From: Methylococcaceae bacterium UBA2780
GTDB taxonomy: Bacteria; Pseudomonadota; Gammaproteobacteria; Methylococcales; UBA2780
Length of the DNA stretch: 64,000 nucleotides
Reading direction: 5' to 3'
Assembly: GCA_002352345.1 (NCBI GenBank)
Contig: DEIG01000011.1
Coordinates: forward strand, 46,801-110,800
In this document: positions 1-64,000 of the stretch, in pieces
Layout of the letters: each line of letters starts with the position of its first letter
Position numbering within the stretch: the stretch's first letter is position 1
Notes under the pieces: generated by a model
What the model was told of the DNA's origin: nothing
Database searches by the model: none
What the model saw: the letters and a program-made list of their open reading frames with translations, nothing else
Position numbers and translations under genes: made by a program

Positions 1-830
1 TGATTGCTGATGAAAAGGACTTTCATCTCTGCGAAGTTACCGATGCAGATATCTATTTCAAGCTACCCGAAAGCTTTAAAAAAGGCTGCACGAAGTACAT
101 TAGTCTGCTACTAGAAAATCCCCGGTTAATTCCATGGTTCCCAGCGGTGCTTATTGGAAAAGACTACCTAGAGGCCGTCAAAGTTCTTCAACAGGTGAAA
201 CCTAAAAGGATCGTTAGTAATAACACCGGTATCGCCTATAAAGCCGTTGAACTTGGCATTGATTGGATTGCGGGGCCATTTTTAAACACCACAAACTCGT
301 ATGCATTACTAACACTGAAAGAAGAGCTCAACTGCTCAGGCGCTTTTATTTCTAACGAGATAAATCGAATGCAAATCAAGAATATCGCGCGCCCTGAGAA
401 CTTTAAGCTTCTATACAGTATCTATCACCCTATTTTGATGATGACAAGCCGCCAGTGCTTCTTCCAACAGACCGTTGGCTGTAAAAAACCAAGCATTGAA
501 GATGGCTGCATGTTGAAATGTGAGAAGGCGACGACCATCACCAACATCAAAGGTATTTCATTTGCCATTGATAAGCAGAAAGGCGGCTACCCAAGCATCT
601 ATAATGACGAGCAATTTCTCAACACAGAAGCAATCAACGACCTTTCTGACCTGTTTGATGAATTCTTTATCGATTTAACCAATATTGGCGCCGGCTCTAA
701 AGCCGAACAAGACAAGGAACAGCTTATTCATCATTTTGAAGCAATCATCAGTGGCTGTGACAAAGCCAAAGATAAACTTAAACAGCTGATCCCCTCCTCT
801 ACAAACGCACAGTACCAACAAGGCTTATAA
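1..830 (+). CDS. Peptidase U32 family protein, C-terminal part (5' end outside window)
   Basis: Frame 3 is open from the window edge to the listed Met at 147, so the CDS enters from the left. The translated part has the general look of PrtC/YegQ-type U32 peptidases, including a Cys-rich segment (SRQCFF..GC..C..C). Family call is from memory, not a search. Confidence 0.55.
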   Translation, partial: IADEKDFHLCEVTDADIYFKLPESFKKGCTKYISLLLENPRLIPWFPAVLIGKDYLEAVKVLQQVKPKRIVSNNTGIAYKAVELGIDWIAGPFLNTTNSYALLTLKEELNCSGAFISNEINRMQIKNIARPENFKLLYSIYHPILMMTSRQCFFQQTVGCKKPSIEDGCMLKCEKATTITNIKGISFAIDKQKGGYPSIYNDEQFLNTEAINDLSDLFDEFFIDLTNIGAGSKAEQDKEQLIHHFEAIISGCDKAKDKLKQLIPSSTNAQYQQGL

Positions 831-855
831 CGCCCTCAAATCGTCACACATAAAA

Positions 856-888
856 AAGCCGCTACACTCTGCATGCAGCGGCTTTTTG
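856..888. terminator. Bidirectional rho-independent terminator (U32 gene on +, tRNA-Asp on -)
   Basis: AGCCGCT-N13-AGCGGCT hairpin flanked by an A-run on the left and a T-run on the right. It lies between the stop at 830 and tRNA-Asp. Confidence 0.7.
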
Positions 889-894
889 CAATAA

Positions 895-971
895 TGGCGG
901 ACCGGACGGGACTCGAACCCGCGACCTCCGGCGTGACAGGCCGGCATTCTAACCAGCTGAACTACCGGTCC
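895..971 (-). tRNA. tRNA-Asp (anticodon GTC)
   Basis: The reverse complement GGACCGGTAGTTCAGCTGGTTAGAATGCCGGCCTGTCACGCCGGAGGTCGCGGGTTCGAGTCCCGTCCGGTCCGCCA folds as a cloverleaf. The anticodon loop is CTGTCAC, CCA is encoded, and the sequence is close to E. coli tRNA-Asp. Confidence 0.95.
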
Positions 972-1016
972 GCAAAACTTCAAAATCTTCAACAGTTCTA
1001 CATCATAAGATGAGAA

Positions 1017-1092
1017 TGGTGGGTGAAGAGGGGATCGAACCCCCGACCCTCGCCTTGTAAGGGCGATGCTCTCCCAGCTGAGCTATTCACCC
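1017..1092 (-). tRNA. tRNA-Val (anticodon TAC)
   Basis: The reverse complement GGGTGAATAGCTCAGCTGGGAGAGCATCGCCCTTACAAGGCGAGGGTCGGGGGTTCGATCCCCTCTTCACCCACCA has the anticodon loop CTTACAA and an encoded CCA. Confidence 0.95.
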
Positions 1093-1123
1093 AATTGCAA
1101 AAAAGATAAATCAAAACACTTTC

Positions 1124-1158
1124 AATAAAAAAGCAGATAGAACTAGCATCTATCTGCT
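1124..1158 (-). terminator. Rho-independent terminator downstream of tRNA-Arg
   Basis: On the minus strand, AGCAGATAGA-tgctagt-TCTATCTGCT is followed by TTTTTTA. Confidence 0.6.
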
Positions 1159-1167
1159 TCTAAAATA

Positions 1168-1244
1168 TGGCGCGCCTGGAGAGATTCGAACTCCCGACCG
1201 CTCGGTTCGTAGCCGAGTACTCTATCCAGCTGAGCTACAGGCGC
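1168..1244 (-). tRNA. tRNA-Arg (anticodon ACG)
   Basis: The reverse complement GCGCCTGTAGCTCAGCTGGATAGAGTACTCGGCTACGAACCGAGCGGTCGGGAGTTCGAATCTCTCCAGGCGCGCCA has the anticodon loop CTACGAA and an encoded CCA. Confidence 0.95.
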
Positions 1245-1259
1245 TTAAAGCGATTCGGC

Positions 1260-1287
1260 ATTATAGACTCTATACATATTGAGTCAA
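1260..1287 (-). promoter_or_regulatory. Sigma-70 promoter for tRNA-Arg
   Basis: On the minus strand, TTGACT (1287-1282), a 16-nt spacer and TATAAT (1265-1260). The -10 element ends 15 nt upstream of the mature tRNA-Arg 5' end. Confidence 0.6.
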
Positions 1288-1302
1288 GCCAATTTATTAT
1301 AA

Positions 1303-1321
1303 TGGCGGAGAGCGAGGGATT
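1303..1321 (-). repeat. Duplicated 3' end of tRNA-Ser (19-nt direct repeat of 1480-1498)
   Basis: TGGCGGAGAGCGAGGGATT on the + strand is identical at 1303-1321 and 1480-1498. The second copy is the real tRNA-Ser 3' end. No matching 5' acceptor half (GGAGAGC) exists for the first copy. Confidence 0.85.
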
Positions 1322-1445
1322 ATTCAGGGCTTCCTGCCCTTCACCCCTATGGGGTTCGCTTTGCTCATTCAAAATTGCTCCGGGCAATTTTGTCGAACCG
1401 ACCATTTTAATATCGAGGATTCAAGTCCACGTTCTATCAAATATT

Positions 1446-1472
1446 AAAAAAGCCTAAAATTCAGGCTTTTTT
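1446..1472 (-). terminator. Rho-independent terminator downstream of tRNA-Ser
   Basis: AAAAAAGCCT-aaaattc-AGGCTTTTTT is a symmetric hairpin with U-runs on both strands, immediately 3' of tRNA-Ser on the minus strand. Confidence 0.7.
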
Positions 1473-1479
1473 AAATATT

Positions 1480-1571
1480 TGGCGGAGAGCGAGGGATTCG
1501 AACCCTCGATGGGAGTTAAAGCCCATACTCCCTTAGCAGGGGAGCGCCTTCAGCCGCTCGGCCAGCTCTCC
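1480..1571 (-). tRNA. tRNA-Ser (anticodon GCT)
   Basis: The reverse complement GGAGAGCTGGCCGAGCGGCTGAAGGCGCTCCCCTGCTAAGGGAGTATGGGCTTTAACTCCCATCGAGGGTTCGAATCCCTCGCTCTCCGCCA has a long variable arm, the anticodon loop CTGCTAA and an encoded CCA. Confidence 0.95.
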
Positions 1572-1617
1572 AAATTACTCGGATTTAAAGAAGATACGTT
1601 AATTAAGCAAAATGTAA

Positions 1618-1812
1618 TTAATCTTCGGCTGATGCTTCGCCTTCAGCCTCTTCTTTTTTGATTCTGTCGTAAATTTCTTCACGGTGAACCGAAACTTCTT
1701 TTGGTGCATTAACACCAATTCTTACTTGGTTTCCTTTGACGCCTAATACAGTGACCGTTACTTCATCACCAATCATCAAAGTCTCACCAACTCTTCTTGT
1801 TAAAATAAGCAT
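1618..1812 (-). CDS. csrA: Carbon storage regulator CsrA/RsmA
   Basis: The 64-aa product [48 protein letters not shown] is a near-textbook CsrA sequence. It is followed by tRNA-Ser, as in many gammaproteobacteria. Confidence 0.97.
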
Positions 1813-1952
1813 ATTAACTCCTTTCCATTAAACCCATTCCTTTCATGCTTCACCTCTATACTGAGGCATAAACAACATGGGCTAAACCAACCATAAGTTC
1901 GGGCGCTATTGTATCAACCGCAACCAACTAACTAAAGCGCAATAGCACTATA

Positions 1953-3179
1953 TTAGTCACTTTTTTCCTCATTCAGTTCAAATACGTCATGAAGAGTGCG
2001 AACCGCAAGTTCCAGATACTTTTCATCGACAACAACAGAGATTTTAATCTCAGATGTTGAGATCATCCGTATATTAATCCCCTCTTTTCCAAGTGCCTCA
2101 AACATCGTATTAGCAATCCCAGCATGCGAACGCATTCCTACGCCAACTAGAGATACTTTTACAATCTTATCATCACCAACAACCTCTCTAGCGCCCAGCT
2201 CATCGCAAGTATTTTGCAAGATAGAAGAGGCTTTTTCATAGTCGTTACGATGAACCGTAAAGGTAAAGTCGGTCTTATCATCACCTGCAATATTCTGAAT
2301 AATCATATCGATTTCGATATTTGCACCGGCAATCGGCCCTAGAATCTGAGTTGCCACACCCGGCTCATCGGGAACACCCGCGATGGTCAACTTTGCCTCA
2401 TCTCGGTTGAAGGCGATACCGGATATTAAAACACTTTCCATTCCTGCTTCCTCATAAGTAATCAACGTTCCCTCACCCTCTTCAAAGGTTGAAAGCACGC
2501 GCAATGGGACATTATATTTTCCTGCGAATTCGACCGAACGTATCTGCAAGATCTTAGAGCCAAGACTGGCCATTTCCAACATCTCTTCAAAAGTGATGCG
2601 GCTTAACCGTTTCGCATTAGGTTCAACACGTGGGTCAGTTGTGTAAACACCATCCACATCGGTATAAATCTGACATTCATCTGCCTTAAGGGCTGCGGCT
2701 AAAGCGACAGCTGTGGTATCAGAGCCACCCCGCCCAAGCGTTGTAATACAACCATGCTCATCCACGCCCTGGAATCCAGCAACAACTACAACCTTTCCCA
2801 TCTCAAGCTCTTTATTGATTTTATCTGAGTCAATATTGAGTATTCTTGCCTTCGAATGAGAACTATCCGTGAGGATTTTCACCTGCCCACCGGTATAAGA
2901 GCGCGCCGGACAACCAAGCCCCTCAAGCGCCATGCAAAGCAGAGAGATCGTAACTTGCTCGCCTGTTGAGAGCAGAACGTCCATCTCTCTAAGCGAGGGA
3001 GAACTCTGCATCTCTTTTGCTAAAGCTGTCATTCGGTTGGTCTCACCACTCATTGCTGAAACCACGACGACGATATCATCACCTTGATCACGCGCTTTTT
3101 TGACCTTTTCAGCGACATGCTTGATCCGCTCAGCAGTCCCTACCGAAGTACCACCATATTTGTGTACGTATAGTGCCAT
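1953..3179 (-). CDS. lysC: Aspartate kinase
   Basis: 408 aa with the N-terminal KYGGTSVG kinase motif and a C-terminal region resembling tandem ACT domains. It lies 29 nt downstream of alaS. Confidence 0.93.
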   Translation of the reverse strand: MALYVHKYGGTSVGTAERIKHVAEKVKKARDQGDDIVVVVSAMSGETNRMTALAKEMQSSPSLREMDVLLSTGEQVTISLLCMALEGLGCPARSYTGGQVKILTDSSHSKARILNIDSDKINKELEMGKVVVVAGFQGVDEHGCITTLGRGGSDTTAVALAAALKADECQIYTDVDGVYTTDPRVEPNAKRLSRITFEEMLEMASLGSKILQIRSVEFAGKYNVPLRVLSTFEEGEGTLITYEEAGMESVLISGIAFNRDEAKLTIAGVPDEPGVATQILGPIAGANIEIDMIIQNIAGDDKTDFTFTVHRNDYEKASSILQNTCDELGAREVVGDDKIVKVSLVGVGMRSHAGIANTMFEALGKEGINIRMISTSEIKISVVVDEKYLELAVRTLHDVFELNEEKSD

Positions 3180-3208
3180 ATTAAAAACAGTTAATAATTA
3201 CAATAAAT

Positions 3209-5818
3209 TCAAGAGAGCTGTGCTCCAACCCACTCTGGAACAGCCTTTAAAGCCGCATCAAGTCCAGCAGGATCATTACCACCTGCCATCGCCATATCGG
3301 GTCGGCCACCGCCTTTTCCACCCACTTTTGAAGCAACAGAGTTCACCAAATCACCCGCCTTCAGGTCACCAACTCTATCTTTTGTGACCCCCGCAACCAG
3401 GCTAACACGCCCCTCTTTGACCATGGCCAGCACAATAGCTGCGCTACCTAGCTTATTTTTAAGCTGATCGACCATATCTCTAAGCGCTTTGGGGTCTCCC
3501 TCTTCAATTTTTGCAGCCAAGACCTTAAGTCCTTCGACCTCTATTGCTTGAGATGTTAGATCACCACCTGCCTGACTTGCCAATTTTGAACGTAGTCGCT
3601 CTAACTCTTTTTCCAACGCTCGATTTTTATCGATCAATTGGGTCGCTTTGCTTTCGAGGTTAGCTCTGTTTCCTTTCAAGCTTTCTGAAATGCTTTTCAG
3701 CAATTTCTCATTTTCTTCCGCATCACAGATTGCAGCCTCGCCCGTAAGCGCTTCGATACGGCGCACACCTGATGCCACTCCAGCTTCTGTCGAAATCCTG
3801 AAGTAGCCAATATCACCCGCACGCTCAACGTGCGTTCCACCGCATAACTCTGTAGAAAAATCACCAATTCTTAGAACACGAACCTCATCACCATACTTCT
3901 CACCAAATAGCGCCATTGCGCCTGCAGCCAATGCCTGCTCTTTTGACATTAGGTCTGATGATACGGGGCGATTGAGCCTGATCTGTTCGTTAACTAGGCG
4001 CTCAACCTGCTCAAGTTGCTCTTCGGTTACAGGCTCAAAATGAGAAAAATCGAAACGAAGCCTCTCTTCGTTCACTAACGAACCTTTCTGCGCGACATGA
4101 TCACCAAGAATAGAGCGTAGTGCCGCATGCAATAGATGAGTAGCCGAGTGGTTTAATTCCGTTTTCTCCCGCAACTCATAATTTACAACGGCCGTGCAGC
4201 TGTCACCGACAGACAGCTCACCTTTTTTAACCACGCCTTGATGTAAAAAGGTATGACCATTTTGTTTGCGGGTATCTTCAACATCAAAGCAGAAGCTATC
4301 GGCTGTTATTTCCCCTCGATCACCTGCTTGACCGCCCGATTCAGCATAAAAAGGGGTTTTATCAAGAACAATAATCCCCTGATCTCCAGCACAAAGGGAC
4401 TCAACTTGCTGCCCCTCTTTAGCGAGCGCAACGATAACCGCATCGCCTTTAACTGCCTCATAACCGGTAAATTCGCTTTCCGCATCCAGCACAAGATCGT
4501 GATAATGGTCCTCACCAAAATGGCTTGCTGCTCGCGCCCTTTCTCGCTGAGCTTCCATCGCTGTTTCAAAGCCATCGTGATCTATTGTCAGATCGTGCTC
4601 TCTTGCGAAATCAGCCGTCAAATCTGCAGGAAAACCAAATGTGTCATAAAGTTGAAAAACAGTTTCCCCTGGAATCACCTTCCCATCCAGCTCTTTCACA
4701 CAGGCTTCGAGGAGCTTCATCCCCTGCTCTAATGTTTCTGAGAAACGCTCTTCCTCTTTTTTTAGTACCCGTTCAACGAGCTGTTGCGCTGCTGGCAGTT
4801 CTGGGAAAGCCTCCCCCATCTCATCACACAATGGAGCAACCAATTTGTAGAAAAAGTTATCTTTAATCCCAAGCATATAGCCGTGACGCAATGCCCGGCG
4901 GATTATTCGCCTTAGCACATAGCCTCTCCCCTCATTTGAAGGAGATACACCATCCACCACAAGAAAAGCACACGACCGAATATGGTCTGCAATCACACGC
5001 AATGAGCTATTGCTTAGATCCGTTATTGACGCCTCTTTCGCTGCTGTTTTAATCAGCTTTTCGAACAGGTCGATTTCGTAGTTATTATGGACACCCTGCA
5101 AGATTGCCGCGAGCCTTTCCAGACCCATTCCTGTATCAACCGAAGGGTGCGGCAAAGGATTTAACGTTCCATCTGCAGCGCGGTCATACTGCATAAAAAC
5201 AAGGTTCCAAATTTCGATATAGCGATCACCATCTTCATCCGGGCTGCCTGGAGGTCCACCGAAAATAGCTTCTCCATGATCGTAAAAGATCTCTGAACAG
5301 GGGCCACAAGGACCTGTATCACCCATCGACCAAAAATTGTCTTTTGCGCCAATTCTTGAAAAACGAGCGGGATCAATCCCAATCTCATCTAACCAGATTC
5401 TTTCGGCTTCACTGTCCTCTTCAAAAACCGTGACCCAAAGCTTCTCAGCGGGCAAGCCAATCTCTTCGGTTAAAAATTTCCAGCCGTATTGAATCGCTTC
5501 ACGTTTAAAATAATCACCGAAGCTGAAATTGCCAAGCATTTCAAAAAAAGTGTGATGTCGGGCAGTATAACCGACGTTCTCAAGGTCATTATGCTTTCCG
5601 CCTGCTCGCACGCAACGCTGTGATGTTGTTGCTCTCTTGTAAGGCCGCGTATCTCGACCAAGAAAAACATCTTTAAACTGAACCATTCCGGCATTCGTAA
5701 ACAGCAGCGTTGGATCATCAGCTGGCACAAGCGAGCCTGATGCAACCACCTCATGCCCCTGCTGTTTAAAAAACTCCAAAAATCTCGCTCGCAATTCTGC
5801 GCCGCTCATTTTGATCAT
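3209..5818 (-). CDS. alaS: Alanine--tRNA ligase
   Basis: 869 aa with class II AlaRS motifs ([18 protein letters not shown]), editing-domain HSATHLLH and CGGTH motifs, and a C-terminal DHHA1-like tail. Confidence 0.97.
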
Positions 5819-6255
5819 AACGACCGTCTCTTTTGATTCTCTGTTTTTAATATTGAGAACAGATTCTTAATCTGATCTGCTGTAAAACCTCTATGTTGCA
5901 AAAAGCGATTTTGCTTGGCGAATTCTTTAAAATCCCCATCAAACTGCTCACCATATTTGCTCACATAAACCTTCCGGATTAAGCCGCTCCATTCATCGCC
6001 CATCTCTTCAATGATCGAATCTAAATCGAACGACTCAACGCCTCTTTCTCGCAGTTCATAACGAATACGAACCGGTCCATAACCCTTATTTATTCTCGCC
6101 CGGCTATAGCTTTCCGCAAACCGCTCTTCACTTTGCAAGCCTTCTGCTGTTAAAGCCTCTATCACCACCCTGCATTGCTCGGAAGAAAAGTGCCTTAATT
6201 CCAATTTTCGCCGAAGTTCTTGCTGGCTATGCTCTCGCCGAACAAGAAGCCGCAT
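5815..6255 (-). CDS. recX: Recombination regulator RecX
   Basis: 146-aa helical-repeat protein located 50 nt downstream of recA. Its stop overlaps the alaS start (ATGA). Confidence 0.85.
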
Positions 6256-6305
6256 ACAAACCTCTCGAATATCGGCTTGCTCTTGCGCTTGATCTATCAG
6301 CTTTC

Positions 6306-7319
6306 TCAGCCCTCTTCAGGCTTTTCAACAGAGCCACTTAAATACTTTTCTCGAATCGCCGTTTCAATCTCATCAGCAATTTCAGGGTTTTCTTTTAAGT
6401 ACTTTTTGACGTTATCTTTGCCTTGGCCGATCCGATCCTTGCCGTAGCTATACCATGAGCCGGCCTTGTCGATCAGCCCTGCAGAGACGCCCAGATCAAT
6501 CAGCTCTCCTTCGTGGGAAACACCTTCACCATAAATAATTTCAAACAATGCCTGTTTGAAAGGAGGAGCAACCTTATTCTTGACCACTTTCACACGTGTC
6601 TCATTACCGAGAATCTCATCACCCTTTTTGATCGCACCGATTCGGCGAATATCAAGACGAACAGATGAGTAGAACTTCAACGCATTACCACCCGTTGTTG
6701 TTTCTGGATTCCCAAACATCACGCCAATTTTCATCCGCAGTTGGTTAATAAAAATAACCAACGTGTTTGATCTTTTTATATTTGCTGTCAGTTTACGCAA
6801 CGCCTGAGACATCAATCTCGCCTGAAGCCCCATATGAGAATCACCCATATCGCCTTCAATTTCAGCTTTAGGCGTTAACGCAGCAACCGAATCAACGACA
6901 ACAACATCAACAGCACCTGATCTAACCAACATATCGGTTATTTCTAGTGCCTGCTCGCCTGTATCCGGCTGTGAAATCAAAAGATCATCAAGATTAACCC
7001 CAATCTTCTCTGCATAAACAGGATCAAGCGCATGCTCCGCATCAACAAAAGCGCACGTTCCCTCTTTTTTCTGAGCTTGAGCGATCACTTCCAACGTCAA
7101 AGTTGTTTTACCCGAAGACTCAGGTCCATATATCTCAACGATTCGCCCTTTAGGCAGACCACCCACACCCAATGCGATATCCAAAGTGAGCGACCCAGTC
7201 GGGTAGACTTCCATATCTTCATGGCTAATATCACCCATACGCATTACCGAGCCTTTACCAAACTGCTTCTCGATCTGCATGAGCGCTGCGCCCAGTGCCT
7301 TCTTTTTATTGTCGTCCAT
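6306..7319 (-). CDS. recA: Recombinase RecA
   Basis: 337 aa with Walker [10 protein letters not shown] and highly conserved RecA core sequence throughout. Confidence 0.98.
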
Positions 7320-7438
7320 TAATTGTCCCGTGGATGAATCAGATTAAAACTACATAAGCGAAGCATTATCACATAGAGAGGGGATCAAGCCCAGCCTGAA
7401 ACCTTTATAAAAACACGGCATTAGTGGGCTAAACAAAC

Positions 7439-8443
7439 CTACTCATCCAGCAGCTTAGCAAGCTCCTCACCCGCTTGAGGAGCCAACACTGCTTCAACCG
7501 GCACAAACCACTCCCGTCCTGTCGCGAACAACTTGCATTTAACGGCATCTTTCTCCGTCATCAAAACAACTGTCTCGCGTGAAAAATCAAAATCTGCTTT
7601 CGAAAACTGATGGTGATCAGGAAATGAACACGACTCAAACTCCAGACCATTACTCTTAAGGTGATCGAAAAAACGACCAGGGTTCCCAATACCGGCAAGC
7701 GCAACAATTGGGACCCTATCAAAACCAAAGCTACGAAGTTTTCTGGTTATCAGGCCATCCTTAAGATTGACTGCAATTTGGCCCTCTAGCCGCATTCCTA
7801 CTTCGCCCTCTAATGGCGAGCCATTGGTTACAACCATATCAATCGAATTAAGCCTGCTGGCCGGCTCACGCAAAGGGCCTGCTGGCAAGCAAAAACCATT
7901 ACCCAGACGACGCGTACCATCAAGAACTGCAATTTCAATGGTTCTTTGCAAAGCATAGTGCTGCAACCCATCATCAGAAATCAGAATATCGCAGTCGGTA
8001 TGCTCTAACAGAGCTCGGGCTGCACCAACGCGATCTGGCCCTACCGCCATAGGGCATTTTGTCGCTTTAGAGATGATTAGGGCCTCGTCGCCAACCGTGC
8101 GCGGATCGCTATCTGGGCGAACCTGCTGCGGCCAATTAGATGCATTTCCGCCGTATCCACGACTGATAACGCCAGGAGTGTAACCTTTACCTTTCAAATA
8201 GTTAGCCAACCATACGGTAAAGGGCGTTTTACCCGTACCGCCAACAGTGATATTGCCAACAACGATAACTGGCACAGGCAGCCGAGTGCTTTTCTTTAAA
8301 CCAATTCGATAGAGGAGGCGCCGGACTATCACAACGACATAAAAAATGGCCGTCAACGGCAGGAATAGATAGGCAATCGGTTTTTTTTCATACCAGACCG
8401 ACTGAACCCAATCAGACAGCCTGCTATTAATAGATTGACTCAT
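7439..8443 (-). CDS. lpxK: Tetraacyldisaccharide 4'-kinase
   Basis: 334 aa with an N-terminal membrane helix and the P-loop VGNITVGGTGKTP typical of LpxK. Confidence 0.9.
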   Translation of the reverse strand: MSQSINSRLSDWVQSVWYEKKPIAYLFLPLTAIFYVVVIVRRLLYRIGLKKSTRLPVPVIVVGNITVGGTGKTPFTVWLANYLKGKGYTPGVISRGYGGNASNWPQQVRPDSDPRTVGDEALIISKATKCPMAVGPDRVGAARALLEHTDCDILISDDGLQHYALQRTIEIAVLDGTRRLGNGFCLPAGPLREPASRLNSIDMVVTNGSPLEGEVGMRLEGQIAVNLKDGLITRKLRSFGFDRVPIVALAGIGNPGRFFDHLKSNGLEFESCSFPDHHQFSKADFDFSRETVVLMTEKDAVKCKLFATGREWFVPVEAVLAPQAGEELAKLLDE

Positions 8444-8470
8444 TGAAAATGAACAAGAGAAGAGATGAGG

Positions 8471-8884
8471 TTATTTTTCGGAAGAGCTGGTAGCAAAAGT
8501 GACATGAACAAAACCAATCTGACTCAGCGCATCAAGTGCAGTAATAACGGACTGATGTGATGTCTTACCATCCGCACTCACCACAACCTGTGGATCGTCA
8601 TTATCACCCGCTGCCTGACGTATGGCCTTTTTTAAGGTCTCTATATCAACATTGATAACCTGATGCTGATTTACATAAAACTGCCCTTTATCATCAATCG
8701 AAACAGTCAATGGCTCTGTGATAGTTGCCTCTTCACCGCTCGCCTCCGGCAATACAATCTGTAGCTGCGTTTCTCGATTAAACGTAGTCGTCACCATAAA
8801 AAATATCAGTAACAGAAAAACCACATCAATCATTGGCGTGATATTAATGTCTAATTTTTCCGGGATATTTTGGCGAAACTTCAT
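8471..8884 (-). CDS. ExbD/TolR family biopolymer transport protein
   Basis: 137 aa with a single N-terminal TM helix (INITPMIDVVFLLLIFFM motif). Overlaps the upstream ExbB-like gene by 4 nt. Confidence 0.85.
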   Translation of the reverse strand: MKFRQNIPEKLDINITPMIDVVFLLLIFFMVTTTFNRETQLQIVLPEASGEEATITEPLTVSIDDKGQFYVNQHQVINVDIETLKKAIRQAAGDNDDPQVVVSADGKTSHQSVITALDALSQIGFVHVTFATSSSEK

Positions 8885-9510
8885 TTTAGAGGGCCTTCAT
8901 CCGCTTCACGCTCACCATGCATCACCTCAATAAGCTTAAGCGCCTCTTCTTCCATCTTTAACACCAAGTCATTGATACGCCCTTGGAAATAACGATGAAA
9001 CATTAAACTTGGAATCGCCACAGTCAATCCGGCGGCCGTCGTCAAAAGTGCCTCTGAAATCCCCCCAGCTAAAACAGCAGGATTACCCACCCCACCAGCA
9101 ACAATTGCGGTAAAAACCTTAATCATCCCGATTACCGTTCCTAGCAGGCCCAAAAGTGGTGTAATTGAGGCGATTGTCCCCAAGCTATTCATAAATTTCT
9201 CAAGCTGATGAACCACCTGCCGGCCAGCCTCTTCAATACCCTCTTTCATCACCTCACGGCCGTGCTGCCGGTTAATCAGTCCTGCGGCTAAAATCTGGCC
9301 AAGAGGGGAGCTTGCTCTCAAAGTTCTAATATGAGCATTATCCAGCTGATTTTCCTTATAGAGATTCCAAACTTGAGGAACAAGCTGAAGCGGGATAATT
9401 TTTTTCGCATTCAACGTCCAAAAACGCTCCCCAACAATCGCCAAAGAGACAATGGAGCAGGCGATGATGGGGATCATCAACCATCCCCCAGCAAATATCA
9501 GTTCAAGCAC
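8881..9510 (-). CDS. MotA/TolQ/ExbB proton-channel family protein
   Basis: 209 aa with three TM helices and the conserved C-terminal GxxGTVxGMI / EAL.TTA.GL motifs. Confidence 0.85.
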   Translation of the reverse strand: MLELIFAGGWLMIPIIACSIVSLAIVGERFWTLNAKKIIPLQLVPQVWNLYKENQLDNAHIRTLRASSPLGQILAAGLINRQHGREVMKEGIEEAGRQVVHQLEKFMNSLGTIASITPLLGLLGTVIGMIKVFTAIVAGGVGNPAVLAGGISEALLTTAAGLTVAIPSLMFHRYFQGRINDLVLKMEEEALKLIEVMHGEREADEGPLK

Positions 9511-9594
9511 AAACTTTCACTCCTTTTAAATTCTCATTAAACCTGCTTAATCTGATTAGTGTACTTGATTTCAGGATCATTCTGGAAGCGCTCT

Positions 9595-11922
9595 TTAACG
9601 ATTCCAATAGCGGCCAGTTTTCATGCGAAAGCTTTCAGGATCAATCGCTCTGCTCTTCTGCTTAAAATGAACCGTTATCGCACCGTGGCTCGCAGTATCT
9701 AGAGATTTAACGGCTCGCCGCTGATAGCGCATAACAACCACTTCAGCAGGGAATTTAAATCGATTTCGATAGCCTAGTGGAAAAAACGCATAACTCGGTT
9801 TAACCGCATCAATAAAGCTTGCTGACGAAGAGCTCTTGCTGCCATGATGAGGCACGACTAAAACATCGCTCTTCAAATCACTTCCATAACGCTTAACCAG
9901 CCGCTTTTCCGCCTCTTTTTCAATGTCTCCCGTCAATAGAAACGTGCCGGCAGGTGAGCTAACGTGCAATACACAGGAACGATTATTTTCAGATCCAGCT
10001 CCCTCTAGTGGTGGATTTAGAAATCGGAATAAAACACCATCCCACTGCCAGTTCTGGCCCTCTTCACACAGCTTTGGTTGAAACCAATTAAATTTTTCCG
10101 GCTCACTCGTTAACAGCTCATCAACAGCTAACTGCTTAACAATGGCTTTGGCCCCACCTCTATGATCTAAATCCCCATGACTAATGATCAACTTATCGAC
10201 TTTTGAGAGCCCGAGAGATTGAACATAAGGGACAACAACCATAGCGCCTATATCAAACCGCCTTCCAAACTTAGCCCCGGCATCAAAAACTAGAAGATGT
10301 TCAGTTGTTTGGACAACAGCTGAAAGCCCCTGCCCTACATCCAATAACGTCGCCTTAAAATCACCCGCCTCTATCACAGGTTGACGGACAAAAATCACTG
10401 GCAGAAGAAGCAACCCAGCCAGCCAACGCGCAGGAAACCCTTTTGGCGCAAACAGCACAAAAACCCCAACCATTGCTAAACAAGCTCCCCAACCAGTTGG
10501 CGCTGCTGACACCCAATCAGAAACTGGCAGATAGGAAAGTTGGCCTAAAAAGAAAACCAATCCATCAAGACAGTCACTAGCAAATCCTAAAGCAAAGTGA
10601 CTCAAACTAGGCGCAAGATACAGAAGCAGAAGTGCTAACAAAATAACAGGAACGATAAGCAATCCAACCAAAGGTATCGCCACCAAATTAGCTAAAGGGG
10701 CAATCACTGAAAATTGTTGAAAAAACAGCAGCAAAATAGGTGCTAAGCCTATCGCCAGAATAATATGGATTTTTTGTTTTTTGAAGATATTCCTCTCACG
10801 CCCAACTCGACCTGCAGAGAGATAAACAATCAGAAAAACCGCACTAAATGAAAGCCAGAAACTCGCTGAATTAACAGCGAATGGATCGAAAACAAGTACC
10901 GTAATAAGTGCCACAGAAAGAAGGTTTAGAGGGGAGCGCTCTCTTTTCCAAATCACGGCAAGCATAATAACCAGCACCATTATTAGTGCACGCTGCGTTG
11001 GGAGTGCAAAATCGGCCAGCACCGCATAACAGGCTGCAACAACAATCGAGGCCGAAGCTGCCACTTGATAAGGCGCAAGTCTTGCAATTCTTATTCGCGA
11101 ACTGAACCACTTTACTAAAAAGAAGATCAAACCGGCCACAAGACCAATATGCAGCCCTGAAATAGCAACAAGGTGAGAGGTGCCTGTTTTTCGAAACAGG
11201 TCCCACTGCTCAGCGGTTATCTCTTTTCTAGAGCCAATTGCCAGCGCCTTAACAACACCCACCACTTGGCTACCCGCTAGCATCAGATCAATTTGCTCAC
11301 CAATTTGCTGCCTTAATCGACCAAAAGAGGCAAACACTCCCCCTTCTTCACCCAGCAAACGGTTCTCGCCCGAACGACGCACATATCCAGTTGCCCGGAT
11401 CTTCTTTTCAAAAAGCCAACCCTCATAATCAAACCCACCTGGATTGAGCATACCGTGCGGTTTTTTCAGGCGGACAAGTAACCTCCACTGCTGACCAACA
11501 CGAAGCTCAGGGTAATCCTTATACCACCCCAATCTGATTTTACTTGGGACAGCTCCAGATTCAGCCCCAGCCTGCACGCTTTCAACACTAAAAAGAAATC
11601 GAGTTCCAAAATCAAAAGGCTCTGGAATAGAGATAACGGAGCCTTCTACTTGAACATCCACCCCTTCTAACTGCTCATCCAAATGATCCTGCATATTTAT
11701 ATGTGCAGACAACAGCGCCCAGCCAAACCCGAGAGCAAACCAGGCAAGAATCCGACTATTAATGTGGAAGAGAGAAAAAACGGAAAGCCCCAAAGGGGCC
11801 AACCAAAGCCAGTTAGGCAACCATTGAAACTGCTGTAAAAGAACAATTCCTAAAGTAAAAGCAAGCGCGTGCATCATCTTATCCCTGATAATTACCTTAA
11901 AACCGAACAGCTTAGGCTTCAC
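9595..11922 (-). CDS. comEC: DNA internalization-related competence protein ComEC/Rec2
   Basis: 775 aa with a polytopic membrane core plus a C-terminal metallo-beta-lactamase domain (ISHGDLDHRGG). The true start may be the internal Met pair (MMHALAF). Confidence 0.88.
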   Translation of the reverse strand: MKPKLFGFKVIIRDKMMHALAFTLGIVLLQQFQWLPNWLWLAPLGLSVFSLFHINSRILAWFALGFGWALLSAHINMQDHLDEQLEGVDVQVEGSVISIPEPFDFGTRFLFSVESVQAGAESGAVPSKIRLGWYKDYPELRVGQQWRLLVRLKKPHGMLNPGGFDYEGWLFEKKIRATGYVRRSGENRLLGEEGGVFASFGRLRQQIGEQIDLMLAGSQVVGVVKALAIGSRKEITAEQWDLFRKTGTSHLVAISGLHIGLVAGLIFFLVKWFSSRIRIARLAPYQVAASASIVVAACYAVLADFALPTQRALIMVLVIMLAVIWKRERSPLNLLSVALITVLVFDPFAVNSASFWLSFSAVFLIVYLSAGRVGRERNIFKKQKIHIILAIGLAPILLLFFQQFSVIAPLANLVAIPLVGLLIVPVILLALLLLYLAPSLSHFALGFASDCLDGLVFFLGQLSYLPVSDWVSAAPTGWGACLAMVGVFVLFAPKGFPARWLAGLLLLPVIFVRQPVIEAGDFKATLLDVGQGLSAVVQTTEHLLVFDAGAKFGRRFDIGAMVVVPYVQSLGLSKVDKLIISHGDLDHRGGAKAIVKQLAVDELLTSEPEKFNWFQPKLCEEGQNWQWDGVLFRFLNPPLEGAGSENNRSCVLHVSSPAGTFLLTGDIEKEAEKRLVKRYGSDLKSDVLVVPHHGSKSSSSASFIDAVKPSYAFFPLGYRNRFKFPAEVVVMRYQRRAVKSLDTASHGAITVHFKQKSRAIDPESFRMKTGRYWNR

Positions 11923-11981
11923 ACAAAACTAAAAAACAAAGTATACTTTTACAGTAAAACCAATCTTAAAAAAAGGGTTCC

Positions 11982-12503
11982 ATGCCAAAGAAACTGATCA
12001 AAAGGTACATGCCAAATCACGAGACGATTCGTGACCACAAACACCTACAGTTCTTTGGAGACCACCTTCATAACCCCAATTTATGGCACCTTAACCGGCA
12101 GTCTGTATCCGGGGCTTTTGCCGTTGGATTGTTCTGCGCCTACATACCCGTTCCTTTTCAAATGGTGATTGCAGCGGCGTTGGCTATTCTTTTTTGCACC
12201 AACCTGACCATCTCTGTTGCTCTGGTCTGGATCACCAACCCTATCACCATGCCAGCCCTTTTCTACTTTGCCTATTTGGTTGGCGCTTGGGCAATGCAAA
12301 CTCCCAACACTGTTGATCACAGTGAATTCTCTGTTGATTCAGTATTGGAGGGGCTTGGCGAAATCTGGGAGCCCTTTTTATTGGGCTGTTTTATCAGTGG
12401 AACCGTATTAGCGATTCTTGGCTATGTTGGCATTCGAATTTTATGGCGGGTCAATATTACGAGGCGGTGGGAACAGCGAAAAAAAAGCAGAGGTAGCCGC
12501 TAA
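11982..12503 (+). CDS. DUF2062 family membrane protein
   Basis: 173 aa. The N-terminus (HLHNPNLWHLNRQSVSGAFAVGLFCAYIP) and three TM helices match the DUF2062 pattern as I remember it. Confidence 0.6.
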   Translation: MPKKLIKRYMPNHETIRDHKHLQFFGDHLHNPNLWHLNRQSVSGAFAVGLFCAYIPVPFQMVIAAALAILFCTNLTISVALVWITNPITMPALFYFAYLVGAWAMQTPNTVDHSEFSVDSVLEGLGEIWEPFLLGCFISGTVLAILGYVGIRILWRVNITRRWEQRKKSRGSR

Positions 12504-13192
12504 CTTACAGATGGGCTAACAATTTTCCCATCCTCTAGGTGGACAATCCTACCCATCTGCTCCGCAACAGACAGATCGTGCGTCACAACAAGAAAGCTCG
12601 TTTCAAGCTCTTCATTTAAAGCCTGCATCAACTCAACTACCTGCAAAGCTGTTTTTCGATCCAAATTTCCCGTTGGCTCATCAGCCAGTACACATTTTGG
12701 TTGGGTCACCAGTGCCCTAGCAATCGCCGCACGCTGACGCTCACCACCAGACAACTCACCCGGTTTATGGCGCACTCTCTTAGATAATCCGACCCTACCT
12801 AAAATAGCATTGGCTGCCTCAAGGCACTCTGCAGGCTGACAACCACGAATCAGCATCGGCATTCCTACATTTTCGAGCAGGCTAAACTCGCCTAACAGAT
12901 GATGAAACTGGTAAACAAACCCCAACACTCTGTTTCTCAGGTGACTTTGCGACGACTCCGATAATTTTGATAACAATTGACCATCAACCAAAACATCACC
13001 TGATGTCGGCTTATCAAGACCCCCCAACAGATGCAGCAGCGTGCTTTTTCCAGAACCAGATGCGCCCATAATTGCAACGCGTTCGCCAACACCAATGGAG
13101 AAATTAACCTCCTTTAAAACTTCGACATCAAGATCGTCTTGACCATAATGTTTACAGAGAGAGCGGCAGGCAATAATTTTCTGATCACTCAT
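12500..13192 (-). CDS. lolD: Lipoprotein-releasing system ATP-binding protein LolD
   Basis: 230 aa with Walker A GASGSGKST, signature LSGGERQR and Walker B LADEPTGNLD. Overlaps the upstream LolC/E-type permease gene. Confidence 0.9.
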   Translation of the reverse strand: MSDQKIIACRSLCKHYGQDDLDVEVLKEVNFSIGVGERVAIMGASGSGKSTLLHLLGGLDKPTSGDVLVDGQLLSKLSESSQSHLRNRVLGFVYQFHHLLGEFSLLENVGMPMLIRGCQPAECLEAANAILGRVGLSKRVRHKPGELSGGERQRAAIARALVTQPKCVLADEPTGNLDRKTALQVVELMQALNEELETSFLVVTHDLSVAEQMGRIVHLEDGKIVSPSVS

Positions 13193-14432
13193 ATCTCAAC
13201 GCCTCTGCAGGGTTAATTCTGGATGCTTGCCAAGCAGGATAGAGTGTTGCTAACAAAGACAACAAAAGAGATGTTCCTGCTATCTGAAACACATCAGCCC
13301 AAACTAATTTTGAAGGCAATTCGCTAATGTTATAGACATCAGCCGATAAAAACTGAACCCCAAAGAAGCTTTCTATTGCAGGAACAATTGTCCCGACATT
13401 TAGTGCAAGAGAAACACCACCCAAAACACCTAGAGCCGTACCCACGATACCAATAACAGAACCGGTCACAATAAATATCCCCATAACCCGTATTGGGGTT
13501 AACCCTTGTGTCCTCAAAATAGCAATATCAGGTCGTTTATCGGTCACCACCATCACTAGTGTTGAAACAATATTAAAAGCCGCCACCGCCACAATAAGTA
13601 GAAGAATAATAAACATAACCCGTTTTTCGGTCTTAATTGCCCGAAAAAAACTGTTATTCGTACGTGTCCAATCACTAATAAAATAGCGCCCTTTTATTTG
13701 ACCCAGCAGATCACGCGTTACCTCTGGTGCTAGAAACAGATCCTGTAGCTTTAGCCTTAGCCCAGAAACCGCCCCGCGCAATTTCAGCAATTTCGCAGCA
13801 TCATCAATCTGTATCAATGCAAGATTACGGTCGTATTCATACATGCCAATCTTAAAGACACCAACCACCTTAAATCGGCGCAATCTGGGCAACACCCCTG
13901 CTGGAGTCGAATTCAGTTGAGGAGAAATAACCGTCACCTGATCACCCGGAATAACACCTAAGTGGCTAGCTAGAGCTGAACCAAGGATAATGCCATATTC
14001 ACCCGCAATCAGTTGATCCGCAGAGCCAACTATCACTTTAGAGGTAACGTCCGAAACAGCGCCTTCAAGAGCTGGATCAATCCCTCGTAGCATCGCACCA
14101 CTCACGCGCTTACCGACACTCAGCATCACCTGACCTTTAACATAAGGGGCCCAACCGCTGATTTTGCTATTTTTTTGAACAACGGCTTCCAAAGATTGCC
14201 AATTATTCAGCCTGCCCCTGTCTCCAGTGATTGTTGCGTGGGAGGTCATCCCAAGAATACGCTCACGCAATTCTGCCTCAAATCCATTCATAACAGAGAG
14301 AACTGTAATTAGCGCCGTAACGCCCAAAGCAATCCCCATGACAGAAGTCAATGTGATAAATGAGATAAAATTAGTACGCCGCTTTGCCCGCGTGTAACGC
14401 AGACCGACATATAGAACCAATGGCTTAAACAT
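13185..14432 (-). CDS. Lipoprotein-releasing system permease (LolC/LolE/LolF type)
   Basis: 415 aa with MacB/FtsX topology: TM1, a large periplasmic domain, then three C-terminal TM helices. Directly upstream of lolD. Confidence 0.88.
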   Translation of the reverse strand: MFKPLVLYVGLRYTRAKRRTNFISFITLTSVMGIALGVTALITVLSVMNGFEAELRERILGMTSHATITGDRGRLNNWQSLEAVVQKNSKISGWAPYVKGQVMLSVGKRVSGAMLRGIDPALEGAVSDVTSKVIVGSADQLIAGEYGIILGSALASHLGVIPGDQVTVISPQLNSTPAGVLPRLRRFKVVGVFKIGMYEYDRNLALIQIDDAAKLLKLRGAVSGLRLKLQDLFLAPEVTRDLLGQIKGRYFISDWTRTNNSFFRAIKTEKRVMFIILLLIVAVAAFNIVSTLVMVVTDKRPDIAILRTQGLTPIRVMGIFIVTGSVIGIVGTALGVLGGVSLALNVGTIVPAIESFFGVQFLSADVYNISELPSKLVWADVFQIAGTSLLLSLLATLYPAWQASRINPAEALRYE

Positions 14433-14590
14433 GGGTGCGGATTAAAGCATAAAGAGCGATTCCATGAAAACTAAACATTTTCTAGTCTACTATTAGTGAG
14501 TATGAAATATACGCCAATTGCCCTACTCGCCTACGCACCATTAGCTAATAATGGTATATTTATCCGACATTTAACTCTAAGGAACAGTTC

Positions 14591-14902
14591 ATGCGCCGAC
14601 TAAAATTAAGCAGCCTATTTGTCTGCCTTTCCCTGAGCCAACCCCTGTTAGCTGACACACTCATGCTCGACTCAATCAATGCAGAACCGATCAACAGTGA
14701 AGCAGGCCTGCTTAGACCAACAAAAGGCATGACTGCACAGCAAGTTTTTAACAAGTTTGGAAAACCACTCGAGGAAAAAGCTGCCGTCGGCCAGCCACCA
14801 ATCACCCGATGGATTTATAGCGACTTTAAAGTCTATTTTGAATACGACCATGTTATCCGCTCTGTCGTTAATCGAAATAAAATCAACGAAAAGAACCCCT
14901 GA
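14591..14902 (+). CDS. Small secreted hypothetical protein
   Basis: 103 aa with an AAGGAA RBS and an N-terminal signal peptide (LSSLFVCLSLSQPLLA). I do not recognise the family with confidence. Confidence 0.6.
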   Translation: MRRLKLSSLFVCLSLSQPLLADTLMLDSINAEPINSEAGLLRPTKGMTAQQVFNKFGKPLEEKAAVGQPPITRWIYSDFKVYFEYDHVIRSVVNRNKINEKNP

Positions 14903-15005
14903 TCAAGCTATGGCTGTCCTATAGCAGTGATGAAATCTCTTTAGACTAATCATAGGCTCCTTAACAGAACGAGTTATTGATTAGGTTTGGAAAACAGCAG
15001 GCAAT

Positions 15006-15043
15006 AAAAAAGGAGGGGGCATGTTTAATGCCCTCTCCTTTTT
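15006..15043. terminator. Bidirectional rho-independent terminator
   Basis: GGAGGGGGCAT-gttta-ATGCCCTCTCC (one G-T pair), flanked by an A-run and a T-run. It lies between the convergent genes ending at 14902 (+) and 15060 (-). Confidence 0.8.
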
Positions 15044-15059
15044 GCGTTTTTAAAATAGA

Positions 15060-15374
15060 TTAGATCAGAAAATCTTCGCGATTCTTACCGGCATCAACCA
15101 GTGCCTTCATCCATCTTGGCATTACGCCACGCCCAGTCCAGACCTGAGATGCATCATCAGGGTTTCTATATTTAGGCGCCACCTTACCACCTTTGCGGCT
15201 ATTTTTTACACGGCCACCCACAATTTCAACTTTTACATCGATGGAGGCTGCTAAACGGTTAATTTCAGCAAGTACCTCTTTACGTTTATCTGCCTGCTTC
15301 TTTTTCAGCGCTATTTCGGCATCTGAAATCATTTGTTGCAGTTCATTTTCAGAAAGGCTAGTCAAGTTCGACAT
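15060..15374 (-). CDS. H-NS family nucleoid-associated protein
   Basis: The C-terminus YRNPDDASQVWTGRGVMPRWMKALVDAGKNREDFLI matches the H-NS DNA-binding motif (TWTGQGRTP), and the N-terminal half is a coiled coil. I place the start at the internal ATG 15374 (MSNLTSL), which has an AGGA upstream. The 25 extra codons in the ORF track lie in AT-rich promoter DNA. Confidence 0.85.
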   Translation of the reverse strand: MSNLTSLSENELQQMISDAEIALKKKQADKRKEVLAEINRLAASIDVKVEIVGGRVKNSRKGGKVAPKYRNPDDASQVWTGRGVMPRWMKALVDAGKNREDFLI

Positions 15375-15606
15375 GTTAATTCCTATAATATTTTTGTTTA
15401 AACCAAATTCAAGCTCTTTAAATATAATATTAAATAAATTAAAAGGCAATATTAGATATAAAAATTAAACCGTATTACAACAAATAAAAACACTATAAAT
15501 AATAAGCTAAAATACCCATATAAAATATTAATAAAGATGGTTCCTCTTTCTTTATACTCACGCAAGAGATAGGATTGGCAAAACCGCAATCTCTGGATAC
15601 TTAGCC

Positions 15607-16263
15607 ATGAACAGATTAAAAACAGCCCTCTACCTCTCTATTCTGCCCATTCTAGCGTTGACCTCATTCCCTTCGGTTTCTGAGGAGCTAGTCGTCAAAA
15701 TTAGTCGTGATATCTCCTCAATTAAAGCAATCCACAACGGCCAACCCATCACAATCCAAAGAAACCAGAATACAAAAAACAAAATAGCCGATAACTACGC
15801 ATTGACCTCCCGCCCCTGCCCCCGCTTTTGCATTCAGCCTATAAAGTTAGCCCCAGGGGTTGAGACCATTGGTGAACTCGAAGTAATCGACTACCTCCAG
15901 CAAATACAGCGTGGAAATAACCAAATATTAGTTGTCGATTCACGCACGCCTGATTGGGTTAAAAAAGGCACAATACCTGGCTCAATCAGTATCCCCTGGA
16001 CATCCCTTAACGAAGATAGTGGTGCGGATTCAATTTCAATTGGCGAGATCCTTGAAAGCCAATTTAATGCGATTGAACAAGATAATGGATGGGACTTTTC
16101 AAAAGCCAAAACAGTTGCTTTCTTCTGTAATGGAATGTGGTGTGGACAGTCTGGAAATAGCATTAAGGCGCTTTTAAAAATGGGATATCCTGCTGAAAAG
16201 TTAAAGTGGTATCGAGATGGCATGCAAACTTGGGAAGCGCTCGGACTGACAACGGTTAAATAG
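15607..16263 (+). CDS. Periplasmic rhodanese-domain protein
   Basis: 218 aa with a signal peptide and a C-terminal rhodanese fold containing an active-site-loop-like FFCNGMWCGQS segment. Confidence 0.7.
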   Translation: MNRLKTALYLSILPILALTSFPSVSEELVVKISRDISSIKAIHNGQPITIQRNQNTKNKIADNYALTSRPCPRFCIQPIKLAPGVETIGELEVIDYLQQIQRGNNQILVVDSRTPDWVKKGTIPGSISIPWTSLNEDSGADSISIGEILESQFNAIEQDNGWDFSKAKTVAFFCNGMWCGQSGNSIKALLKMGYPAEKLKWYRDGMQTWEALGLTTVK

Positions 16264-16343
16264 CGGCATGTTCTGGTTCCGAAGATAACCTGATTATGGG
16301 AAAATTAGCGATGATTTAACCACTCAAGAAACGCTAACCGCTA

Positions 16344-19300
16344 ATGTCTGCCTCTTTTTCTTCACACCCACTTTTCTCTCCAACTTTACCAACAAAACCA
16401 GGCAAGCCCCATTTCTGGTCTAATCTGAATGGTTGTGCAGACTCTCTTGCTCTAGCGAATGCTGTTCGTAACAACAATAACCTGTTCGTTGTCGTCACAC
16501 GTGACAATCAAACCGCACTGCGCCTTGAGCACGAAGTTCGCTTCTTTCTAGGAGATGAGAGCGCTGTTCTTCAGTTTCCAGACTGGGAGACACTTCCTTA
16601 CGACCTCTACTCACCACTGCCCGAGATCGTTTCTGAACGGCTCCACACACTTTCTAGGCTTCCGCAGATAAAACAGGGGCTTCTGATTGTTTCTATTAGT
16701 ACGTTACTACAGAAACTCTCCCCCAGAACACATATCCTTGCCCATACTTTTACCGTCAAAATTGGCGAACAATTCAATATCGATTTGACTCGTCAAAAGC
16801 TCGAACAGGGTGGCTATCAGAACGTTTCTCAAGTGTTTCAGCACGGTGAATTTGCTGTTCGGGGCTCAATTATTGACCTTTTCCCGATGGGGCACTCAAC
16901 CCCCTTTCGCATCGAACTATTCGATGACGAGGTTGAATCGATCAGAACTTTTGACCCAGAAAATCAGCGCTCACTCGGGAAAAAAGAGAGTATCGAGCTT
17001 TTTCCTGCTCGCGAATTCCCTTTTGATGAGGCGGCAATTAAGCAGTTTCGCCCCGCCTTCCGCAATGCTTTTCCCGGTAAAGAAAATTCTGTCATTTACA
17101 AAGAGGTCAGTAAAGAATTAGCGCCCGGCGGGATAGAGTATTACTTTCCGCTATTTGTAGAGCAGACCGAATCACTCTTCAACTATTTTCCTGACAGCAC
17201 AACACTTATTTTTAGTGGCGAAGAGACCATCACAACGGCCTTACAATTCCACCAAGAGGTGGAAAGTCGTTACGAAGAGAGACGGCATGATAAAGAGCGC
17301 CCTATCTTGCCACCGCAGCAACTTTGGCTCTCCCCTAGCGAGCTTGATGACCAGATCAAACAATTTAAACTGGTACAAATAACCACTGACCCCGAACATA
17401 AAGCAGGTACAAGTTATAAAGCCCAGTCATTGCCCGACCTCTCCTTGCAAGGCAAATACAAAGAACCTGCAGAACAGCTCCAACAATTTCTCGATCAATT
17501 CGATGGTAAGACACTCCTAATTGCTGAAACAGCAGGTCACCGTGAAGCCCTGATTGAAACGGTCAAACCGCTCCAACTTCGCCCGATAACGATCAAAACA
17601 TGGGCTGATTTTCTAGAATCTGACCACCCTCTCTCGATCCTTGTCGCACCTATGGATCACGGCATATGGCTTGAGCACCCCGCCATTACCATCATCACAG
17701 AGGCTCAGCTTGCAGGAGAAAAGGTTCAGCAACGTCGTAGACGCCGTACCTCCTCAAAACATGAACTCGAAAACATCATCAACAACCTTTCTGATCTTGA
17801 AATGGGTGTTGCTGTTGTTCACCAGGATCACGGAGTTGGGCGCTACCTAGGCCTTAAAAAGATGTCGGTTGGTGAAATTGAAACCGAATTCCTAACACTC
17901 GAATACGCCAACGCGGACAAACTGTATGTTCCCGTCTCTTCACTGCATCTCATTGGCCGATTCAATGGAGCCAGCCCCGAAAATGCACCGCTCCACAAAC
18001 TCGGCAGTGGTCAATGGCAAAAGGCACGACGAAAAGCGATGGAGCGCGTCCGAGATGTCGCAGCTGAACTGCTTGAAGTCAATGCCAAACGAGGTGCTCG
18101 CAAAGGTTACGCTTTCAAGTTAGATAAAGCCGATTACAATAACTTTGCAGCCGCATTCCCCTTTGAAGAGACCCCAGATCAAATGACCGCAATCGAACAG
18201 GTTGTTGCGGACATGTGTTCAGACAGCCCAATGGATCGTGTTATTTGTGGTGATGTCGGTTTTGGGAAAACCGAGGTGGCAATGCGAGCCACCTTTGTGG
18301 CTGTTCAAAGTGGAAAACAGGTTGCCATCGTCGCGCCAACCACCCTGCTTGCCCAGCAGCATTTTCAGAACTTTAGAGACCGTTTTGCCGATTGGCCCGT
18401 GCGCGTCGAATCACTATCGCGCTTTAATACCAAAAAACAACAAGACCAGACTATCGCAGCGCTTGCTGAGGGAAAAGCCGATATCGTAATCGGCACACAC
18501 AAGCTTTTTCAGAAAAGCATCCAATATAAATCACTCGGACTCGTTATCATTGATGAAGAGCATCGTTTCGGGGTAACACAAAAAGAGTATTTCAAAAAGT
18601 TACGTAGCGAGGTTGACCTGCTAACACTCACCGCCACACCGATCCCCAGAACACTCAATATGGCAATGTCAGGGCTTCGCGATATATCCATTATTGCTAG
18701 TCCACCACCTAACCGCCACACCATCCAAACATTTGTTAGTGAGTGGAATGATAATGAGGTTCGCGAGGCTTGCCTGCGTGAAATCAGACGAGGAGGCCAA
18801 GTCTATTTTTTACACAACAATGTAGAGTCAATGCCAAGAATGATGAGGGAGCTTGAAAAGGTTATTCCTGAAGCGCGCATTGAGATGGCTCACGGACAGA
18901 TGCCGGAAAAAAATCTCGAACAGATTATGCTCGATTTCTATCACCAGCGCTTCAACCTCCTTCTCTGTAGCACCATTATTGAAAGCGGCATCGATGTCCC
19001 CAGTGCGAACACCATTATCATCAATAGAGCAGATAAACTTGGCCTTGCGCAACTCCATCAACTTCGTGGCCGTGTAGGCCGCTCTCACCACCGCGCCTAT
19101 GCTTACCTAATCCGCCCACCTGAAAAAGTGATCACAAAAGATGCAGTCAAACGTTTAAATGCCATTGAATCTGCTGGCGAACTGGGTGCTGGTTTCACCC
19201 TTTCCTCCCACGACATGGAAATCAGGGGCGCTGGAGAGCTGCTTGGTGATGATCAAAGCGGTCAAATTCAAGAAATTGGCTTTACGCTTTACACAGAGCT

Positions 19301-19811
19301 ACTCGAACGAGCAGTTGAGGCAATTCGCTCAGGAAAACAGCCCGAACTTGAAACAGCTACCGATAGCGGCCCTGAGATCGAGCTACAGTTAGCGGCAATT
19401 ATTCCCGATGACTACCTTCCAGATGTTCATAGCCGCCTCGTTCTTTACAAACGGATCGCCAGCGCCGAACAATCTGATGAGCTCAGAACTTTACAAATTG
19501 AGATGATAGACCGCTTTGGTTTACTGCCAGATAATGCCAAAAACCTATTTGCCGTCACAGAAATGAAGTTAAAAGCAGCAACATTAGGGATTCATAAAAT
19601 CACAGCCTCTGCCGCAGGTGGTACACTCACCTTCACCGAGCAACCAAACATTAGCCCCGAAGCGATTATTGGGCTCATCCAGAAAGAGGCTGCCATCTAC
19701 AAGTTAAATGGCCCAGAGAAGCTACGTTTTAGCTGCAACCTCGAAGATAACAGTGATCGCATCGACTTTGTTTCAGCCCTATTAAATAAATTGACGCCGC
19801 AAGAACCATGA
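16344..19811 (+). CDS. mfd: Transcription-repair coupling factor
   Basis: 1155 aa with Walker A GDVGFGKTEVA, a DEEHRFG box, superfamily-2 helicase motifs and a TRG region. Confidence 0.97.
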   Translation: MSASFSSHPLFSPTLPTKPGKPHFWSNLNGCADSLALANAVRNNNNLFVVVTRDNQTALRLEHEVRFFLGDESAVLQFPDWETLPYDLYSPLPEIVSERLHTLSRLPQIKQGLLIVSISTLLQKLSPRTHILAHTFTVKIGEQFNIDLTRQKLEQGGYQNVSQVFQHGEFAVRGSIIDLFPMGHSTPFRIELFDDEVESIRTFDPENQRSLGKKESIELFPAREFPFDEAAIKQFRPAFRNAFPGKENSVIYKEVSKELAPGGIEYYFPLFVEQTESLFNYFPDSTTLIFSGEETITTALQFHQEVESRYEERRHDKERPILPPQQLWLSPSELDDQIKQFKLVQITTDPEHKAGTSYKAQSLPDLSLQGKYKEPAEQLQQFLDQFDGKTLLIAETAGHREALIETVKPLQLRPITIKTWADFLESDHPLSILVAPMDHGIWLEHPAITIITEAQLAGEKVQQRRRRRTSSKHELENIINNLSDLEMGVAVVHQDHGVGRYLGLKKMSVGEIETEFLTLEYANADKLYVPVSSLHLIGRFNGASPENAPLHKLGSGQWQKARRKAMERVRDVAAELLEVNAKRGARKGYAFKLDKADYNNFAAAFPFEETPDQMTAIEQVVADMCSDSPMDRVICGDVGFGKTEVAMRATFVAVQSGKQVAIVAPTTLLAQQHFQNFRDRFADWPVRVESLSRFNTKKQQDQTIAALAEGKADIVIGTHKLFQKSIQYKSLGLVIIDEEHRFGVTQKEYFKKLRSEVDLLTLTATPIPRTLNMAMSGLRDISIIASPPPNRHTIQTFVSEWNDNEVREACLREIRRGGQVYFLHNNVESMPRMMRELEKVIPEARIEMAHGQMPEKNLEQIMLDFYHQRFNLLLCSTIIESGIDVPSANTIIINRADKLGLAQLHQLRGRVGRSHHRAYAYLIRPPEKVITKDAVKRLNAIESAGELGAGFTLSSHDMEIRGAGELLGDDQSGQIQEIGFTLYTELLERAVEAIRSGKQPELETATDSGPEIELQLAAIIPDDYLPDVHSRLVLYKRIASAEQSDELRTLQIEMIDRFGLLPDNAKNLFAVTEMKLKAATLGIHKITASAAGGTLTFTEQPNISPEAIIGLIQKEAAIYKLNGPEKLRFSCNLEDNSDRIDFVSALLNKLTPQEP

Positions 19812-20689
19812 AAGAATGGAACCGAGTACTACCCAGCTCTCTGCTTATTGTCCTTTTCAGCTTGAGCACTGGAGCTGCCGCCAAAGAGCCTGAACCAGAA
19901 GAAGACCTCCGCTGGTACCAAGTGGAGGTCATTCTTTTTACGCAAAACGATGGCGCTTCACTTTCAGAGGAAAATTGGAGCCATGAAAACGGCGTGGAGT
20001 TCCCACAAGAGGTTCAAGAGCTTTATCTTGGAGAAACAAGCTTAAAAGAGCTACCTGTAGAACCCATCCCATTTTCTACAATTCTAGAAAATGAAGCCAG
20101 TTTAAACGGCATCTTCAGAAAATTTTCTCGATCTGCGCAAACAGAGCCCGCAATTCATCTGTCGTGGATCCAACCCACAAAGAAAGAGAGCCCACTCGAT
20201 AATGTGCATATCTATCCAGGTGCAGGAGCAACACCCTATATTAAGGAGCTACCTAGTGAAAGCACATTGCCCATCCCGGAAACTGAAAACCAAGAGAGTA
20301 CAGTTTATGAGCCAGGGCTTGGATTTGATGGTCTTATTAGCCTAAAAAGAGGCCATTATCTCCACCTAAATATAGATATGGGCTTTCAAGAGAGGACTGT
20401 GTCTAGCTCTTCTGAAGCCATTTTTAACGACGATGCCTTTTATTCAGAAGCTGTAGAAGTGCCGAGTTATTCAAGCTATCGGATGAAACAAAAAAGAAGA
20501 ATCCGCTCCGGAGAAATTCACTATTTTGATCACCCACGATTTGGGCTAATCGCACAAGTGACACCTATTGAACTGCCTGAACCCGAAGTAATTATAGAAG
20601 AGCCTGTTAAACCACTCGAACTGCCTATTCCTGTCGATAATAAAAGTAAGCGAACCTCAACATCACTCAATCCGGTCGAGAAAAACTGA
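19808..20689 (+). CDS. CsiV-like (DUF2803) periplasmic protein
   Basis: 293 aa with a signal peptide and the motifs YQVEVILF and HYFDHPRFG, which I associate with the CsiV/DUF2803 family that commonly follows mfd. Its start overlaps the mfd stop (ATGA). Confidence 0.55.
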   Translation: MKEWNRVLPSSLLIVLFSLSTGAAAKEPEPEEDLRWYQVEVILFTQNDGASLSEENWSHENGVEFPQEVQELYLGETSLKELPVEPIPFSTILENEASLNGIFRKFSRSAQTEPAIHLSWIQPTKKESPLDNVHIYPGAGATPYIKELPSESTLPIPETENQESTVYEPGLGFDGLISLKRGHYLHLNIDMGFQERTVSSSSEAIFNDDAFYSEAVEVPSYSSYRMKQKRRIRSGEIHYFDHPRFGLIAQVTPIELPEPEVIIEEPVKPLELPIPVDNKSKRTSTSLNPVEKN

Positions 20690-21397
20690 TAATAACTCTT
20701 TCAGGCTGACCATTCCTTGCTCAAGGTTTTTCTCAATCTCTGCCATACTAATTTCGCCTTCAACAAGGCCCGCCCCCCAGTTTGCCACTACCGCACAGGC
20801 AGCGTAATTAAGCCCTGCTTCTCTGGCTAGTGCCGCCTCGGGCATTGCTGTCATTCCAATCAAATCACAACCATCATTTTTAAGTTTACGAACTTCCGCA
20901 GCGCTTTCAAGCCTTGGTCCCTGCGTACAGGCGTAAGTCCCTCCATCAACCACATGGATGCTGCTCTCTTTGGCAGAGGCTAACAGTGCCGCTCGCAAAG
21001 AAGCCGTATAAGGTTCAGTAAAATCTATATGAACAACCTCATCATCTTCGTAAAATGTGGTAATTCTGGAGTGACTGTAATCGATAATCTGATCAGGGAT
21101 AATCAGCTCTCCCGGCCCCATATCAGCACGAATACCACCTACTGCTGCAACTGAAATAACCTGATCAACACCAACATCATTTAATGCCTGGATATTTGCT
21201 CGGTAATTGATTTTGTGTGGTGCGACTGTATGCTCAGCTCCATGCCTTGCTAAAAAGACAAGCTCAACACCTTTCCAAAGACCGAAAGTGAGCGCAGAAG
21301 AGGGAGAACCCCAAACTGTGTCAACCTCTTCCTTTTTTAGGATCTCGAACGAATCGAGTTGATCGAGCCCTGTCCCTCCGATGATTGCCAATTTCAT
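20663..21397 (-). CDS. S-methyl-5'-thioadenosine/thioinosine phosphorylase (MTAP family)
   Basis: 244 aa of the purine nucleoside phosphorylase family-2 fold (MKLAIIGGTG...). Its size and position next to hpt/nagZ resemble the Pseudomonas MTI phosphorylase. Confidence 0.85.
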   Translation of the reverse strand: MKLAIIGGTGLDQLDSFEILKKEEVDTVWGSPSSALTFGLWKGVELVFLARHGAEHTVAPHKINYRANIQALNDVGVDQVISVAAVGGIRADMGPGELIIPDQIIDYSHSRITTFYEDDEVVHIDFTEPYTASLRAALLASAKESSIHVVDGGTYACTQGPRLESAAEVRKLKNDGCDLIGMTAMPEAALAREAGLNYAACAVVANWGAGLVEGEISMAEIEKNLEQGMVSLKELLSVFLDRIE

Positions 21398-21415
21398 CTA
21401 CTGCTCCTGTCTCTT

Positions 21416-21445
21416 AATTTAGTGGATAGAAATATTTTAATGCAA
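21416..21445 (-). promoter_or_regulatory. Candidate sigma-70 promoter of the MTAP-family gene
   Basis: On the minus strand, TTGCAT (21445-21440), an 18-nt spacer and TAAATT (21421-21416), then an AGGAG RBS before the ATG at 21397. Confidence 0.35.
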
Positions 21446-21463
21446 AGGTGCGAAGAAAAGATT

Positions 21464-21504
21464 CCAAGTTACACACGTTTATCCCATAAACTTGTGTAAC
21501 TTGG
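21464..21504 (-). terminator. Long hairpin, probable hpt terminator
   Basis: 19-bp inverted repeat CCAAGTTACACACGTTTAT / ATAAACTTGTGTAACTTGG with one mismatch and a 3-nt loop. On the minus strand it is followed by AATCTTTTCTT, 117 nt downstream of the hpt stop. Confidence 0.5.
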
Positions 21505-21620
21505 CCTTTAGCCAAGCGAATCAACCGATATTAGAACTACTATTAGTCATACTAAAACCTAATAAAACCAATTAGTGCCTTTGTATCTTAGCGTCCCTAC
21601 GCTCTTTTTTTCACCTACAT

Positions 21621-22160
21621 CTATTCCCTTAATGCATAAATCCCCGCCGCATTCCGCAGGTAGTGCTTATAATCGAGCCCATAGCCAAAAAGATAACGAT
21701 TGCCCGTTAATAGGCCAACAAAATCTGCCCGACAGGGTTTCTCTACCTCCAGCTCTTTTTCCACAAGAACTGCACTATAAACAGACTTAGCCCCTTTTGA
21801 GCGGCAAAATTTCATTGTCTCATCAAGCGTAATTCCTTCGTCCAAAATATCATCCAGAATTAGAACCGCCCTGTTTTCAATATCAATCCCAGGCGTGTGG
21901 ATCCACTCAAGAACATCCCCTACCGTTTTCCCTTGGTAGCGACTAGCGTGGATATAATCGACCTGTAGAGGAAAATCTAATTGCGTTAAGAGCTTCCCTG
22001 TGAAGATAACCGCTCCGTTCATCAAGCAGAGTACTAAAGGGTTCTCTCTTTTTAACTTCTCTGATATTTCTTCTGCAAGCCGACTAATCGCCCTTTCAAC
22101 CTGCTCTTCCGTATATAAACAGTCGGCTGATGCTAGAACTGCTTCAATTTCTTCAATCAT
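21621..22160 (-). CDS. hpt: Hypoxanthine-guanine phosphoribosyltransferase
   Basis: 179 aa with the PRPP-binding motif VLILDDILDEGITL. Overlaps the nagZ stop. Confidence 0.9.
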   Translation of the reverse strand: MIEEIEAVLASADCLYTEEQVERAISRLAEEISEKLKRENPLVLCLMNGAVIFTGKLLTQLDFPLQVDYIHASRYQGKTVGDVLEWIHTPGIDIENRAVLILDDILDEGITLDETMKFCRSKGAKSVYSAVLVEKELEVEKPCRADFVGLLTGNRYLFGYGLDYKHYLRNAAGIYALRE

Positions 22161-23191
22161 AATAGAGCTTCAATTTCCTCTGCCGCTTGCTGCCACTCTT
22201 TACTCTCCACCAACTTCTGCCGATCAACAGGAAATTTCCCCACCATCATCTCAAGCCGTTTAGATGACTCAGGACTTTGCTCTAAACAGCTCCCATTCAA
22301 AACCTCCTCTGTTGCACCCGAATCATTACAAACCAACACCATATCGCATCCGGCCTTTAATGCTTCACGTGCTCTCTGAGGATAGCCACCCATGCACGAT
22401 GCCCCTTCCATACTCAAGTCATCGCTAAATATGACCCCATTAAAGCCAAGCTGACGACGCAAAATATCTTTAATCCACTTTTCAGAGAAACCGGCAGGTT
22501 TATCATCGACCTGACGATAAATGATATGCGCCGGCATAATCCCTTCTAGCCCCTCATCAACCAATATCTTAAAAGGTGGTAAATCATGCTGTTCAATCAG
22601 TTCGAAAGCGCGGTCGTCTTCCGGAATGGCAATATGCGAATCGGGCGCGACACTACCATGCCCCGGAAAGTGCTTTCCTACAGCGGCCATTCCCGCTCGG
22701 TTCATCCCTTTTCGATAGGCCGATGTCAACATTCCCACCTGCTCAGGATTTTCTGAAAAAGAGCGATCTCCAATAATCTCACTTATTCCGCAATCAACAT
22801 CCAGTACGGGGGCAAAGCTGAAATCGACATCCACTGAACGCAGCTCGATTGCCATTAACCAGCCAGCCAACTCAGACAATCTCAATGCCTCTTCAAAGCT
22901 GCCCGATTTATCTAAAAAACTACGTGCCGCAGGCAACCGAGTAAAACCCTCTCTAAAACGTTGAACACGCCCTCCTTCATGATCAACCGCCACTAACAGA
23001 GGTTTTCCTGCAGCAGCACGCAAAGAGCAGATCAAATCTCTAATCTGCTCAGGAGAATCATAATGGCGCGAAAAAAGAATGATTCCGCCAACACTCTCTT
23101 GTTTTAAAAACGCTTTTTCCTGCTCGGCTAATTCTTTACCCTGAATATCAGTCATTAAAGGGCCAATCGGTGTGGTCGATCTCATATTCAT
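22157..23191 (-). CDS. nagZ: Beta-N-acetylhexosaminidase
   Basis: 344 aa, glycoside hydrolase family 3, with the KHFPGHG motif and NagZ length. Confidence 0.92.
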   Translation of the reverse strand: MNMRSTTPIGPLMTDIQGKELAEQEKAFLKQESVGGIILFSRHYDSPEQIRDLICSLRAAAGKPLLVAVDHEGGRVQRFREGFTRLPAARSFLDKSGSFEEALRLSELAGWLMAIELRSVDVDFSFAPVLDVDCGISEIIGDRSFSENPEQVGMLTSAYRKGMNRAGMAAVGKHFPGHGSVAPDSHIAIPEDDRAFELIEQHDLPPFKILVDEGLEGIMPAHIIYRQVDDKPAGFSEKWIKDILRRQLGFNGVIFSDDLSMEGASCMGGYPQRAREALKAGCDMVLVCNDSGATEEVLNGSCLEQSPESSKRLEMMVGKFPVDRQKLVESKEWQQAAEEIEALL

Positions 23192-23282
23192 GGTCTATTA
23201 TTTTGGGTTATAAAAGTTACTGCCATTGTATGGCCTTTAAACCATTTTCTAAAATTAACACCGCTTTAAAAGGGAGATTTCT

Positions 23283-23684
23283 GTGCGTTACCTAGTCTTA
23301 TTGCTTAGCCTATTTCTATTTTCCGGCCTTTCGTATGCAGAAGATGACGAAGAGAGTGAAGAGGTGGCAAAACCATCGGTGGAGTACATAGCCTTAAAGC
23401 CCGACATTACAGTAAACCTGCTCGGAAAAAGACACTACCTTCGCACCTCTGTACAGTTGCTTGCTGAGGGAGAAAATGCTGACATCGTAAAAAATAACCT
23501 GCCTCCTCTGCGCCACACATTAATTATCGAACTGAGCAACCTTGAGCCAGAAAAGTTACTCAACATCAAAAAACGAGAAAAGATAAGAAAAGGAATCGTT
23601 AAAGAACTTCAAAAAACACTTGAAGAGACTGCAGGAAAAGGTGAGTTAAAAGATCTTTATTTCACTACTTTTTTAGTACAGTAA
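23283..23684 (+). CDS. FliL-like protein
   Basis: 133 aa with a GTG start preceded by GGGAGA and an N-terminal signal/anchor. The pattern Y..L.P...VNL.....YL......L matches the FliL family. It is not in a flagellar cluster. Confidence 0.5.
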   Translation: MRYLVLLLSLFLFSGLSYAEDDEESEEVAKPSVEYIALKPDITVNLLGKRHYLRTSVQLLAEGENADIVKNNLPPLRHTLIIELSNLEPEKLLNIKKREKIRKGIVKELQKTLEETAGKGELKDLYFTTFLVQ

Positions 23685-23689
23685 AAGCC

Positions 23690-24178
23690 TTAGTAAATTA
23701 GAACTTCTATTCCAGTAGACACCTGATCAAACAACTCAATAATATCGCTATTTATCATACGGATGCAGCCATGCGAGCCGGCTTCTCCATCAATTAAATT
23801 GTCAGGGCAACCGTGCAGATAAATATAGCGCCAAAAGGTATCAACCACCCCAAAGCGATTAATCCCTGGCTCAAGCCCTGATAGCCAAAGAATGCGACTC
23901 AATATCCAGTCACGTTGAGGGTTTTGCTCATCAAGTTTTGCTGAATAAATCTCCCCTGTTGGCCGCCTGCCGATAAAAACAGCGCCAGCAGGAGCATTCT
24001 CACCAATTTTCGCCCGAATCTGATGCCTGCCTCTTGGCGTGCATTCACTGCCAGATTGCTCACCCGGCCCATTTTTTGCGGTCGAAACAGGATATTCACA
24101 AATAACATCTTCACCTTTCACCAGGCGAAGTCTTTGCGCCTCCAGACTGATTTCTATTCGCAAACTAGGAGCCATCAC
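23690..24178 (-). CDS. L,D-transpeptidase (YkuD domain) family protein
   Basis: 162 aa with the catalytic motif HGCIRM near the C-terminus. Confidence 0.8.
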   Translation of the reverse strand: MMAPSLRIEISLEAQRLRLVKGEDVICEYPVSTAKNGPGEQSGSECTPRGRHQIRAKIGENAPAGAVFIGRRPTGEIYSAKLDEQNPQRDWILSRILWLSGLEPGINRFGVVDTFWRYIYLHGCPDNLIDGEAGSHGCIRMINSDIIELFDQVSTGIEVLIY

Positions 24179-24193
24179 CTTATCATTAGATCA

Positions 24194-25525
24194 TTAGCGC
24201 TTTTCAAATAGCGCAATCGACTCAACATGCGCTGTATGCGGAAACATATCCATCACACCTGCTTTTATCAATTTAAAGCCTAATTCATGCACTAGGATAT
24301 CACTGTCTCTCGCCAAGGTAGAGGGGTTACATGAGACGTAAACAACCGTTTTAACGCCCAAAGCTGGTAGCTTTTCGATCACCTCTTTCGCACCCGCACG
24401 TGAAGGGTCTAGCAGAACTTTTGTAAATTTCTCTTTCGCCCAAGGCTGGCCTTTTAACTCTTTGAAAAGATCTGCCGCATAAAAGTGAACATTATCCAAC
24501 CCATTCTTTTTTGCATTCTCGGTTGCTCTTTTAACAAGAACATCACTGCCCTCAACTCCAACCACTTCACCCGCTTTTTTGGCAATCGGCAAGGTAAAAT
24601 TGCCTAATCCACAAAACAGATCAAGAATGCGATCTTCTGGGGTTGGGTTGAGCGTCTCAATAACCCGGCGAATCATTTTACGGTTTATTTCAGGGTTGAC
24701 CTGCGTGAAGTCGGTTGGCAAAAAAGAAAACTCAACCGATTCATCAGGCAGAGAGTAGCTCAGTTCAGGAACCGGCTGCCCATCCAGTGTCACAACGGTA
24801 TCTGGGCCTCCGCGTTGCAGGCAGATAGTGAAACCCTCCTGCTCTCCAAATGCTGACATTTTGAGTAGATCATCTGGTGTCACATCCTCCAGAATTCGAA
24901 ATACGAGAACAACGTGCGCTTCACCAACTGCCACCTCAATCTGGGGCAGTTTACTGCGAACAGACAGTGTTCCGATCAACTCAGAGAGTAGCTCTAACTT
25001 TTCTCCCACGGAGGGGTGAAGAACTGGGCAGCTTTTAATATCAGCAACAAAGGCACTCCGTTTCTCACGAAAGCCAACTAAAACACGCCCTTTCTTGTCG
25101 ACATTTTTAACACCCAGCCGAGCTTTATGGCGATAACCCCAAACGGGGCCCGTTAAGGGAGGCCAAAGCTCAAACTCTTCAATCTTGCCTATTCGCTTAA
25201 ACTGCTCCTGCAGGAGTGTCTGCTTCTCAAGAATCTGGTTTTCATCTGAAATATGTTGCCAGCTACAACCACCACACAGTCCAAAGTGTTCGCACTTCGG
25301 CTCAATTCTGATTGGGGAGCGGCTAAACAGCTTCTCAATACGTCCTTCGGCAAAATCTCTGCGCCTATCCGTATAGATAAAGGAGATTTTTTCACCCGGT
25401 AACGCACCATCAATAAAATGGACTTTGCCATCAAGGTGAGCCACCCCTTTCCCATCGTGGGAGAGCGATTCTATTTCTGCTTCAAATGGTTCTGTTGGGA
25501 GGTTTCTACGTCTTCTTCTTGCCAC
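24194..25525 (-). CDS. rlmD: 23S rRNA (uracil1939-C5)-methyltransferase
   Basis: 443 aa with an N-terminal TRAM domain, the Fe-S cysteines CEHFGLCGGCSWQH, the SAM motif DLFCGLGNF and a C-terminal catalytic Cys (VSCNP). Confidence 0.9.
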   Translation of the reverse strand: MARRRRRNLPTEPFEAEIESLSHDGKGVAHLDGKVHFIDGALPGEKISFIYTDRRRDFAEGRIEKLFSRSPIRIEPKCEHFGLCGGCSWQHISDENQILEKQTLLQEQFKRIGKIEEFELWPPLTGPVWGYRHKARLGVKNVDKKGRVLVGFREKRSAFVADIKSCPVLHPSVGEKLELLSELIGTLSVRSKLPQIEVAVGEAHVVLVFRILEDVTPDDLLKMSAFGEQEGFTICLQRGGPDTVVTLDGQPVPELSYSLPDESVEFSFLPTDFTQVNPEINRKMIRRVIETLNPTPEDRILDLFCGLGNFTLPIAKKAGEVVGVEGSDVLVKRATENAKKNGLDNVHFYAADLFKELKGQPWAKEKFTKVLLDPSRAGAKEVIEKLPALGVKTVVYVSCNPSTLARDSDILVHELGFKLIKAGVMDMFPHTAHVESIALFEKR

Positions 25526-25527
25526 AC

Positions 25528-26418
25528 TTATTCCGGAAATAGGTCAGTTGAGAGATACCGGTCACCCCGGTCACAAATAATGGCGACAATTATCGCATTC
25601 TCAACCTCTTTTGACAGCTCCAAAGCAGCAGAAACTGCCCCACCCGAAGAGGTTCCGGCAAAAATACCCTCTTTTGATGCAAGCGCGCGGGTTATCTCTT
25701 CTGCTGCCTCCTGAGTTACATCCATAATTCGATCAACACGAGTCGCATCATAAATCTTTGGCAGATAAGCTTTGGGCCAGCGGCGAATACCGGGGATCCC
25801 TGCCCCTTCGACTGGTTGAACACCTACAATTTCAATCTCACTATTCTGCTCTTTCAGGAACCTTGAAGTCCCCATTATTGTCCCTGTTGTTCCCATTGCG
25901 CTAACAAAGTGGGTGACACCTTCTTTTGTATCTCGCCAAATTTCTGGCCCCGTTCCTTCGTAGTGTGCCCTTGGGTTATCTAGGTTTGAGAACTGATCGA
26001 GAATCCGCCCAACGCCCTCCTTCTCCATCGCTCGCGCGCGATCAATCGCCCCCTCCATGCTTTCATCCTGGGGCGTTAAAATAATCTCTGCACCAAACGC
26101 CTTCATCACCGCTCGTCTTTCCACGCTCATATGTTCCGGCATCAACAAGATCATTTTGTAACCTTTAATTGCTGCGGCCATCGCAAGCGCAATACCTGTA
26201 TTACCACTCGTTGCCTCAATCAGGCAGTCACCCTCCTTGATCTCCCCCCTTGCCTCAGCATGCTGAATCATACTCAAAGCAGGACGGTCTTTGACTGAAC
26301 CGGCTGGATTATTCCCTTCCAATTTCACCAAAATCTGATTGTTTGTATTACCAGGGAGGCGCTGCAATCTCACCAATGGCGTATTGCCAACAAATGCCTC
26401 AATAGAAGGGAAGTTCAT
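25528..26418 (-). CDS. cysM: Cysteine synthase B
   Basis: 296 aa with the PLP-lysine motif NPAGSVKDRPA. Its size and adjacency to rlmD follow the known cysM-rumA arrangement. Confidence 0.88.
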   Translation of the reverse strand: MNFPSIEAFVGNTPLVRLQRLPGNTNNQILVKLEGNNPAGSVKDRPALSMIQHAEARGEIKEGDCLIEATSGNTGIALAMAAAIKGYKMILLMPEHMSVERRAVMKAFGAEIILTPQDESMEGAIDRARAMEKEGVGRILDQFSNLDNPRAHYEGTGPEIWRDTKEGVTHFVSAMGTTGTIMGTSRFLKEQNSEIEIVGVQPVEGAGIPGIRRWPKAYLPKIYDATRVDRIMDVTQEAAEEITRALASKEGIFAGTSSGGAVSAALELSKEVENAIIVAIICDRGDRYLSTDLFPE

Positions 26419-26531
26419 TTATGCTCCAAAAAACCGTTTGAAAAAGCCCATTGATCAATGCGTGAACAATAGATTTGGCCTGTGTTAGAATCGCTCAGGA
26501 TTTAATAAAAGTACCGATTTTATATTGCCGC

Positions 26532-28415
26532 GTGCTCAATAAAAAAGACAATAACAATTTTGCATATCTTATAGCGCTGGCATTCTCAGTTTTGCCCCAT
26601 TTTGCCTGTGCAAGTGAAGAACTTTTCGAGCCTAGCAGCTATTTTCTCGATGAAGTGCCAACGGTTCTTTCTGCAAACCGTCTTGCCACGCCACAAATTG
26701 AAGCACCTGCCGCAATGACTGTTATTGATAAGCGGTTAATTGAAGCTTCTGGTGCGAAAGAAATTACCGACCTCTTCAGGCTTGTTCCCGGCATGCAGGT
26801 TGGCCATTTTAGCGGCCATTTCCCAATCGTAAGCTACCATGGCATGTCTGATATTTTCTCTCGACGGATGCAGGTACTCGTCGATGGCAGCTCAGTCTAC
26901 CTTCCCTCCTCTGGTGGTATTTCATGGAGTGATCTACCTTGGCAGGTTGAAGATATAGAGCGTATCGAAGTGACCCGTGGCCCAGCAGCAGCAACGTATG
27001 GCCCCAACTCTTTTTTGGGCGTGATCAACATCATTACAACACATGCGTCACAGGATCAAGGAACAACACTGAAGGCTACTGGAGGCGAAAGAGGTTATCG
27101 CCGCACGCAGCTGCGAAATAGCAGTTCGAATGGAAAACTTGATTATCGCATTAACCTCACCTATCTAGAAGACGATGGCCTACCTCACGCATACGATAGT
27201 CAACGAACCAATAGCGTTAATAGTCGATTAGATTATCAATTAACACAGCAAGATGAACTGCTTTTAAATTTTGGCTATAGCGAAGGCCCTAGAGATTATC
27301 TATCTGCCGACGCATCACAAGAAAGAGAATCGTTTTACTCGAGCTTGAAATGGACGCATAGCAGCAGCCCTTCAGAGAAATTTTATCTCAACTTTATGTA
27401 CAGCTATAACAAGCTTGATCAACAAATTTTCAGCTCCAATAATGACCAACGAGCTGAACGGCTTGATGTAGAGTTTCAACATTCATTTTCGGCAACTTCT
27501 GATATTCGCCTCATCTGGGGTTTTGGGCTCAGAGAAGACAAAGCTATGGCACCACTGTGGCTAAACAGCAAAGAGAGCAAAGAGAGCGATTTACAGCGGT
27601 TATTTGCCAATACAGAATGGCATCTAACTGAAAAGTTAATCCTTAATATAGGAGCACTGGTAGAGCATAATTCTCTCACTGAAAGTGACTTCTCCCCTCG
27701 TGTTGCCCTCAATTATCTCTTCCTTCCTAACCACTCACTCCGCATAGTTGCTTCCAGCTCTACACGTACTCCTACCATTACAGAAGAACACCTCAACCAC
27801 ACATTTGGCCCGACCCCAATCACTGTAAGTACCGGCAACCTAGGCTCTGAAGAATCAAACTATTTTGAGTTCGGCTATCATGCTCAAACTCTAAATAACA
27901 GACTGTCAGGCGATCTTAAATTTTACAAACAGTCTTTCGACAACCTCATTAGCAGCAAACCGACTGCTCTCCTCCCACTCATTGTTGATAATAGGGATTC
28001 TGCCAATAACAAGGGGGTCGAGGCTGAAGTAAATTATCGCCCTTCACGCCAGACACTTTTCCATGGCGGTTTTTCGCATATCGATATCGATAGTCAGTCA
28101 GCGAACCCTGATTACAACCACTCTGCTCCAAGCACTGACTTTAACCTTCTCGCTTCAACCACTTTTAGAGACAATTGGCGAATTAGCGGAGCATTTTATT
28201 ATCGTGATGAAATGGAGTGGCTACGTTCAGAAAACCGCCTCGGAAGGTATCGCCGCCTCGACTTCACGCTCGCCAAAACAATCCGCCTATCTAATAAGGA
28301 GAAAATATCTATCGCGCTCACATTGCAAACTGCGCTTGATAAAAATGAGACATTTGTTGCTAACAATCACGAAGATAACCGTGGGTTTGTTGAAATAAGC
28401 TATCACGTCCAATGA
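26532..28415 (+). CDS. TonB-dependent receptor (paralog 1)
   Basis: A plug domain (LSANRLATPQIEAPAAMTVIDKRLIEASGA, RIEVTRGPAAATYGPNSF) is followed by a beta-barrel. The ORF track starts at TTG 26475, but an extended -10-like TGtTAGAAT at 26483-26491 lies inside that extension. I therefore prefer GTG 26532, which gives the signal peptide ...FSVLPHFACA/SEE. The start is uncertain. Confidence 0.85.
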   Translation: MLNKKDNNNFAYLIALAFSVLPHFACASEELFEPSSYFLDEVPTVLSANRLATPQIEAPAAMTVIDKRLIEASGAKEITDLFRLVPGMQVGHFSGHFPIVSYHGMSDIFSRRMQVLVDGSSVYLPSSGGISWSDLPWQVEDIERIEVTRGPAAATYGPNSFLGVINIITTHASQDQGTTLKATGGERGYRRTQLRNSSSNGKLDYRINLTYLEDDGLPHAYDSQRTNSVNSRLDYQLTQQDELLLNFGYSEGPRDYLSADASQERESFYSSLKWTHSSSPSEKFYLNFMYSYNKLDQQIFSSNNDQRAERLDVEFQHSFSATSDIRLIWGFGLREDKAMAPLWLNSKESKESDLQRLFANTEWHLTEKLILNIGALVEHNSLTESDFSPRVALNYLFLPNHSLRIVASSSTRTPTITEEHLNHTFGPTPITVSTGNLGSEESNYFEFGYHAQTLNNRLSGDLKFYKQSFDNLISSKPTALLPLIVDNRDSANNKGVEAEVNYRPSRQTLFHGGFSHIDIDSQSANPDYNHSAPSTDFNLLASTTFRDNWRISGAFYYRDEMEWLRSENRLGRYRRLDFTLAKTIRLSNKEKISIALTLQTALDKNETFVANNHEDNRGFVEISYHVQ

Positions 28416-30460
28416 TAAAAATAACGACAACAAATGAAGCCGCCATGAATCGCATTCAGCCCGTTTTTTATATAGCTTCTACGTTATTAAGTCTCTTGGC
28501 ACTGTTTTCATCCCCCATCTTTGCTGGCCACAGTAGCATTGAGGATCCTCTTGATAACTACTACCTCGATCAAATTCCCGTCGTTCTTTCTGCCACCCGC
28601 CTAAATCAACCGCAGCTGGAGGCTCCCGCTGCTGCCACCATTATTGACCGCGAGATGATTAAGGCTTCTGGCCTGAAAGAAGTTGCCGAGTTGTTTATGC
28701 TTGTTCCCGGTATGCAGGTTGCGCACACAAACGGTAATTACCCAGCAGTAACCTATCACGGCCTTTCAGATGAATATTCACGACGGATGCAGGTTCTAAT
28801 CGATGGAGGTTCAATGTATATCCCGACCGTTGGCGGTGTTCTTTGGAGCGACCTTCCACTACAAATAGAAGATATCGAACGTATCGAAGTGATCCGTGGC
28901 CCCAATGCGGCAAGCTTTGGGCCAAACTCTTTTCTTGGCGTAATTAATATCATCACAGCCCATGCTTCTCAGGACAGCGGGCTCATGGTTAAAGCAACAA
29001 AAGGTGAAAGGGGCTACAACAAACTGTTGTTGCGCCAGGCTGGCTCTAATGGTGACCTCGATTACCGTCTGAATGGCTCATATTTGGAGGATGGCGGCCT
29101 CTCAACACTTCACGACAGCCAGAGAACAAACAGTTTTAATGGCCGGATAGATTATCGCGCAACAGCGCACGATACCTTTCAACTAAACTTTGGCGTTAGT
29201 GAGGGGCCAAGAGAAAAAGGAAATGATGAATTGCCTCATCATAGCCAACAAAGGAGCGCTTTTTACCAAAGCCTGCGCTGGGAGCACCAGAAAAACAGGA
29301 ATGAAAACTTCACACTAAAATTCCTTTATAACTACAGCGATACTTCGGGCAGTTATTTCGATGATTTTGGTAGTGGCGGAGTAATTACAGCCAATATAGA
29401 TGACTCTAGAAAAGCAGAAAGGTTTGACTTGGAGTTTCAACATACTTCGAAACCGAGTGAGCACACCCGTTTTATCTGGGGCCTAGGTGCTCGTCATGAC
29501 CGTGTGAGAATGCCTCTATGGCTTAATCAGAAAGATTATGAAAGCAACATCATGCAGCGGGTTTTTGCCAATTTTGAGTGGCATATTTTCGATAACTTAA
29601 TTCTCAATAGCGGAACACTATACGAAAAAAATAGTATCGTAGCGCCTGAGTGGTCTCCAAGAGTTGCATTAAATTATCTTTTTTTACCAACACAATCCTT
29701 CCGCTTAATCGCCTCACGCTCGCACCGAACACCTGATATTACTGAAAAAGAGTTAAATGTTGTAGTTCACACAAATATTGAAGATGATCAGCAATTTAAA
29801 TCGCTAAACAAGCCAAAATCAGAACGAGCAGATTACATTGAATTTGGATATCACGGAATTTTTCTAGAAAATAGATTAAATGCTGATTTTAAAGTCTATC
29901 GGCAGACGTTCCATGAATTAATCACCAAACAAAATAAAGCGTACATCTGTACTGATGGCACAGTCTTACCCACAGCAACCTGCCCACCTGGAAGCATCCT
30001 CAACCCAAACGGTGATGAATTTGACCCTTACGGAAACCTCGACTCTGCCACTACTGAAGGATATGAATTAGAGCTTAATTACCACCCTACGCGCCGCACA
30101 CTCATCCATGCCGGCTACAGTAAAATAAAAATTTTCAGTAAAGATACAGAGGAAGATATCAGTGAATCAGCCCCAACGGATAGCTTCAATTTATTAATCT
30201 CCCAAAAATTAGCTAATCACTGGCAAATCAGCAGTGCCTTTTATTACAGAAGCGAAATGGAATGGCTGCTCTCTGGGGGCCAACTAGATGACTATAAACG
30301 AATCGATTTCACGCTTTCAAAAATGTTCAGGCTTTCCGAAAAAGAAGAGCTAACACTCTCTTTTACCATGCAAACTGCCCTAGATAAGAATGAAGAATTT
30401 AGCGATGACAATGAGTTCGATAACCGTGGGTTTTTAGAAATTGAATATCAACTTCAATAA
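28412..30460 (+). CDS. TonB-dependent receptor (paralog 2)
   Basis: 682 aa, colinear with paralog 1 (LSATRLNQPQLEAPAAATIIDREMIKASGL, RIEVIRGPNAASFGPNSF, the same C-terminal ...NRGF.EI.Y..Q). Its start overlaps the upstream stop (ATGA). An alternative start is Met12 (MNRIQ). Confidence 0.85.
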   Translation: MIKITTTNEAAMNRIQPVFYIASTLLSLLALFSSPIFAGHSSIEDPLDNYYLDQIPVVLSATRLNQPQLEAPAAATIIDREMIKASGLKEVAELFMLVPGMQVAHTNGNYPAVTYHGLSDEYSRRMQVLIDGGSMYIPTVGGVLWSDLPLQIEDIERIEVIRGPNAASFGPNSFLGVINIITAHASQDSGLMVKATKGERGYNKLLLRQAGSNGDLDYRLNGSYLEDGGLSTLHDSQRTNSFNGRIDYRATAHDTFQLNFGVSEGPREKGNDELPHHSQQRSAFYQSLRWEHQKNRNENFTLKFLYNYSDTSGSYFDDFGSGGVITANIDDSRKAERFDLEFQHTSKPSEHTRFIWGLGARHDRVRMPLWLNQKDYESNIMQRVFANFEWHIFDNLILNSGTLYEKNSIVAPEWSPRVALNYLFLPTQSFRLIASRSHRTPDITEKELNVVVHTNIEDDQQFKSLNKPKSERADYIEFGYHGIFLENRLNADFKVYRQTFHELITKQNKAYICTDGTVLPTATCPPGSILNPNGDEFDPYGNLDSATTEGYELELNYHPTRRTLIHAGYSKIKIFSKDTEEDISESAPTDSFNLLISQKLANHWQISSAFYYRSEMEWLLSGGQLDDYKRIDFTLSKMFRLSEKEELTLSFTMQTALDKNEEFSDDNEFDNRGFLEIEYQLQ

Positions 30461-30501
30461 CTAACTTTATAACTAATCAATGACTTTCAACAAAAACAGC
30501 G

Positions 30502-31491
30502 ATGAACATGGACGTTCAACAGAGACAGCAACAAATTAAAGAGGGAAGCCTCTCTGCTAGAAACTATCATTTTTTTATGATGATGGTTGCTGCTTTCAGC
30601 TTTCTACTTTTCTCATCCGCTAGTCTGGCAGAAAAACTGATGATTATCGGCGATATAAATCAACCCATTCACCAGCAACTCATCAACGGACTGAAAAAAG
30701 AGTTCTCGCAAGCGCCTAATAGCTTAACCGTCGCGCACCCAAACCAAATTACTAAGAACTACTCACCAGTAGCTAAAGCAGAACTGATAATCTCTTTAGG
30801 GCTGTCCGCTGCAAAATCCACGAATAATTTAACATCAGATACACCGATTTTTTATACGCTTTTACCTAAATCACTAGCCAACCGCTTCATCGACTGTGTA
30901 GCACAAACCTGCACACAGAAAAGGAGCGCTCTGTTCCTAGATCAGCCTGTGGCCCGACAGCTTAACCTTATCAAACTGATTTTCCCTGAGGTAAAACAGA
31001 TATCGTTCCTTTACGGTGACTTTTCAGCCACTTCTGCCAAAGAACTCAGCAAACTTTCAAAACGCTCAGGCTACGAAACACATAGTGCCCATGTTAAAAA
31101 TGGAGACGAGCTCTCCAGAAAATTGAATCAACTTTTACAAGAGTCTGAGCTCTTCATCGCACTACCCGACCCCCTCATTCATAATCGTCAATCAATCCCG
31201 CAGCTTTTACTGAGCACCTACCGGCACAATATTCCAATTTTTGGTTTCTCGAAATCTTACGTTTCAGCTGGCGCCATTGCCGCTGTCTTTTCTAGCACGA
31301 ACGATCTAATTCAAGAACTCATTTCCACCATTAAAACCCATGAAAAAAGTGGCCAACTACCCAGAGGAGGGAGCTATCCAAGCCAATATCGTGTAGAAGT
31401 GAACAGGGATGTAGCTCGCAGCATGAATCTACATACCCCCCCGCCAACCCAGCTGCATAATGGACTGTTAGAGCTAGAAGCAGGTTCATGA
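30502..31491 (+). CDS. Periplasmic ABC-type substrate-binding-like protein (COG2984/PF04392-like)
   Basis: 329 aa with a signal peptide (MMMVAAFSFLLFSSASLA). The overall pattern, including IPIFGFSKSYVSAGAIAAV, resembles the uncharacterised ABC_sub_bind family. No ABC permease or ATPase gene is adjacent. Confidence 0.5.
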   Translation: MNMDVQQRQQQIKEGSLSARNYHFFMMMVAAFSFLLFSSASLAEKLMIIGDINQPIHQQLINGLKKEFSQAPNSLTVAHPNQITKNYSPVAKAELIISLGLSAAKSTNNLTSDTPIFYTLLPKSLANRFIDCVAQTCTQKRSALFLDQPVARQLNLIKLIFPEVKQISFLYGDFSATSAKELSKLSKRSGYETHSAHVKNGDELSRKLNQLLQESELFIALPDPLIHNRQSIPQLLLSTYRHNIPIFGFSKSYVSAGAIAAVFSSTNDLIQELISTIKTHEKSGQLPRGGSYPSQYRVEVNRDVARSMNLHTPPPTQLHNGLLELEAGS

Positions 31492-34208
31492 GACTTCCAC
31501 AAGGCATTCGGTTTCAACTATTAATACTAGTTGTTCTTCCCGCGTCGATATTGGCATTTAGCCTAACTTTTTGGTTTGTTCAAACACGTATTGATGAGCT
31601 CGATAAGACACTATCTGAGCGAGGGGAAATTATTGTAAAAAACCTTTCTCCAGCCTCTTTATATGGAATATTTTCTGGGAGCGACTATCTCCTTCAACGG
31701 TTAACTGACAGCATTATTCTAGAATCAGACGTTGTTGATGTTTCTATTTTCAACAAAAAAGGTCAACGTCGCGCCTACTCAAAAAAAACGAATCCCCGCG
31801 ACAACACTCCAGTTAATGAGCTTTCCTATTTTAGCCATCCCATTAAGTTATCCATTTTAGAAAATGTAGAGAATGACCCTCTCTCTTCACTCATCGATAT
31901 TTCAAAAGAAAACAGACAAATTGTTGGTGAAGTCAGAGTCACATTGTCTCGAGCAGGTACATTAGAAAGCCAGAGAGAGATTATTTGCACGAGCATAATC
32001 ATTACAGGCTTAGGCCTCCTAATTAGCCTTCTATTCGCCTACAGGATCTCCAGAGGAATTAGTGACCCCATTCTAGCGCTAACCAACACAGTAAATCAGG
32101 TTTCCAAAGGTGACCTTTCTATTCGCAGCAATATTAATGCGCTGAAAGAGCTGAATGAGCTAAAACAGGGATTGAATGTTATGGCTGAATCCCTAGAAGA
32201 AAATCAAACACAACTAAAATCCAAAATTAAATCTGCGACCCTTGATTTGAACCATTCCCTCCATGTACTGGAAAGCAAAAATAGACAGCTCAACCAAACA
32301 CGTCAACAAGCAGAAGAGTCCAGCAGGCAAAAATCTCTATTTCTTGCGCACATGAGCCATGAAATACGCACCCCAATGAATGGTATATTAGGGTTTCTAC
32401 AGATTTTAGGTGACAGCTCTCTCTCTCCAGCCCAATCAAGCCAGCTGCAACTCATTGAAACATCAGCCAGTAATCTGCTCACTATCATCAATGAAATCCT
32501 TGATCACGCCGAACTCGAATCAGGCAACCTTAAACTCACCTTTTCTAGTTTTGATCTTCGGCAATCAATCGAGGAGACAGTCGCTCTATTGGCACCGTTA
32601 GCGCACAAAAAGAGGCTCAAGCTCGTTGTATTAATTGATGAAGCAGCCCCCAATCTTTTATACAGCGACCCCATTCGCCTGCGGCAAATTCTATTTAATT
32701 TAATCGGGAATGCTATTAAGTTCGCTCCATCAGGAGAGATAATTATTCGCCTGAGAATGCAAAATAGTTCATTACTGTTCACAGTCTCTGACAACGGCCC
32801 AGGTATCCCCTATAAAGAGCAACAAAACCTCTTTGCTCCGTTTACTCAAATTGATACAGCTGAAGAGTTTCCACCACCAGGCACTGGGTTAGGGCTCAAT
32901 ATTGCTCAAAGCATCGTCCATGCACTCGATGGGGAAATAGGGTTCGCCAGCAAAGAGACTTATGGCACAACATTTTGGTTCACGCTTCCTCTGGGAAATA
33001 GTGATCAAAAACCTGCCGAGAAAAAGGCTCAAGCTACCCCACCTCAACATGCTCAACCAAAGCAGGTTCTATTGTTTGACAAAAACAGACTCACCCAACG
33101 CGCGATCCACCAACAACTAGCTTCAATCGGGGTAATTTCCACAGAGATCAACTTGGAAGGGCTAAAAAAAATAGCTTTTGATAATGAGCTAAACAGCTAC
33201 GACTGCATTATTTTGAATGGTGACAACAACCAATCCATAGAAAACCTGGAAAATCACTTACCAATTTTGACCTTGTCATACACCTCCCTAAAAAACAGAA
33301 ACTTATCCAACACAGGTCGCCACTTACAATTACCTTGCACCCAAACAGCTCTCCTAGAGGCGCTCATAAACTCACCTAACAGACAAGAGCCATACCAATC
33401 TCAAGCTCATGAGTTAAAAATTGAGCGCAGTAACCCGCAACCTCTAAAATTTCTAGTTGCGGATGATATTGAGATTAATCGTCTACTCCTAATCGAGCAG
33501 ATTAAACGACACTGGAATGCCTCTATTGTTGAAGCAGAAGATGGGGAAGAGGCTCTCAAGACACTAAAGAGGCAAGCTTTTGATCTAGTATTTCTTGATC
33601 TACGGATGCCTAAAAAAAGTGGCCTGTCTGCTTTAAAAAGCTTAATGGCTACGCCTGGAGCCTTAAATCAAGAAACCCCTTTTATTGCTATCACCGCCTA
33701 CCTTCCAGAAGATTCTACAGAAGAGTTAATTACGGCAGGATTCTCAAAAATCATCTTAAAACCGTCTTCAGAAAAAGATTTAGTAAAAACCGTCAATAAG
33801 CTGCTAAAACTCAATAACAAACCACCTCGCCAATCTGGTTCACCCCCCCCCATCTCACAAATTGAAGAGCGCTCATTTTTTGACCGTCTGATGATTAAGG
33901 TAGGTGGAAACCAAAAACTTGCCTTCTCACTGCTCAGGAAACTAAATGAGGATTTGCCCCAGCAGTTAGAAGTTGCTCAGCAAGCTTTTAAAGGTGGTGA
34001 CTTAAACGAGACCAAAGAAGCTGTACACAAAATCCATGGTACAGCCCGCTATTTTGAAATGTCTGAATTAATTAAACAGGCAAACGAACTTGAAACTACT
34101 CTAACTAAAGCAGATCTTGAAAGTGCAACTGCACTGTTTCCCCTTTTCGAAAAAGAAACAGTGCAGTTTATTGTGTTGAACCAGAAGACTATACAAAAAC
34201 CTTCTTAA
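31488..34208 (+). CDS. Hybrid sensor histidine kinase (periplasmic domain-HAMP-HisKA-HATPase-pseudoREC-REC-HPt)
   Basis: 906 aa. Two TM helices flank a roughly 140-aa periplasmic segment. Motifs: H-box HMSHEIRTPMNG; N/G boxes NLIGNAIKF, DNGPGIP, GTGLGLNIA; receiver LVFLDLRMPKKSG; C-terminal HPt HKIHGTARYF. Its start overlaps the upstream stop. Confidence 0.9.
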   Translation: MRLPQGIRFQLLILVVLPASILAFSLTFWFVQTRIDELDKTLSERGEIIVKNLSPASLYGIFSGSDYLLQRLTDSIILESDVVDVSIFNKKGQRRAYSKKTNPRDNTPVNELSYFSHPIKLSILENVENDPLSSLIDISKENRQIVGEVRVTLSRAGTLESQREIICTSIIITGLGLLISLLFAYRISRGISDPILALTNTVNQVSKGDLSIRSNINALKELNELKQGLNVMAESLEENQTQLKSKIKSATLDLNHSLHVLESKNRQLNQTRQQAEESSRQKSLFLAHMSHEIRTPMNGILGFLQILGDSSLSPAQSSQLQLIETSASNLLTIINEILDHAELESGNLKLTFSSFDLRQSIEETVALLAPLAHKKRLKLVVLIDEAAPNLLYSDPIRLRQILFNLIGNAIKFAPSGEIIIRLRMQNSSLLFTVSDNGPGIPYKEQQNLFAPFTQIDTAEEFPPPGTGLGLNIAQSIVHALDGEIGFASKETYGTTFWFTLPLGNSDQKPAEKKAQATPPQHAQPKQVLLFDKNRLTQRAIHQQLASIGVISTEINLEGLKKIAFDNELNSYDCIILNGDNNQSIENLENHLPILTLSYTSLKNRNLSNTGRHLQLPCTQTALLEALINSPNRQEPYQSQAHELKIERSNPQPLKFLVADDIEINRLLLIEQIKRHWNASIVEAEDGEEALKTLKRQAFDLVFLDLRMPKKSGLSALKSLMATPGALNQETPFIAITAYLPEDSTEELITAGFSKIILKPSSEKDLVKTVNKLLKLNNKPPRQSGSPPPISQIEERSFFDRLMIKVGGNQKLAFSLLRKLNEDLPQQLEVAQQAFKGGDLNETKEAVHKIHGTARYFEMSELIKQANELETTLTKADLESATALFPLFEKETVQFIVLNQKTIQKPS

Positions 34209-34228
34209 GTGACGCCCCTTTATGGTGA

Positions 34229-36730
34229 CTAGCCCTTCATACCATCCATAAGCGACTGAGCCTCTGCCTTTTGCTCATCACTTCCTTGCGCCATGATTTC
34301 TTGAAGAATCTCCTTTGCTGCATCCTCATCTTCCATATCCACATAGGCTTTAGCGAGATCCAGCTTTGTCTCAACTTCATCCATATCGGTCAAACTTGCA
34401 GCAATGTCGTCTCCCAAATCAAGATCAGGACTCTCTTCTTCAACCTTAGATTCAGACTTCTCCTCTTCTTCAGGAGAGATCATTTCAAAATCAAAACTAA
34501 AGCCATCATTTTCTTCTTCGGCCTGCTCACTGCTCTCTTCAGCTTTTAATTCCTCAGCCTCTTCCTTAACCTCTGACTCTGAAAGATCAAAATCCACCTC
34601 TGAGGCTTCCTCTCCACCCATCTCAGCACTAAAGTCGATTAGGTTATCGTCATGTTCATCAGTAGAACCGGATGCCGCCTCTCCATCAGCCAGATTAACG
34701 TCAACGTCACCGGCCTCTAATTCAGGTAGCTCAAGAGATTCTTCTGTAATAGAAGCATCAACAGCTAATTCATCATTAACCTCTTCTACCTCTTCAAGAG
34801 GGAATGGATCATTACCTTCTTCGGAGGAAAGCTCATCAGAGAGCGTTTCATCTTCGGCAAACAAAGTATCCTGCGTCTCTTCCTGCTCACTCTGAAAGAG
34901 AGCCTCTTCTGGGCACATGTCTTGGCCCATCTCTACCGCCCTCAACCACAAATCAGAGTCAGAGCCTGCAACGTCAGCATGAATCTCTTTTGCTAACGAG
35001 AGGAAAGCATTTTTATCTTCAGTGGCAAAATGTATTTCGAGCAACTTAAGTTTGTACTCTTCATTTGCAGGATCATTCTCAATGGCCTGGCGCACCAAAT
35101 CTTCTGCCTGCTGATAGCGGCCGTACGCAAGGTAAACATCCGCCTCGGTGATTGGATCGACTTCATCATTATCACTTTCGAGCGTATCAAAATCGCTAGG
35201 TGTAAACTCGCTCAAAAAAGAGCTTTCAGCAGGAATACCGGCTTCACTCTCGCTGCTATCGACAACGGGGGCAATCAATTCATCACTTGGGGCCTGCTGA
35301 TCATCCGTTGCAACCAAAATACTTTCTGCAGCGGTAAAATCTTCCTCAAGAGCCTGCTTGCGGCGTCTTGCAATAGCAACAATCGCAAGAACAAGTATAC
35401 CAACCCCTCCCAACCCAAGATAAACAGGGTCCTCATAAAATGGTGTTTCTTGAGCAGGTGGAGGGCTTTCGGCATCTGTTTTTTCTACTTCGGGTTCAGA
35501 TTTAGGAACCTCCGCAACAATATCCGCACTTGGCTCACTGTTTTCAACCACCTCAGTTACTGCCTTATCAGCAATCACCGCTTCACTTTCTTGGTTATCT
35601 TGCAACGCTGCAAGTTGCTCGTCTTTTAATACAAGCAACCTCTGCATTGTCGATACCTGCTCTTCAAGAGCAGCCATTCGCTTCTGGATATCTTCATTTT
35701 CCTGGCGTACAGTCTCGGAAATCTCAATGGCTTTGTCAGCCACAGATGCGGCACTATTACCGCCCGCACCCGAATCTTGATCGGCAAGCCCAGAGGCACT
35801 CAGCGCCTCCTCATCTGTTGGCGACATCAGCGTTAGTTGGCCCGCATCCTGCTCCTTATCCGAAGGCAGCAACAGCTCTTCCGTTATCTTCTTTTGTTTA
35901 GAAGATTCAACATCTGAAACCAAAGCAGGAACTTTTGCAGTCCAGATTTTGTAGTGATCAGAAAACTCCCTCCTCGCTTCATGCCTAGTTAACCGCCGAG
36001 CCTCTTCGCTCGTTGGAACGGCTAATGTTTGCCCTCTTTTTAAAGCGTTAACATTCTTCTTGTAAAAGGCCTCTGGGTTTTTCTTGTACAGCGCCATCAT
36101 CATCTGCTCTTGAGAGACAGATGAGTCACCATTAACCTCTGTAGCAACAGCCCAAAGCGTGTCATTTTTTTTAGTCGGGCCGTATTCTGCCCCAGCCGAA
36201 TTACTGCCTGAGCGCCCTGAGTACGACGAAGAGTAACTACTCTCTACACTACGTTTTATCGAAGATGGTTTTTCAGCCGAGCGGCGAACTGCTGGTGCTT
36301 TTTGTATGGCAGTTTCTGTTTCTCTTAATGTGACAGGGGGATCTAGAAGAACTGTAAACTCCTTCAGTGCCCGCCCTTGAGGCCAGTTCACCTCAACTAG
36401 AAAGTTTAAAAATGGTTCTCGAATAATATCATGCGAGGTCACCTTAACAGAAAGGGATCCATCTGCCATGACAACAGGCTTAAAGCGAATATTTGAAAGA
36501 TAAAAGTAACGTTCAACTCCCGCACGCTTAAAAGCTTCTGGTGAGGCCAAAGTGACCTTAATGTCAGAAGATGATTCAGAGCGTGAGGCAACCAATGCTA
36601 TTTTTGCATTTAGTGGCTGATTCAAAGCCGAATGCAGTTCAATATCACCAACCCCTAAGGCAGCAACTCCCATTGGCGCCAAAAAGGTTGCTGCTGCCAA
36701 TGTTTTAGGTAGTCTCTTCACTTTATTCAT
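34229..36730 (-). CDS. fimV: FimV/HubP-family polar organising protein
   Basis: Features: signal sequence, conserved N-terminal LNQPLNAKIAL block, LysM-like segment (YGPTKKNDTLWAVA), single TM (YLGLGGVGILVLAIVAIA), very acidic cytoplasmic half, TPR-like repeats, and a FimV C-terminal motif (LDLAKAYVDMEDEDAAKEILQEIM). It is adjacent to an asd-family gene, as in Pseudomonas. I place the start at ATG 36730, directly preceded by GGAGGA, not at 36763. Confidence 0.85.
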   Translation of the reverse strand: MNKVKRLPKTLAAATFLAPMGVAALGVGDIELHSALNQPLNAKIALVASRSESSSDIKVTLASPEAFKRAGVERYFYLSNIRFKPVVMADGSLSVKVTSHDIIREPFLNFLVEVNWPQGRALKEFTVLLDPPVTLRETETAIQKAPAVRRSAEKPSSIKRSVESSYSSSYSGRSGSNSAGAEYGPTKKNDTLWAVATEVNGDSSVSQEQMMMALYKKNPEAFYKKNVNALKRGQTLAVPTSEEARRLTRHEARREFSDHYKIWTAKVPALVSDVESSKQKKITEELLLPSDKEQDAGQLTLMSPTDEEALSASGLADQDSGAGGNSAASVADKAIEISETVRQENEDIQKRMAALEEQVSTMQRLLVLKDEQLAALQDNQESEAVIADKAVTEVVENSEPSADIVAEVPKSEPEVEKTDAESPPPAQETPFYEDPVYLGLGGVGILVLAIVAIARRRKQALEEDFTAAESILVATDDQQAPSDELIAPVVDSSESEAGIPAESSFLSEFTPSDFDTLESDNDEVDPITEADVYLAYGRYQQAEDLVRQAIENDPANEEYKLKLLEIHFATEDKNAFLSLAKEIHADVAGSDSDLWLRAVEMGQDMCPEEALFQSEQEETQDTLFAEDETLSDELSSEEGNDPFPLEEVEEVNDELAVDASITEESLELPELEAGDVDVNLADGEAASGSTDEHDDNLIDFSAEMGGEEASEVDFDLSESEVKEEAEELKAEESSEQAEEENDGFSFDFEMISPEEEEKSESKVEEESPDLDLGDDIAASLTDMDEVETKLDLAKAYVDMEDEDAAKEILQEIMAQGSDEQKAEAQSLMDGMKG

Positions 36731-36809
36731 TCCTCCAGAAATCGAAGCTTTCCTTCGTCCCACAAATTAAAATCCAGCCCATCAGGGCAAATAGTCTCTT
36801 CAGACTAGT

Positions 36810-37832
36810 TTAAAAAAAGTTTTTTACCAGTAATTCCGCAATCTGAACGCTATTTAAGGCTGCTCCTTTACGAACATTATCTGCGACCACCCACATATTA
36901 AGACCATTTGAATATGAAATATCTTCTCTAATACGCCCAACAAAAACATCATCTTTTCCAGATGAATCACCAACCGCCGTAGGATAGCCGCCATCTTCAC
37001 GTTCATCTAGCAACGTAATACCGTCAAATTCTGACAAGAGTTTCCTAGCTGTTTCTGTTGTGATTTTTTCTTTTGTTTCAATATGAATCGCTTCAGAGTG
37101 ACCATAAAAGACAGGCACTCTAACCGCTGTTGGATTTACCAAAATATCCTCATCTGAGAAAATCTTTTTTGTTTCCCAAACCATTTTCATCTCTTCTTTT
37201 GTATAGCCATTTTCGAGAAAAACATCGATTTGTGGAAGCACATTGAAAGCAATCTGCTTTGGATAGACTTCTGCCGTAACAGGCTTGCCATTAAGCAGTT
37301 TAGCCGTCTGTGTTGCAAGCTCTTCAATCGCCTCTTTTCCTGTTCCAGAAACGGCTTGATAGGTTGCAACATTAATTCGTGTAATACCAACAGCATCATA
37401 AATCGGCTTCAAAGCAACCAGCATCTGAATTGTCGAGCAATTTGGGTTTGCGATGATTCCTCTTTTTTTATAATCACCAATCGCCTCTGGATTCACCTCT
37501 GGAACCACTAAAGGGATATCCTCTTCATAACGAAAATGCGATGTATTATCAATCACAACACAACCTGCCTCAGCTGCTTTTGGGGCATAAACTTCGGAGA
37601 TGGAACCTCCGGCAGAGAAAAGGCCTATCTGGGCTTTAGAAAAATCAAACTCAGCAAGGTCTTGAATAACAACCTGCTTCCCTTTGAAACTAATTTTCTT
37701 TCCAGCAGAACGGCTGCTCGCTAAGGGGTAAATTTCTCCAACTGGGAAGTTACGCTCTTCTAAAATTGAGAGCATTGTCTCACCAACCGCACCTGTTGCA
37801 CCAACAACAGCAATATCGTATTTTTTACTCAT
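36810..37832 (-). CDS. asd: Aspartate-semialdehyde dehydrogenase family protein (short, 340-aa type)
   Basis: N-terminal VGATGAVG Rossmann motif, active-site NPNCSTIQM, 340 aa. Confidence 0.88.
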   Translation of the reverse strand: MSKKYDIAVVGATGAVGETMLSILEERNFPVGEIYPLASSRSAGKKISFKGKQVVIQDLAEFDFSKAQIGLFSAGGSISEVYAPKAAEAGCVVIDNTSHFRYEEDIPLVVPEVNPEAIGDYKKRGIIANPNCSTIQMLVALKPIYDAVGITRINVATYQAVSGTGKEAIEELATQTAKLLNGKPVTAEVYPKQIAFNVLPQIDVFLENGYTKEEMKMVWETKKIFSDEDILVNPTAVRVPVFYGHSEAIHIETKEKITTETARKLLSEFDGITLLDEREDGGYPTAVGDSSGKDDVFVGRIREDISYSNGLNMWVVADNVRKGAALNSVQIAELLVKNFF

Positions 37833-37939
37833 CTTAAACCTTGCCTTCTTAAACTTAGGCTCTCATCCGATTAAACCACCGGAGATACACCCTAATTAAA
37901 TAAAAACCAAATTCTGCCCGCCAGCAGGCTTTACATAGT

Positions 37940-37970
37940 AAAAAGGCGGGCATAAGCCTCGCCTTTTTTT
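37940..37970. terminator. Bidirectional-shaped rho-independent terminator after adk
   Basis: AAAAAGGCGGGC-ataa-GCC(T)CGCCTTTTTTT, located 19 nt downstream of the adk stop on the minus strand. Confidence 0.8.
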
Positions 37971-37988
37971 AAGAGTTCAGCTTTCCTG

Positions 37989-38648
<660 letters not shown>

Positions 38649-38765
38649 TTATTATTGAACTGGGTATTTTGCCATATCCTTGACTAAAAATAAATTTCAC
38701 CCCTCAAATACCGACTAATTCCACGCATAAACAGGCTTTCTATTAAATAAGAACTAATAACAAAA

Positions 38766-40187
38766 TCAGGCAGCAAACTGCTCAGCCATCATATCCAAGT
38801 CACCTCGCTTCTCAAGCAATGTCTCAACCGTTTCCTCAACTTTTACGGCATCAAGTCCAACACGCTCACATAACATAGAAAGATCACCCTCACCGCGATC
38901 ATCACCAATTTCATACCGCCCTAAAATGTGATTAATAACAGCAATTAAAGCAGGATAGCCTTCGTGTTCCCCACTATAATCGAAGTTATGGTGCTCTTTA
39001 ACTGTTACGGTTACCTCAGATGGCATTTCCCAAGATTGCATGAGCCAACCACCCAGCTCTGCATGCCCCATTCCCAGCACATGCTGCGCATGCCCCATTC
39101 CCAGCGCGTGTTTCTCTAGCATAACAATGCTCGCTTCAGGATTCGCTGCCACCATTTTATTCAGTAAAAAGAACTCCGGCTGGAATAGATGCCCTAATAG
39201 TAAAAAGCCAAAGTTATGTAACAACCCGGCGAGATAAGCCATTCCTGGCTTTATTTCGTACTGGTCCGGCACCTGCTTGGATAAAGCTTGAGCTAGTGCA
39301 GCCGTATAAGTCGCATGTTTCCAGAAAGCACGAAGCCCCAGCGGACCATCCGGTGGATTGCGTAAAGCCCCCCCTGCAGCAAGGCCAAGCGCCATATTCA
39401 TCACAACATCAAAGCCCAACACTCTAGAAATAGCGCTCTTAATCGAATCGAGCTCCCCTCTGAAACCAAAAAATGATGAATTTGCGTACCTCATCACCTG
39501 TGCTGAAAGAGAGGGATCAATTTCAACAATCTCAGCTAACTTCTGAGCATCAGAATTCGGATCATTTCTAAGCTTTATGATTTGAATAGCCATCTCTGGC
39601 ATTGCGGGTAATTTATAGAGCTTTTCTAGTCGCTTTTTTGCATCCACTGCCGGCGTAAGCGGTGCAGCGTCAAGAGATAGCTCATCGAAATCACCAGCTT
39701 TCAACTGAACACTATCATCACTGCAACTAATTGTTTTGACACATCTATCTTCACAAAGCATCAAGAAATTTTTAGTCGGCAGCTCAACAAGATTAAGGCC
39801 CGCTCCACCTTCAAAAAAGACGCTATCGAGCTCTTTAACCGACTCATCCAACAACATTTCAAGTCGATATGCCTTAGCTAAAGGAGGAATCGTCGCCTCA
39901 GCACAATCGGGAAAATAGCTGCTTGCATGGCTAATGGGCAAAGGTGAGAATTGATATCCCGTCTCTCGCTCGATTGCTTGAAAATTAATGAGCCGGTTAA
40001 AAGGCAAAACCACCAACAGAACCTTACCTTCTGGTTCTCTCAGCAAGACACCTCTCAATACATTTTTTTTAGGTAAATCTAAAGTACTGACAATTCGCGC
40101 TAAACCTGCACCACGCTCATGCGCATGGAGTTTACAAGCTATCGGAAGTCTCTTTAGCTCTGTTTCGACCGTTTTTGATAGTGCCAT
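38766..40187 (-). CDS. YbaK/aminoacyl-tRNA-deacylase-like domain fused to HDOD domain
   Basis: The N-terminal ~170 aa resemble the YbaK/ProX editing fold. The C-terminal ~280 aa are a typical HDOD domain (LPAMPEMAIQIIKLRNDPNSDAQKLAEIVEIDPSLSAQVMRYANSSFFG). I place the start at ATG 40187 (MALSKT), not 40262. Confidence 0.7.
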   Translation of the reverse strand: MALSKTVETELKRLPIACKLHAHERGAGLARIVSTLDLPKKNVLRGVLLREPEGKVLLVVLPFNRLINFQAIERETGYQFSPLPISHASSYFPDCAEATIPPLAKAYRLEMLLDESVKELDSVFFEGGAGLNLVELPTKNFLMLCEDRCVKTISCSDDSVQLKAGDFDELSLDAAPLTPAVDAKKRLEKLYKLPAMPEMAIQIIKLRNDPNSDAQKLAEIVEIDPSLSAQVMRYANSSFFGFRGELDSIKSAISRVLGFDVVMNMALGLAAGGALRNPPDGPLGLRAFWKHATYTAALAQALSKQVPDQYEIKPGMAYLAGLLHNFGFLLLGHLFQPEFFLLNKMVAANPEASIVMLEKHALGMGHAQHVLGMGHAELGGWLMQSWEMPSEVTVTVKEHHNFDYSGEHEGYPALIAVINHILGRYEIGDDRGEGDLSMLCERVGLDAVKVEETVETLLEKRGDLDMMAEQFAA

Positions 40188-40323
40188 CTGCCATCCCCAC
40201 CAATTCTCTGGATTACGACAATAGTAGACCTGCAAAACAATTAAAAGTGCGCCTTTTATCACACAAAGAAAATTTAATGGCTGGCACCTTCACCAATCTA
40301 GTCAATCTTAGTAAAACTCATTG

Positions 40324-40365
40324 GCTGACATGCCTGTGGAAACTGCTTTCCACAGGCATGTCAGC
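40324..40365. terminator. Perfect 19-bp hairpin downstream of htpG
   Basis: GCTGACATGCCTGTGGAAA-ctgc-TTTCCACAGGCATGTCAGC begins 7 nt after the htpG stop. There is no clear U-run on the minus strand, so intrinsic-terminator function is not certain. Confidence 0.5.
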
Positions 40366-40371
40366 GCTATT

Positions 40372-42279
40372 TTACTTCATCACATTCAGCAGTAGTTCAT
40401 TAAGCTTGTGAACAAACGTAGCCGGATCTTCCAGCTGGCCACCTTCACTCAGCAATGCTTGATCAAACAACACTTCAACCAAGTCTTCAAAGCGATCACC
40501 TTCTGCCTCATTTTCCAATCTTTGCACAAGAGGGTGATCAGGGTTCACCTCAAAGATAGGCTTGCTAGTGGGCATTTCTTGGCCTGCGGCTTTCATAATC
40601 CGCTCCATATTCAACCCCATATCATGCCCTTCAGAAACAAGACATGCTGGAGATGCCGTTAAACGATTAGTCACTCGAACCGAACTTACTTTATCACCAA
40701 GAGCTTTGGAAATTTTCTCAATAAAGTCTTTATGATCCTCAGTGATTTTTTCCTGCTCTTTTTTATCCTCTTCACTATCAAGAGCGCCTAAATCCAACTC
40801 GCCTTTTGCAACCGATTGAAACTGCTTTCCATCAAATTCGGTCAAGTGAGAAACCAACCACTCATCAACCCTGTCTGAAAGTAGCAGAACTTCAATCTCT
40901 TTTTTACGAAATACTTCAAGGTGGGGACTATTTTTGGCCGCAGCAAAACTATCTGCTGTAATGTAATAGACTTTTTCTTGCCCCTCTTTCATCCGCTCGA
41001 TGTAATCTTGTAGAGAGACATTTTCTGCGTCGGTATCGGTATTGGTCGATGCAAAACGTAATAACTTTGCGACCCGCTCTTTGTTCTTAAAGTCCTCAAT
41101 TGGCCCCTCTTTTAAGACTCGACCAAATTCACCCCAGAATCCCGCATACTTTTCAGCATCATTTTTAGCCATCCCTTCAAGCAGGCCCAATACCTTTTTG
41201 ACTGCACCTGCACGAATAGTTGAAACTTGGCGACTCTGCTGAAGAATTTCTCGGGAAACATTCAGAGAAAGTGAATCCGAATCGATAATGCCTTTCACAA
41301 AACGAAGGTAGCGCGGCATTAGCTCATCCGCATCATCCATAATGAAGACCTTACGCACGTATAGTTTTACACCGTGTTTGGTCTCTCTATCCCACAGATC
41401 AAAAGGGGCGTGCTTGGGAACATAAAGTAGTAATGTGTACTCGTTGCTACCCTCCACTCTGCTATGAACATGAGTAAGAGGCTCATCGTAATCATGCGAG
41501 ACATGCTTATAAAACTCGTTGTACTCTTCCGGCTCAATTTCTTCTTTAGACTTCGTCCAAAGTGCCGAAGCACTATTTATTGTCTCTAGCTCTTCCACAG
41601 CCTCTTCAGATTTCTCTTCGCCTTCTGAAACCTCTTTTTTCATCAAAATGGGAAGAGAGATATGATCTGAGAATTTCTTAATGATTGATTTCAGACGAAA
41701 ACCATCAAGAAACTCGTCCTCACCTTCTCTTAGATGCAGAACAACATCTGTACCATGTACCGCTTTCTCTGTTGTCTCAATGGTATATTCACCTTCGCCT
41801 GCGGACTCCCACAAGACACCTTGGCCTTTTTCATCGCCCGCCTTACGGGTAATTAGCGTCACTTTATCCGCAACAATAAAAGATGAGTAAAAACCAACAC
41901 CAAACTGGCCAATTAGCTCACTATCTTTTGCCTCATCACCCGTCAGGGCTTCAAAAAACTTACCTGTTCCAGAACGCGCAATCGTACCAATATTATCCTG
42001 CACCTCTTCGCGGTTCATCCCAACACCGTTATCCGATAACGTTAAGGTTCTTTTTTCTTTATCGAACGAGAGATTTATTTTGAGCTCGCTATCACCTTCA
42101 TATAATGCTTCATTCGAAAGCGCATTAAAGCGAAGCTTGTCCGCAGCATCAGAAGCATTGGAAATCAGTTCGCGTAAAAAAATCTCTTTATTGCTATATA
42201 GAGAATGAATCATTAGGTGAAGCATCTGCTTAACTTCAGTCTGAAACCCTAGCGTTTCTTTATTCGTCGTTGTTGTCAT
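40372..42279 (-). CDS. htpG: Molecular chaperone HtpG (Hsp90)
   Basis: 635 aa with the Hsp90 signature [21 protein letters not shown] and conserved middle and C-terminal domains. Confidence 0.97.
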
Positions 42280-42318
42280 CGGTATCTCTAAATTAAGTTA
42301 CAAAATTGGAAAATTAAA

Positions 42319-42346
42319 ATATGGGGCACTTTAGCGACTTTTCAAG
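42319..42346 (-). promoter_or_regulatory. Sigma-32 (RpoH) heat-shock promoter of htpG
   Basis: On the minus strand, CTTGAAA (42346-42340), a 13-nt spacer and CCCCATAT (42326-42319). This matches the consensus CTTGAAA-N13-15-CCCCATnT and lies about 40 nt upstream of the htpG ATG. Confidence 0.8.
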
Positions 42347-42383
42347 CCAGCTCTTAAGAAATTTATCTCCTTAATGAGAGCTT

Positions 42384-43205
42384 TTAATATAAATGTCTCT
42401 GCAAACCCATCTCTTGAAGAATTGTTGTTGAAATCTCTTCGATTGAAACAGTTGTCGTATTTAAAAATGGAAGCTGACTCAAATTCAAAAGATCTTCCGC
42501 CATATCAACCTCTTTAATACACTGTTTTAATGCGCAGTAGCGGCTATCTGGCCGGCGCTCTTGGCGAATTCGTTGCAAGTGGTATGGATCGATTGTTAGC
42601 CCATAAAGTTTCTTTTTCTGTTTTTTAAGTACAGGCGGCAGCATAAGCAGATCAAGATCTTCTTCGGTAAGAGGATAATTTGCCGCATTGATCCCGAACT
42701 GAAGTGCTAAATAAAGGCAGGTTGGTGTTTTGCCAGAGCGCGATACACCTACTAGGATAATATCTGCCTCATCGTAATGGTTGAGATTTGCGCCATCATC
42801 ATTTTTCAGCGCAAAATTGACCGCATCAATTCGTGTTTTGTAGCTCGAATCATCCACCATCCCGTGGCTTTGGCCCGTTGCATGGCTTGATGGCTGCTCC
42901 AACACCTTCTCAAGCGGCCCGATAAAGGTCTCAAAAAAGTCAAAAAAGGCACAATCACTGCTTTTGATTACATCTCGAATTGCATCATCAATAAAGGTGC
43001 AAAAAACAACCGGTTTCATCCCTTCATTCTGAAAGGAACGGTTTATTTGCTCTTTAGCCTCTTCTGCCTTCTCAAGCGTATTTTGAAACGGCAAAACTAC
43101 GCGTTTAAACTTTACCTCATCAAACTGGGTTAAAAGGCTTTGACCAAGCCTCTCAGCGGTGATCCCAGTCTGATCTGAAACAAAAAAAATAGTGCGTCTA
43201 TCCAC
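42384..43205 (-). CDS. ppsR: Phosphoenolpyruvate synthase regulatory protein (bifunctional kinase/phosphotransferase)
   Basis: 273 aa of the DUF299 family with P-loop GVSRSGKTP. It is divergent from ppsA, the canonical arrangement. Confidence 0.9.
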   Translation of the reverse strand: MDRRTIFFVSDQTGITAERLGQSLLTQFDEVKFKRVVLPFQNTLEKAEEAKEQINRSFQNEGMKPVVFCTFIDDAIRDVIKSSDCAFFDFFETFIGPLEKVLEQPSSHATGQSHGMVDDSSYKTRIDAVNFALKNDDGANLNHYDEADIILVGVSRSGKTPTCLYLALQFGINAANYPLTEEDLDLLMLPPVLKKQKKKLYGLTIDPYHLQRIRQERRPDSRYCALKQCIKEVDMAEDLLNLSQLPFLNTTTVSIEEISTTILQEMGLQRHLY

Positions 43206-43314
43206 AGAAAATTACTCTTAAAGGGTTAAATAAATTAGAATTACACGTTTATGCCAGATGACTCATTCAGGTCAGGGCAAATCAAGCGCTTAAGTTACTA
43301 CAGAGGATATAAAG

Positions 43315-45690
43315 TTGAAAGATTACGTTATCTGGTTAAAAGAGTCGGGCATGAATGATGTCGAGTCTGTTGGTGGAAAAAATGCTTCACTAGGTGAAAT
43401 GATCAGCAACCTATCAGCCGTTGGTGTTGATGTTCCAGGCGGGTTTGCCACAACCGCTCATGCTTTCAGAGAATTTCTTTCACAAAATGATCTGTCCGAC
43501 AAAATCAACAGCAAACTAACCACTCTCGATGTGGATGATGTTAATGAGCTTGCTAAAGCAGGCGCTGAGATAAGACAGTGGGTTATAGATGCCCCCCTCC
43601 CCAAGAAGCTTAATGAGGCGATCGCATCAGCCTTTAATCAAATGACCGAAGAGGCTGGTGGCGACTTCTCCGTTGCCGTTCGCTCATCTGCGACAGCCGA
43701 AGATCTTCCCGATGCCTCATTTGCCGGGCAACAAGAGACCTACCTAAATGTAAACGGCCTTGAAGAGGTTCTACAGAAGATCAGGCTGGTTTTCGCCTCT
43801 CTCTTTAATGATCGTGCCATCTCATACCGTGTCCACCAAGGCTTTGAGCACAGTGGTGTCGCACTGTCTGCCGGCATACAGAGAATGGTTCGTAGTGACC
43901 TTGCAGCCAGTGGCGTAATGTTCACCCTCGATACAGAATCTGGCTTTCGCGATGCTGTTTTCATCACGTCAAGTTATGGCCTGGGGGAAATGGTCGTTCA
44001 AGGCGCGGTAAACCCTGATGAAATCTACCTCCACAAACCAACATTGGCCGCAGGGCGACCTGCAATTCTCCGTAAAACATTGGGGCATAAGGCGATCAAG
44101 ATGGTTTATGACGCTGACCCTGACGCTGATCACGCAGTAAAAGTGATCGATACAAGCGATACCGAGAAGCAGCAATTTTCTATTACAAATGAAGAGGCTG
44201 AAGAGCTCGCACGCATCGCTGTCACCATTGAGAAACATTATCAGCGCCCAATGGATATTGAATGGGCTAAAGATGGCAACGATGGCAGGCTATATATTGT
44301 TCAGGCTCGCCCTGAGACGGTTCAAAGCCAAGCAGGGCAAGAAATTGAGCGTTACGAGCTAAAAAACAAAGGCAAAGTTCTGGTAGAGGGCCGTAGTATT
44401 GGGCAGAGAATTGGTTCTGGCCCCGCCAAGCTGATCAACGACATTTCACAGATGGATCGTGTCCAGCCGGGAGATGTTCTCGTTACAGACATGACCGATC
44501 CTGACTGGGAACCGATCATGAAGCGGGCATCTGCTATCGTCACCAACCGAGGTGGGCGTACTTGCCATGCTGCAATTATTGCGCGTGAACTCGGCATTCC
44601 GGCGGTTGTCGGTTGTAACGATGCGACAGACAAACTCAATGAGGGTGATGCTGTAACAGTTTCCTGTGCAGAAGGGGATACAGGCTTTATTTACGAGGGT
44701 TTAATTGATTTCGAAATCAAAAAAATCAGCCTCGATAAAATGCCAGAACTTCCACTAAAAGTGATGATGAATGTCGGCAATCCTGACAGGGCTTTTGATT
44801 TCGCGGCAATCCCTAATGAAGGAGTTGGCCTTGCCAGATTAGAGTTCATCATCAACAGAATGATTGGCATTCACCCTAAAGCGCTAATTGAATTTGACGA
44901 TCAGCCAGAGCCTCTCAAAAAAGTTATCCGCAAACGTATTGCAGGATATGCCGACCCAGTCAGCTTTTATGTTGACCGTTTGGCTGAAGGTATTGCGACG
45001 CTTGGAGCCGCATTTTCACCCAAAACCGTTATCGTTCGCATGTCCGATTTTAAATCGAATGAATATGCCAACCTGATTGGTGGTGACCGCTACGAGCCAG
45101 AGGAGGAAAACCCAATGCTCGGCTTTAGAGGTGCATCGCGGTATATCTCCGAATCTTTCCGCGATTGTTTCGACCTTGAGTGTCGTGCAATGAAAAAGGT
45201 CCGTGATGAGATGGGGCTAACAAATGTCTGGATCATGATTCCATTTGTTAGAACGGTTGATGAAGCGCGTCAAGTCGTTGAGTTACTCGCAGAGAAAGGA
45301 CTTGAGCGCGGTAAAAATGGCCTCAAACTAATCATGATGTGCGAACTTCCTTCTAACGCACTTCTTGCAGAAGAGTTTTTAGAGTATTTCGATGGTTTCT
45401 CAATTGGCTCAAACGATCTGACTCAACTAACACTTGGTCTTGATCGTGATTCCGCACTAATTGCGGATAAATTTGACGAGCGTAATCCAGCCGTCAAAAA
45501 ACTACTTCATATGGCTATTCAGGCTTGCCGTGAAAAAGACAAATATGTCGGCATTTGTGGACAGGGACCTTCGGATCACCCAGATCTTGCCAAATGGCTG
45601 CTCGAAGAGGGCATCTCCAGTGTCTCCCTAAACCCAGACAGCGTTATCGAAACCTGGATGTTTATGGCTGGCCAAACTGTTGAAGACTAA
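43315..45690 (+). CDS. ppsA: Phosphoenolpyruvate synthase
   Basis: 791 aa with a TTG start 7 nt after GAGGA, N-terminal [11 protein letters not shown] and the phosphohistidine motif [15 protein letters not shown]. Confidence 0.96.
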
Positions 45691-45705
45691 TTAGGTAATC
45701 GAATT

Positions 45706-46896
45706 ATGACGATAAACTCATTCAACCCAACACCTAGAATACTAATGGGCCCTGGCCCCTCAGATGTTCACCCCCGTATTCTTCAAGCAATGGCTAGACC
45801 TACAATTGGTCACCTTGATCCGCAGTTCATCATCATGATGGATGAGATCAAACAGCTTTTGCAGGAAACTTTTATCACTCAAAACCAATTGACGATTCCT
45901 GTCTCCGCTCCCGGCTCTTCCGGCATGGAAACCTGCTTCGTAAACTTGGTAGAGCCTGGTGATAAAATTATCGTCTGCCAGAATGGGGTCTTTGGTGGCC
46001 GCATGAAGGAAAATGTCGAACGCTGTGGTGGCACAGCCATTATGGTCGAAGATGAATGGGGTCAAGCGGTTGACCCGCAAAAACTTGAGGATGCACTAAA
46101 AGCCAATCCTGATGCAAAAGCAGTCGCCTTTGTTCAGGCGGAAACATCAACTGGCGCACTCTCTGATGCAGAAACACTCTGCCGAATCGCACATGAATAC
46201 GATTGCCTGACGATTGTCGATGCCGTTACCTCCCTAGGTGGCTCACCCTTAAAAGTTGATGAATGGGGAATCGATGCTGTTTATTCCGGCACACAAAAAT
46301 GCCTTTCCTGTACACCAGGGCTTTCACCAGTCAGCTTTAGCGAAAGGGCTCAAGAGTCCATCAAAAACGTTAAACAGCGGGTACAAAGCTGGTTTCTCGA
46401 TATGAACCTAGTTATGGGATATTGGGGTGCAGGCACCAAACGTGCCTACCACCATACAGCCCCAGTTAACGCACTTTATGCGCTTCATGAATCACTCGTT
46501 ATGCTTCAAGAAGAGGGGCTAGAAAATAGCTGGAAAAGACATAGTGACTATCATCAAGCACTAAAAGCAGGTTTCGAAGCGATGGGGATCTCTTTTGTTG
46601 TGCCAGCAGGGTCGCGTCTTCCTCAGCTCAATGCCGTTAATATTCCTGAGGGCATTGATGATGCAACCGTACGTTCTGCGCTATTGAACCGCTACAACCT
46701 TGAGATCGGTGCCGGCTTAGGCGCGCTTGCCGGGAAGGTTTGGCGTATTGGCCTGATGGGTAACAGTGCATCGGCCAGCAATGTTTTACTCTGCCTTGGC
46801 GCTTTGGAAGCGGTGCTTTCCGAACTAAACGCTCCAATTCAACAGGGTGTTGCTATTTCTGCCGCACAAAAAGTGATGATTGCAAAAGGTCGCTAG
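45706..46896 (+). CDS. Class V aminotransferase (alanine/serine--glyoxylate/pyruvate aminotransferase family)
   Basis: 396 aa with the PLP-lysine context SGTQKCLS and AGXT-like length. Confidence 0.8.
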   Translation: MTINSFNPTPRILMGPGPSDVHPRILQAMARPTIGHLDPQFIIMMDEIKQLLQETFITQNQLTIPVSAPGSSGMETCFVNLVEPGDKIIVCQNGVFGGRMKENVERCGGTAIMVEDEWGQAVDPQKLEDALKANPDAKAVAFVQAETSTGALSDAETLCRIAHEYDCLTIVDAVTSLGGSPLKVDEWGIDAVYSGTQKCLSCTPGLSPVSFSERAQESIKNVKQRVQSWFLDMNLVMGYWGAGTKRAYHHTAPVNALYALHESLVMLQEEGLENSWKRHSDYHQALKAGFEAMGISFVVPAGSRLPQLNAVNIPEGIDDATVRSALLNRYNLEIGAGLGALAGKVWRIGLMGNSASASNVLLCLGALEAVLSELNAPIQQGVAISAAQKVMIAKGR

Positions 46897-47814
46897 ATGA
46901 AAGATGCCCTTTTCGTACTGATTCAGTATTTAATTCCACACCACCTACTTTCAAGGCTGATGTGGAAGGCGACGCGCTCGCGTAACAAGCTTTGGAAAAC
47001 ATGGCTAACCAACTTTATTATCAAACGCTTCAGCATCAATGTTGCTGAAGCTGAAAATAATGATCTAACTAGCTATGCAACCTTTAATGAGTTTTTTACC
47101 CGTAAGCTACGCGCTGATGCACGTCCTCTTGCCAAAGCTGAAGACGCCATCCTCTCCCCTGCTGATGGCGTTGTCAGTCAAGCGGCCGAAATTACGCATG
47201 GGCGCCTTATTCAGGCCAAAGGCAAAGACTACGGACTCACCGAACTGCTCGGTGGAGACAGTGCGCTTGCAAACCAATTCCAAGGTGGGGAGTTCACAAC
47301 CATTTACCTCTCCCCTCGCGATTACCACCGTTTGCATATGCCTCTTGCTGGCAAGCTAACAAAAATGATTCATGTGCCCGGGCGGCTGTTTAGCGTTAAC
47401 CCAACCACCGTTGCCGCAGTACCGGGACTTTTTGCCCGTAATGAACGTGTTGTTGCACTGTTTGATACAGAAGCGGGCCCAATGGCGCTAATTCTGGTTG
47501 GTGCAATCTTTGTCTCAAGTATTGAGACTGTTTGGCATGGCGAGGTGACACCACCCTCCTCAACACATGTTCGCCACTGGGATTATCAAGATGCAAAACA
47601 GCCTGTTGAGTTGAAAAAAGGCGAGGAAATGGGGCGCTTTAATATGGGCTCGACCATTATCGTGCTTTTTGGGGCAGACAAGATAAATTGGGGCGATCAC
47701 TTTCACGCTGAGTCAACTGTTCAAGTAGGTGAAGAGATCGGTAAAGTCCAATCTAGTGGCGAAAAAGAGGTGCAGGTTGAAGCACTGGTTGATAGTCTGT
47801 TATCGGATAAATAG
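46897..47814 (+). CDS. psd: Phosphatidylserine decarboxylase proenzyme
   Basis: 305 aa with the self-cleavage motif FNMGST and conserved YHRLHMP. Confidence 0.92.
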   Translation: MKDALFVLIQYLIPHHLLSRLMWKATRSRNKLWKTWLTNFIIKRFSINVAEAENNDLTSYATFNEFFTRKLRADARPLAKAEDAILSPADGVVSQAAEITHGRLIQAKGKDYGLTELLGGDSALANQFQGGEFTTIYLSPRDYHRLHMPLAGKLTKMIHVPGRLFSVNPTTVAAVPGLFARNERVVALFDTEAGPMALILVGAIFVSSIETVWHGEVTPPSSTHVRHWDYQDAKQPVELKKGEEMGRFNMGSTIIVLFGADKINWGDHFHAESTVQVGEEIGKVQSSGEKEVQVEALVDSLLSDK

Positions 47815-47815
47815 G

Positions 47816-48799
47816 CTAGGCTCGATCGACTGAGAAACTCATTACTTTGTCGATCGACTCTTCTCCCTGAATCAACATCAATAGCCGATCAAGGCCAATA
47901 GCGATACCTGAACAGTTCGGCAACCCACTTTCCAGTGCAGCAAGTAGCCGTTGATCAATCGGTAGCTGAGGCAACCCCTTCAGCGCCCGCTCTTGCGCTT
48001 CAGCTGTAAATCTCTGCTTCTGCTCATCAGCATCGGAAAGTTCGAAGAAACCATTTCCCAGCTCAACTCCATTGATAAACAGCTCTACTCTTTCAGCTGT
48101 TCTAGGGTCCGCTTTATTTAATCTTGAGAGTGAAGCCTGGCAAGCGGGAAAGCCGACAATAAAGCAGAGCCCCTCCTTGCCGAGTGATGGCTGCACAAGG
48201 TGGCTAAACAAAAAGTCTAGCCAAAGCGAATAATCCTCACCACAAACTGTCACCGCCTCTGAATAACCATTTTTGTCGGCACAATTTATAAAGTCATCGA
48301 TGCTCGCTGTGAGCGGATCAACCCCCGTTGCTTGCTGAAAAGCTTCTGAGTAGTTTTGCTGAATGGTGGGTTGTTTTAATACTGCAGGAGCGAGCTGTGC
48401 AATCAACTTTTCAACTTCATCAACAAGCTGCTGCAGATCAAAATCGACCCGATACCACTCTAAAATAGAAAACTCAGGATTATGAAAACGCCCTGCCTCA
48501 CCATTTCTGAATGCTTTACAGATTTGGAAAATTGAGCCACTTCCAGCAGCAAGCAGCCGTTTCATCGAAAACTCAGGGGAACTATTTAGGTAAAGGGCTA
48601 AACAATCAGTCGACAGAGGATGATCAAAAGAGGTTTTAAAAGGGGTAATATGCGGATCTGTTCCCGCTGCATTTGAAAGCAGCGGTGTTTCAACCTCCAA
48701 CACATTGCGCGCATCAAAGAACTGGCGTATTCCTTTAAGCATTACTGCACGCATTTTTAATGCAGCAATATCACACCCTGGTTGCCAGTCTACCTTCAT
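47816..48799 (-). CDS. epmA: EF-P--(R)-beta-lysine ligase
   Basis: 327 aa with a class II LysRS-like catalytic core and no anticodon-binding domain. Immediately downstream of efp. Confidence 0.9.
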   Translation of the reverse strand: MKVDWQPGCDIAALKMRAVMLKGIRQFFDARNVLEVETPLLSNAAGTDPHITPFKTSFDHPLSTDCLALYLNSSPEFSMKRLLAAGSGSIFQICKAFRNGEAGRFHNPEFSILEWYRVDFDLQQLVDEVEKLIAQLAPAVLKQPTIQQNYSEAFQQATGVDPLTASIDDFINCADKNGYSEAVTVCGEDYSLWLDFLFSHLVQPSLGKEGLCFIVGFPACQASLSRLNKADPRTAERVELFINGVELGNGFFELSDADEQKQRFTAEAQERALKGLPQLPIDQRLLAALESGLPNCSGIAIGLDRLLMLIQGEESIDKVMSFSVDRA

Positions 48800-48818
48800 A
48801 CAGTTAAAGCCGGCAGGA

Positions 48819-49388
48819 CTAGCTTTTTACACGCCCTGTGTACTCACCCGTACGCGTATCAATTCGCACCACTTCACCAATCTGAACAAACAGAGGCACA
48901 CGAACAACCGCACCAGTCTCCATTGTTGCTGGTTTCCCGCCCCCACCAGATGTATCACCTTTAAGGCCTGGGTCAGTATCAGTAATTGCCAACTCAACAA
49001 AATTGGGGGGCGTCACCAATAAAGGCTCACCATTCCAGAGCGTCACAATGCAGTTATCTTGCTCTTTTAGCCATTTCGCATTATCACCTAATGCCGCTTC
49101 AGCACAGGAGTATTGCTCAAATGTTTCTGGCTCCATAAAGTGCCAGAACTCTCCATCACAATAGAGATACTGCATTTCCAGCTCAATCACGTCAGCCCCT
49201 TCAACCGACTCACCTGATTTAAAGGTTCGCTCAATTACCCGGCCACTTCGCAGATTTCTGATTTTCACTCGGCTAAATGCCTGCCCTTTTCCTGGCTTAA
49301 CAAACTCATTTTCAATAATGCTGCAGGGATCATTATCCAGCATTATTTTAAGTCCGCCTTTGAACTGGTTAGTGCTATAGCTCGCCAT
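48819..49388 (-). CDS. efp: Elongation factor P
   Basis: 189 aa with VKPGKGQAF carrying the modifiable lysine. Confidence 0.97.
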
Positions 49389-49464
49389 CTTTTCCTCTTA
49401 ATTTATCCAATTAGCAATCTGGCCATTATAATGGAGTGTCAATTCGAGAGAAACTATATCCTTT

Positions 49465-50472
49465 ATGTATTCCAGTGCTGCCCCAGCGATTCAACAGACA
49501 ACTTGGCAACAAGCGCTTGCTCGTAGCTGCACACAACTTCCAGAGCTACTTAATTACCTTGAGTTAAAGCCAAGTGCCGTGCCAATCAGTGCTGATGCAA
49601 TGGCAAAGTTTCCACTACGAGTCACTTATGACTACCTATCCCGTATCGAAAAAGGCAACCCAAACGACCCTCTTTTGCGCCAAATACTGCCTATAGAAGA
49701 CGAGTTAGCTTTTAACAGCGACTACACAGCTAACCCCGTTGGAGATATTGAAGCTGAGCAAGTTGCAGGAATTTTACATAAATATCATGGCCGCCTGTTG
49801 CTTATCACTACGGGCGGTTGCTCCATTAACTGCCGTTACTGCTTTAGGCGCGAGTACCCATATAGCGGCAATCAGACAAGCAAAAGTGTCGAGCAAGAGG
49901 CGATGGATTACATCGCGCAGCAATCAGAGATTAGCGAGGTTATTTTGAGTGGTGGTGATCCACTCATTCTAAATGATGCACGGCTCTCTTCACTTGTCTC
50001 ACAACTTGAAGAAATTCCTCATTTAAAACGGCTACGCATCCATACTCGGCTTCCTGTAACGCTTCCCTCCAGAGTTGATCCGCTTCTCTTAACATGGCTT
50101 TCCAAAACAAGATTAGCTACCTCCCTTGTTTTGCATGTCAACCACCCCAATGAGCTAGATAACGCTGTAGGCGATGCTTTATTAAAATTGCGACAAGCTG
50201 GTGTTACGCTTTTAAACCAGAGCGTCCTCCTGAAAAACATTAATGACAGCGAATCTACCTTATGCCAATTGAGCGAAGCTCTTTTTCAATATGGCGTCCT
50301 ACCCTACTATCTCCATCTTCTCGACAAGGTTTCTGGCAGCCAGCATTTTGATATCCCAGATGCAGATGCTTGCCAGCTATATCACCAAATTCGTAGTAAA
50401 TTGCCGGGTTACCTCACCCCAACACTTGTACGTGAGCGTAGCGGTTTTCCATATAAATCACCCATTTTATGA
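49465..50472 (+). CDS. epmB: EF-P beta-lysylation protein (lysine 2,3-aminomutase family)
   Basis: 335 aa with the radical-SAM motif CSINCRYCFRR. Divergent from efp. Confidence 0.9.
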   Translation: MYSSAAPAIQQTTWQQALARSCTQLPELLNYLELKPSAVPISADAMAKFPLRVTYDYLSRIEKGNPNDPLLRQILPIEDELAFNSDYTANPVGDIEAEQVAGILHKYHGRLLLITTGGCSINCRYCFRREYPYSGNQTSKSVEQEAMDYIAQQSEISEVILSGGDPLILNDARLSSLVSQLEEIPHLKRLRIHTRLPVTLPSRVDPLLLTWLSKTRLATSLVLHVNHPNELDNAVGDALLKLRQAGVTLLNQSVLLKNINDSESTLCQLSEALFQYGVLPYYLHLLDKVSGSQHFDIPDADACQLYHQIRSKLPGYLTPTLVRERSGFPYKSPIL

Positions 50473-50568
50473 ACTAGCTCTCAACCTTCAGAGCTATTTT
50501 CCTGAAAATCCCAGTTATTAGCCTATCCTTAAACGTAACTATTCAATTTAATTGAGGATGCAGAGCAG

Positions 50569-52272
50569 ATGTATGAACCGACTTTAGGTGCTGAACCTAG
50601 CGCTGAGTTGCCTTTTAAGCTGACGACATCGGCCATTTCTGAGTGGATTGACCAGCTACCTGTCTTAAACACGGTACACTCAGCAGAAAAGATCTACCGA
50701 GTGTTACAGTCTCTTTCTGACCTAGAAATAGAGCCAGCACTTCGGTTTCAACTCCTTGAATGTTTGAATGGGACAGCCTGCCTGCTATCCAACACTCTAG
50801 AAAAACATTTTCTGGATGCCTCCTTTCCTCTTCCTAAAAAAGAGCAAAAGCTAGCTAAGCTTTCAACACATTTGCACAGAGAGCTTACTTCCAACTACGC
50901 CATAATTACAAAAAGTGAGCCGTTTCTTGGTTCAGGTAACTTTGCTCCCTCTCAGATCAGAGCTACTGTTGGGCATGCCCTGTATTCTTTGTCTCAAGAG
51001 CAGCTTCTAATCGCTCAGCGCTATGAAGCCTGTTCAACTCGGTTTTGGACACAATTTTACGAGCTTCTTGCCTTAGTAGAACAATTAGATATTCGGCCCC
51101 TAGATAACTCAAAAGAGAACTCTATCGACCTACTAATAAAGAGGATTCTCCTTTTCTCTATATCAAACCCAAACCGCTTTTCACAGCGTGAAATCAAAGA
51201 GCTCTACTCACTCTTTAAGTTGCATGCAGAATTGGCACAGCTAGATAATCATCCCTCCAACAACCAATCTAAAAAAGCCGGATTCTTTATCGAGCTGGGG
51301 TATTTTCAGCCACCTCGGCACATAAGCCGAATAACGCCAGATTCTTCTGTCTCAACGCTAAGGTACATCCATACTAATGACTTAGTTGAGTATCTTATTG
51401 ACCAATTCAAAGCTCTGCTCAATACAGATAATGGCAACTGTCTGTTCTCCAGCAAACGAATGCTAGGGAAAGTTGTAAGAAGTCTAGGCGCTCCTGAACG
51501 GCGAAAAAACCCAAGACTCCAAAGTGAATCGCCAGCATGCACGGTTATCCCAGGCCTTGAAAACATCATCTCTTTTCTCTCAAATCCTGACAGCGCAGGA
51601 AAAACGAAAGAGGCTATTAAACCTGTACGCGCCAGTGAGCTTTGGAATGATATCCCTGACTTTGACATCATTCCATTAGACACAAACAACCTCCAGACTA
51701 ATGCATTTAGTAATAATGAGCACGGTGAAAGTATTGCACACTCAGCGCTTACAAAGTCAAAGAGCATGATTGCAAGCACTGACATTTGGGGCAAAAAACC
51801 ACTATCACGCCCTGAACTAAAAATAAAAAATCTTGACTGCAAGATATTAGATATCAGCACTAAAGGCTTCCACCTGCTCTGGATAAAAGAGGCGAATGCA
51901 AACATAAAAGTTAGCGAAATAATTTCTATATCACAAGCTGGACAGCCCATGAAAACAGGGGTTGTCCGCTGGATTGAAAATGACAGGCGGTCAGGACTCT
52001 CATTCGGAATAGAGCTACTCTCACCAGTCACTCAAATTGTAACCGCAAGCTCTCCCAAACAGCCTGACTCTGAAATAAAAGGCCTGTTAATACCAGAACT
52101 ACCCGAGAAAAACATCCAGCAAAGCATTCTAGTTTCCCCTTCAAAATACAAAACGGGTGGTTGGGTTGACCTTAAAGGGAAAACAGTCTCTAAACGCTAC
52201 CGACTACAAAAGCTGCTCGAGACCTCACCATCATTTAACCAATTTTCCCTATTTAAACTGGACAATAGCTAG
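50569..52272 (+). CDS. Hypothetical protein with C-terminal PilZ-like domain
   Basis: 567 aa. The N-terminal ~400 aa are helical and I recognise no family. The C-terminal ~110 aa have the PilZ DxSxxG motif (DISTKG, nt 51850-51867) and beta-barrel-like periodicity. The upstream RxxxR element is non-canonical (SRPELK). Confidence 0.6.
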   Translation: MYEPTLGAEPSAELPFKLTTSAISEWIDQLPVLNTVHSAEKIYRVLQSLSDLEIEPALRFQLLECLNGTACLLSNTLEKHFLDASFPLPKKEQKLAKLSTHLHRELTSNYAIITKSEPFLGSGNFAPSQIRATVGHALYSLSQEQLLIAQRYEACSTRFWTQFYELLALVEQLDIRPLDNSKENSIDLLIKRILLFSISNPNRFSQREIKELYSLFKLHAELAQLDNHPSNNQSKKAGFFIELGYFQPPRHISRITPDSSVSTLRYIHTNDLVEYLIDQFKALLNTDNGNCLFSSKRMLGKVVRSLGAPERRKNPRLQSESPACTVIPGLENIISFLSNPDSAGKTKEAIKPVRASELWNDIPDFDIIPLDTNNLQTNAFSNNEHGESIAHSALTKSKSMIASTDIWGKKPLSRPELKIKNLDCKILDISTKGFHLLWIKEANANIKVSEIISISQAGQPMKTGVVRWIENDRRSGLSFGIELLSPVTQIVTASSPKQPDSEIKGLLIPELPEKNIQQSILVSPSKYKTGGWVDLKGKTVSKRYRLQKLLETSPSFNQFSLFKLDNS

Positions 52273-52315
52273 AGAGTTACAGAGAATGAGGTGAACAAAA
52301 GGAAAATGTCTACCC

Positions 52316-54382
52316 ATGATCGCCACCAAAAAAAGGCTAATTCTTGCTATCGATGTTAAGCGGGAACAGATTGAAAACTTGGCAATGCTATGCGTAGAAG
52401 GCGATGCGAATATCACCTTTCATGCCATCTCTTCAAGTGATTACCTAAGCAATAAAGAACACCCAGAGCCTAGCCTGATTTTATTGAACATGACTCAGAC
52501 CTGCCAAGAGTCGTCAAGGGCTATTGAGGCAATCTCAGAATCACCTCACCCCATCATACTAATACACCCAACAGACTCTTGCTGCACAACATGGTGGATG
52601 CCAACATATCCTCAATTACGAGACTGCCTACCGGACAGGGATAACGAAAGAATTTCAACCGCTATTCTTCGGGAAATTGAAACGCTAGAGCTAGAACACC
52701 GTTTAAAAGAGAGCCAGTTCAAACTCAATAACATCAGCCAAGGGCTTAACTCTATTATCTCTAATGGCCATGAAGCTGCAGCCTTAATTCATAATGGCCG
52801 ATACCTAAAAGCAAACAAAGCCTATCGAAAACTTTTCTCTCTCAATAATGATCAAAGCCTCAAAATATCAGCCATACCCCAAGTTTTTATCGACATTGAG
52901 AAACCTCATTCAGCATTGGGCCCGCAGAGCAATCAAAGGCTTGAGAACTGCTCTATAACACTACAAACAGGAGAAGTTTTCCAGGCTGAAATCCTCGCGT
53001 TTCCTCTCACCATTAAAAATAAGCAGTGCCTTCAAATATTAGTTAGGAACCCATCTATAGGTAAACTTAACACTGAAGCGGCCCAACAACTCTTACACAG
53101 AGATGAGCTCACAGGCCTTATTAATAGGCAGTATTTTCTAGAGCAACTGAAAGAGCGGACAGAAAATAGAGCCTACAAAATCGACGGGGGGCTGGCTCTA
53201 ATCCTTATTGACCGCTTCAAAGCGATACGAGAGGAAAGAGGTATTCTCTATAGCGACCAACTATTAACCAAAGTTTCTCGATTGATTGAGGACAACTGCC
53301 ACCCAGATGATCTTGTTTCTCGGTTTAATGATGCTGTTTTCGCCGTTTATACCTCACGCTTAAAAGCCGAGGCATTCTCTAGCCTAATCGAACATATTCA
53401 ACAAAACACTGCTGAAACTTTGTTTGAATCGGGAGAAGATTATCTGCAAATAACCTGTAGCGTTGGAGCAAGCCTCTGGAGCGACCAGCTCTCCGATATG
53501 CAAGAGCTCATAACACGCGCAGACCAAGCATGCGCCAAAGCAGCAAAAAATGGCGGCAACCAGATTCAACTCTATAGTAGCCTGTCAACACCAATTGGTT
53601 CCGCGCTGCACGAGCAACAACAATCTGCCGAAATTTCGGCCGCTCTCAAGGAAAATCGATTCCGCCTAATTTACCAGCCAATTGTTCATCTCAATGGAGG
53701 AGAGGTAGAAAGCTATGCGGTACTTCTCCGCATGATTGATAGCGAGGGCAAACACATTTCACCCGACCAATTTATTCATCTTGCTGAAAAAACCGGGATG
53801 ATTTACAACATCGATAAATGGGTTATCCAACAAACCTGCCTGCTTATCAAGCGCGCACAAATACGCAAAAACAATCGCCTGTTCTTCGTCAAGCTATCAG
53901 GTGAGTCACTCAACAATAAGAACCTTCTACCTCACCTATACAACTGCCTTCAGGAAACAGGTACCAACGGAAAGTCGCTTGTATTCCAAATAGACTATGC
54001 CGAGTCCAGAATACGACCAGCTATTCTTAAAAACTTCATTCTTGGTATAAAAAAAGTAAACTGCCAATTTGCATTTGATCATTTTGGGTTTGGAAAATTC
54101 AGATCAATGGACTTGCAGGAACCCCCTATTGACTATATAAAAATCGATGGCGCTTTTATCCGTAATTTACTGGACAACCCAGAATATAGGGCAACAATTA
54201 AGCGTGTAATCTCCGCGTCACGCCCATTGAATATAAAAACAATTGCTAAATCAGTCGAGGATGCCAACACGCTAGCCTCTCTTTGGAATCTTGGTGTCGA
54301 TGCCGTGCAAGGCTACTTTCTCCAGGAACCTTCTGGAAACATGAAGTATGATTTTTCTTATAATGAGGATGAGAGCGCCTAA
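52316..54382 (+). CDS. FimX-like REC-PAS-GGDEF-EAL protein with degenerate GGDEF and EAL motifs
   Basis: 688 aa. The GGDEF position reads RFNDAVF (nt 53321-53341), compared with FimX RFGDSIF as I remember it. The EAL position reads ESYAVLLRM (YAVLLR at nt 53714-53731), compared with FimX ENYEVLLRL. The N-terminus looks receiver-like and lacks an obvious phospho-Asp context. Confidence 0.75.
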   Translation: MIATKKRLILAIDVKREQIENLAMLCVEGDANITFHAISSSDYLSNKEHPEPSLILLNMTQTCQESSRAIEAISESPHPIILIHPTDSCCTTWWMPTYPQLRDCLPDRDNERISTAILREIETLELEHRLKESQFKLNNISQGLNSIISNGHEAAALIHNGRYLKANKAYRKLFSLNNDQSLKISAIPQVFIDIEKPHSALGPQSNQRLENCSITLQTGEVFQAEILAFPLTIKNKQCLQILVRNPSIGKLNTEAAQQLLHRDELTGLINRQYFLEQLKERTENRAYKIDGGLALILIDRFKAIREERGILYSDQLLTKVSRLIEDNCHPDDLVSRFNDAVFAVYTSRLKAEAFSSLIEHIQQNTAETLFESGEDYLQITCSVGASLWSDQLSDMQELITRADQACAKAAKNGGNQIQLYSSLSTPIGSALHEQQQSAEISAALKENRFRLIYQPIVHLNGGEVESYAVLLRMIDSEGKHISPDQFIHLAEKTGMIYNIDKWVIQQTCLLIKRAQIRKNNRLFFVKLSGESLNNKNLLPHLYNCLQETGTNGKSLVFQIDYAESRIRPAILKNFILGIKKVNCQFAFDHFGFGKFRSMDLQEPPIDYIKIDGAFIRNLLDNPEYRATIKRVISASRPLNIKTIAKSVEDANTLASLWNLGVDAVQGYFLQEPSGNMKYDFSYNEDESA

Positions 54383-54388
54383 GAGAAA

Positions 54389-55282
54389 CTACTCGTTCGA
54401 AATCCCATGTGGTACATGCCCTGTTGGGACATGCTCGCTTGCAGATTCACAATGCGATCGCTGATCATCGAAAAAGATATCAGCTCCAAAGGCTTTCAGA
54501 AAAGCCCCTTTATCCATTCCCCCTAAGAACAGCGCATCATCAATCCTGATTTCCCAAGCTCTAAGCGTCCTTACTACCCGCTCATGCGCTGGGGCTGAAC
54601 GTGCTGTTACCAGCGCGGTTCGAATAGGCGACTGATCTGCATCATAATGCTTCTGAATCTGCTGTAAAGCGGCTAAAAATGATTTGAACGGTCCTCCCGT
54701 TAAAGGTCTTTTCGCCTCAGTTTTCTCATTTTGGGTAAAGGCATCTAGCCCATGCTGTTTATAAACCCGCTCAGATTCATCTGAAAAAAGCACCGCATCA
54801 CCATCAAAGGCAATCCTTAACTGCCCTGAACCGGAGGCCGTTTTCCCTGATGCGTAAATGGTTGCCGCCGCAAAACCTGCCTCTAATGTTTTTTCAACAT
54901 CATCTGCATTGGCCGATAAGAAAAGATCTGCTCCAAATGCGCGAATATAAGAAAAAGGGCTTTCACCGCTCGTAAAAGCAGCTCGGGTGATATCCAAATT
55001 ATGATGCTGAACTGAGTTGAATATTCGCAACCCAGTATCAGCACTATTTTGCGAAATCAGTATCACCTCAACCGCCGGTTGCTCTTTCGAAAAATCCTTA
55101 TTAATCGAAAGCAGCTTACAAACCAAGCCATAAGCGACTCCTGGCCGTAAAGCTTCGTCTTCATGATCGACTTGATAGCGGCAATAGGCCTCTGTCCCTT
55201 CACGCTTAAAAACATCATGGGATTCATCCAAATCAAACAGTGCTCTTGAAGAGATCGCAACAACGAGTTTTTTATCCATCAT
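54389..55282 (-). CDS. 5'-nucleotidase (cN-IA-like, PF06189-type)
   Basis: 297 aa. The N-terminus LVVAISSRALFDLDESHDVF and overall pattern match the bacterial 5'-nucleotidase family as remembered. Confidence 0.6.
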   Translation of the reverse strand: MMDKKLVVAISSRALFDLDESHDVFKREGTEAYCRYQVDHEDEALRPGVAYGLVCKLLSINKDFSKEQPAVEVILISQNSADTGLRIFNSVQHHNLDITRAAFTSGESPFSYIRAFGADLFLSANADDVEKTLEAGFAAATIYASGKTASGSGQLRIAFDGDAVLFSDESERVYKQHGLDAFTQNEKTEAKRPLTGGPFKSFLAALQQIQKHYDADQSPIRTALVTARSAPAHERVVRTLRAWEIRIDDALFLGGMDKGAFLKAFGADIFFDDQRSHCESASEHVPTGHVPHGISNE

Positions 55283-55348
55283 TCCCTAAAGCTGATAAAA
55301 TCAGAACCGAGTCATAAAATAGTACCCACCATCTGGAAGATACAACCC

Positions 55349-56785
55349 ATGCGGAAAAAATCAATCAATAAATACCTCGATAATCTTGAAAAGCATCTTT
55401 CAGAAGAAAACCCTGTTCTTCTTGATGCAACAAAAGGATTTAGAACGATTGATGAAATTGCCTCCGAAGTTGGGCTTCTGAAAGAGGGTGAATCAACTGC
55501 AAGCCAAATTCCTTGGTGGCCACTTATTTCCATTCTTGGCACCTTTTCCGCAGGAAAATCGACTTTCATCAACCACTATCTCGGCGCAAAAAGCCAGCGT
55601 ACAGGAAACCAAGCCGTTGATGATAAGTTTTCCGTTTTGTCTTTCAGTAAGACGGATGAGATGCGGACGCTACCCGGCATTGCCCTTGATGCAGACCCAC
55701 GCTTTCCTTTCTACCAAATCAGCACAGAAATTGATGAGGTAGCCGATGGAGAGGGACAGCGAATTAATGCCTACTTACAACTTAGAACCTGTCCCAGCGA
55801 CCGTCTTCGTGGAAAGATCCTAATCGACTCTCCGGGGTTCGATGCGGACTCACAAAGAACTTCAACACTCCGCATTACTCGGCATATCATTAATATTTCA
55901 GATCTTGTTCTAGTACTATTCGATGCCCGCCACCCAGAGCCTGGCGCAATGCAAGATACGCTACACCATCTTGTTGAAGAGACTATCCAGCGACCCGATT
56001 CAGAAAAATTTCTCTATATTCTCAACCAGATAGATACTACTGCGCGCGAAGATAATCCAGAGGATGTCGTAGCAGCTTGGCAGCGGGCTTTAGCTGAAAA
56101 AGGTCTGACCGCTGGCCGTTTTTATACCATTTATTCTCCAGATGCAGCGGTTCCAATTGAGGATGAAAACCGGCGCGCACGATTTGAAAGTAAACGTGAT
56201 CATGATCTTGCAGAAATTCATGACCGAATGCATCAGGTTGAAATAGAGCGTGCTTATCGAATTCTCAACGCCCTTGAAAAGACCACGCAAGAGCTTGAGA
56301 ACAGCGCTATACCTCTTATTAAAGAGCACCTTGCTGAGTGGAAAAAAAAGGTGCGTGTTGTCGATATATTCCTGCTCGCACTCCTAACCACATTAACAGT
56401 AGGACTCGGTATCAGCAGTGGTTTTTTACAGGGCAGCATTGAATCTTTAATTCAGGGAAATCCCATTCTTTCTGGAGCGGGAGCGGGACTATTCATTATC
56501 CTTTTTCTAAGCGGACACTTTTCAGCCAGGAAATATTACGCGAACAAAATTGCGCAAAAATTATCAGAGCAATCTGAAAACCTTATTTTCCTCGACCATC
56601 TTGATAAAGCCTTTTTGAAAAACACAACACCTGGCAGGATTTTCACCGGCAGTAGAGTTGTTGGTTGGAACAAAAGGGCAATGAGACGGGTGGAAGAGCT
56701 CCTTGAAGATAGCAAAGAGCTCGTTCAAAAGTTGAATGACACCTTCACTGATCCTTCAGGAAAAGTTGTTACACGTGAAAAATAG
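55349..56785 (+). CDS. Dynamin-family GTPase with C-terminal membrane hairpin
   Basis: 478 aa with G1 GTFSAGKST, G3 DSPGFD and G4-like LNQID. Two hydrophobic helices lie near residues 345-400 (VVDIFLLALLTTLTVGLGI, GAGAGLFIILFLSGHF). Confidence 0.7.
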   Translation: MRKKSINKYLDNLEKHLSEENPVLLDATKGFRTIDEIASEVGLLKEGESTASQIPWWPLISILGTFSAGKSTFINHYLGAKSQRTGNQAVDDKFSVLSFSKTDEMRTLPGIALDADPRFPFYQISTEIDEVADGEGQRINAYLQLRTCPSDRLRGKILIDSPGFDADSQRTSTLRITRHIINISDLVLVLFDARHPEPGAMQDTLHHLVEETIQRPDSEKFLYILNQIDTTAREDNPEDVVAAWQRALAEKGLTAGRFYTIYSPDAAVPIEDENRRARFESKRDHDLAEIHDRMHQVEIERAYRILNALEKTTQELENSAIPLIKEHLAEWKKKVRVVDIFLLALLTTLTVGLGISSGFLQGSIESLIQGNPILSGAGAGLFIILFLSGHFSARKYYANKIAQKLSEQSENLIFLDHLDKAFLKNTTPGRIFTGSRVVGWNKRAMRRVEELLEDSKELVQKLNDTFTDPSGKVVTREK

Positions 56786-56801
56786 ACAGCAGTAACCTAG
56801 T

Positions 56802-58028
56802 TCACTGAGTGATCGTCTCATCAGCGATTACTAAAATAGTTGCCGTTTGATTGTAGTGCCCTAAAGAGCCACCGAGCGTCGTACCCTGCTCACCAAAGGT
56901 ATTAAACCCGATCATCGGCACCTCTTCTCCCACAACCTCTCTAACAATTTCTTGATCATCGATATCGAGCCTGCACTTAAGCAGATGCCTCAATATGCAG
57001 TTAAAGATAATAATCGCACCAATCTTCTTTGGATTACCTGCATCTTTAATTGCATTACGAAGTGTCTCCTTAAAACTCTCGACTGCAAACTCACGATCAG
57101 ACTCCATATGCGTTAGATAGGCACCTTCGGGTACCTCTGCGTAAAAAGTGAGGCTACTGTCGTCATTGGCCGTCATCACACTTTTAATTGTATATTGACC
57201 AAAAACATCCGATGACTTAATTCCCATTGGGTTTTCGGCAAATAGATCCGCATTCAGTTCATCAACACCTAACAGGGCTTTCATCGCCTCTTCGGCCTTC
57301 TGGTTATTAAGCTCGTAAACCGTTCGCCCCTCGGCCTTCGTCACTAAGAGCCCTTCATTTGATGGATAGTATGGGTGGCCCATCGCTGTCCCCATTTTCA
57401 AAGCACTGCTTAAAACAGCCATCACACCTGAATCCTCGTAAACACCGTTACAAAACTGATGCGTGACTGTATTACTTAAATCATTTGCCGTTGACCCGCC
57501 CACAACCTGACTGACTTTACCCACCTCTTTCAATAATGTTCTGAGAAAAGCCTCTTCTCCACCACTTGTTCCACTAGGGAGAACAATGTTCACGAAAGGT
57601 TTGATATGCGCCGCCTCTGATGCGCTTTTACCGCCCATCGCAATCGTCAACATCGACATCACAATCGGATTTGCCTGAACTGCGGCGTAAGCATCTTTGA
57701 CCGCTTTTTGTGCAGCTGCATCAGGATCAACCGACAACCCTTCACCCGCACCAATGCCTACACTTAAATAAGAGCTCTGAAGTGTCATCACCGCGACACT
57801 ACTATCAACGGGTGAGTCAGCAATACTGGAAAACTCACCAATTGCTGTGCCGCCAATGACTGCTGCATCACCTACAGCATTCTTCACCACATCATAAACG
57901 TCATGAGGATTATGTGTGGAGGCGCAAAAGACAATCACCAATATTGGCTTAGGGGTTGATTGCATGGCGGATTGAATCGCCTCTTCAGGGCAGGCAGAAT
58001 GGCCCAAACCCACTTTGAGTACACTCAT
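56802..58028 (-). CDS. FIST (N+C) domain sensor protein, stand-alone
   Basis: 408 aa. The layout and motifs (..VIVFCAS.., ..GGTAIGEF.., ..GFNTFGEQG..) match FIST_N plus FIST_C. A GGAGGA RBS is present. Confidence 0.7.
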   Translation of the reverse strand: MSVLKVGLGHSACPEEAIQSAMQSTPKPILVIVFCASTHNPHDVYDVVKNAVGDAAVIGGTAIGEFSSIADSPVDSSVAVMTLQSSYLSVGIGAGEGLSVDPDAAAQKAVKDAYAAVQANPIVMSMLTIAMGGKSASEAAHIKPFVNIVLPSGTSGGEEAFLRTLLKEVGKVSQVVGGSTANDLSNTVTHQFCNGVYEDSGVMAVLSSALKMGTAMGHPYYPSNEGLLVTKAEGRTVYELNNQKAEEAMKALLGVDELNADLFAENPMGIKSSDVFGQYTIKSVMTANDDSSLTFYAEVPEGAYLTHMESDREFAVESFKETLRNAIKDAGNPKKIGAIIIFNCILRHLLKCRLDIDDQEIVREVVGEEVPMIGFNTFGEQGTTLGGSLGHYNQTATILVIADETITQ

Positions 58029-58173
58029 TTATTCCTCCGGGAATACTATTTTTTATTTATCTAAGCTCTTTGGGGGTGACCCTGACGAGTCCACCTAAAA
58101 AGCTATTTTGATCAGTGCTGATCTTAAGCCAGCTATCTGTTTAAAACTTGTTAGTGCTGCAAGGAAAAAATTC

Positions 58174-58920
58174 CTAGAACAGTAACGTATCGACAAGGTC
58201 GATCATAAATTCCATCTCTTCCTCATCCATCTCTTCAAAACCACTAAAACCAAGAGACTTCAGAACACCTTGCCCTTTTTCGTCTTCATTCATAGACAGC
58301 AAAGCCTGCCTAAAGCCATCTTTCTTATCAGCCAAAGCTGGGCCAATCATAAGAGAATGATGCACAACCTGTATTTGACTGCTAACGAGCGGTTTAAGCT
58401 GTTTGCGAACCATCGAAGAGAGGTCATTAAATGCTTCAGCAAGGAAAAAACCGACATCACTATTACCGCGCAGCAACTCTTTTGCCACCAAAACATAGCT
58501 ATCACAGCTTTTCATCTCAATATTCGTCTTATCAAGATCAGCAGGCTCAAGCATGATCATCCCCATCATATGGACATCAGGATCATCGGTTGAAGCCAGT
58601 TTTATGCCTGACTGCAGCTCCTCTACACAATTAATTGGGCTCTCAGCATTGACCGCAATAATTGCCTCATCCGACTTTGACGCGGGTTTAACAAGTGGTG
58701 AAAAACCTTTCTCACGAACCAACATTGCTGCGTCATAAGGGTTCGCAAAAATCAGATCAACTTTGCCCTCTTCAATCGCTTTTCGTTGGGATTCAAAATC
58801 ATTATAAAGCTCCAGATGGAAACCTTCTCCCAGCTGTTTTTGTATCCAAGTATTAAAAATAAACCAGCCTGATAGGTGGTCCGGCGTAAAGTCTGGGCTT
58901 ACCGTAAAATTATATGGCAT
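58174..58920 (-). CDS. PhnD-like type-2 binding-protein fold, no signal peptide
   Basis: 248 aa. DLIFANPYDAAMLVREKGFSPLVKP and the overall pattern resemble phosphonate/phosphite-binding PhnD proteins. The N-terminus MPYNFTVSPDF has no signal sequence. Confidence 0.5.
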   Translation of the reverse strand: MPYNFTVSPDFTPDHLSGWFIFNTWIQKQLGEGFHLELYNDFESQRKAIEEGKVDLIFANPYDAAMLVREKGFSPLVKPASKSDEAIIAVNAESPINCVEELQSGIKLASTDDPDVHMMGMIMLEPADLDKTNIEMKSCDSYVLVAKELLRGNSDVGFFLAEAFNDLSSMVRKQLKPLVSSQIQVVHHSLMIGPALADKKDGFRQALLSMNEDEKGQGVLKSLGFSGFEEMDEEEMEFMIDLVDTLLF

Positions 58921-58950
58921 CTTATTCTCTCCGTAATCTGATAAGGCTGC

Positions 58951-59424
58951 TTAAAAGAGTGTTGGGTAGAGCGCGATGCACTCTTCAACTTTTTTACGAG
59001 AAGGTTTTCTACGAACAGAAGTAAACCCAACGACCTCGCCATTCCTCACATTTGGAATTGCGGTTGCCTTAACCCAATAATAGCCACCATCTTTACGCAG
59101 ATTTTTGACGTACCCCTGCCACTTTTCACCACGAGCACTCGTGTCCCACAAATCTTTAAACGCTGCCGGCGGCATATCAGGGTGGCGCAAAATAGAGTGA
59201 GGCGCACCAATCAATTCCTCTTCTGTATACCCAGACATATCGATAAAGGACTGGTTCACATGGGTAATCATCCCCTTTGTATCGGTTCTCGAAACAATCA
59301 AGCGACCATCTGGATAAGGCGATTCAATTTCTGAATAAAGTATCTTACGAGGACCCCAGCCGTATAGTTCCAGAGTTACTTCCTGATATTCACCCGTGAT
59401 ATCTTCCGGTTTCATATCTTCCAT
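58951..59424 (-). CDS. Stand-alone Aer-type (FAD-binding) PAS domain protein
   Basis: 157 aa. GAPHSILRHPDMPPAAFKDLWDT...GEKWQGYVKNLRKDGGYYWVKATAIP closely matches the Aer N-terminal PAS signature (PHN.VRHPDMP.AAF.DMW......W.G.VKNR.K.G..YWV). Confidence 0.8.
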   Translation of the reverse strand: MEDMKPEDITGEYQEVTLELYGWGPRKILYSEIESPYPDGRLIVSRTDTKGMITHVNQSFIDMSGYTEEELIGAPHSILRHPDMPPAAFKDLWDTSARGEKWQGYVKNLRKDGGYYWVKATAIPNVRNGEVVGFTSVRRKPSRKKVEECIALYPTLF

Positions 59425-59463
59425 ATCATCCCTCCCGCTCTAGTGATAGAGCAATCATATCTG

Positions 59464-59826
59464 TTAGAGCAATTTAGCAATATTTTCAGCAGCCCTTTTA
59501 ACATCGAGAAAGATCAATCCCAATTTTGCATTAGGTTTTGCCATCACGGTCAAAACAGCCTCATCGCCTGCATAGGTCATCAAAACGTAGCCGTTATCAC
59601 CTTTAATCAGAACCTGTTCCAATGCGCCTCTCTCTAACTCCTGAGCGGTTCGGTCACCCAAAGAGAGCATTGCTGCACTCATTGCGCCAACCCGATCCTC
59701 ATCCATCGCTTGAGGAAGCACTGCGGCCATCATCAAACCATCTGTAGAAATGACACCTGATGCCTCAATATCGGCTGATGTTCCATTCAAATCCGTTAAA
59801 ACGGAAGTCAACATATCTGCTCTCAT
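59464..59826 (-). CDS. Roadblock/LC7 (MglB-like) domain protein
   Basis: 120 aa with the typical Roadblock pattern (..ASGVISTDGLMMAAV...DRVGAMSAAMLSLG....LE.G.LEQVLIKGDNGYVLM...). Confidence 0.8.
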   Translation of the reverse strand: MRADMLTSVLTDLNGTSADIEASGVISTDGLMMAAVLPQAMDEDRVGAMSAAMLSLGDRTAQELERGALEQVLIKGDNGYVLMTYAGDEAVLTVMAKPNAKLGLIFLDVKRAAENIAKLL

Positions 59827-59877
59827 AACGCTCTACTCCTAACTTTCTATAATTTCTCTGGAATACAAAAACTTAAA

Positions 59878-60528
59878 TTACAACTCAACTGAACTACTTG
59901 CATAGCGCCGACTCAACATCCAAATAAGCTCGACAAATTCCGGCCGGTTCAAGCAGGGAATACCTTCCATCACCAAGACAAAACGCTGTTTACCTATGTA
60001 CAGAGGCCAGAAGCCAATCTTGCTATGGCCGGCTGCATCGACAATCGACCAGGCACTACTTGCCAAACCAAGATTATTAACCAGTAACCCCGACCGCCGT
60101 GCGTGTAAGCTAGCCAGCTCCGCACTTAAGGCCGATAACTCTTCTGCCACCTCATGCGGAAAGCCACTCGATGCTAGATAAAAGCCCTGCTCATCACCCA
60201 AAAGCGCCTTACCACTATTTGATAGTCGACCAAGTAGCTCTGGCAATACCTCTTCAAGCGGGCTATCCAAAACTGCTCGCTCTGAATCTAACCCTTCAAC
60301 CCATGCCAAAGACTGTAGATGTTTTAACAGTTCAAGCGTCTCATCTTCGCTCTCCAAACCTGATAGCGCTGCGAGTGTTTCCGCGGTTAACGCAGGGGTT
60401 TTCTCTTGGCCCAACAAATTACGCAATAATGCTTTAGTCGAATTCCCCTCAGCTGCCGAAACTGCGCTGTAAGCACCTCCTGGCGTTGGGTGAAGAAACA
60501 ATCCTTCGGTTAAAACTAATTCAGTCAT
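59878..60528 (-). CDS. Hypothetical protein, C-terminal half possibly a divergent Roadblock-like fold
   Basis: I place the start at ATG 60528 (MTELVL), 1 nt after the upstream stop, with GGAGGA inside the upstream gene's 3' end. The ORF-track start at 60618 would overlap the GTPase gene by 89 nt. The C-terminal ~110 aa show strand-helix-strand-strand-helix periodicity resembling Roadblock. This is inference only. Confidence 0.6.
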   Translation of the reverse strand: MTELVLTEGLFLHPTPGGAYSAVSAAEGNSTKALLRNLLGQEKTPALTAETLAALSGLESEDETLELLKHLQSLAWVEGLDSERAVLDSPLEEVLPELLGRLSNSGKALLGDEQGFYLASSGFPHEVAEELSALSAELASLHARRSGLLVNNLGLASSAWSIVDAAGHSKIGFWPLYIGKQRFVLVMEGIPCLNRPEFVELIWMLSRRYASSSVEL

Positions 60529-60529
60529 T

Positions 60530-61069
60530 TCATTCCTCCACCAATCCCGGATCAAGGGTATAAAGTAATGCTTGCACAAGTAGCGAGACGTCTTCTGACT
60601 CCCGCGCATCAACCTCAAACAAAGGTGGATTCAGCCCCATTCCCTTCAAGTGAAGGTGATAATCAGTGATTGTTGGGCGAGGATTTTTATCCATCTGTGT
60701 CACTCCAACAACGACAGCTGTCTTATCGATAAACTCAGAAAAAGAGTCCATAAAAAAGCGTAAATCAACAAAAGGGTCTGTACGAGTATTGTCTAGCAGT
60801 ACAACCAGACCAATCCCACCTGTTGTCAATATATCCCACATAAAATCAAACCGCTCCTGCCCAGGTGTTCCATACAGATGAATTGCTTCACCACCCTCAA
60901 GACGCATCACTCCGTAGTCCATCGCAACCGTTGTCGCTTTCTTACGTTCACGCGTCATATCACTCGCAGATTCATCTGTTGTGATCGGTGCATCATCGCT
61001 AATTGAGCTGATCGCTGTTGTCTTTCCTGCACCAACAGGACCTGTAAAAATAATCTTGTAATTACTCAT
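60530..61069 (-). CDS. Small Ras-like GTPase, MglA/CvnD (COG2229)-like
   Basis: 179 aa with G1 GPVGAGKT, G3 GTPGQERF (the Asp of DxxGQ is replaced, as in MglA-type and conservon GTPases) and G4 TQMD. Confidence 0.8.
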   Translation of the reverse strand: MSNYKIIFTGPVGAGKTTAISSISDDAPITTDESASDMTRERKKATTVAMDYGVMRLEGGEAIHLYGTPGQERFDFMWDILTTGGIGLVVLLDNTRTDPFVDLRFFMDSFSEFIDKTAVVVGVTQMDKNPRPTITDYHLHLKGMGLNPPLFEVDARESEDVSLLVQALLYTLDPGLVEE

Positions 61070-61078
61070 CTCGTCTAT

Positions 61079-62272
61079 TTATCCAATTTTTAAACGATCT
61101 AGGATTTTGCCAAACAGGCCGCGCTTTTTTGGTTTTTGAACAGGCTCAGGCGCAACAATCACATCAGCTTGCCGTTTAACCTGTCCAGCTACCCCAAGTG
61201 CTCTTGCTGCGCTATAAAAAGAGAACACATATTGCTGAGGCACATTAAGCACCCTAGCAATCTCCATTAGAGACCTAGGATGTTCCATCATCAACGCTGC
61301 AATCCTCATCGCATGAGGAAACAGCATCAAACGCGTCATATTTGGCCAGTGACGCAGATAAACAGGGCGCTCCAGATCTACCCCCAGCGGCACTCGCCCT
61401 TGAGAGGTCCAGAGCGATACTTTCCACAGAAAAGAGTCGATATTTTGAAAACCATCTTTATCGCTGATATCAAGACCATCTACATCATTTACAACCGAAA
61501 TCGTCATTCCTGAACCTTTTCCATCCAACGCAGGGTCCGCACCATTCAGAACCTTCAGTGGCACCCTGCATGCAGCCTGCAGCTGTTTATCATTGGCATC
61601 GAGCCAAACTTCGTTTGTTCTCGGAAAAATCAGTAAAGGTTTCCAGCTGCCATCCAATTGAAGTATCTGGTTTTTGTTCAAGGCAACCTTGCAAGCTGAC
61701 TGAAAATAACCCTGCAGATAGCTTTTCGGGTCGTAATGCGCGTCGTTAACTTGCCTCTCATCACTCATATCAACAGGCTGCAGTGCACCAATAAATGAGA
61801 TAAAACTTTTCTCATCCAATTGCATTGCTGAACGATGAGTAGAAGGAGGCTTACTTTGGCGCTTAACACTCTTTGTTACAGCCGGTTGCGCCACCTGCTC
61901 AGAAACTGGTTCTACAAAAGCCTGCTTTTCTGCTTTCAGCTCTTCTCGACAGCCTGCTTTAACCTTATCCAACACATTCATCAGTGCTTTAGGTTGAAGC
62001 GGCTTTTTAACAAAAAAACTATCCTCATCATCTCTATCTTTCAATGACAAAAGAATAAATTGGTGCTCAGGAAATTTTTCACGCTGCTGTCTATAAAGAG
62101 AGTCTGAGTCAACCGCATCCATATCAACAATGCTGACGGTTGCCGTCCCATCCCCGACAATTTCACAGCTATTTTTACAAGGCCCCTGAAAGAACAGCTG
62201 AAGCATATGTTGCGTTCGACTATCCATGCCAACCGTTGTAACGAGGAGAGAGGGCTGAGCTTTCTTGCTCAT
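61079..62272 (-). CDS. Receiver-like N-terminal domain protein with unrecognised C-terminal domain
   Basis: 397 aa. Residues ~8-110 have a receiver-like layout (LLVTTVGMDSRT ... VSIVDMD ... FVKKPLQPKAL). A Pro/Lys/Ser-rich linker follows, then a ~230-aa domain I cannot assign. Confidence 0.6.
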   Translation of the reverse strand: MSKKAQPSLLVTTVGMDSRTQHMLQLFFQGPCKNSCEIVGDGTATVSIVDMDAVDSDSLYRQQREKFPEHQFILLSLKDRDDEDSFFVKKPLQPKALMNVLDKVKAGCREELKAEKQAFVEPVSEQVAQPAVTKSVKRQSKPPSTHRSAMQLDEKSFISFIGALQPVDMSDERQVNDAHYDPKSYLQGYFQSACKVALNKNQILQLDGSWKPLLIFPRTNEVWLDANDKQLQAACRVPLKVLNGADPALDGKGSGMTISVVNDVDGLDISDKDGFQNIDSFLWKVSLWTSQGRVPLGVDLERPVYLRHWPNMTRLMLFPHAMRIAALMMEHPRSLMEIARVLNVPQQYVFSFYSAARALGVAGQVKRQADVIVAPEPVQKPKKRGLFGKILDRLKIG

Positions 62273-63015
62273 TTATCTAACTCCTCTGATAATTTCTGTT
62301 GTAGTTCATTCCATTGGCCTAAAAATGAAGCGGCCTCATCGCCCAGTTTCCCTCTCATTCTCTTTAATGATGCTAAATCTCGTGTTGATTTGTAAATAGC
62401 AAGAAGGTCGTTATGAAGTGCCTCCCTTGAAGGGCTATCAAGCAGCCCCTTTTCAAGAATCTGTTGAGCTTGCTCTATCTGGCTATACTCAAGACATTCA
62501 TGAGCCTCTTCTAACGGGTCGCGATCAATAGAGTTTTCTCCATTCCTGCCTTCAACAGTTTTAACCAAGTCCAAACAACCATTCACGCCTTTGCCTAAAA
62601 CAGAGCCCGGTAAATCCGGAAGCCTGTTCTTACTCAACTCCTTTGCTGTATAGAGTGAAGCCAATTGCTCAAATTGAATTGACTGAAGGCCGCCCCTTGC
62701 ACCCAACAACAACCGCTTGAAAAGTGCTCGACCCGAACCATCTAATGCAATCCATAAATCCAGTAGGGCTGCAAAAAGCAAGCCGTGATCTCCTTGGTCG
62801 TATTGAAACCAAATACGCTGAATGTGATTTTTAATATTTGAAGGATTGCGTGAAACTTCAGAACAAAGAAAATCTGACACCTTATTCTTGCGATCATCCG
62901 CCACCGCCAATCTCAATCCTGACGCATCTGCTATCTGAAAAATAGCGTCATGAATTACCCCTGATGAGGTTCCGTTATCTGATTGATCCGGATCGAAAAA
63001 CAAAGAGTTATTCAT
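62269..63015 (-). CDS. Hypothetical helical protein (first gene of the GTPase operon)
   Basis: 248 aa. I recognise no family. The C-terminal ~80 aa look like TPR-type helical repeats (LEEAHECLEYSQIEQAQQILEKGLL). Its stop overlaps the next start (ATGA at 62269-62272). Confidence 0.55.
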   Translation of the reverse strand: MNNSLFFDPDQSDNGTSSGVIHDAIFQIADASGLRLAVADDRKNKVSDFLCSEVSRNPSNIKNHIQRIWFQYDQGDHGLLFAALLDLWIALDGSGRALFKRLLLGARGGLQSIQFEQLASLYTAKELSKNRLPDLPGSVLGKGVNGCLDLVKTVEGRNGENSIDRDPLEEAHECLEYSQIEQAQQILEKGLLDSPSREALHNDLLAIYKSTRDLASLKRMRGKLGDEAASFLGQWNELQQKLSEELDK

Positions 63016-63242
63016 AATATTTAGACAGAAGATCCTTTATTCAAAATGAAACAAGTCACTTTATGGCGTGAACTAGCATTGAATTTAAGGTAGCCCACAT
63101 CTAAAAAAATACCAGTTACCCAGTAAGGAATTTTCTGAAACTGCTGGGTATCACACAAAATAGAATCTACCCGGGAAAAATTTGCCCCTGCTTGTCAAAA
63201 TCTAAAGCTTTCTATATAGCAGTTCCCTGCTAAACTTTCAGC

Positions 63243-64000
63243 ATGCTTAATCTCTACCTAAATGGACTCGTCAAGTGGCGCTGGGCGATCATTCTAGTAA
63301 CACTGATTCTTGTCGGTGTTCTCTCAAGTGGGGCCCGATTTTTGGGGTTTACGAATGATTACAGAATTTTTTTTAGCGATGATAATCCGCATCTTTTAGC
63401 ACTTGAAACACTCCAAAACACCTACACAAAAGATGACACTATCCTCTTCATTATTACTCCCAAAGATGGAAAGGTATTTACGCCAGGAACACTTGCCAGC
63501 ATCGAATGGCTAACCAACCAGACCTGGTCAATTCCCTATACCCAGCGAGTCGACTCATTACAGAATTTCCAGTATAGCTATGGAAAAAATGATGAGCTGA
63601 TCGTTCGAGATCTTTACCAAGATGCCCTTTCACTCAAAGAAAATGAGCTGACTGAAATAGCCAGAATAGCCTTAAATGAGCCTTTACTAAATGGCCGCTT
63701 AATCTCGAGAGACCGTAAAGTTGCAGGCCTCAATGTAACAGTGCAGCTTCCCGGAATTGATGAACAAAAAGAGTTTCCAGAAGTTGCTAATTACGCTAGA
63801 AACCTTGCACGTGAACTGGAAAAAGATAACCCAAACCTACAGATACGCCTAACCGGTGGCGTTATGATCGGTAATGCCTTTCCAGAAGCATCATTGCACG
63901 ACATTGAAACATTAATTCCCATCATGTTTACCATTGTCTTCATTGTTCTAGCACTAATGCTTCGCTCGCTCTCAGCCATGATCTGGGCCCTACTGATCAT
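63243..64000 (+). CDS. RND-superfamily/MMPL-type exporter, N-terminal part (3' end outside window)
   Basis: This ORF is not in the supplied track because it has no stop in the window. My own translation from ATG 63243 is open to the window end: MLNLYLNGLVKWRWAIILVTLILVGVL...IRLTGGVMIGNAF...IPIMFTIVFIVLALMLRSLSAMIWALLI. TM1 followed by a large periplasmic loop and then a TM bundle is typical of COG1033/MMPL exporters. Confidence 0.6.
   Translation, partial: MLNLYLNGLVKWRWAIILVTLILVGVLSSGARFLGFTNDYRIFFSDDNPHLLALETLQNTYTKDDTILFIITPKDGKVFTPGTLASIEWLTNQTWSIPYTQRVDSLQNFQYSYGKNDELIVRDLYQDALSLKENELTEIARIALNEPLLNGRLISRDRKVAGLNVTVQLPGIDEQKEFPEVANYARNLARELEKDNPNLQIRLTGGVMIGNAFPEASLHDIETLIPIMFTIVFIVLALMLRSLSAMIWALLI

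Follow-up and report, generated by a model that had tools for sequence, protein, structure and literature searches.

In the 64,000-nucleotide stretch of Methylococcaceae bacterium UBA2780 that we analysed (the window), a block of four plus-strand genes lies between cysM and fimV. It encodes, in order, a TonB-dependent receptor (TBDR1), a second receptor (TBDR2), a periplasmic binding protein of family PF04392 and a 906-aa sensor kinase, in open reading frames at 26475-28415, 28412-30460, 30502-31491 and 31488-34208. ATGA overlaps join the two receptor genes (28412-28415) and the binding-protein and kinase genes (31488-31491). A 41-nt gap (30461-30501) separates TBDR2 from the binding-protein gene, and the kinase stop at 34208 is 20 nt from the stop of the convergent fimV at 34229. 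An earlier reading of the letters without database searches (the sequence-only reading) had described this co-directional layout, and its overlaps, gap and distance to fimV were all confirmed. Its frame boundaries also stand, except for the start of TBDR1, where TTG 26475 is only an upper bound and gene callers use GTG 26532. The features discussed here are the following.

About 8471-9510, minus strand: exbD/exbB pair, called genes with the Pfam domains ExbD and MotA_ExbB.
24194-25525, minus strand: rlmD, NCBIfam RlmD at 574 bits, above the cut-off; marks the barA/gacS locus.
25528-26418, minus strand: cysM, NCBIfam CysM at 520 bits, above the cut-off; likewise marks the barA/gacS locus.
26463-26491, plus strand: promoter-like site TGAACA-17-TAGAAT with TG, a consensus match only, in the divergent cysM/TBDR1 intergenic region.
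26532-28415, plus strand: TBDR1, with Plug (5e-20) and barrel (5e-29) domains by Pfam, the barrel of the 22-strand type; the open reading frame reaches TTG 26475.
28412-30460, plus strand: TBDR2, a paralogue of TBDR1 with an ATGA overlap to it.
30502-31491, plus strand: periplasmic binding protein of a divergent PF04392 subfamily (47.8 bits by Pfam; gathering score 25.9 bits), signal peptide ending SASLA before EK, without a transporter partner.
31488-34208, plus strand: BarA/GacS-type tripartite sensor kinase, 906 aa, by Pfam, NCBIfam and alignment to BarA; ATGA overlap with the binding-protein gene.

Pfam searches bear out the domains that had been read by eye, namely Plug and TonB barrel in both receptors, PF04392, and HAMP-HisKA-HATPase_c-Response_reg-Hpt in the kinase. 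Gene and family annotation of the neighbourhood also agrees that no ABC, TonB/ExbBD, sigma/anti-sigma or response-regulator gene adjoins the block. The annotated parts of the window, about 2.5-62 kb, yielded no ABC importer that matches the binding protein, and no tonB was identified in the window. The exbB/exbD genes lie in the same window, 17 kb from the block, and could possibly supply energy to the receptors. Promoter-like sites in the cysM/TBDR1 intergenic region were not more numerous than in shuffled controls, and a promoter and terminator scan of the block likewise gave counts no better than shuffles, which leaves the overlaps as the evidence on a single transcript.

The GTG start at 26532 gives TBDR1 a normal signal peptide, and the promoter-like site at 26463-26491 overlaps TTG 26475. 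TBDR1 and TBDR2 are 50% identical; by sequence comparison the pair is a lineage-specific duplication, as most relatives have a single receptor. The best NCBIfam family for both is TOL_0244 (NF053590), with 229 bits for TBDR1 and 196 bits for TBDR2. Since these scores are below the equivalog cut-off of 645 bits, we assign the receptors to a predicted sister subfamily of TOL_0244 rather than to the family itself. Four tested upstream receptors from related loci also have TOL_0244 as their best family (188-231 bits). Neither window receptor has an N-terminal signalling extension; each consists of Plug and barrel only, with the Plug starting from about residue 70 after the signal peptide. No sigma/anti-sigma gene occurs in the block neighbourhood, and the receptors do not qualify as FecA-type components of TonB-dependent transducer/ECF sigma cell-surface signalling.

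The kinase has two predicted transmembrane helices (TM1, about 5-33; TM2, about 163-188) around a periplasmic sCache_4 domain of about 130 residues (about 34-162), followed by HAMP, HisKA, HATPase, a pseudo-receiver (about 520-648), a receiver and an HPt domain in one chain. Pfam supports sCache_4 (DUF2222) at 6e-7 and HAMP at 6e-8, and the helices correspond to the hydrophobic segments that flank sCache_4. This periplasmic domain was absent from the domain list of the sequence-only reading. The pseudo-receiver noticed there is borne out, as profile comparison of residues 520-648 with the true receiver (650-775) gives a match of 95.5% probability (E 1.6e-8); the pseudo-receiver positions aligned to the phospho-Asp and the conserved Lys hold neither Asp nor Lys. 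The phospho-acceptors His291 (HEIRTP), Asp704 (FLDLRMP) and His847 (HKIHG) are all present.

This domain order is that of BarA/GacS kinases, and BarA/GacS/VarA kinases are described as sensing through an sCache_4/DUF2222 module (PMC4822843). The window kinase and E. coli BarA align over their whole lengths, with 28% identity in 890 aligned columns (E 5e-94). The best NCBIfam model for the window kinase is BarA (NF008318), with 505.7 bits over model positions 5-889 of 920 against an equivalog cut-off of 890; LetS (NF045901) scores 399 bits against a cut-off of 1650. We conclude that the kinase is a predicted divergent member of the BarA family and not an NCBI-defined equivalog, because the BarA score falls below the cut-off though the model is matched over its full length. 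Position agrees with family. Genes for BarA/GacS-type kinases are expected beside rlmD, plus cysM/relA in non-enteric Gammaproteobacteria, and here cysM and rlmD lie directly upstream in divergent orientation, a synteny that agrees with the E. coli and Pseudomonas loci (PMC12800425).

To call the protein an orphan hybrid kinase, as had been done before these comparisons, is therefore misleading: it is the positional and architectural counterpart of BarA/GacS, and the regulator of such kinases (UvrY/GacA) is normally encoded at a separate locus. A conserved periplasmic EYG-x-F motif of the coupled sensors was considered as a marker of binding-protein dependence and rejected, because its EYG part also occurs in E. 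coli BarA.

The binding protein belongs to a subfamily marked by the motifs DQPxxRQ, LPDPLIHN and GFSxxYVxAGAIAA. Its AlphaFold2 model has a pLDDT of 88, and the best PDB matches of the predicted fold in Foldseek are 3lkv, 3lft and 6hni (E about 1e-15). The PF04392 proteins of solved structure bind Trp, Tyr or Phe on behalf of ABC importers. This favours a reading in which one or both receptors and the binding protein cooperate in nutrient uptake, feeding a distant ABC importer, and sit beside the kinase through shared regulation or because the intergenic site is permissive. Two features of the protein argue against it: the score in the TrpX model is 52 bits, far under the cut-off of 390, and neither position that determines selectivity in the aromatic-amino-acid binders is kept, with Tyr262 lost and an invariant Ser of the GFS motif in place of Ala246. 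The LPDPLIHN motif furthermore carries a 2-residue insertion relative to TrpX, CD0873 and VC_1101. Comparison with the Trp-, Tyr- and Phe-binding relatives shows that the selectivity residues differ and names no ligand.

Loss of these canonical residues also suits another reading, in which the binding protein modulates the sensor in the periplasm without need of a ligand, acting as an inhibitor or stabiliser as in ExoR-ExoS, CpxP-CpxA or YfiR-YfiN, and the receptor is unrelated to signal entry. Against this, the high-confidence model predicts a two-lobe fold like the open form of the true binder 6hnj (TMq 0.66). Gln148, Arg152, Asp223, Asn228 and Ser250 are invariant or nearly so across subfamily alignments, and these polar residues are consistent with a retained binding site.

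We surveyed about 90 related loci of the binding-protein subfamily. The locus scan was built on 12 closer sequences, as a 28-sequence alignment had no stretch conserved enough to be usable. Many loci come from one sample series (Ga03162xx), a bias that clustering at 50% identity reduces. An sCache_4-HAMP sensor directly follows the binding-protein gene in 56 of the 76 loci with enough downstream DNA, and in 17 of 21 clusters. The two genes are closely joined: of 64 junctions, 52 overlap at start and stop codons, 41 of these by 4 nt, and no gap exceeds 11 nt. Upstream of the binding-protein genes a single receptor subfamily is found, directly adjoining in 40 of 50 sensor-coupled loci and lacking in the other 10. 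The sequence-only reading had named a failure of co-conservation as an outcome that would count against it; instead the genes keep company, and binding protein and sCache_4 sensor, usually with the receptor, are strongly conserved across Gamma- and Betaproteobacteria.

The outputs attached to this sensor are interchangeable. They comprise HPt-containing kinases (L014, L034, L092, L102), hybrid kinases without HPt (L008, L011, L074 and L105, the last from Rhodoferax antarcticus) and GGDEF-EAL proteins (L015, L091, L093); at a single locus, L104, the order is permuted to kinase-TBDR-binding protein. The arrangement adjoins cysM-rlmD in 23 of 34 informative loci, plus L030, spread over 6 clusters at 50% identity, and it also occurs away from cysM in Betaproteobacteria. 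Rhodoferax saidenbachensis carries a binding-protein homologue. The binding protein can also exist unlinked, since a solo clade keeps it without sensor or receptor, its gene overlapping minC instead. This Methylococcaceae-like clade, at 33-39% identity, is nearer than any other that falls outside the lineage of the window.

The solo clade, in which the gene lives away from any sensor, speaks for the uptake reading. The remaining survey data oppose uptake. Only 6 of 97 loci have ABC ATPase- or permease-like open reading frames within 5 kb, never in the adjacent position, codon overlap is the rule at junctions with the sensor, and the pairing tracks the sCache_4 module over three output types and one permutation of gene order. 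We therefore regard an uptake pair as unlikely. The modulator reading gains from the conserved pairing and tight coupling, which would suit any stoichiometric partner and not a ligand carrier alone. A dedicated receptor subfamily co-conserved in four fifths of the coupled loci is in turn hard to explain without an imported ligand, and together with the fold and the conserved polar residues it makes a ligand-independent role quite improbable.

The block had looked AT-rich by eye. The difference is real and small, with 42.8% GC in the block and 45.0% elsewhere in the window; per-gene GC z scores of the block genes run from -0.5 to -1.9, and their GC3 and codon usage fall inside the spread of the window's other 41 genes. 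A foreign origin of the block, which AT-richness might suggest, is rejected because all three measures are within the normal spread. It is very improbable that the block came to lie between cysM and gacS by chance or recently, as an islet gained by horizontal transfer and functionally unrelated to the kinase; this reading is largely refuted by the block's recurrence beside cysM-rlmD and elsewhere and by its ordinary composition, despite a GC content 2.2 points lower and a site that would tolerate insertions if, as we take to be the case, P. aeruginosa has the unrelated pirR-pirS-pirA between gacS and cysM.

We put at roughly 65% the reading that the block is a barA/gacS locus in which the global sensor kinase is joined to a dedicated sensory front end, including the mechanism proposed here. 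The four genes would be expressed from one transcript. One or both TonB-dependent receptors would carry a ligand over the outer membrane, and the transporter-less PF04392 protein would capture it in the periplasm. The loaded binding protein may then dock on the sCache_4 domain of the kinase and shift its kinase/phosphatase balance, with phosphate passing from His291 to Asp704 and His847 and on to a UvrY/GacA-type regulator presumably encoded elsewhere. The comparative evidence supports this putative chain from receptor to binding protein to sCache_4 sensor, and the conserved pairing fits a binding protein that would act as co-sensor, as in LuxP-LuxQ or TorT-TorS.

A counter-point is the E. coli barA locus, which has no binding-protein partner; to our knowledge neither E. 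coli BarA nor Pseudomonas GacS needs one. The sCache_4 domain as such thus does not require a binding protein. A common front end occurs on kinase and c-di-GMP outputs and therefore behaves as an exchangeable module. We speculate, at somewhat less than even odds, that receptor, PF04392 protein and sCache_4-HAMP form a portable three-part cassette that plugs into GacS-type phosphorelays, shorter hybrid kinases and c-di-GMP enzymes, and that in these lineages the sCache_4 domain of the global regulator kinase senses the complex of binding protein and ligand and not the free ligand.

In Gammaproteobacteria, BarA/GacS kinases control changes of whole lifestyle, among them virulence, biofilm formation and secondary metabolism. 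A dedicated binding protein and receptor before the sensor module offer an experimental handle, a 30-kDa soluble protein for ligand screens. If the cassette reading is true, the signal of a whole branch of the BarA/GacS family could be found by screening this small protein. The idea is testable because cultured carriers exist (R. antarcticus; R. saidenbachensis has the homologue). In our literature search, whose coverage left out most subscription journals, we found no report of a PF04392 binding protein paired with an sCache_4/GacS sensor. The pairing also brings in a binding-protein family, PF04392, and a sensor-domain family, sCache_4, that the 2021 catalogue of receptors stimulated by binding proteins does not list (PMC8050422).

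Among known systems, the aromatic amino-acid binders TrpX, CD0873 and VC_1101 share fold and Pfam family with the window protein. The window protein differs in having no adjoining permease or ATPase, in both selectivity positions, in the 2-residue insertion and in a score far below the TrpX cut-off.

Two-component sensing after TonB-dependent import is not new in principle. In PfeA-PfeS/PfeR and PirA-PirS/PirR of Pseudomonas and in the SusC/D-hybrid two-component sensors of Bacteroides, a ligand imported by such a receptor is sensed in the periplasm without sigma/anti-sigma factors. The kinases of these systems are not of the BarA/GacS type, and in none of them do we know of a separate binding protein that acts between receptor and sensor; in Bacteroides BT1754 the binding protein is fused to the sensor.

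BarA/GacS/LetS/VarS, which act with UvrY/GacA and the Csr/Rsm small RNAs, share with the window kinase the architecture of sCache_4 (DUF2222), HAMP, HisKA-HATPase, receiver and HPt. The rlmD and cysM neighbours are also common to both, and the regulator is not encoded alongside. Unlike the window kinase gene, E. coli barA is not flanked by genes for a binding protein or a receptor, and we know of none adjoining barA/gacS in other model organisms. A review of binding-protein-dependent receptors names none for the BarA/GacS family (PMC8050422).

Kinase-stimulating binding proteins are typically encoded with signalling genes (PMC8050422). The window resembles LuxP-LuxQ and TorT-TorS in this respect: a periplasmic binding-protein gene without its own transporter lies beside the gene for a hybrid kinase. 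The families differ, with PF04392 here and Peripla_BP_4/Peripla_BP_1 in LuxP/TorT, and sCache_4 here against the dCache-like LuxQ-periplasm domain of LuxQ and the helical bundle of TorS (PMC8050422). Relative to both systems, an outer-membrane receptor is added upstream. NspS-MbaA and ScrB-ScrC, in which a binding protein controls a GGDEF-EAL enzyme, use other binding-protein and sensor-domain families (PMC8050422). They are matched in kind by the three relatives whose binding-protein gene precedes sCache_4-HAMP-GGDEF-EAL, and the window carries the kinase version of that arrangement.

The four plus-strand genes of the block lie at the coordinates proposed by a sequence-only reading. Both ATGA overlaps (28412-28415 and 31488-31491) are read directly in the sequence, and the proposed 41-nt gap between the second receptor gene and the binding-protein gene and the 20 nt from the kinase stop to the convergent fimV stop are likewise borne out. 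One boundary was revised: the first receptor gene had been opened at TTG 26475, and GTG 26532 is most likely the start instead.

26532-28415, plus strand: first TonB-dependent receptor, TBDR1 (Pfam Plug and TonB-dependent barrel)
28412-30460, plus strand: second TonB-dependent receptor, TBDR2 (Pfam Plug and TonB-dependent barrel)
30502-31491, plus strand: binding protein (Pfam PF04392)
31488-34208, plus strand: 906-aa kinase (Pfam sCache_4, HAMP, HisKA, HATPase_c, Response_reg, Hpt)
Upstream, divergent: rlmD and cysM
Downstream, convergent: fimV (34229-36763) and asd

The two receptors are paralogues (50% identical). TBDR1 ends in Y-H-V-Q and TBDR2 in Y-Q-L-Q (window 28401-28412 and 30446-30457), and neither has the aromatic residue with which outer-membrane barrels usually end. 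TonB/ExbBD genes had been reported as missing next to the block, which holds for adjacency, but exbD (~8471-8884) and exbB (8881-9510) are present 17 kb from the receptors in a minus-strand lpxK-exbD-exbB string (window 7439-9510). They are the sole TonB-system component seen in the window, and no tonB was identified within its 64 kb. The block had also appeared AT-rich by eye. Its GC content is slightly lower (42.8% versus 45.0% in the rest of the window), with the four genes 0.5 to 1.9 standard deviations under the mean of the 41 other window genes, but neither GC3 nor codon-usage distance sets any of them apart. The nearby asd and fliL-like genes have still lower GC, and none of the three measures, compared with those 41 genes, carries a signal of recent foreign origin.

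The kinase possesses a periplasmic sCache_4 domain that the sequence-only reading did not mention. sCache_4, the new name of DUF2222, has been described as the part with which BarA/GacS/VarA kinases sense their signals, and it is almost confined to histidine kinases (705 of 713; PMC4822843). Residues 7 to 855 align with E. coli BarA (28% identity, E = 5e-94), a stretch that takes in both the periplasmic part and the pseudo-receiver region. The top NCBIfam model is BarA (506 bits, nearly full-length), followed by LetS, with the kinase under the equivalog cut-offs of both. The catalytic core has its best solved-structure match in 7z8n (E = 2e-66), which we take to be P. aeruginosa GacS. The region between ATPase and receiver (~520-648), previously called a pseudo-receiver, is indeed a degenerate receiver: a profile of this region from 33 homologues matches that of the true receiver with 95.5% probability (E = 1.6e-8), and the window sequence carries other residues in place of the phospho-accepting Asp and the conserved Lys.

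The gacS gene lies together with cysM, ygcA (rlmD) and relA in P. aeruginosa, Cellvibrio japonicus and Hahella chejuensis (PMC12800425). In E. coli, barA and rlmD-relA point away from each other, and rlmD and cysM occupy the matching position beside the window kinase. Given this position and the BarA-like alignment and architecture, the kinase is, judged from sequence, equivalent to BarA/GacS in both location and architecture. It was rightly described as having no adjacent regulator, but this "orphan" state is expected rather than odd, since the regulator gene (uvrY/gacA) for kinases of this kind usually lies at another locus.

The signal peptide of the binding protein carries an A-x-A site and lacks a lipobox. 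Its AlphaFold model (28 sequences) is confident (pLDDT 88), nearest to the open form, and best matched in the PDB by the PF04392 proteins VC_1101 (3lkv), SP1069 (3lft) and CD0873 (6hni/6hnj), which serve ABC importers as binders of Phe, Trp and Tyr. The protein is divergent, scoring 47.8 bits on Pfam PF04392, with only part of the model covered, and 52 bits on the TrpX model (cut-off 390). Both positions that set side-chain preference are altered in a profile alignment to 3lkv: VC_1101 Ala246 corresponds to Ser250 of the window protein, which belongs to a GFS motif and is invariant or almost so, and Tyr262 is lost. DQPxxRQ and LPDP are conserved motifs peculiar to the subfamily; closer relatives add LIHN after LPDP and a Cys-x4-Cys pair.

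We mapped the window proteins onto all ORFs of ~90 non-redundant loci with binding-protein relatives, drawn from species-representative genomes and from metagenome contigs that are skewed to a few sample series. The co-conservation on which the sequence-only reading depends held up. Of the 76 loci with 600 nt or more of downstream sequence, 56 have as their next gene one for a membrane protein that aligns through its N-terminus with the window kinase, starting at about residue 6. All ten downstream proteins scanned are HAMP-containing sensors and nine have Pfam sCache_4; the tenth, from the Sedimenticolaceae locus L014, has none at E <= 0.001, yet aligns with the kinase of the window from residue 7 on. 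The binding-protein stop overlaps the sensor start by 4 nt at 41 of 64 junctions and by any length at 52, and the largest gap is 11 nt. ABC genes are adjacent to the binding protein in none of 97 loci, with ABC ATPase- or permease-like ORFs less than 5 kb away in six. Of 34 informative loci, 23 have cysM beside the cluster and 22 have rlmD; outside that count, cysM lies directly against the binding-protein gene in one more locus (L030). As a redundancy check, clustering at 50% identity gave 21 binding-protein clusters, 17 with sensor, 13 with receptor, 11 with both and six with sensor and cysM.

Sensor outputs vary. HisKA-HATPase-REC-HPt (920-975 aa) occurs on many gammaproteobacterial contigs (L014, L102), HisKA-HATPase-REC without HPt in Gallionella, other Betaproteobacteria and cultured Rhodoferax antarcticus (L105), and GGDEF-EAL in three loci (L015, L091, L093). 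The HPt-less kinase of R. antarcticus is followed by a convergent REC-GerE regulator, and one Rhodocyclaceae genome (L104) has the permuted order regulator / kinase-receptor-binding protein. These two betaproteobacterial cassettes with an adjacent REC-GerE regulator span L105 4921-10436 and L104 5260-10939 (a MAG). The R. antarcticus kinase core most resembles NahK/ErcS and the regulator ErdR, a hint that the downstream pathway in this organism differs from GacA/Rsm.

Of the 50 sensor-coupled loci that offer enough DNA, 40 have a TonB-dependent receptor immediately upstream. These receptors are one subfamily, because the four tested share their best NCBIfam family with the window's two: all are TOL_0244-like (NF053590), the four at 188-231 bits and the window pair at 229 and 196, under the cut-off of 645. 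A second receptor is confined to the lineage of the window (L004, binding protein 60% identical) and to L086.

The closest relatives outside that lineage (33-39% identity) are Methylococcaceae-like, including Methylomarinum sp. Ch1-1. This clade keeps the binding protein alone, usually overlapping the minC start and followed by minD and minE, so it can occur unlinked from sensor and receptor. Loci with it directly upstream of minC-minD-minE include:

L003, 10001-11711: solo binding-protein locus, 58-nt gap to minC
L099, 8001-10912: solo binding-protein locus
L101, 1671-4582: solo binding-protein locus

In L099-L101 the end of the binding-protein gene and the start of minC share 4 nt. All these loci lack a sensor, receptor or ABC gene in the vicinity of the binding protein. 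There is no obvious reason for coupling a periplasmic binding protein with cell-division site selection genes.

Elsewhere, window 56802-59424 resembles a second signalling cluster with a transporter-less binding protein, of the Phosphonate-bd family also used by the kinase partner pair AioX-AioS:

56802-58028, minus strand: FIST/FIST_C protein
58174-58920, minus strand: Phosphonate-bd family protein
58951-59424, minus strand: PAS protein, with a Robl_LC7 gene beyond

On the plus strand (50569-54382), a FimW_N/FimW_C protein is followed after 43 nt by a GGDEF-EAL protein; with fimV, the pair suggests a c-di-GMP/type IV pilus polarity neighbourhood. A 473-aa called gene (38766-40262, minus strand) combines tRNA_edit (YbaK-like) and HDOD signalling domains, an unusual pairing.

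The simplest reading of the block is a three-step sensory chain. The receptor would bring a ligand in, powered by TonB-ExbBD encoded elsewhere; the soluble binding protein would capture it; and the complex would act on the sCache_4 domain and hence on the HAMP-linked output. We put at about 0.65 the probability that the binding protein functions as a partner of the sensor and receives its ligand from the receptor. The receptor step is the weaker part of the chain. Kinase-acting binding proteins are typically encoded among signalling genes (PMC8050422). The strongest argument for partnership is that the binding protein tracks the sensor module, not the output domain, the pairing persisting across output types. 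The NspS-MbaA and LuxP-LuxQ pairs were identified by the same logic.

The kind of system is not new, since binding-protein-dependent kinases and c-di-GMP enzymes are already well known, as is periplasmic sensing after TonB-dependent import (PfeA/PfeS, Bacteroides hybrid sensors). Judged by the searchable literature and the 2021 catalogue, the novelty lies in the pairing of the PF04392 family with sCache_4, in its linkage to a global regulator kinase of BarA/GacS type at the conserved locus of that kinase, and in the receptor gene that regularly belongs to the string.

Follow-up and report, generated by a model that had tools for sequence, protein, structure and literature searches.

In Pseudomonas aeruginosa, FimW (PA4958) is a c-di-GMP-binding pilus regulator that is encoded together with FimX (PA4959) and moves towards the poles on surface contact (PMC11656802), and FimX binds PilB only if it is able to bind c-di-GMP (PMC5595344). 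The c-di-GMP contacts of P. aeruginosa FimX are L477, R479, D507, E654 and Y673 (PMC3527489), with F652 and H533 described as base-contacting residues (PMC12139848). Changing its EVL motif to AAA abolishes c-di-GMP binding (PMC5595344); the same mutant also lacks contact residue L477. Two related systems differ from this one. In Xanthomonas, a degenerate GGDEF-EAL FimX serves as a c-di-GMP receptor that controls type IV pili, with a PilZ-fold protein involved (PDB 4f3h, 4fok), and in Acinetobacter baylyi the EAL motif of the FimX orthologue has diverged further.

We compared these systems with a gene pair in a 64-kb stretch of Methylococcaceae DNA (the window). The pair consists of the following features:

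50569..52272, plus strand: fimW homologue, encoding protein 1 (567 aa; ORF list)
52273..52315, plus strand: intergenic gap of 43 nt with an AAGGAA ribosome-binding site (sequence)
52316..54382, plus strand: fimX homologue, encoding protein 2 (688 aa; ORF list)

The coordinates, lengths and 43-nt separation of these two plus-strand reading frames are as the first-pass annotation gave them, and a consensus scan found no terminator-like hairpin on the plus strand between the genes. We conclude that the pair is probably a fimW-fimX operon of an uncultured marine gammaproteobacterium, orthologous to PA4958-PA4959 of P. aeruginosa and encoding two c-di-GMP receptors, neither of them enzymatic. It is a distant copy of the P. 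aeruginosa pair, whose two non-enzymatic c-di-GMP sensors control the assembly of type IV pili, and is real and ordinary. Its orthology, motifs, fold and synteny are established by the comparisons that follow.

The surroundings of the pair include these features:

34229..36763, minus strand: fimV, encoding a polar type IV pilus landmark protein, outside the operon (Pfam FimV_N, 1.4e-39, and TPR)
46897..47814, plus strand: psd, phosphatidylserine decarboxylase, a synteny marker (Pfam PS_Dcarbxylase, 9.5e-64)
47816..50472, mixed strands: epmA (minus), efp (minus) and epmB (plus), between psd and fimW (ORFs, Pfam labels)
50475..50496, plus strand: terminator-like hairpin 3′ of epmB (consensus scan)

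The gene immediately before fimX is fimW in P. aeruginosa, in 56 of 56 Pseudomonas-type metagenome loci whose upstream sequence is long enough, and also in L005, L008 and L009, which represent three unrelated lineages. In Pseudomonas, psd is directly upstream of fimW, and the order psd-fimW-fimX occurs both in the P. aeruginosa locus (L011) and in L005. The window differs from P. aeruginosa in having epmA-efp-epmB inserted between psd and fimW; the order epmA-efp-epmB-fimW-fimX recurs in L009/L010, and Endozoicomonas (L008) has efp-epmB-fimW′-fimW-fimX. The hairpin after epmB suggests, though weakly, that fimW-fimX is a separate transcription unit: shuffled sequence yields at least as many terminator-like sites in total. 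FimV had been placed about 14 kb from the pair, and the FimV_N match puts it at 13.8 kb. pilB is absent from the window.

Protein 1 aligns end-to-end and collinearly with P. aeruginosa FimW (BLASTP: 22% identity, aa 19-559 versus 26-570, E 1e-23). Locus L011 supplied the P. aeruginosa FimW sequence; the EAL domain of its FimX matches the PDB FimX sequence at 100% identity. Since our copy of Pfam is older than the FimW_N and FimW_C models, our own scan of protein 1 gave no FimW match; precomputed matches (E<=1e-5) assign both PF27104 (FimW_N) and PF27125 (FimW_C) to an identical database protein (loci L002/L003). The family comprises 1904 representatives at E<=1e-3. The features of protein 1 are as follows:

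50569..51468, plus strand: FimW_N region, about aa 1-300, helical and repeat-like, then a short alpha/beta part (AF2 model)
51496..51516, plus strand: ERRKNPR, the RxxxR motif with R312 and R316 (family alignment)
51601..51804, plus strand: variable low-confidence spacer, about aa 345-412 (AF2, pLDDT <50-60)
51826..52269, plus strand: all-beta C-terminal region, about aa 420-567, a PilZ-type barrel and a second beta domain (AF2)
51850..51867, plus strand: DISTKG, the [D/N]xSxxG motif, aa 428-433, with D428, S430 and G433 (family alignment)

The long helical N-terminal region reported by the first-pass annotation is borne out by the AF2 model (pLDDT 84.6), in which the first ~220 residues are helical; pLDDT in the FimW_N region is mostly >90, with the helices within aa 20-222. 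This region has no PDB match by sequence, and Foldseek yields only weak, generic helical-repeat matches to it. DISTKG is present at aa 428-433, as had been noted. SRPELK, which had been read as standing in place of RxxxR, is a misplacement: it lies at aa 413-418, just past the variable spacer, where the surrounding alignment columns are unconserved. The true motif is R312xxxR316, 111 residues before D428xS430xxG433.

Both motifs are conserved. In an alignment of 60 family sequences, R312 is found in 52 and R316 in 53, and the second motif has D/N in 52, S in 46 and G in 55. R312 and R316 align with R324 and R328 (ERTFQR) of P. aeruginosa FimW, and DISTKG aligns by BLASTP with NHSPGG (N435/S437/G440), so that the second motif begins with D in protein 1 versus N in P. 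aeruginosa. The spacer from R316 to D428 is 111 aa, compared with 106 aa in P. aeruginosa FimW and a family range of 87-125 aa (median 111; 60 sequences). Among 153 FimW representatives, 122 (~80%) have both motifs, 15 have neither and 16 have one alone; the motifs are thus retained or lost together (Fisher p = 4e-11, n=153, uncorrected for phylogeny). In canonical PilZ domains the two motifs are roughly 20-30 aa apart. Protein 1, with its spacing of 111 aa, is not a canonical PilZ domain protein, and Pfam PilZ (PF07238) gives no match to it even at E<=1, a point against the orthologous-operon explanation; its PilZ likeness is one of motifs and fold.

That likeness of fold, which had been proposed for the C-terminal domain, is recovered by the AF2 model and Foldseek. 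A model of the C-terminal domain alone (pLDDT 83) has two-barrel PilZ proteins as its top 13 PDB matches, mostly in complex with c-di-GMP. The best is VCA0042 (2rde), although its E-value of 5.9e-4 is modest and counts against the assignment; MrkH, YcgR and MotI are matched too, as are BcsA and Alg44 through their single PilZ domains. YcgR, VCA0042/PlzD, MrkH and MotI share RxxxR and DxSxxG with the FimW C-terminal region and are its closest structural matches, but they have no detectable sequence similarity to protein 1, and the FimW_N domain is unrelated to them. P. aeruginosa FimW, despite the low identity, resembles protein 1 in length class (567 versus 607 aa), in its helical N-terminus and PilZ-type C-terminus, in motif spacing (~106-111 aa) and in gene order, with psd before it and fimX directly after it.

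The first-pass annotation had likened the pair to the Xanthomonas system, in which case protein 1 would be a non-binding PilZ adaptor bridging FimX to PilB. Complexes of PilZ, FimX and PilB do exist in Xanthomonas (PMC11656802), and the fold of protein 1 is of the PilZ type, its gene being co-transcribed with that of a FimX homologue. However, the Xanthomonas partner is a small PilZ protein without binding motifs, whereas protein 1 is a 567-aa FimW-family protein, FimW_N plus FimW_C, that keeps both motifs in the split layout typical of FimW. Moreover, a review finds no evidence for a functional interaction of FimW with FimX or PilB (PMC11656802), and P. aeruginosa FimX binds PilB directly, without a PilZ protein (PMC5595344). 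We therefore regard the adaptor reading as improbable, and the analogy was not borne out. The match of the protein 2 EAL domain to Xanthomonas FimX (~1e-22) is much weaker than that to P. aeruginosa FimX (~1e-43). A small Xanthomonas-type PilZ protein lacking RxxxR and DxSxxG was ruled out as an identity for protein 1 by its length, its FimW_N domain and its two motifs.

Protein 2, described at first as FimX-like, is a full-length FimX orthologue. A single BLASTP alignment to P. aeruginosa FimX begins at residue 2 (26% identity, aa 2-685 versus 1-691, E 1e-72), and the best PDB match is FimX itself (4j40, 1.2e-60), with weaker matches to other GGDEF-EAL proteins of P. aeruginosa, among them PA0861 (1e-46) and MorA (9e-30). 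Identity to the characterised P. aeruginosa proteins is low for FimX as for FimW, which counts against the orthologous-operon explanation. A REC-PAS protein named FimX by JGI (P0016) has no FimW neighbour at its locus. The features of protein 2 are as follows:

52316..53065, plus strand: N-terminal part, collinear in BLASTP with FimX over its degenerate REC (about aa 1-118) and PAS (about aa 130-250)
53096..53563, plus strand: degenerate GGDEF domain, aa 261-416 (Pfam GGDEF, 1.5e-28)
53321-53341, plus strand: RFNDAVF signature, aa 336-342 (alignment)
53630..54331, plus strand: degenerate EAL domain, aa 439-672 (Pfam EAL, 2.6e-52)
53714-53731, plus strand: YAVLLR, aa 467-472 (alignment)

Pfam REC and PAS give no match to protein 2. 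Profile comparison of each part on its own gave E 3.9e-4 for PAS and a non-significant E 0.12 for REC, and the latter counts against the orthologous-operon explanation. The REC-like part has N58 at the phospho-acceptor position, where P. aeruginosa FimX has Ala, so that both lack the phospho-acceptor Asp. The RFNDAVF signature, which had been read as replacing GGDEF, does occupy its place in the alignment, where P. aeruginosa FimX has RFGDSIF and active cyclases have RYGGEEF; the GG[D/E]EF active-site motif is absent (NDAVF).

Likewise, FimX has YEVLLR at the aligned position of YAVLLR, and the change of the Glu retained in FimX to Ala is thus real and not an alignment artefact. Misalignment, which had been named as a possible source of the motif substitutions, thus accounts for the apparent RxxxR loss in protein 1 but not for this one, which is genuine. 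The EAL positions of P. aeruginosa FimX correspond to those of protein 2 as follows: Q461 to Q454, E475 to A468, L477 to L470, R479 to R472, D507 to D500, H533 to K526, K616 to K609, F652 to S646, E654 to E648 and Y673 to Y667. The metal-binding Glu is lost (A468), as are the Asn (S528) and ExxE (Q/Y); DDFGTG has become DHFGFG, without its second Asp, and EGVE has become KSVE, without its first Glu. Only R472, K609, E648 and Q665 remain of the catalytic and metal set. P. aeruginosa FimX (4j40, 3hv8, 4afy) resembles protein 2 in its full-length collinearity, in its degenerate GGDEF (GDSIF versus NDAVF) and in having lost most EAL catalytic residues, but has SQFGCS where protein 2 keeps the first Asp of DHFGFG.

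It is extremely unlikely that protein 2 is degenerate in looks alone and works as a GGDEF-EAL enzyme, whether bifunctional or as a phosphodiesterase. Its Pfam matches to both domains are strong, and some groups report weak phosphodiesterase activity for P. aeruginosa FimX, but that activity is ascribed to the very Glu that protein 2 lacks (PMC3527489). The NDAVF signature, the Glu-to-Ala and Asn-to-Ser changes, DHFGFG and KSVE all argue against catalysis. Judged from the residues, then, neither protein of the pair appears to be enzymatic, in agreement with the first-pass annotation.

In contrast to the catalytic set, all five c-di-GMP contacts listed for P. aeruginosa FimX are kept (L470, R472, D500, E648 and Y667), as is the equivalent of K616, and none of R472, D500, K609, E648 and Q665 varies among 14 FimX-like proteins. 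The two base-contacting positions are changed, F652 to Ser and H533 to Lys. Furthermore, the Glu-to-Ala change is fixed throughout the clade of protein 2 (AVL/AIL), down to 37% identity, whereas the Glu of EVL is kept in 80 of 80 Pseudomonas-type FimX proteins. These changes, together with the loss of binding in the EVL-to-AAA mutant (PMC5595344) and the precedent of A. baylyi FimX, a documented non-binder (PMC12139848), would fit a FimX that has lost c-di-GMP binding in this clade and acts as a ligand-independent scaffold, with FimW as sole sensor. However, the contacts to phosphate and base that A. baylyi FimX has lost are L477, R479, E654 and Y673 (PMC12139848), and protein 2 retains all four. 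Glu475 is a residue of metal binding and catalysis outside the listed c-di-GMP contacts, and the 3HV8 complex is metal-free (PMC3527489). The four contacts lost in A. baylyi are invariant, or nearly so, across FimX-like proteins. In the receptor LapD the residue at the E475 position is not Glu, yet c-di-GMP is bound, which also counts against loss of binding. We consider such a loss unlikely. Because protein 2 keeps most of the c-di-GMP-holding residues of P. aeruginosa FimX and has lost most of the catalytic ones, we infer that it is a pure c-di-GMP receptor.

For the orthologous operon we propose a mechanism that would follow P. aeruginosa in binding of the ligand, in localisation to the pole and in the action on PilB. 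FimW, with its helical N-terminal domain and C-terminal PilZ-type beta-barrel region, would bind c-di-GMP via R312xxxR316 and D428xS430xxG433, motifs kept 111 residues apart by an inserted variable loop that probably joins barrel strands 1 and 2. In P. aeruginosa, c-di-GMP binding sends FimW to the poles when the cell touches a surface and promotes pilus assembly, and the same would hold here. FimX, with a probable degenerate REC-PAS N-terminus and a degenerate GGDEF-EAL part that has no cyclase signature and has lost most phosphodiesterase residues, would act at the pole on the pilus extension ATPase PilB, as it does in P. aeruginosa.

A more speculative reading, to which we give little weight, is that the metal-binding Glu has been lost for good in FimX of this clade (AVL/AIL) and the split PilZ site of FimW stays intact, with FimX serving as either receptor or scaffold. 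If FimX still binds c-di-GMP, the pair would show FimX function without residual phosphodiesterase chemistry or metal. If it no longer binds, FimW alone would give the operon its c-di-GMP input, FimX being a ligand-independent scaffold, and the pair would be a halfway stage of rewiring, with the P. aeruginosa state on one side and that of Acinetobacter baylyi on the other.

Two plus-strand ORFs separated by 43 nt form the gene pair, with the coordinates and lengths reported in the first-pass annotation:

50569-52272, plus strand, fimW (protein 1, 567 aa), ORF
52316-54382, plus strand, fimX (protein 2, 688 aa), ORF

An AAGGAA ribosome-binding site precedes the fimX ATG. A consensus scan detected no terminator-like hairpin on the plus strand between fimW and fimX, and one at 50475-50496, after the upstream gene epmB; such a consensus scan is weak evidence, as the total number of sites was no higher than in shuffled sequence. 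A 241-aa antisense ORF (51306-52031, minus strand) lies wholly within fimW; we assume that it is merely a side effect of the fimW coding frame.

Protein 1 had no match in local copies of Pfam or NCBIfam, with PilZ also absent at E ≤ 1, and neither its sequence nor its family profile matched any PDB entry, even at E ≤ 10. An identical database protein and close homologues carry the precomputed Pfam assignments PF27104 and PF27125, which genomic look-ups name FimW_N and FimW_C. A word-indexed search recovered only a few close homologues, and a genome scan with protein 1 as single query found one relative, in a Guaymas gammaproteobacterial MAG (66% identity). The family is large: an exhaustive HMMER search returned 1904 representatives at E ≤ 1e-3, most of them aligning over their full length at 23-31% identity. 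For comparison with Pseudomonas aeruginosa we used a metagenome contig locus (L011), retrieved via the FimX EAL sequence of PDB 4afy; the EAL domain that it encodes is 100% identical to this query. Its gene order is rhdA, psd, a 607-aa protein and a 691-aa FimX, which is the order of PA4956-PA4959. Residues 19-559 of protein 1 align with the 607-aa protein, PaFimW (22% identity, E 1e-23). The FimX gene of P. aeruginosa is accompanied by that of FimW, a PilZ-type regulator of pilus extension that binds c-di-GMP and gathers at the poles upon surface contact (reviews; PMC11656802). Protein 1 is correctly named FimW and should not be regarded as a PilZ-like orphan whose motif is broken.

The motif had appeared broken because the RxxxR was sought just upstream of DxSxxG, where SRPELK (residues 413-418) was thought to replace it. 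Both SRPELK and DISTKG (residues 428-433) are present as quoted; however, the columns just upstream of DxSxxG are unconserved in the family, and an R-x3-R is found at residues 312 and 316 (ERRKNPR). In a 60-sequence family alignment these positions are Arg in 52/60 and 53/60, and [D/N]xSxxG is likewise conserved (D/N in 52/60, S in 46/60, G in 55/60), with a spacer between the two motifs of 87-125 aa (median 111). PaFimW has the matching layout, with R324xxxR328 and N435xS437xxG440 separated by 106 aa. Among 153 FimW representatives, 122 have both motifs, 15 have neither, 14 have RxxxR only and two have DxSxxG only (Fisher p = 4e-11, not corrected for phylogeny). The motifs are thus kept or lost jointly, which is the pattern expected if they are halves of one binding site. 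The representatives without RxxxR and [D/N]xSxxG, about 10% of the total (e.g. P0142, P0144, P0150, P0156, P0167, P0178 and P0181), suggest a subfamily that may no longer bind c-di-GMP. One locus (L001:4096-7824, GCA_003934915.1) carries tandem FimW-like genes of 533 and 607 aa and lacks a FimX gene in their vicinity; its 607-aa copy (P0005) has VSRDDR at the RxxxR columns of the 153-sequence alignment, which could be an alignment shift.

The full-length AF2 model of protein 1 is confident (pLDDT 84.6, pTM 0.82), with helices to about residue 222, a strand at residues 323-328 after RxxxR, a low-confidence loop at residues 345-412, and an all-beta region from residue 422. In Foldseek this model gave a marginal match to YcgR (E 7e-3). 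We re-modelled the C-terminal 268 aa alone (pLDDT 83) for a cleaner result; every one of the top 13 matches was then a PilZ receptor with two barrels, in most cases a structure determined with c-di-GMP, and among them were VCA0042 (2rde, E 5.9e-4), MrkH, YcgR and MotI. Single PilZ domains matched as well, namely those of Alg44 and BcsA (rmsd 3.2 over 75 columns). Given the family motif layout and these structural matches, the original PilZ-like call was right, and the PilZ motif of FimW is split, not broken. The inserted stretch probably belongs to the loop that joins strands one and two of the barrel. A PilZ adaptor of the Xanthomonas type, which does not itself bind c-di-GMP, had been proposed as the analogue of protein 1; we rejected this analogy, since protein 1 belongs to another family and the c-di-GMP motifs are present.

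The assignment of the second protein as FimX-like has held. Pfam detects GGDEF at residues 261-416 (1.5e-28) and EAL at residues 439-672 (2.6e-52), and the closest solved relative is P. aeruginosa FimX (PaFimX; 4j40, 1.2e-60), ahead of PA0861 (1e-46), LapD, DosP and MorA. BLASTP against full-length PaFimX gave one alignment covering residues 2-685 (26% identity, E 1e-72), which sets the N-terminus of protein 2 in line with the degenerate REC and PAS domains of FimX. In profile comparisons the PAS part alone scored E 3.9e-4 and the REC part alone E 0.12, which is not significant, so that a REC-PAS architecture of protein 2 is tentative; the phospho-acceptor position is Asn58 in protein 2 and Ala in PaFimX. 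The correct name for protein 2 is FimX. RFNDAVF (residues 336-342) was correctly placed as a degenerate GGDEF motif; in the alignment it faces RFGDSIF in FimX and RYGGEEF in active cyclases, and YAVLLR (residues 467-472) does occupy the EAL position, aligning with YEVLLR of PaFimX with Glu changed to Ala. Other EAL catalytic residues are also altered (Asn to Ser528, DDFGTG to DHFGFG, EGVE to KSVE). With these motifs absent, an active GGDEF/EAL enzyme was rejected for protein 2, in line with the earlier view that neither protein is an enzyme; its residues make catalysis very unlikely.

In PaFimX, the listed c-di-GMP contacts are Tyr673, Glu654, Asp507, Arg479 and Leu477, Glu475 is described as a Mg-coordinating catalytic residue, and the c-di-GMP complex contains no metal (PMC3527489). 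We mapped the site by aligning protein 2 with PaFimX.

Equivalent residues at the EAL site (PaFimX, protein 2, outcome)
Q461, Q454, kept
E475, A468, changed
L477, L470, kept
R479, R472, kept
D507, D500, kept
H533, K526, changed
K616, K609, kept
F652, S646, changed
E654, E648, kept
Q671, Q665, kept
Y673, Y667, kept

Across 14 FimX-like proteins there is no variation at R472, D500, K609, E648 or Q665. Protein 2 might nevertheless be a FimX that does not bind c-di-GMP: a PaFimX mutant with EVL changed to AAA fails to bind, although this mutation also removes L477 (PMC5595344), and the equivalents of F652 and H533 are Ser and Lys in protein 2. We consider loss of binding unlikely, since all five listed contacts are kept. 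The non-binding A. baylyi FimX lacks F652 and H533 together with L477, R479, E654 and Y673 (PMC12139848), whereas protein 2 keeps equivalents of the last four. Protein 2 is, on its residues, likely to bind c-di-GMP.

The Ala at the EAL Glu is no sequencing accident, since all seven cluster representatives of the protein 2 clade, down to 37% identity, have AVL or AIL. In contrast, Pseudomonas-type FimX keeps this Glu (80/80 sequences). This clade-wide loss is the only mildly new feature of the pair. Some AIL-clade FimX homologues (P0012, P0013 and L009:5001-6761) are only 586-589 aa long, some 100 aa less, lacking the PAS-like segment in the alignment, and still follow epmA-efp-epmB-fimW.

The gene order in the window is psd (46897-47814), epmA, efp, epmB, fimW, fimX. 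The order psd-fimW-fimX occurs in P. aeruginosa (L011) and in an unrelated lineage (L005), and epmA-efp-epmB-fimW-fimX at two further loci (L009/L010); in Endozoicomonas, efp-epmB is followed by an additional fimW in inverted orientation and then by fimW-fimX. In Endozoicomonas sp. OPT23 (L008:1335-7010) the two FimW genes are divergent and adjoin a FimX homologue in which Pfam detects EAL only, not GGDEF. All 56 Pseudomonas-type loci that extend far enough upstream have a FimW homologue immediately before fimX and in the same orientation; these loci are closely related and hence not independent. A JGI-named REC-PAS FimX, probably of the Xanthomonas type, had no FimW neighbour.

Elsewhere the window, which derives from an uncultured gammaproteobacterium, consists of ordinary housekeeping DNA of the chromosome. 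The region just downstream of fimX (54389-58028) encodes a convergent PF06189 5′-nucleotidase whose ORF end lies 6 nt from that of fimX, then a dynamin-family GTPase (55349-56785) and, at 56802-58028, a FIST-domain sensor protein. FimV is encoded at 34229-36763 (minus strand), 13.8 kb from the pair, close to the 14 kb first estimated. A 498-aa protein (38766-40262, minus strand) joins an aminoacyl-tRNA editing domain (YbaK-like, tRNA_edit) to an HDOD domain, to our knowledge an unusual pairing. At 59878-63015 (minus strand), three ORFs without a Pfam match (246, 397 and 248 aa) surround a small ATP_bind_1 protein (GPN-loop GTPase-like, 60530-61069).

The best-supported explanation is that the two products of the fimW-fimX operon would both be c-di-GMP receptors that lack enzymatic activity and control type IV pili. 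FimW would bind c-di-GMP through its split PilZ site and FimX through its catalytically dead EAL site; like its P. aeruginosa counterpart, FimX may act on PilB. Beyond correct annotation, the pair is of little consequence. The fimW-fimX pairing reaches well beyond Pseudomonas into marine gammaproteobacteria, where it adjoins epmA-efp-epmB, or psd as in Pseudomonas. Specialists may find it useful that in the c-di-GMP site of FimW, a split PilZ, RxxxR and DxSxxG lie about 110 residues apart. In the protein 2 clade, Ala stands in place of the one catalytic Glu that PaFimX retains, a change that bears on the old dispute over the relevance of FimX phosphodiesterase activity.

What the first reader, a model, noticed from the sequence alone, without database searches (positions are those of the whole stretch)
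56802..63015. Eight-gene operon: small GTPase, Roadblock proteins and three stand-alone sensor modules, with no recognisable output domain
Seen in sequence: eight co-directional minus-strand genes with very tight junctions (a 4-nt ATGA overlap, then gaps of 9, 1, 51, 39, 30 and 145 nt). In order they encode a 248-aa helical protein, a 397-aa receiver-like protein with an unassignable C-terminal domain, and a 179-aa P-loop GTPase (GPVGAGKT / GTPGQ / TQMD). These are followed by a 216-aa protein whose C-terminal half looks Roadblock-like, a canonical 120-aa Roadblock/LC7 protein and a 157-aa Aer-type PAS domain. The last two are a PhnD-like binding-protein fold lacking a signal peptide and a FIST protein. 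None carries a kinase, cyclase/phosphodiesterase, MCP or DNA-binding domain that I can recognise. Established knowledge: small GTPase plus Roadblock pairs act as switch/GAP modules in Myxococcus MglA-MglB, where the receiver-domain protein RomR is part of the GEF. They also occur in actinobacterial conservons (CvnA-D) and in eukaryotic Rag-Ragulator. Inference: this may be a GTPase-switch signalling module fed by cytoplasmic redox (FAD-PAS) and small-molecule (binding-protein fold, FIST) sensors. Its output would be protein-protein interaction rather than phosphorylation. I do not know of a characterised gammaproteobacterial system with this architecture. A FimV/HubP hub, a FimX-like protein and a PilZ-like protein lie within 30 kb, so a cell-polarity or pilus role is a speculative possibility.
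Basis: partly seen in the sequence, partly recalled or inferred. Interest (0 to 1): 0.8.

Follow-up and report, generated by a model that had tools for sequence, protein, structure and literature searches.

The report
Sensor-equipped Group 3 MglA GTPase operon
This is a real, widely conserved operon built around a small Ras-like GTPase and two Roadblock proteins. Its core was catalogued in 2014 as a "Group 3 MglA system", but this version also carries its own oxygen/redox-type sensor proteins, and nobody yet knows what it controls.

Summary
The eight genes exist exactly as described, but they are not one unit of eight.

- **Core (genes A–E).** A is a TPR-like helical protein. B has a receiver-like domain, a variable linker and a winged helix. 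C is the GTPase. D is a divergent Roadblock protein and E a canonical one. The set is conserved in order in most of 80 gammaproteobacterial genomes, mostly Methylococcales, and in Neisseria.
- **Prior description.** B–E match the "Group 3 MglA system" (DUF>MglA>MglB>MglB) of Wuichet & Søgaard-Andersen 2014. Their table lists methanotroph loci with this arrangement. The GTPase has that group's hallmarks: GTPGQ, a G4 motif without lysine, and a DAR G5 motif.
- **Sensor pair (F, G).** An Aer-type PAS protein and a signal-peptide-less PhnD-like protein follow E in 43 of 53 testable loci. A protoglobin gene is interleaved in seven loci.
- **FIST gene.** It is linked only in close relatives that share the whole neighbourhood.
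- **New here.** Gene A belongs to the core. The sensors belong to the module. B's C-terminus resembles the conservon protein CvnC/DUF742, a reported exchange factor, in a profile–profile comparison (probability about 60%).

Most likely this is a conservon-like G-protein switch with accessory cytoplasmic sensors and an unknown output. I rate it a new variant of a known but uncharacterised kind, of moderate interest.

The parts
62269..63015 (-). Gene A: 248-aa helical protein with a TPR-like C-terminal region. It overlaps B by 4 nt (ATGA).
   Evidence: ORF. The window protein has no Pfam family above threshold. 17 of 29 family members weakly match TPR_19. The family profile hits a TPR-like PDB chain at 8e-5. 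A lies next to B in 63 of 79 loci. The A profile also hits the ORF just upstream of the B homolog in Neisseria (E 1.3e-15).
61079..62272 (-). Gene B: 397-aa protein. In order it has a receiver-like domain (about residues 9-118), a disordered variable linker (about 117-150), an alpha/beta subdomain, a three-helix winged helix (about 318-375) and a conserved amphipathic C-terminal helix (GLFGKILDRLK). It corresponds to the 'DUF' of Group 3 MglA systems.
   Evidence: No Pfam or NCBIfam family. AlphaFold2 models: pLDDT 80 for the full protein and 84.8 (pTM 0.81) for the C-terminal half. Foldseek matches CheY-type receivers and gives only weak winged-helix matches. D52, K90 and P91 are conserved. 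hhalign to DUF742/CvnC: probability 57-63%, P 7e-5, against a best shuffle score of 15 versus 34.8 observed. Terminal helix hydrophobic moment 0.60.
60530..61069 (-). Gene C: 179-aa MglA-family small GTPase of the Group 3 type. Motifs: G1 GPVGAGKT, G2 TT, G3 GTPGQ, G4 TQMD, G5 DAR.
   Evidence: Pfam ATP_bind_1 8e-13 and Ras 6e-5. Best PDB matches are Rab GTPases at 1e-6; MglA scores 4e-3. All G motifs are invariant or nearly so across 34 orthologs. It is 60% identical to the Neisseria gonorrhoeae homolog and 33-37% to actinobacterial CvnD.
59878..60528 (-). Gene D: 216-aa protein with an unassigned N-terminal region of about 90 aa and a divergent Roadblock-like C-terminal half (the first 'MglB'). 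It is the ortholog of Neisseria NMB0478.
   Evidence: Robl_LC7 is sub-threshold in 20 of 32 members and LAMTOR5 in 14 of 32. hhalign to CvnB: probability 64%, P 6.6e-5, residues 87-143. There is no profile match to E itself. A GGAGGA ribosome-binding site precedes the ATG at 60528. The published NMB0478 primer maps to the start of the D homolog in L085.
59464..59826 (-). Gene E: 120-aa canonical Roadblock/LC7 (MglB/CvnB-type) protein. It is the most conserved gene of the set.
   Evidence: Pfam Robl_LC7 2.5e-16. hhalign to CvnB: probability 98%, E 2e-14. Median identity across genomes is 86%.
58951..59424 (-). Gene F: 157-aa stand-alone Aer-type PAS protein. By homology it probably binds FAD.
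   Evidence: PAS_3 1.5e-18. 2.2e-36 to the E. coli Aer PAS structure 8dik, with the RHPDMP and VKNxRKxGxYWV stretches aligned. F follows E in 43 of 53 loci, with a median gap of about 36 nt.
58174..58920 (-). Gene G: 248-aa PhnD-like type-2 binding-protein fold without a signal peptide. It is a candidate cytoplasmic ligand sensor.
   Evidence: Phosphonate-bd 3e-42, covering residues 5-235. TIGR01098 scores below its cutoff. The closest solved relative is the arsenate sensor ArrX at 1.7e-4. G always accompanies F, at gaps of 15-35 nt.
56802..58028 (-). Gene H: 408-aa FIST_N/FIST_C protein, distantly NosP-like. It is co-directional after a 145-nt gap. It is probably a separate unit, or at most a lineage-specific add-on.
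   Evidence: FIST 4e-31 and FIST_C 6e-24. NosP model NF041558 scores 137 bits against a cutoff of 450. H is absent from all 80 genome loci. It is present only in two close relatives that share the whole neighbourhood.

Best explanation
Genes A-E form a Group 3 MglA-type G-protein switch. This is the beta/gammaproteobacterial counterpart of the actinobacterial conservon.

**Proposed roles**
- C is the GTP/GDP switch.
- D and E are two different Roadblock proteins. They most likely form a heterodimeric platform that acts as the GTPase-activating partner, as MglB does for MglA and MfpD does for MfpB.
- B couples a receiver-like domain, through a flexible linker, to a CvnC/DUF742-like winged-helix module with a terminal amphipathic helix. 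It is the best candidate for the exchange factor or nucleotide-state-specific partner of C.
- A is a TPR-like adaptor or effector.
- In this lineage and most methanotroph relatives, the module has acquired stand-alone cytoplasmic sensors: an Aer-type PAS protein, a PhnD-like binding protein and sometimes a protoglobin. These would modulate the GAP/GEF balance by protein-protein contact, much as GAF-type CvnF accessory proteins modulate conservons.
- The output is not encoded by a conserved neighbour. It is either GTP-bound C acting on unlinked targets or B's winged helix.
- The FIST gene is a neighbour rather than a core part.

**Shown:** gene content, conservation, folds and motifs.
**Inferred:** who activates whom, what is sensed, and the output.
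For: **Membership of the core**
- The GTPase motifs GTPGQ, TQMD and DAR match the published Group 3 description.
- The gene order DUF>MglA>MglB>MglB is listed for Methylomonas and Methylomicrobium in Table S2.
- C is 60% identical to the Neisseria homolog and 33-37% to CvnD.
- Profiles of A-E hit Neisseria in the same order.

**Conservation**
- C-D-E follow B in 60 of 72 loci.
- A is adjacent to B in 63 of 79.
- F-G follow E in 43 of 53.
- Flanking genes are not conserved.

**Sensors belong to the module**
- Protoglobin genes lie between D and E, or between E and F, in 7 loci.
- F-G accompany the module outside Methylococcales, in Chromatiales, Spongiibacteraceae and Competibacteraceae.

**Roadblock assignments**
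- E versus CvnB: 98%.
- D versus CvnB: 64%.

**B's fold**
- Receiver fold.
- Winged helix plus terminal helix aligned co-linearly to DUF742, far above shuffled controls.

**Functional analogies from the literature**
- MfpC (DUF742) is a GEF for MfpB (PMC11343762).
- MfpD (Roadblock) is its GAP (PMC9769811).
- CvnF accessory proteins act as sensors or modulators (PMC12236503).
Against: - No biochemical or genetic data exist for this module.
- The B-DUF742 link rests on profile-profile comparison only. HMM-to-sequence scores are insignificant, so it could be generic winged-helix similarity.
- D and E show no detectable similarity to each other. A heterodimer is therefore an inference.
- B's receiver-like domain keeps D52, S76 and K90-P91 but has only one N-terminal acidic residue, and it fails the Pfam receiver model.
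- No kinase is linked in any locus.
- F-G are missing from about a fifth of loci and from Neisseria, so they are accessory.
- One transcript was not shown. The promoter/terminator scan was uninformative.
Confidence: 0.6

Rival explanations
1. B is a DNA-binding, response-regulator-like transcription factor. The GTPase/Roadblock pair and the sensors control its activity, so the output is gene expression. This is the 2014 suggestion.
For: - B has a receiver-like N-terminus and a three-helix winged helix.
- The winged-helix segment is mildly basic, with median pI 9.3 and net charge +2.
- Wuichet & Søgaard-Andersen proposed this reading.
- The Neisseria D ortholog NMB0478 bound DNA in a South-western overlay.
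Against: - The presumed recognition helix (QQYVFSFYSAARALG) is largely hydrophobic and aromatic, and invariant. This fits a protein-binding surface better.
- B's profile finds none of the many DNA-binding winged-helix proteins in the PDB (best E 0.5).
- No conserved operator-like motif was found upstream of A in 68 loci.
- The overlay DNA binding in Neisseria was non-specific and concerned D, not B.
Confidence: 0.25
2. It is a cell-polarity or type IV pilus controller that works like Myxococcus MglA/MglB/RomR. GTP-bound C would mark a pole and recruit pilus machinery through the TPR-like protein A.
For: - MglA-family GTPase with Roadblock partners.
- B has a RomR-like layout (receiver, disordered linker, C-terminal region). 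This is my reading of the architecture.
- TPR proteins are MglA effectors in Myxococcus (SgmX, PMC7519303).
- FimV, a FimX-like GGDEF-EAL protein and a FimW-like gene lie nearby in this window.
- A mutation in an orphan Group 3 mglB of Snodgrassella changed soft-agar colony edges.
Against: - The pilus genes are neighbours only in this lineage. In Methylomagnum the flanks are a porin (BBP2) and DUF2959 on one side and ferritin genes on the other, with groES/groEL and uvrA further upstream, and no flank gene is conserved.
- C lacks the Group 1 hallmarks, TVPGQ and the arginine finger.
- A Neisseria NMB0478 null mutant had normal aggregation, pili and competence.
Confidence: 0.12
3. The eight genes are a chance juxtaposition of unrelated units: an MglA module, a separate PAS/PhnD sensor pair and a FIST gene, with no functional coupling.
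For: - FIST is not co-conserved.
- There is a 145-nt gap before FIST.
- F-G are absent from about 20% of loci and from Neisseria.
Against: - F-G follow E at a median of about 36 nt in 43 of 53 loci, across several orders, while all other neighbours vary.
- Protoglobin sensor genes are inserted inside the module, between D and E.
Confidence: 0.08

Closest known systems
Group 3 MglA systems (Wuichet & Søgaard-Andersen 2014, Genome Biol Evol 7:57; PMC4316618)
   Same: - Gene order DUF>MglA>MglB>MglB.
- The GTPase is about 178-179 aa with GTPGQ, a G4 motif lacking lysine and a DAR G5 motif.
- The 'DUF' has a receiver-like N-terminus, a variable linker and a winged-helix C-terminus, with no Pfam match.
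- Hosts are beta- and gammaproteobacteria, and methanotroph entries appear in their Table S2.
   Different: - That survey did not report the upstream TPR-like gene A.
- It did not report the PAS/PhnD-like pair, the protoglobin insertions or a link between the DUF and CvnC.
- No Group 3 system has a defined function.
Actinobacterial conservon / AGPS (CvnA-D; MfpB-E)
   Same: - GTPase with GTPGQ and DAR motifs (33-37% identical).
- CvnB-type Roadblock (E, probability 98%).
- A possible CvnC/DUF742-like module in B.
- Stand-alone accessory sensor proteins next to the core: GAF/CvnF there, PAS, protoglobin and PhnD-like here.
   Different: - There is no CvnA histidine-kinase-like membrane sensor. 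A receiver-like domain is fused to the CvnC-like part instead.
- There are two different Roadblock proteins.
- An extra TPR-like gene is present.
- The hosts are Proteobacteria.
- The gene order differs.
Myxococcus xanthus MglA/MglB/RomR-RomX polarity module (Group 1 MglA)
   Same: A Ras-like GTPase with a Roadblock GAP, and a receiver-domain protein with a disordered linker as partner.
   Different: - Group 1 has TVPGQ and an intrinsic arginine finger. C has neither.
- MglB is a homodimer encoded by one gene.
- The partner genes are unlinked.
- The output, motility, is known there and is not indicated here.
Eukaryotic Rag-Ragulator / GATOR1
   Same: Small GTPases dock on Roadblock heterodimers. 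D-family members weakly match LAMTOR5. The best, though weak, structural matches of B's C-terminus are chains of the SEA/GATOR1 complexes.
   Different: These are resemblances at the level of fold only, with non-significant E-values. There is no evidence of orthology.

Membership tests
MglA family, Group 3 system | G3 motif GTPGQ, not DxxGQ or TVPGQ | tested here: met
   LYGTPGQ. T68 and G70 are invariant and Q71 nearly so in 34 orthologs. Definition.
MglA family, Group 3 system | G4 deviates from [NT]KxD by lacking the lysine, and G5 is DAR | tested here: met
   G4 is TQMD (T124, M126, D127). G5 is D154-A155-R156, conserved. Definition.
MglA family, Group 3 system | G2 has threonine in place of the Group 1 arginine finger | tested here: met
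   T46-T47 in KKATTVAMDYG. T47 is invariant.
MglA family, Group 3 system | Neighbourhood of a conserved unknown protein, then MglA, then one or two MglB genes | tested here: met
   B>C>D>E in the window and in 60 of 72 loci. Table S2 lists DUF>MglA>MglB>MglB for Methylomonas methanica and Methylomicrobium alcaliphilum.
MglA family, Group 3 system | The unknown protein has a receiver-like N-terminus, a variable linker and a winged-helix-like C-terminus, with no Pfam match | tested here: met
   No Pfam family. Receiver fold. Variable low-confidence linker. Three-helix winged helix.
MglA family, Group 3 system | Placement inside the Group 3 clade of an MglA phylogeny | not tested
   No tree was built. 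Proxy: C is 60% identical to the N. gonorrhoeae homolog. The corresponding meningococcal locus is listed as Group 3 in Table S2. C is 38% identical to Ralstonia/Acinetobacter homologs and 33-37% to CvnD.
Actinobacterial conservon (CvnA-D) | CvnA: a membrane histidine-kinase-like sensor encoded first in the operon | tested here: not met
   No kinase gene lies in the window operon, and none is among the conserved neighbours of the 80 loci.
Actinobacterial conservon (CvnA-D) | CvnB Roadblock/LC7 protein | tested here: met
   E versus a CvnB alignment: probability 98.3%, E 2e-14.
Actinobacterial conservon (CvnA-D) | CvnC: DUF742 (PF05331) protein | tested here: inconclusive
   No Pfam DUF742 hit in 37 B-family members. 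hhalign of B's C-terminus against 8 DUF742 proteins gives probability 57-63%, P 7e-5. HMM-to-sequence scores are not significant.
Myxococcus-type MglA/MglB (Group 1) | TVPGQ G3 motif and an intrinsic arginine finger in G2 | tested here: not met
   C has GTPGQ, and TT in G2.
NosP (FIST-type NO sensor), for gene H | Score at or above the NCBIfam NF041558 equivalog cutoff | tested here: not met
   136.7 bits against a cutoff of 450. H is a FIST_N/FIST_C protein, but NosP identity and haem binding are untested.
Aer-type FAD-binding PAS, for gene F | Close sequence similarity to the Aer PAS domain, including the RHPDMP and VKNxRKxGxYWV segments | tested here: met
   2.2e-36 to 8dik (E. coli Aer PAS) with those segments aligned. 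FAD binding itself cannot be tested here.
PhnD / phosphonate ABC-transporter binding protein, for gene G | Periplasmic binding protein with a signal peptide that reaches the TIGR01098 cutoff | tested here: not met
   The Pfam fold family is met (145 bits). TIGR01098 scores 25 bits against a cutoff of 112. The domain starts at residue 5, so there is no signal peptide. No transporter genes are adjacent.

The most novel reading that the evidence does not exclude
This would be a kinase-free, cytoplasmic 'G-protein-coupled' oxygen/redox sensing pathway. A flavin-PAS protein, a protoglobin and a binding-protein-fold sensor would act directly on the GEF/GAP machinery of a small GTPase. That machinery would be a receiver-CvnC fusion plus a Roadblock heterodimer. 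It would set the nucleotide state of the GTPase in bacteria that live at oxic-anoxic interfaces, such as methanotrophs and sulfur-oxidising symbionts. Group 3 MglA systems and actinobacterial conservons would then be two versions of one ancestral signalling device.
Probability: 0.3. Interest if true: 0.75.

Novelty: new variant of a known kind. Interest (0 to 1): 0.5.

Why it matters
Bacterial Ras-like GTPases are understood mechanistically in only two settings: Myxococcus polarity and, partly, actinobacterial conservons. Group 3 MglA systems occur in Neisseria, Xanthomonas, Stenotrophomonas, Acidithiobacillus and methanotrophs, and they have no known input or output.

This variant carries its candidate inputs in the operon: an Aer-type PAS protein, a PhnD-like protein and sometimes a protoglobin. 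That makes the question "what signal drives a bacterial small GTPase?" directly testable with a handful of purified proteins.

The suggested receiver-CvnC fusion would also tie Group 3 systems to conservons, where the kinase has no known receiver partner. For methanotroph biology, it points to a possible oxygen/redox response route.

Tried and rejected
- **Genome scan with the full B alignment.** It failed because no stretch was conserved enough. A narrower alignment worked.
- **Profile comparison of D with E.** No similarity. D's Roadblock nature had to be shown through Pfam sub-threshold recurrence and CvnB.
- **Profile comparison of D with DUF742.** Nothing.
- **PDB profile searches.** Nothing useful for D or for B's C-terminus.
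- **Foldseek on full-length B.** It returned only receiver domains. Foldseek on the C-terminal model gave only weak winged-helix hits.
- **Promoter/terminator scan.** Fewer promoter-like sites than in shuffled sequence and no informative terminators.
- **Rfam.** Only four tRNAs, far from the operon.
- **Search for a shared operator upstream of gene A.** The one recurrent motif, TTGATTACTTG, lies inside the coding sequence and encodes LITC.
- **Weak BstB (sterol-binding) hit of G** (E 0.018). Rejected as insignificant.
- **Weak GUN4 hit of A**. Rejected in favour of the TPR-like reading.
- **Locus-tag check in Neisseria.** NMB0475 turned out to be an rRNA methyltransferase. The meningococcal GTPase is therefore NMB0477 and NMB0478 is D. 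The tag NMB0476 in Table S2 probably denotes the first gene of the system.

Full report
**1. Observation**

The ORF list shows eight co-directional minus-strand genes at exactly the reported coordinates. The junctions are also as reported: a 4-nt ATGA overlap, then gaps of 9, 1, 51, 39, 30 and 145 nt. I label the genes A to H in transcription order.

| Gene | Coordinates | Length |
|---|---|---|
| A | 62269-63015 | 248 aa |
| B | 61079-62272 | 397 aa |
| C | 60530-61069 | 179 aa |
| D | 59878-60528 | 216 aa |
| E | 59464-59826 | 120 aa |
| F | 58951-59424 | 157 aa |
| G | 58174-58920 | 248 aa |
| H | 56802-58028 | 408 aa |

- The 216-aa form of D is the right one. Its ATG is preceded by GGAGGA, and most other genes also have Shine-Dalgarno sequences.
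- Base composition is even across the region, so nothing suggests recent import.

- C is a P-loop small GTPase (ATP_bind_1 8e-13, Ras 6e-5).
- E is Roadblock/LC7 (2.5e-16).
- F is a PAS protein (PAS_3 1.5e-18).
- G belongs to Phosphonate-bd (3e-42). The match starts at residue 5, which leaves no room for a signal peptide.
- H has FIST_N and FIST_C. It resembles the NO sensor NosP but scores far below that model's cutoff (137 versus 450 bits).
- A and B match nothing. D matches Roadblock only weakly (E 0.016).

**2. Conservation**

A search with B found 147 relatives. All are unnamed or "hypothetical", and the named ones are mostly methanotrophs. A scan of one genome per species returned 80 loci.

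- Most are Methylococcales.
- Others are Thiodiazotropha, Chromatiales, Spongiibacteraceae, Competibacteraceae and Denitromonas.

I compared all eight window proteins with these loci.

| Test | Result |
|---|---|
| C-D-E follow B | 60 of 72 loci with enough sequence |
| A lies next to B | 63 of 79 |
| F-G follow E | 43 of 53 (median E-to-F gap about 36 nt; F-to-G gaps 15-35 nt) |
| H present | 0 of 80 |

Clustering all ORFs of the loci showed no other conserved neighbour. The set is therefore self-contained.

Median identity to the window proteins is uneven:

| A | B | C | D | E | F | G |
|---|---|---|---|---|---|---|
| 32% | 37% | 72% | 55% | 86% | 76% | 62% |

H follows G only in two close relatives (B 67% and 77% identical). 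Those relatives also share the window's other neighbours: an MMPL transporter, a dynamin-like GTPase, a 5'-nucleotidase and, on the longer contig, the GGDEF-EAL gene. That is inherited synteny, not evidence of coupling.

Two accessory genes recur.

- A protoglobin (PF11563) lies between D and E, or between E and F, in seven loci.
- A PF06189 5'-nucleotidase lies downstream in eight. The window has the same nucleotidase at 54389-55282.

**3. What the parts are**

*C, the GTPase.* All five nucleotide-binding motifs are conserved in 34 orthologs: GPVGAGKT, T46-T47, GTPGQ, TQMD and DAR. The nearest solved relatives are Rab GTPases (1e-6). Thermus MglA scores 4e-3.

*E, the canonical Roadblock.* E aligns to conservon CvnB proteins at 98% probability.

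*D, the divergent Roadblock.*
- D shows no profile similarity to E.
- However, 20 of 32 family members weakly match Robl_LC7 and 14 match LAMTOR5.
- Residues 87-143 align to the first half of CvnB (64% probability, P 6.6e-5).
- D is therefore a divergent Roadblock with an extra N-terminal region of about 90 aa.

*B, the multi-domain partner.* B was modelled with good confidence: pLDDT 80 for the full protein and 84.8 (pTM 0.81) for the C-terminal half.
- Residues 9-118 form a CheY-like receiver fold.
- D52, S76 and K90-P91 are conserved, but there is only one N-terminal acidic residue.
- A disordered, length-variable linker follows.
- Next come an alpha/beta subdomain with no structural match and a three-helix winged helix.
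- After a short linker there is a conserved, strongly amphipathic terminal helix, GLFGKILDRLK (hydrophobic moment 0.60).
- Foldseek gave only weak winged-helix matches. The best are chains of the SEA/GATOR1 complexes (E 0.1).

*A, the helical protein.* A's C-terminal part is TPR-like.

*F, the PAS protein.* F matches the E. coli Aer PAS domain at 2.2e-36, with the RHPDMP and VKNxRKxGxYWV segments aligned.

*G, the binding-protein fold.* G's closest solved relative is ArrX, a PhnD-like arsenate sensor (1.7e-4).

**4. It has been catalogued before**

Wuichet & Søgaard-Andersen (2014, PMC4316618) split the MglA family into five groups. Their Group 3 has these features:

- It is almost exclusive to beta- and gammaproteobacteria.
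- The GTPase has GTPGQ, a G4 motif lacking lysine and a DAR G5 motif.
- The unknown protein has a receiver-like N-terminus, a variable linker and a winged-helix C-terminus, with no Pfam match.

Their Table S2 lists DUF>MglA>MglB>MglB for these genomes:

- Methylomonas methanica MC09 (a 179-aa GTPase)
- Methylomicrobium alcaliphilum
- Neisseria
- Acidithiobacillus
- Leptothrix
- Teredinibacter

B-C-D-E fits every listed feature.

A direct check was possible. A gonococcal chromosome filed among the plasmids carries a homolog 60% identical to C. Ralstonia and Acinetobacter homologs are 38% identical, and actinobacterial CvnD homologs 33-37%. Profile HMMs of A, B, C, D and E all hit that Neisseria locus in the same order. 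So gene A, which the 2014 survey did not report, belongs to the core as far away as the Betaproteobacteria. Neisseria has no F or G.

**5. Experimental scraps**

- *NMB0478.* A published primer maps to the start of the gonococcal D homolog, so NMB0478 is the D ortholog. The protein was recovered from the meningococcal inner-membrane fraction and bound DNA non-specifically in an overlay assay. Its null mutant had normal aggregation, pili and competence (PMC2885667).
- *NMB0477.* This "GTP-binding protein" rose 5.1-fold when the Fur-controlled small RNA NrrF was absent, and it was a predicted NrrF target (PMC5586341).
- *Snodgrassella.* A mutation in an orphan Group 3 mglB improved colonisation of a non-native bee and changed colony edges on soft agar (PMC11112851).
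- I found nothing on methanotrophs.

**6. Link to conservons**

I built a DUF742 (CvnC) alignment from eight annotated conservons on actinobacterial plasmids.

- hhalign against B's C-terminal half gave 57-63% probability, P 7e-5 and score 34.8.
- The alignment is co-linear. It runs from the second and third helices of the winged helix through to the terminal helix (GLFGKILDRLK against LLEAVLxGLRAL).
- Thirty column shuffles and a reversed control never exceeded score 15.
- HMM-to-sequence scores are not significant.

The link is therefore suggestive, not established.

If the link is real, B is a receiver-like domain fused to a CvnC-like module. The published functional analogies would then be:

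- MfpC (DUF742) is an exchange factor for the conservon GTPase MfpB (PMC11343762).
- MfpD (Roadblock) is its GAP (PMC9769811).
- GAF-type CvnF accessory proteins modulate the system when the kinase lacks its own sensor (PMC12236503).
- GAF genes were indeed adjacent to the GTPase gene in three of the conservons I fetched.

**7. Most likely mechanism**

*Shown:*
- a conserved five-gene G-protein core;
- a frequently attached two-gene sensor pair;
- sensor genes interleaved within the module in some genomes;
- intact GTPase motifs;
- two distinct Roadblock proteins;
- a receiver-linker-winged-helix partner.

*Inferred:*
- D and E form a Roadblock heterodimer that acts as GAP or platform for C.
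- B's CvnC-like half binds C and promotes exchange or reads its nucleotide state, under control of its receiver-like domain.
- A is an adaptor or effector.
- F (flavin redox), protoglobin (gas) and G (small ligand) bias the cycle by direct contact.

The output remains open. The transcription-factor reading of B cannot be excluded. Its winged helix is mildly basic, but the presumed recognition helix is hydrophobic, and I found no shared operator.

A pilus or polarity role is the weakest option. The pilus genes near the operon are lineage-specific neighbours (FimV at 34229-36763, a FimW-like gene, and GGDEF-EAL). The Neisseria mutant was also normally piliated.

**8. Verdict**

The GTPase switch with attached sensors holds. 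FIST does not belong to the module. A possible output domain was overlooked. The core is not unprecedented.
- It is a new variant of a known, bioinformatically defined but functionally uncharacterised kind.
- New elements are gene A as a core member, the sensor complement, and the tentative receiver-CvnC reading that ties Group 3 systems to conservons.
- Interest is moderate. A specialist would not be surprised by the core. The in-operon sensors would make a long-open question, what feeds bacterial small GTPases, experimentally approachable.

Noticed in passing
window 54389-55282 (-); also L007 12841-13824 and L040 14878-15774, among others: A PF06189 5'-nucleotidase (E 6e-136) lies about 1.5 kb downstream of the operon in the window. 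The same family directly follows the module in eight other genomes. This could be inherited synteny, or a loose link to nucleotide metabolism.
   Followed up: partly
window 55349-56785 (+): A 478-aa dynamin-family GTPase (Dynamin_N 4e-12) with a hydrophobic C-terminal region lies convergent to the FIST gene. It is conserved at this position only in the close relatives.
   Followed up: no
window 50569-54382 (+) and 34229-36763 (-): A cluster of pilus-regulation genes. A 567-aa protein has a counterpart in L095 that carries FimW_N/FimW_C. A 688-aa GGDEF-EAL (FimX-like) protein follows it. Further away is a FimV homolog (FimV_N 1e-39), next to a hybrid histidine kinase with an Hpt domain at 31488-34208.
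   Followed up: partly
window about 63245-64000 (+), runs off the window; L003 6721-9030: An MMPL/RND-type transporter gene is divergently transcribed from the operon. Beyond the window it is followed by a TP_0789-like/DUF1329 lipoprotein gene. The pair looks like a lipid (hopanoid- or sterol-type) export system. G's weak hit to the sterol-binding protein BstB (E 0.018) is insignificant.
   Followed up: no
L085 (N. gonorrhoeae NZ_CP119140.1) 5100-8560: In this gonococcal record the homologs of B, C and D are each split across reading frames, and the A region also appears fragmented. They are either pseudogenes or sequencing errors. The 2.17-Mb record is labelled as a plasmid but is evidently the chromosome.
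   Followed up: partly
P0122, P0128, P0184, P0210 (489-511 aa); P0144, P0150, P0159 (297-359 aa): The representative search shows fused forms of the GTPase. Some carry it at the C-terminus of proteins of about 500 aa, possibly DUF-MglA fusions. Others carry it at the N-terminus with 120-200 extra residues. One of these is described by its source as SRP-receptor-beta / 'regulator of Ras-like GTPase', which suggests a GTPase-Roadblock fusion.
   Followed up: no
L081 and L084 (Denitromonas); L060, L070: These are orphan B homologs with no detectable GTPase or Roadblock genes beside them. In Denitromonas (L081) the B homolog sits between a 935-aa protein I did not characterise and a large GGDEF-EAL protein with four internal repeats.
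   Followed up: partly
L071 and L074 (one Methylomarinum chromosome, OZ255706.1): The chromosome carries two copies of the A-B pair. One is alone. The other is followed by C-D-E and then an IS-type integrase (rve) inserted before F-G.
   Followed up: no
L012 13255-14124: In one Methylococcales genome that lacks F-G, a 289-aa protein with a canonical receiver domain (Response_reg 1e-25) follows E. This hints that phosphorelay components can also be attached to the module.
   Followed up: no
window 898-1571 (-): Four tRNA genes lie in a row. They are the only Rfam matches in the window.
   Followed up: no
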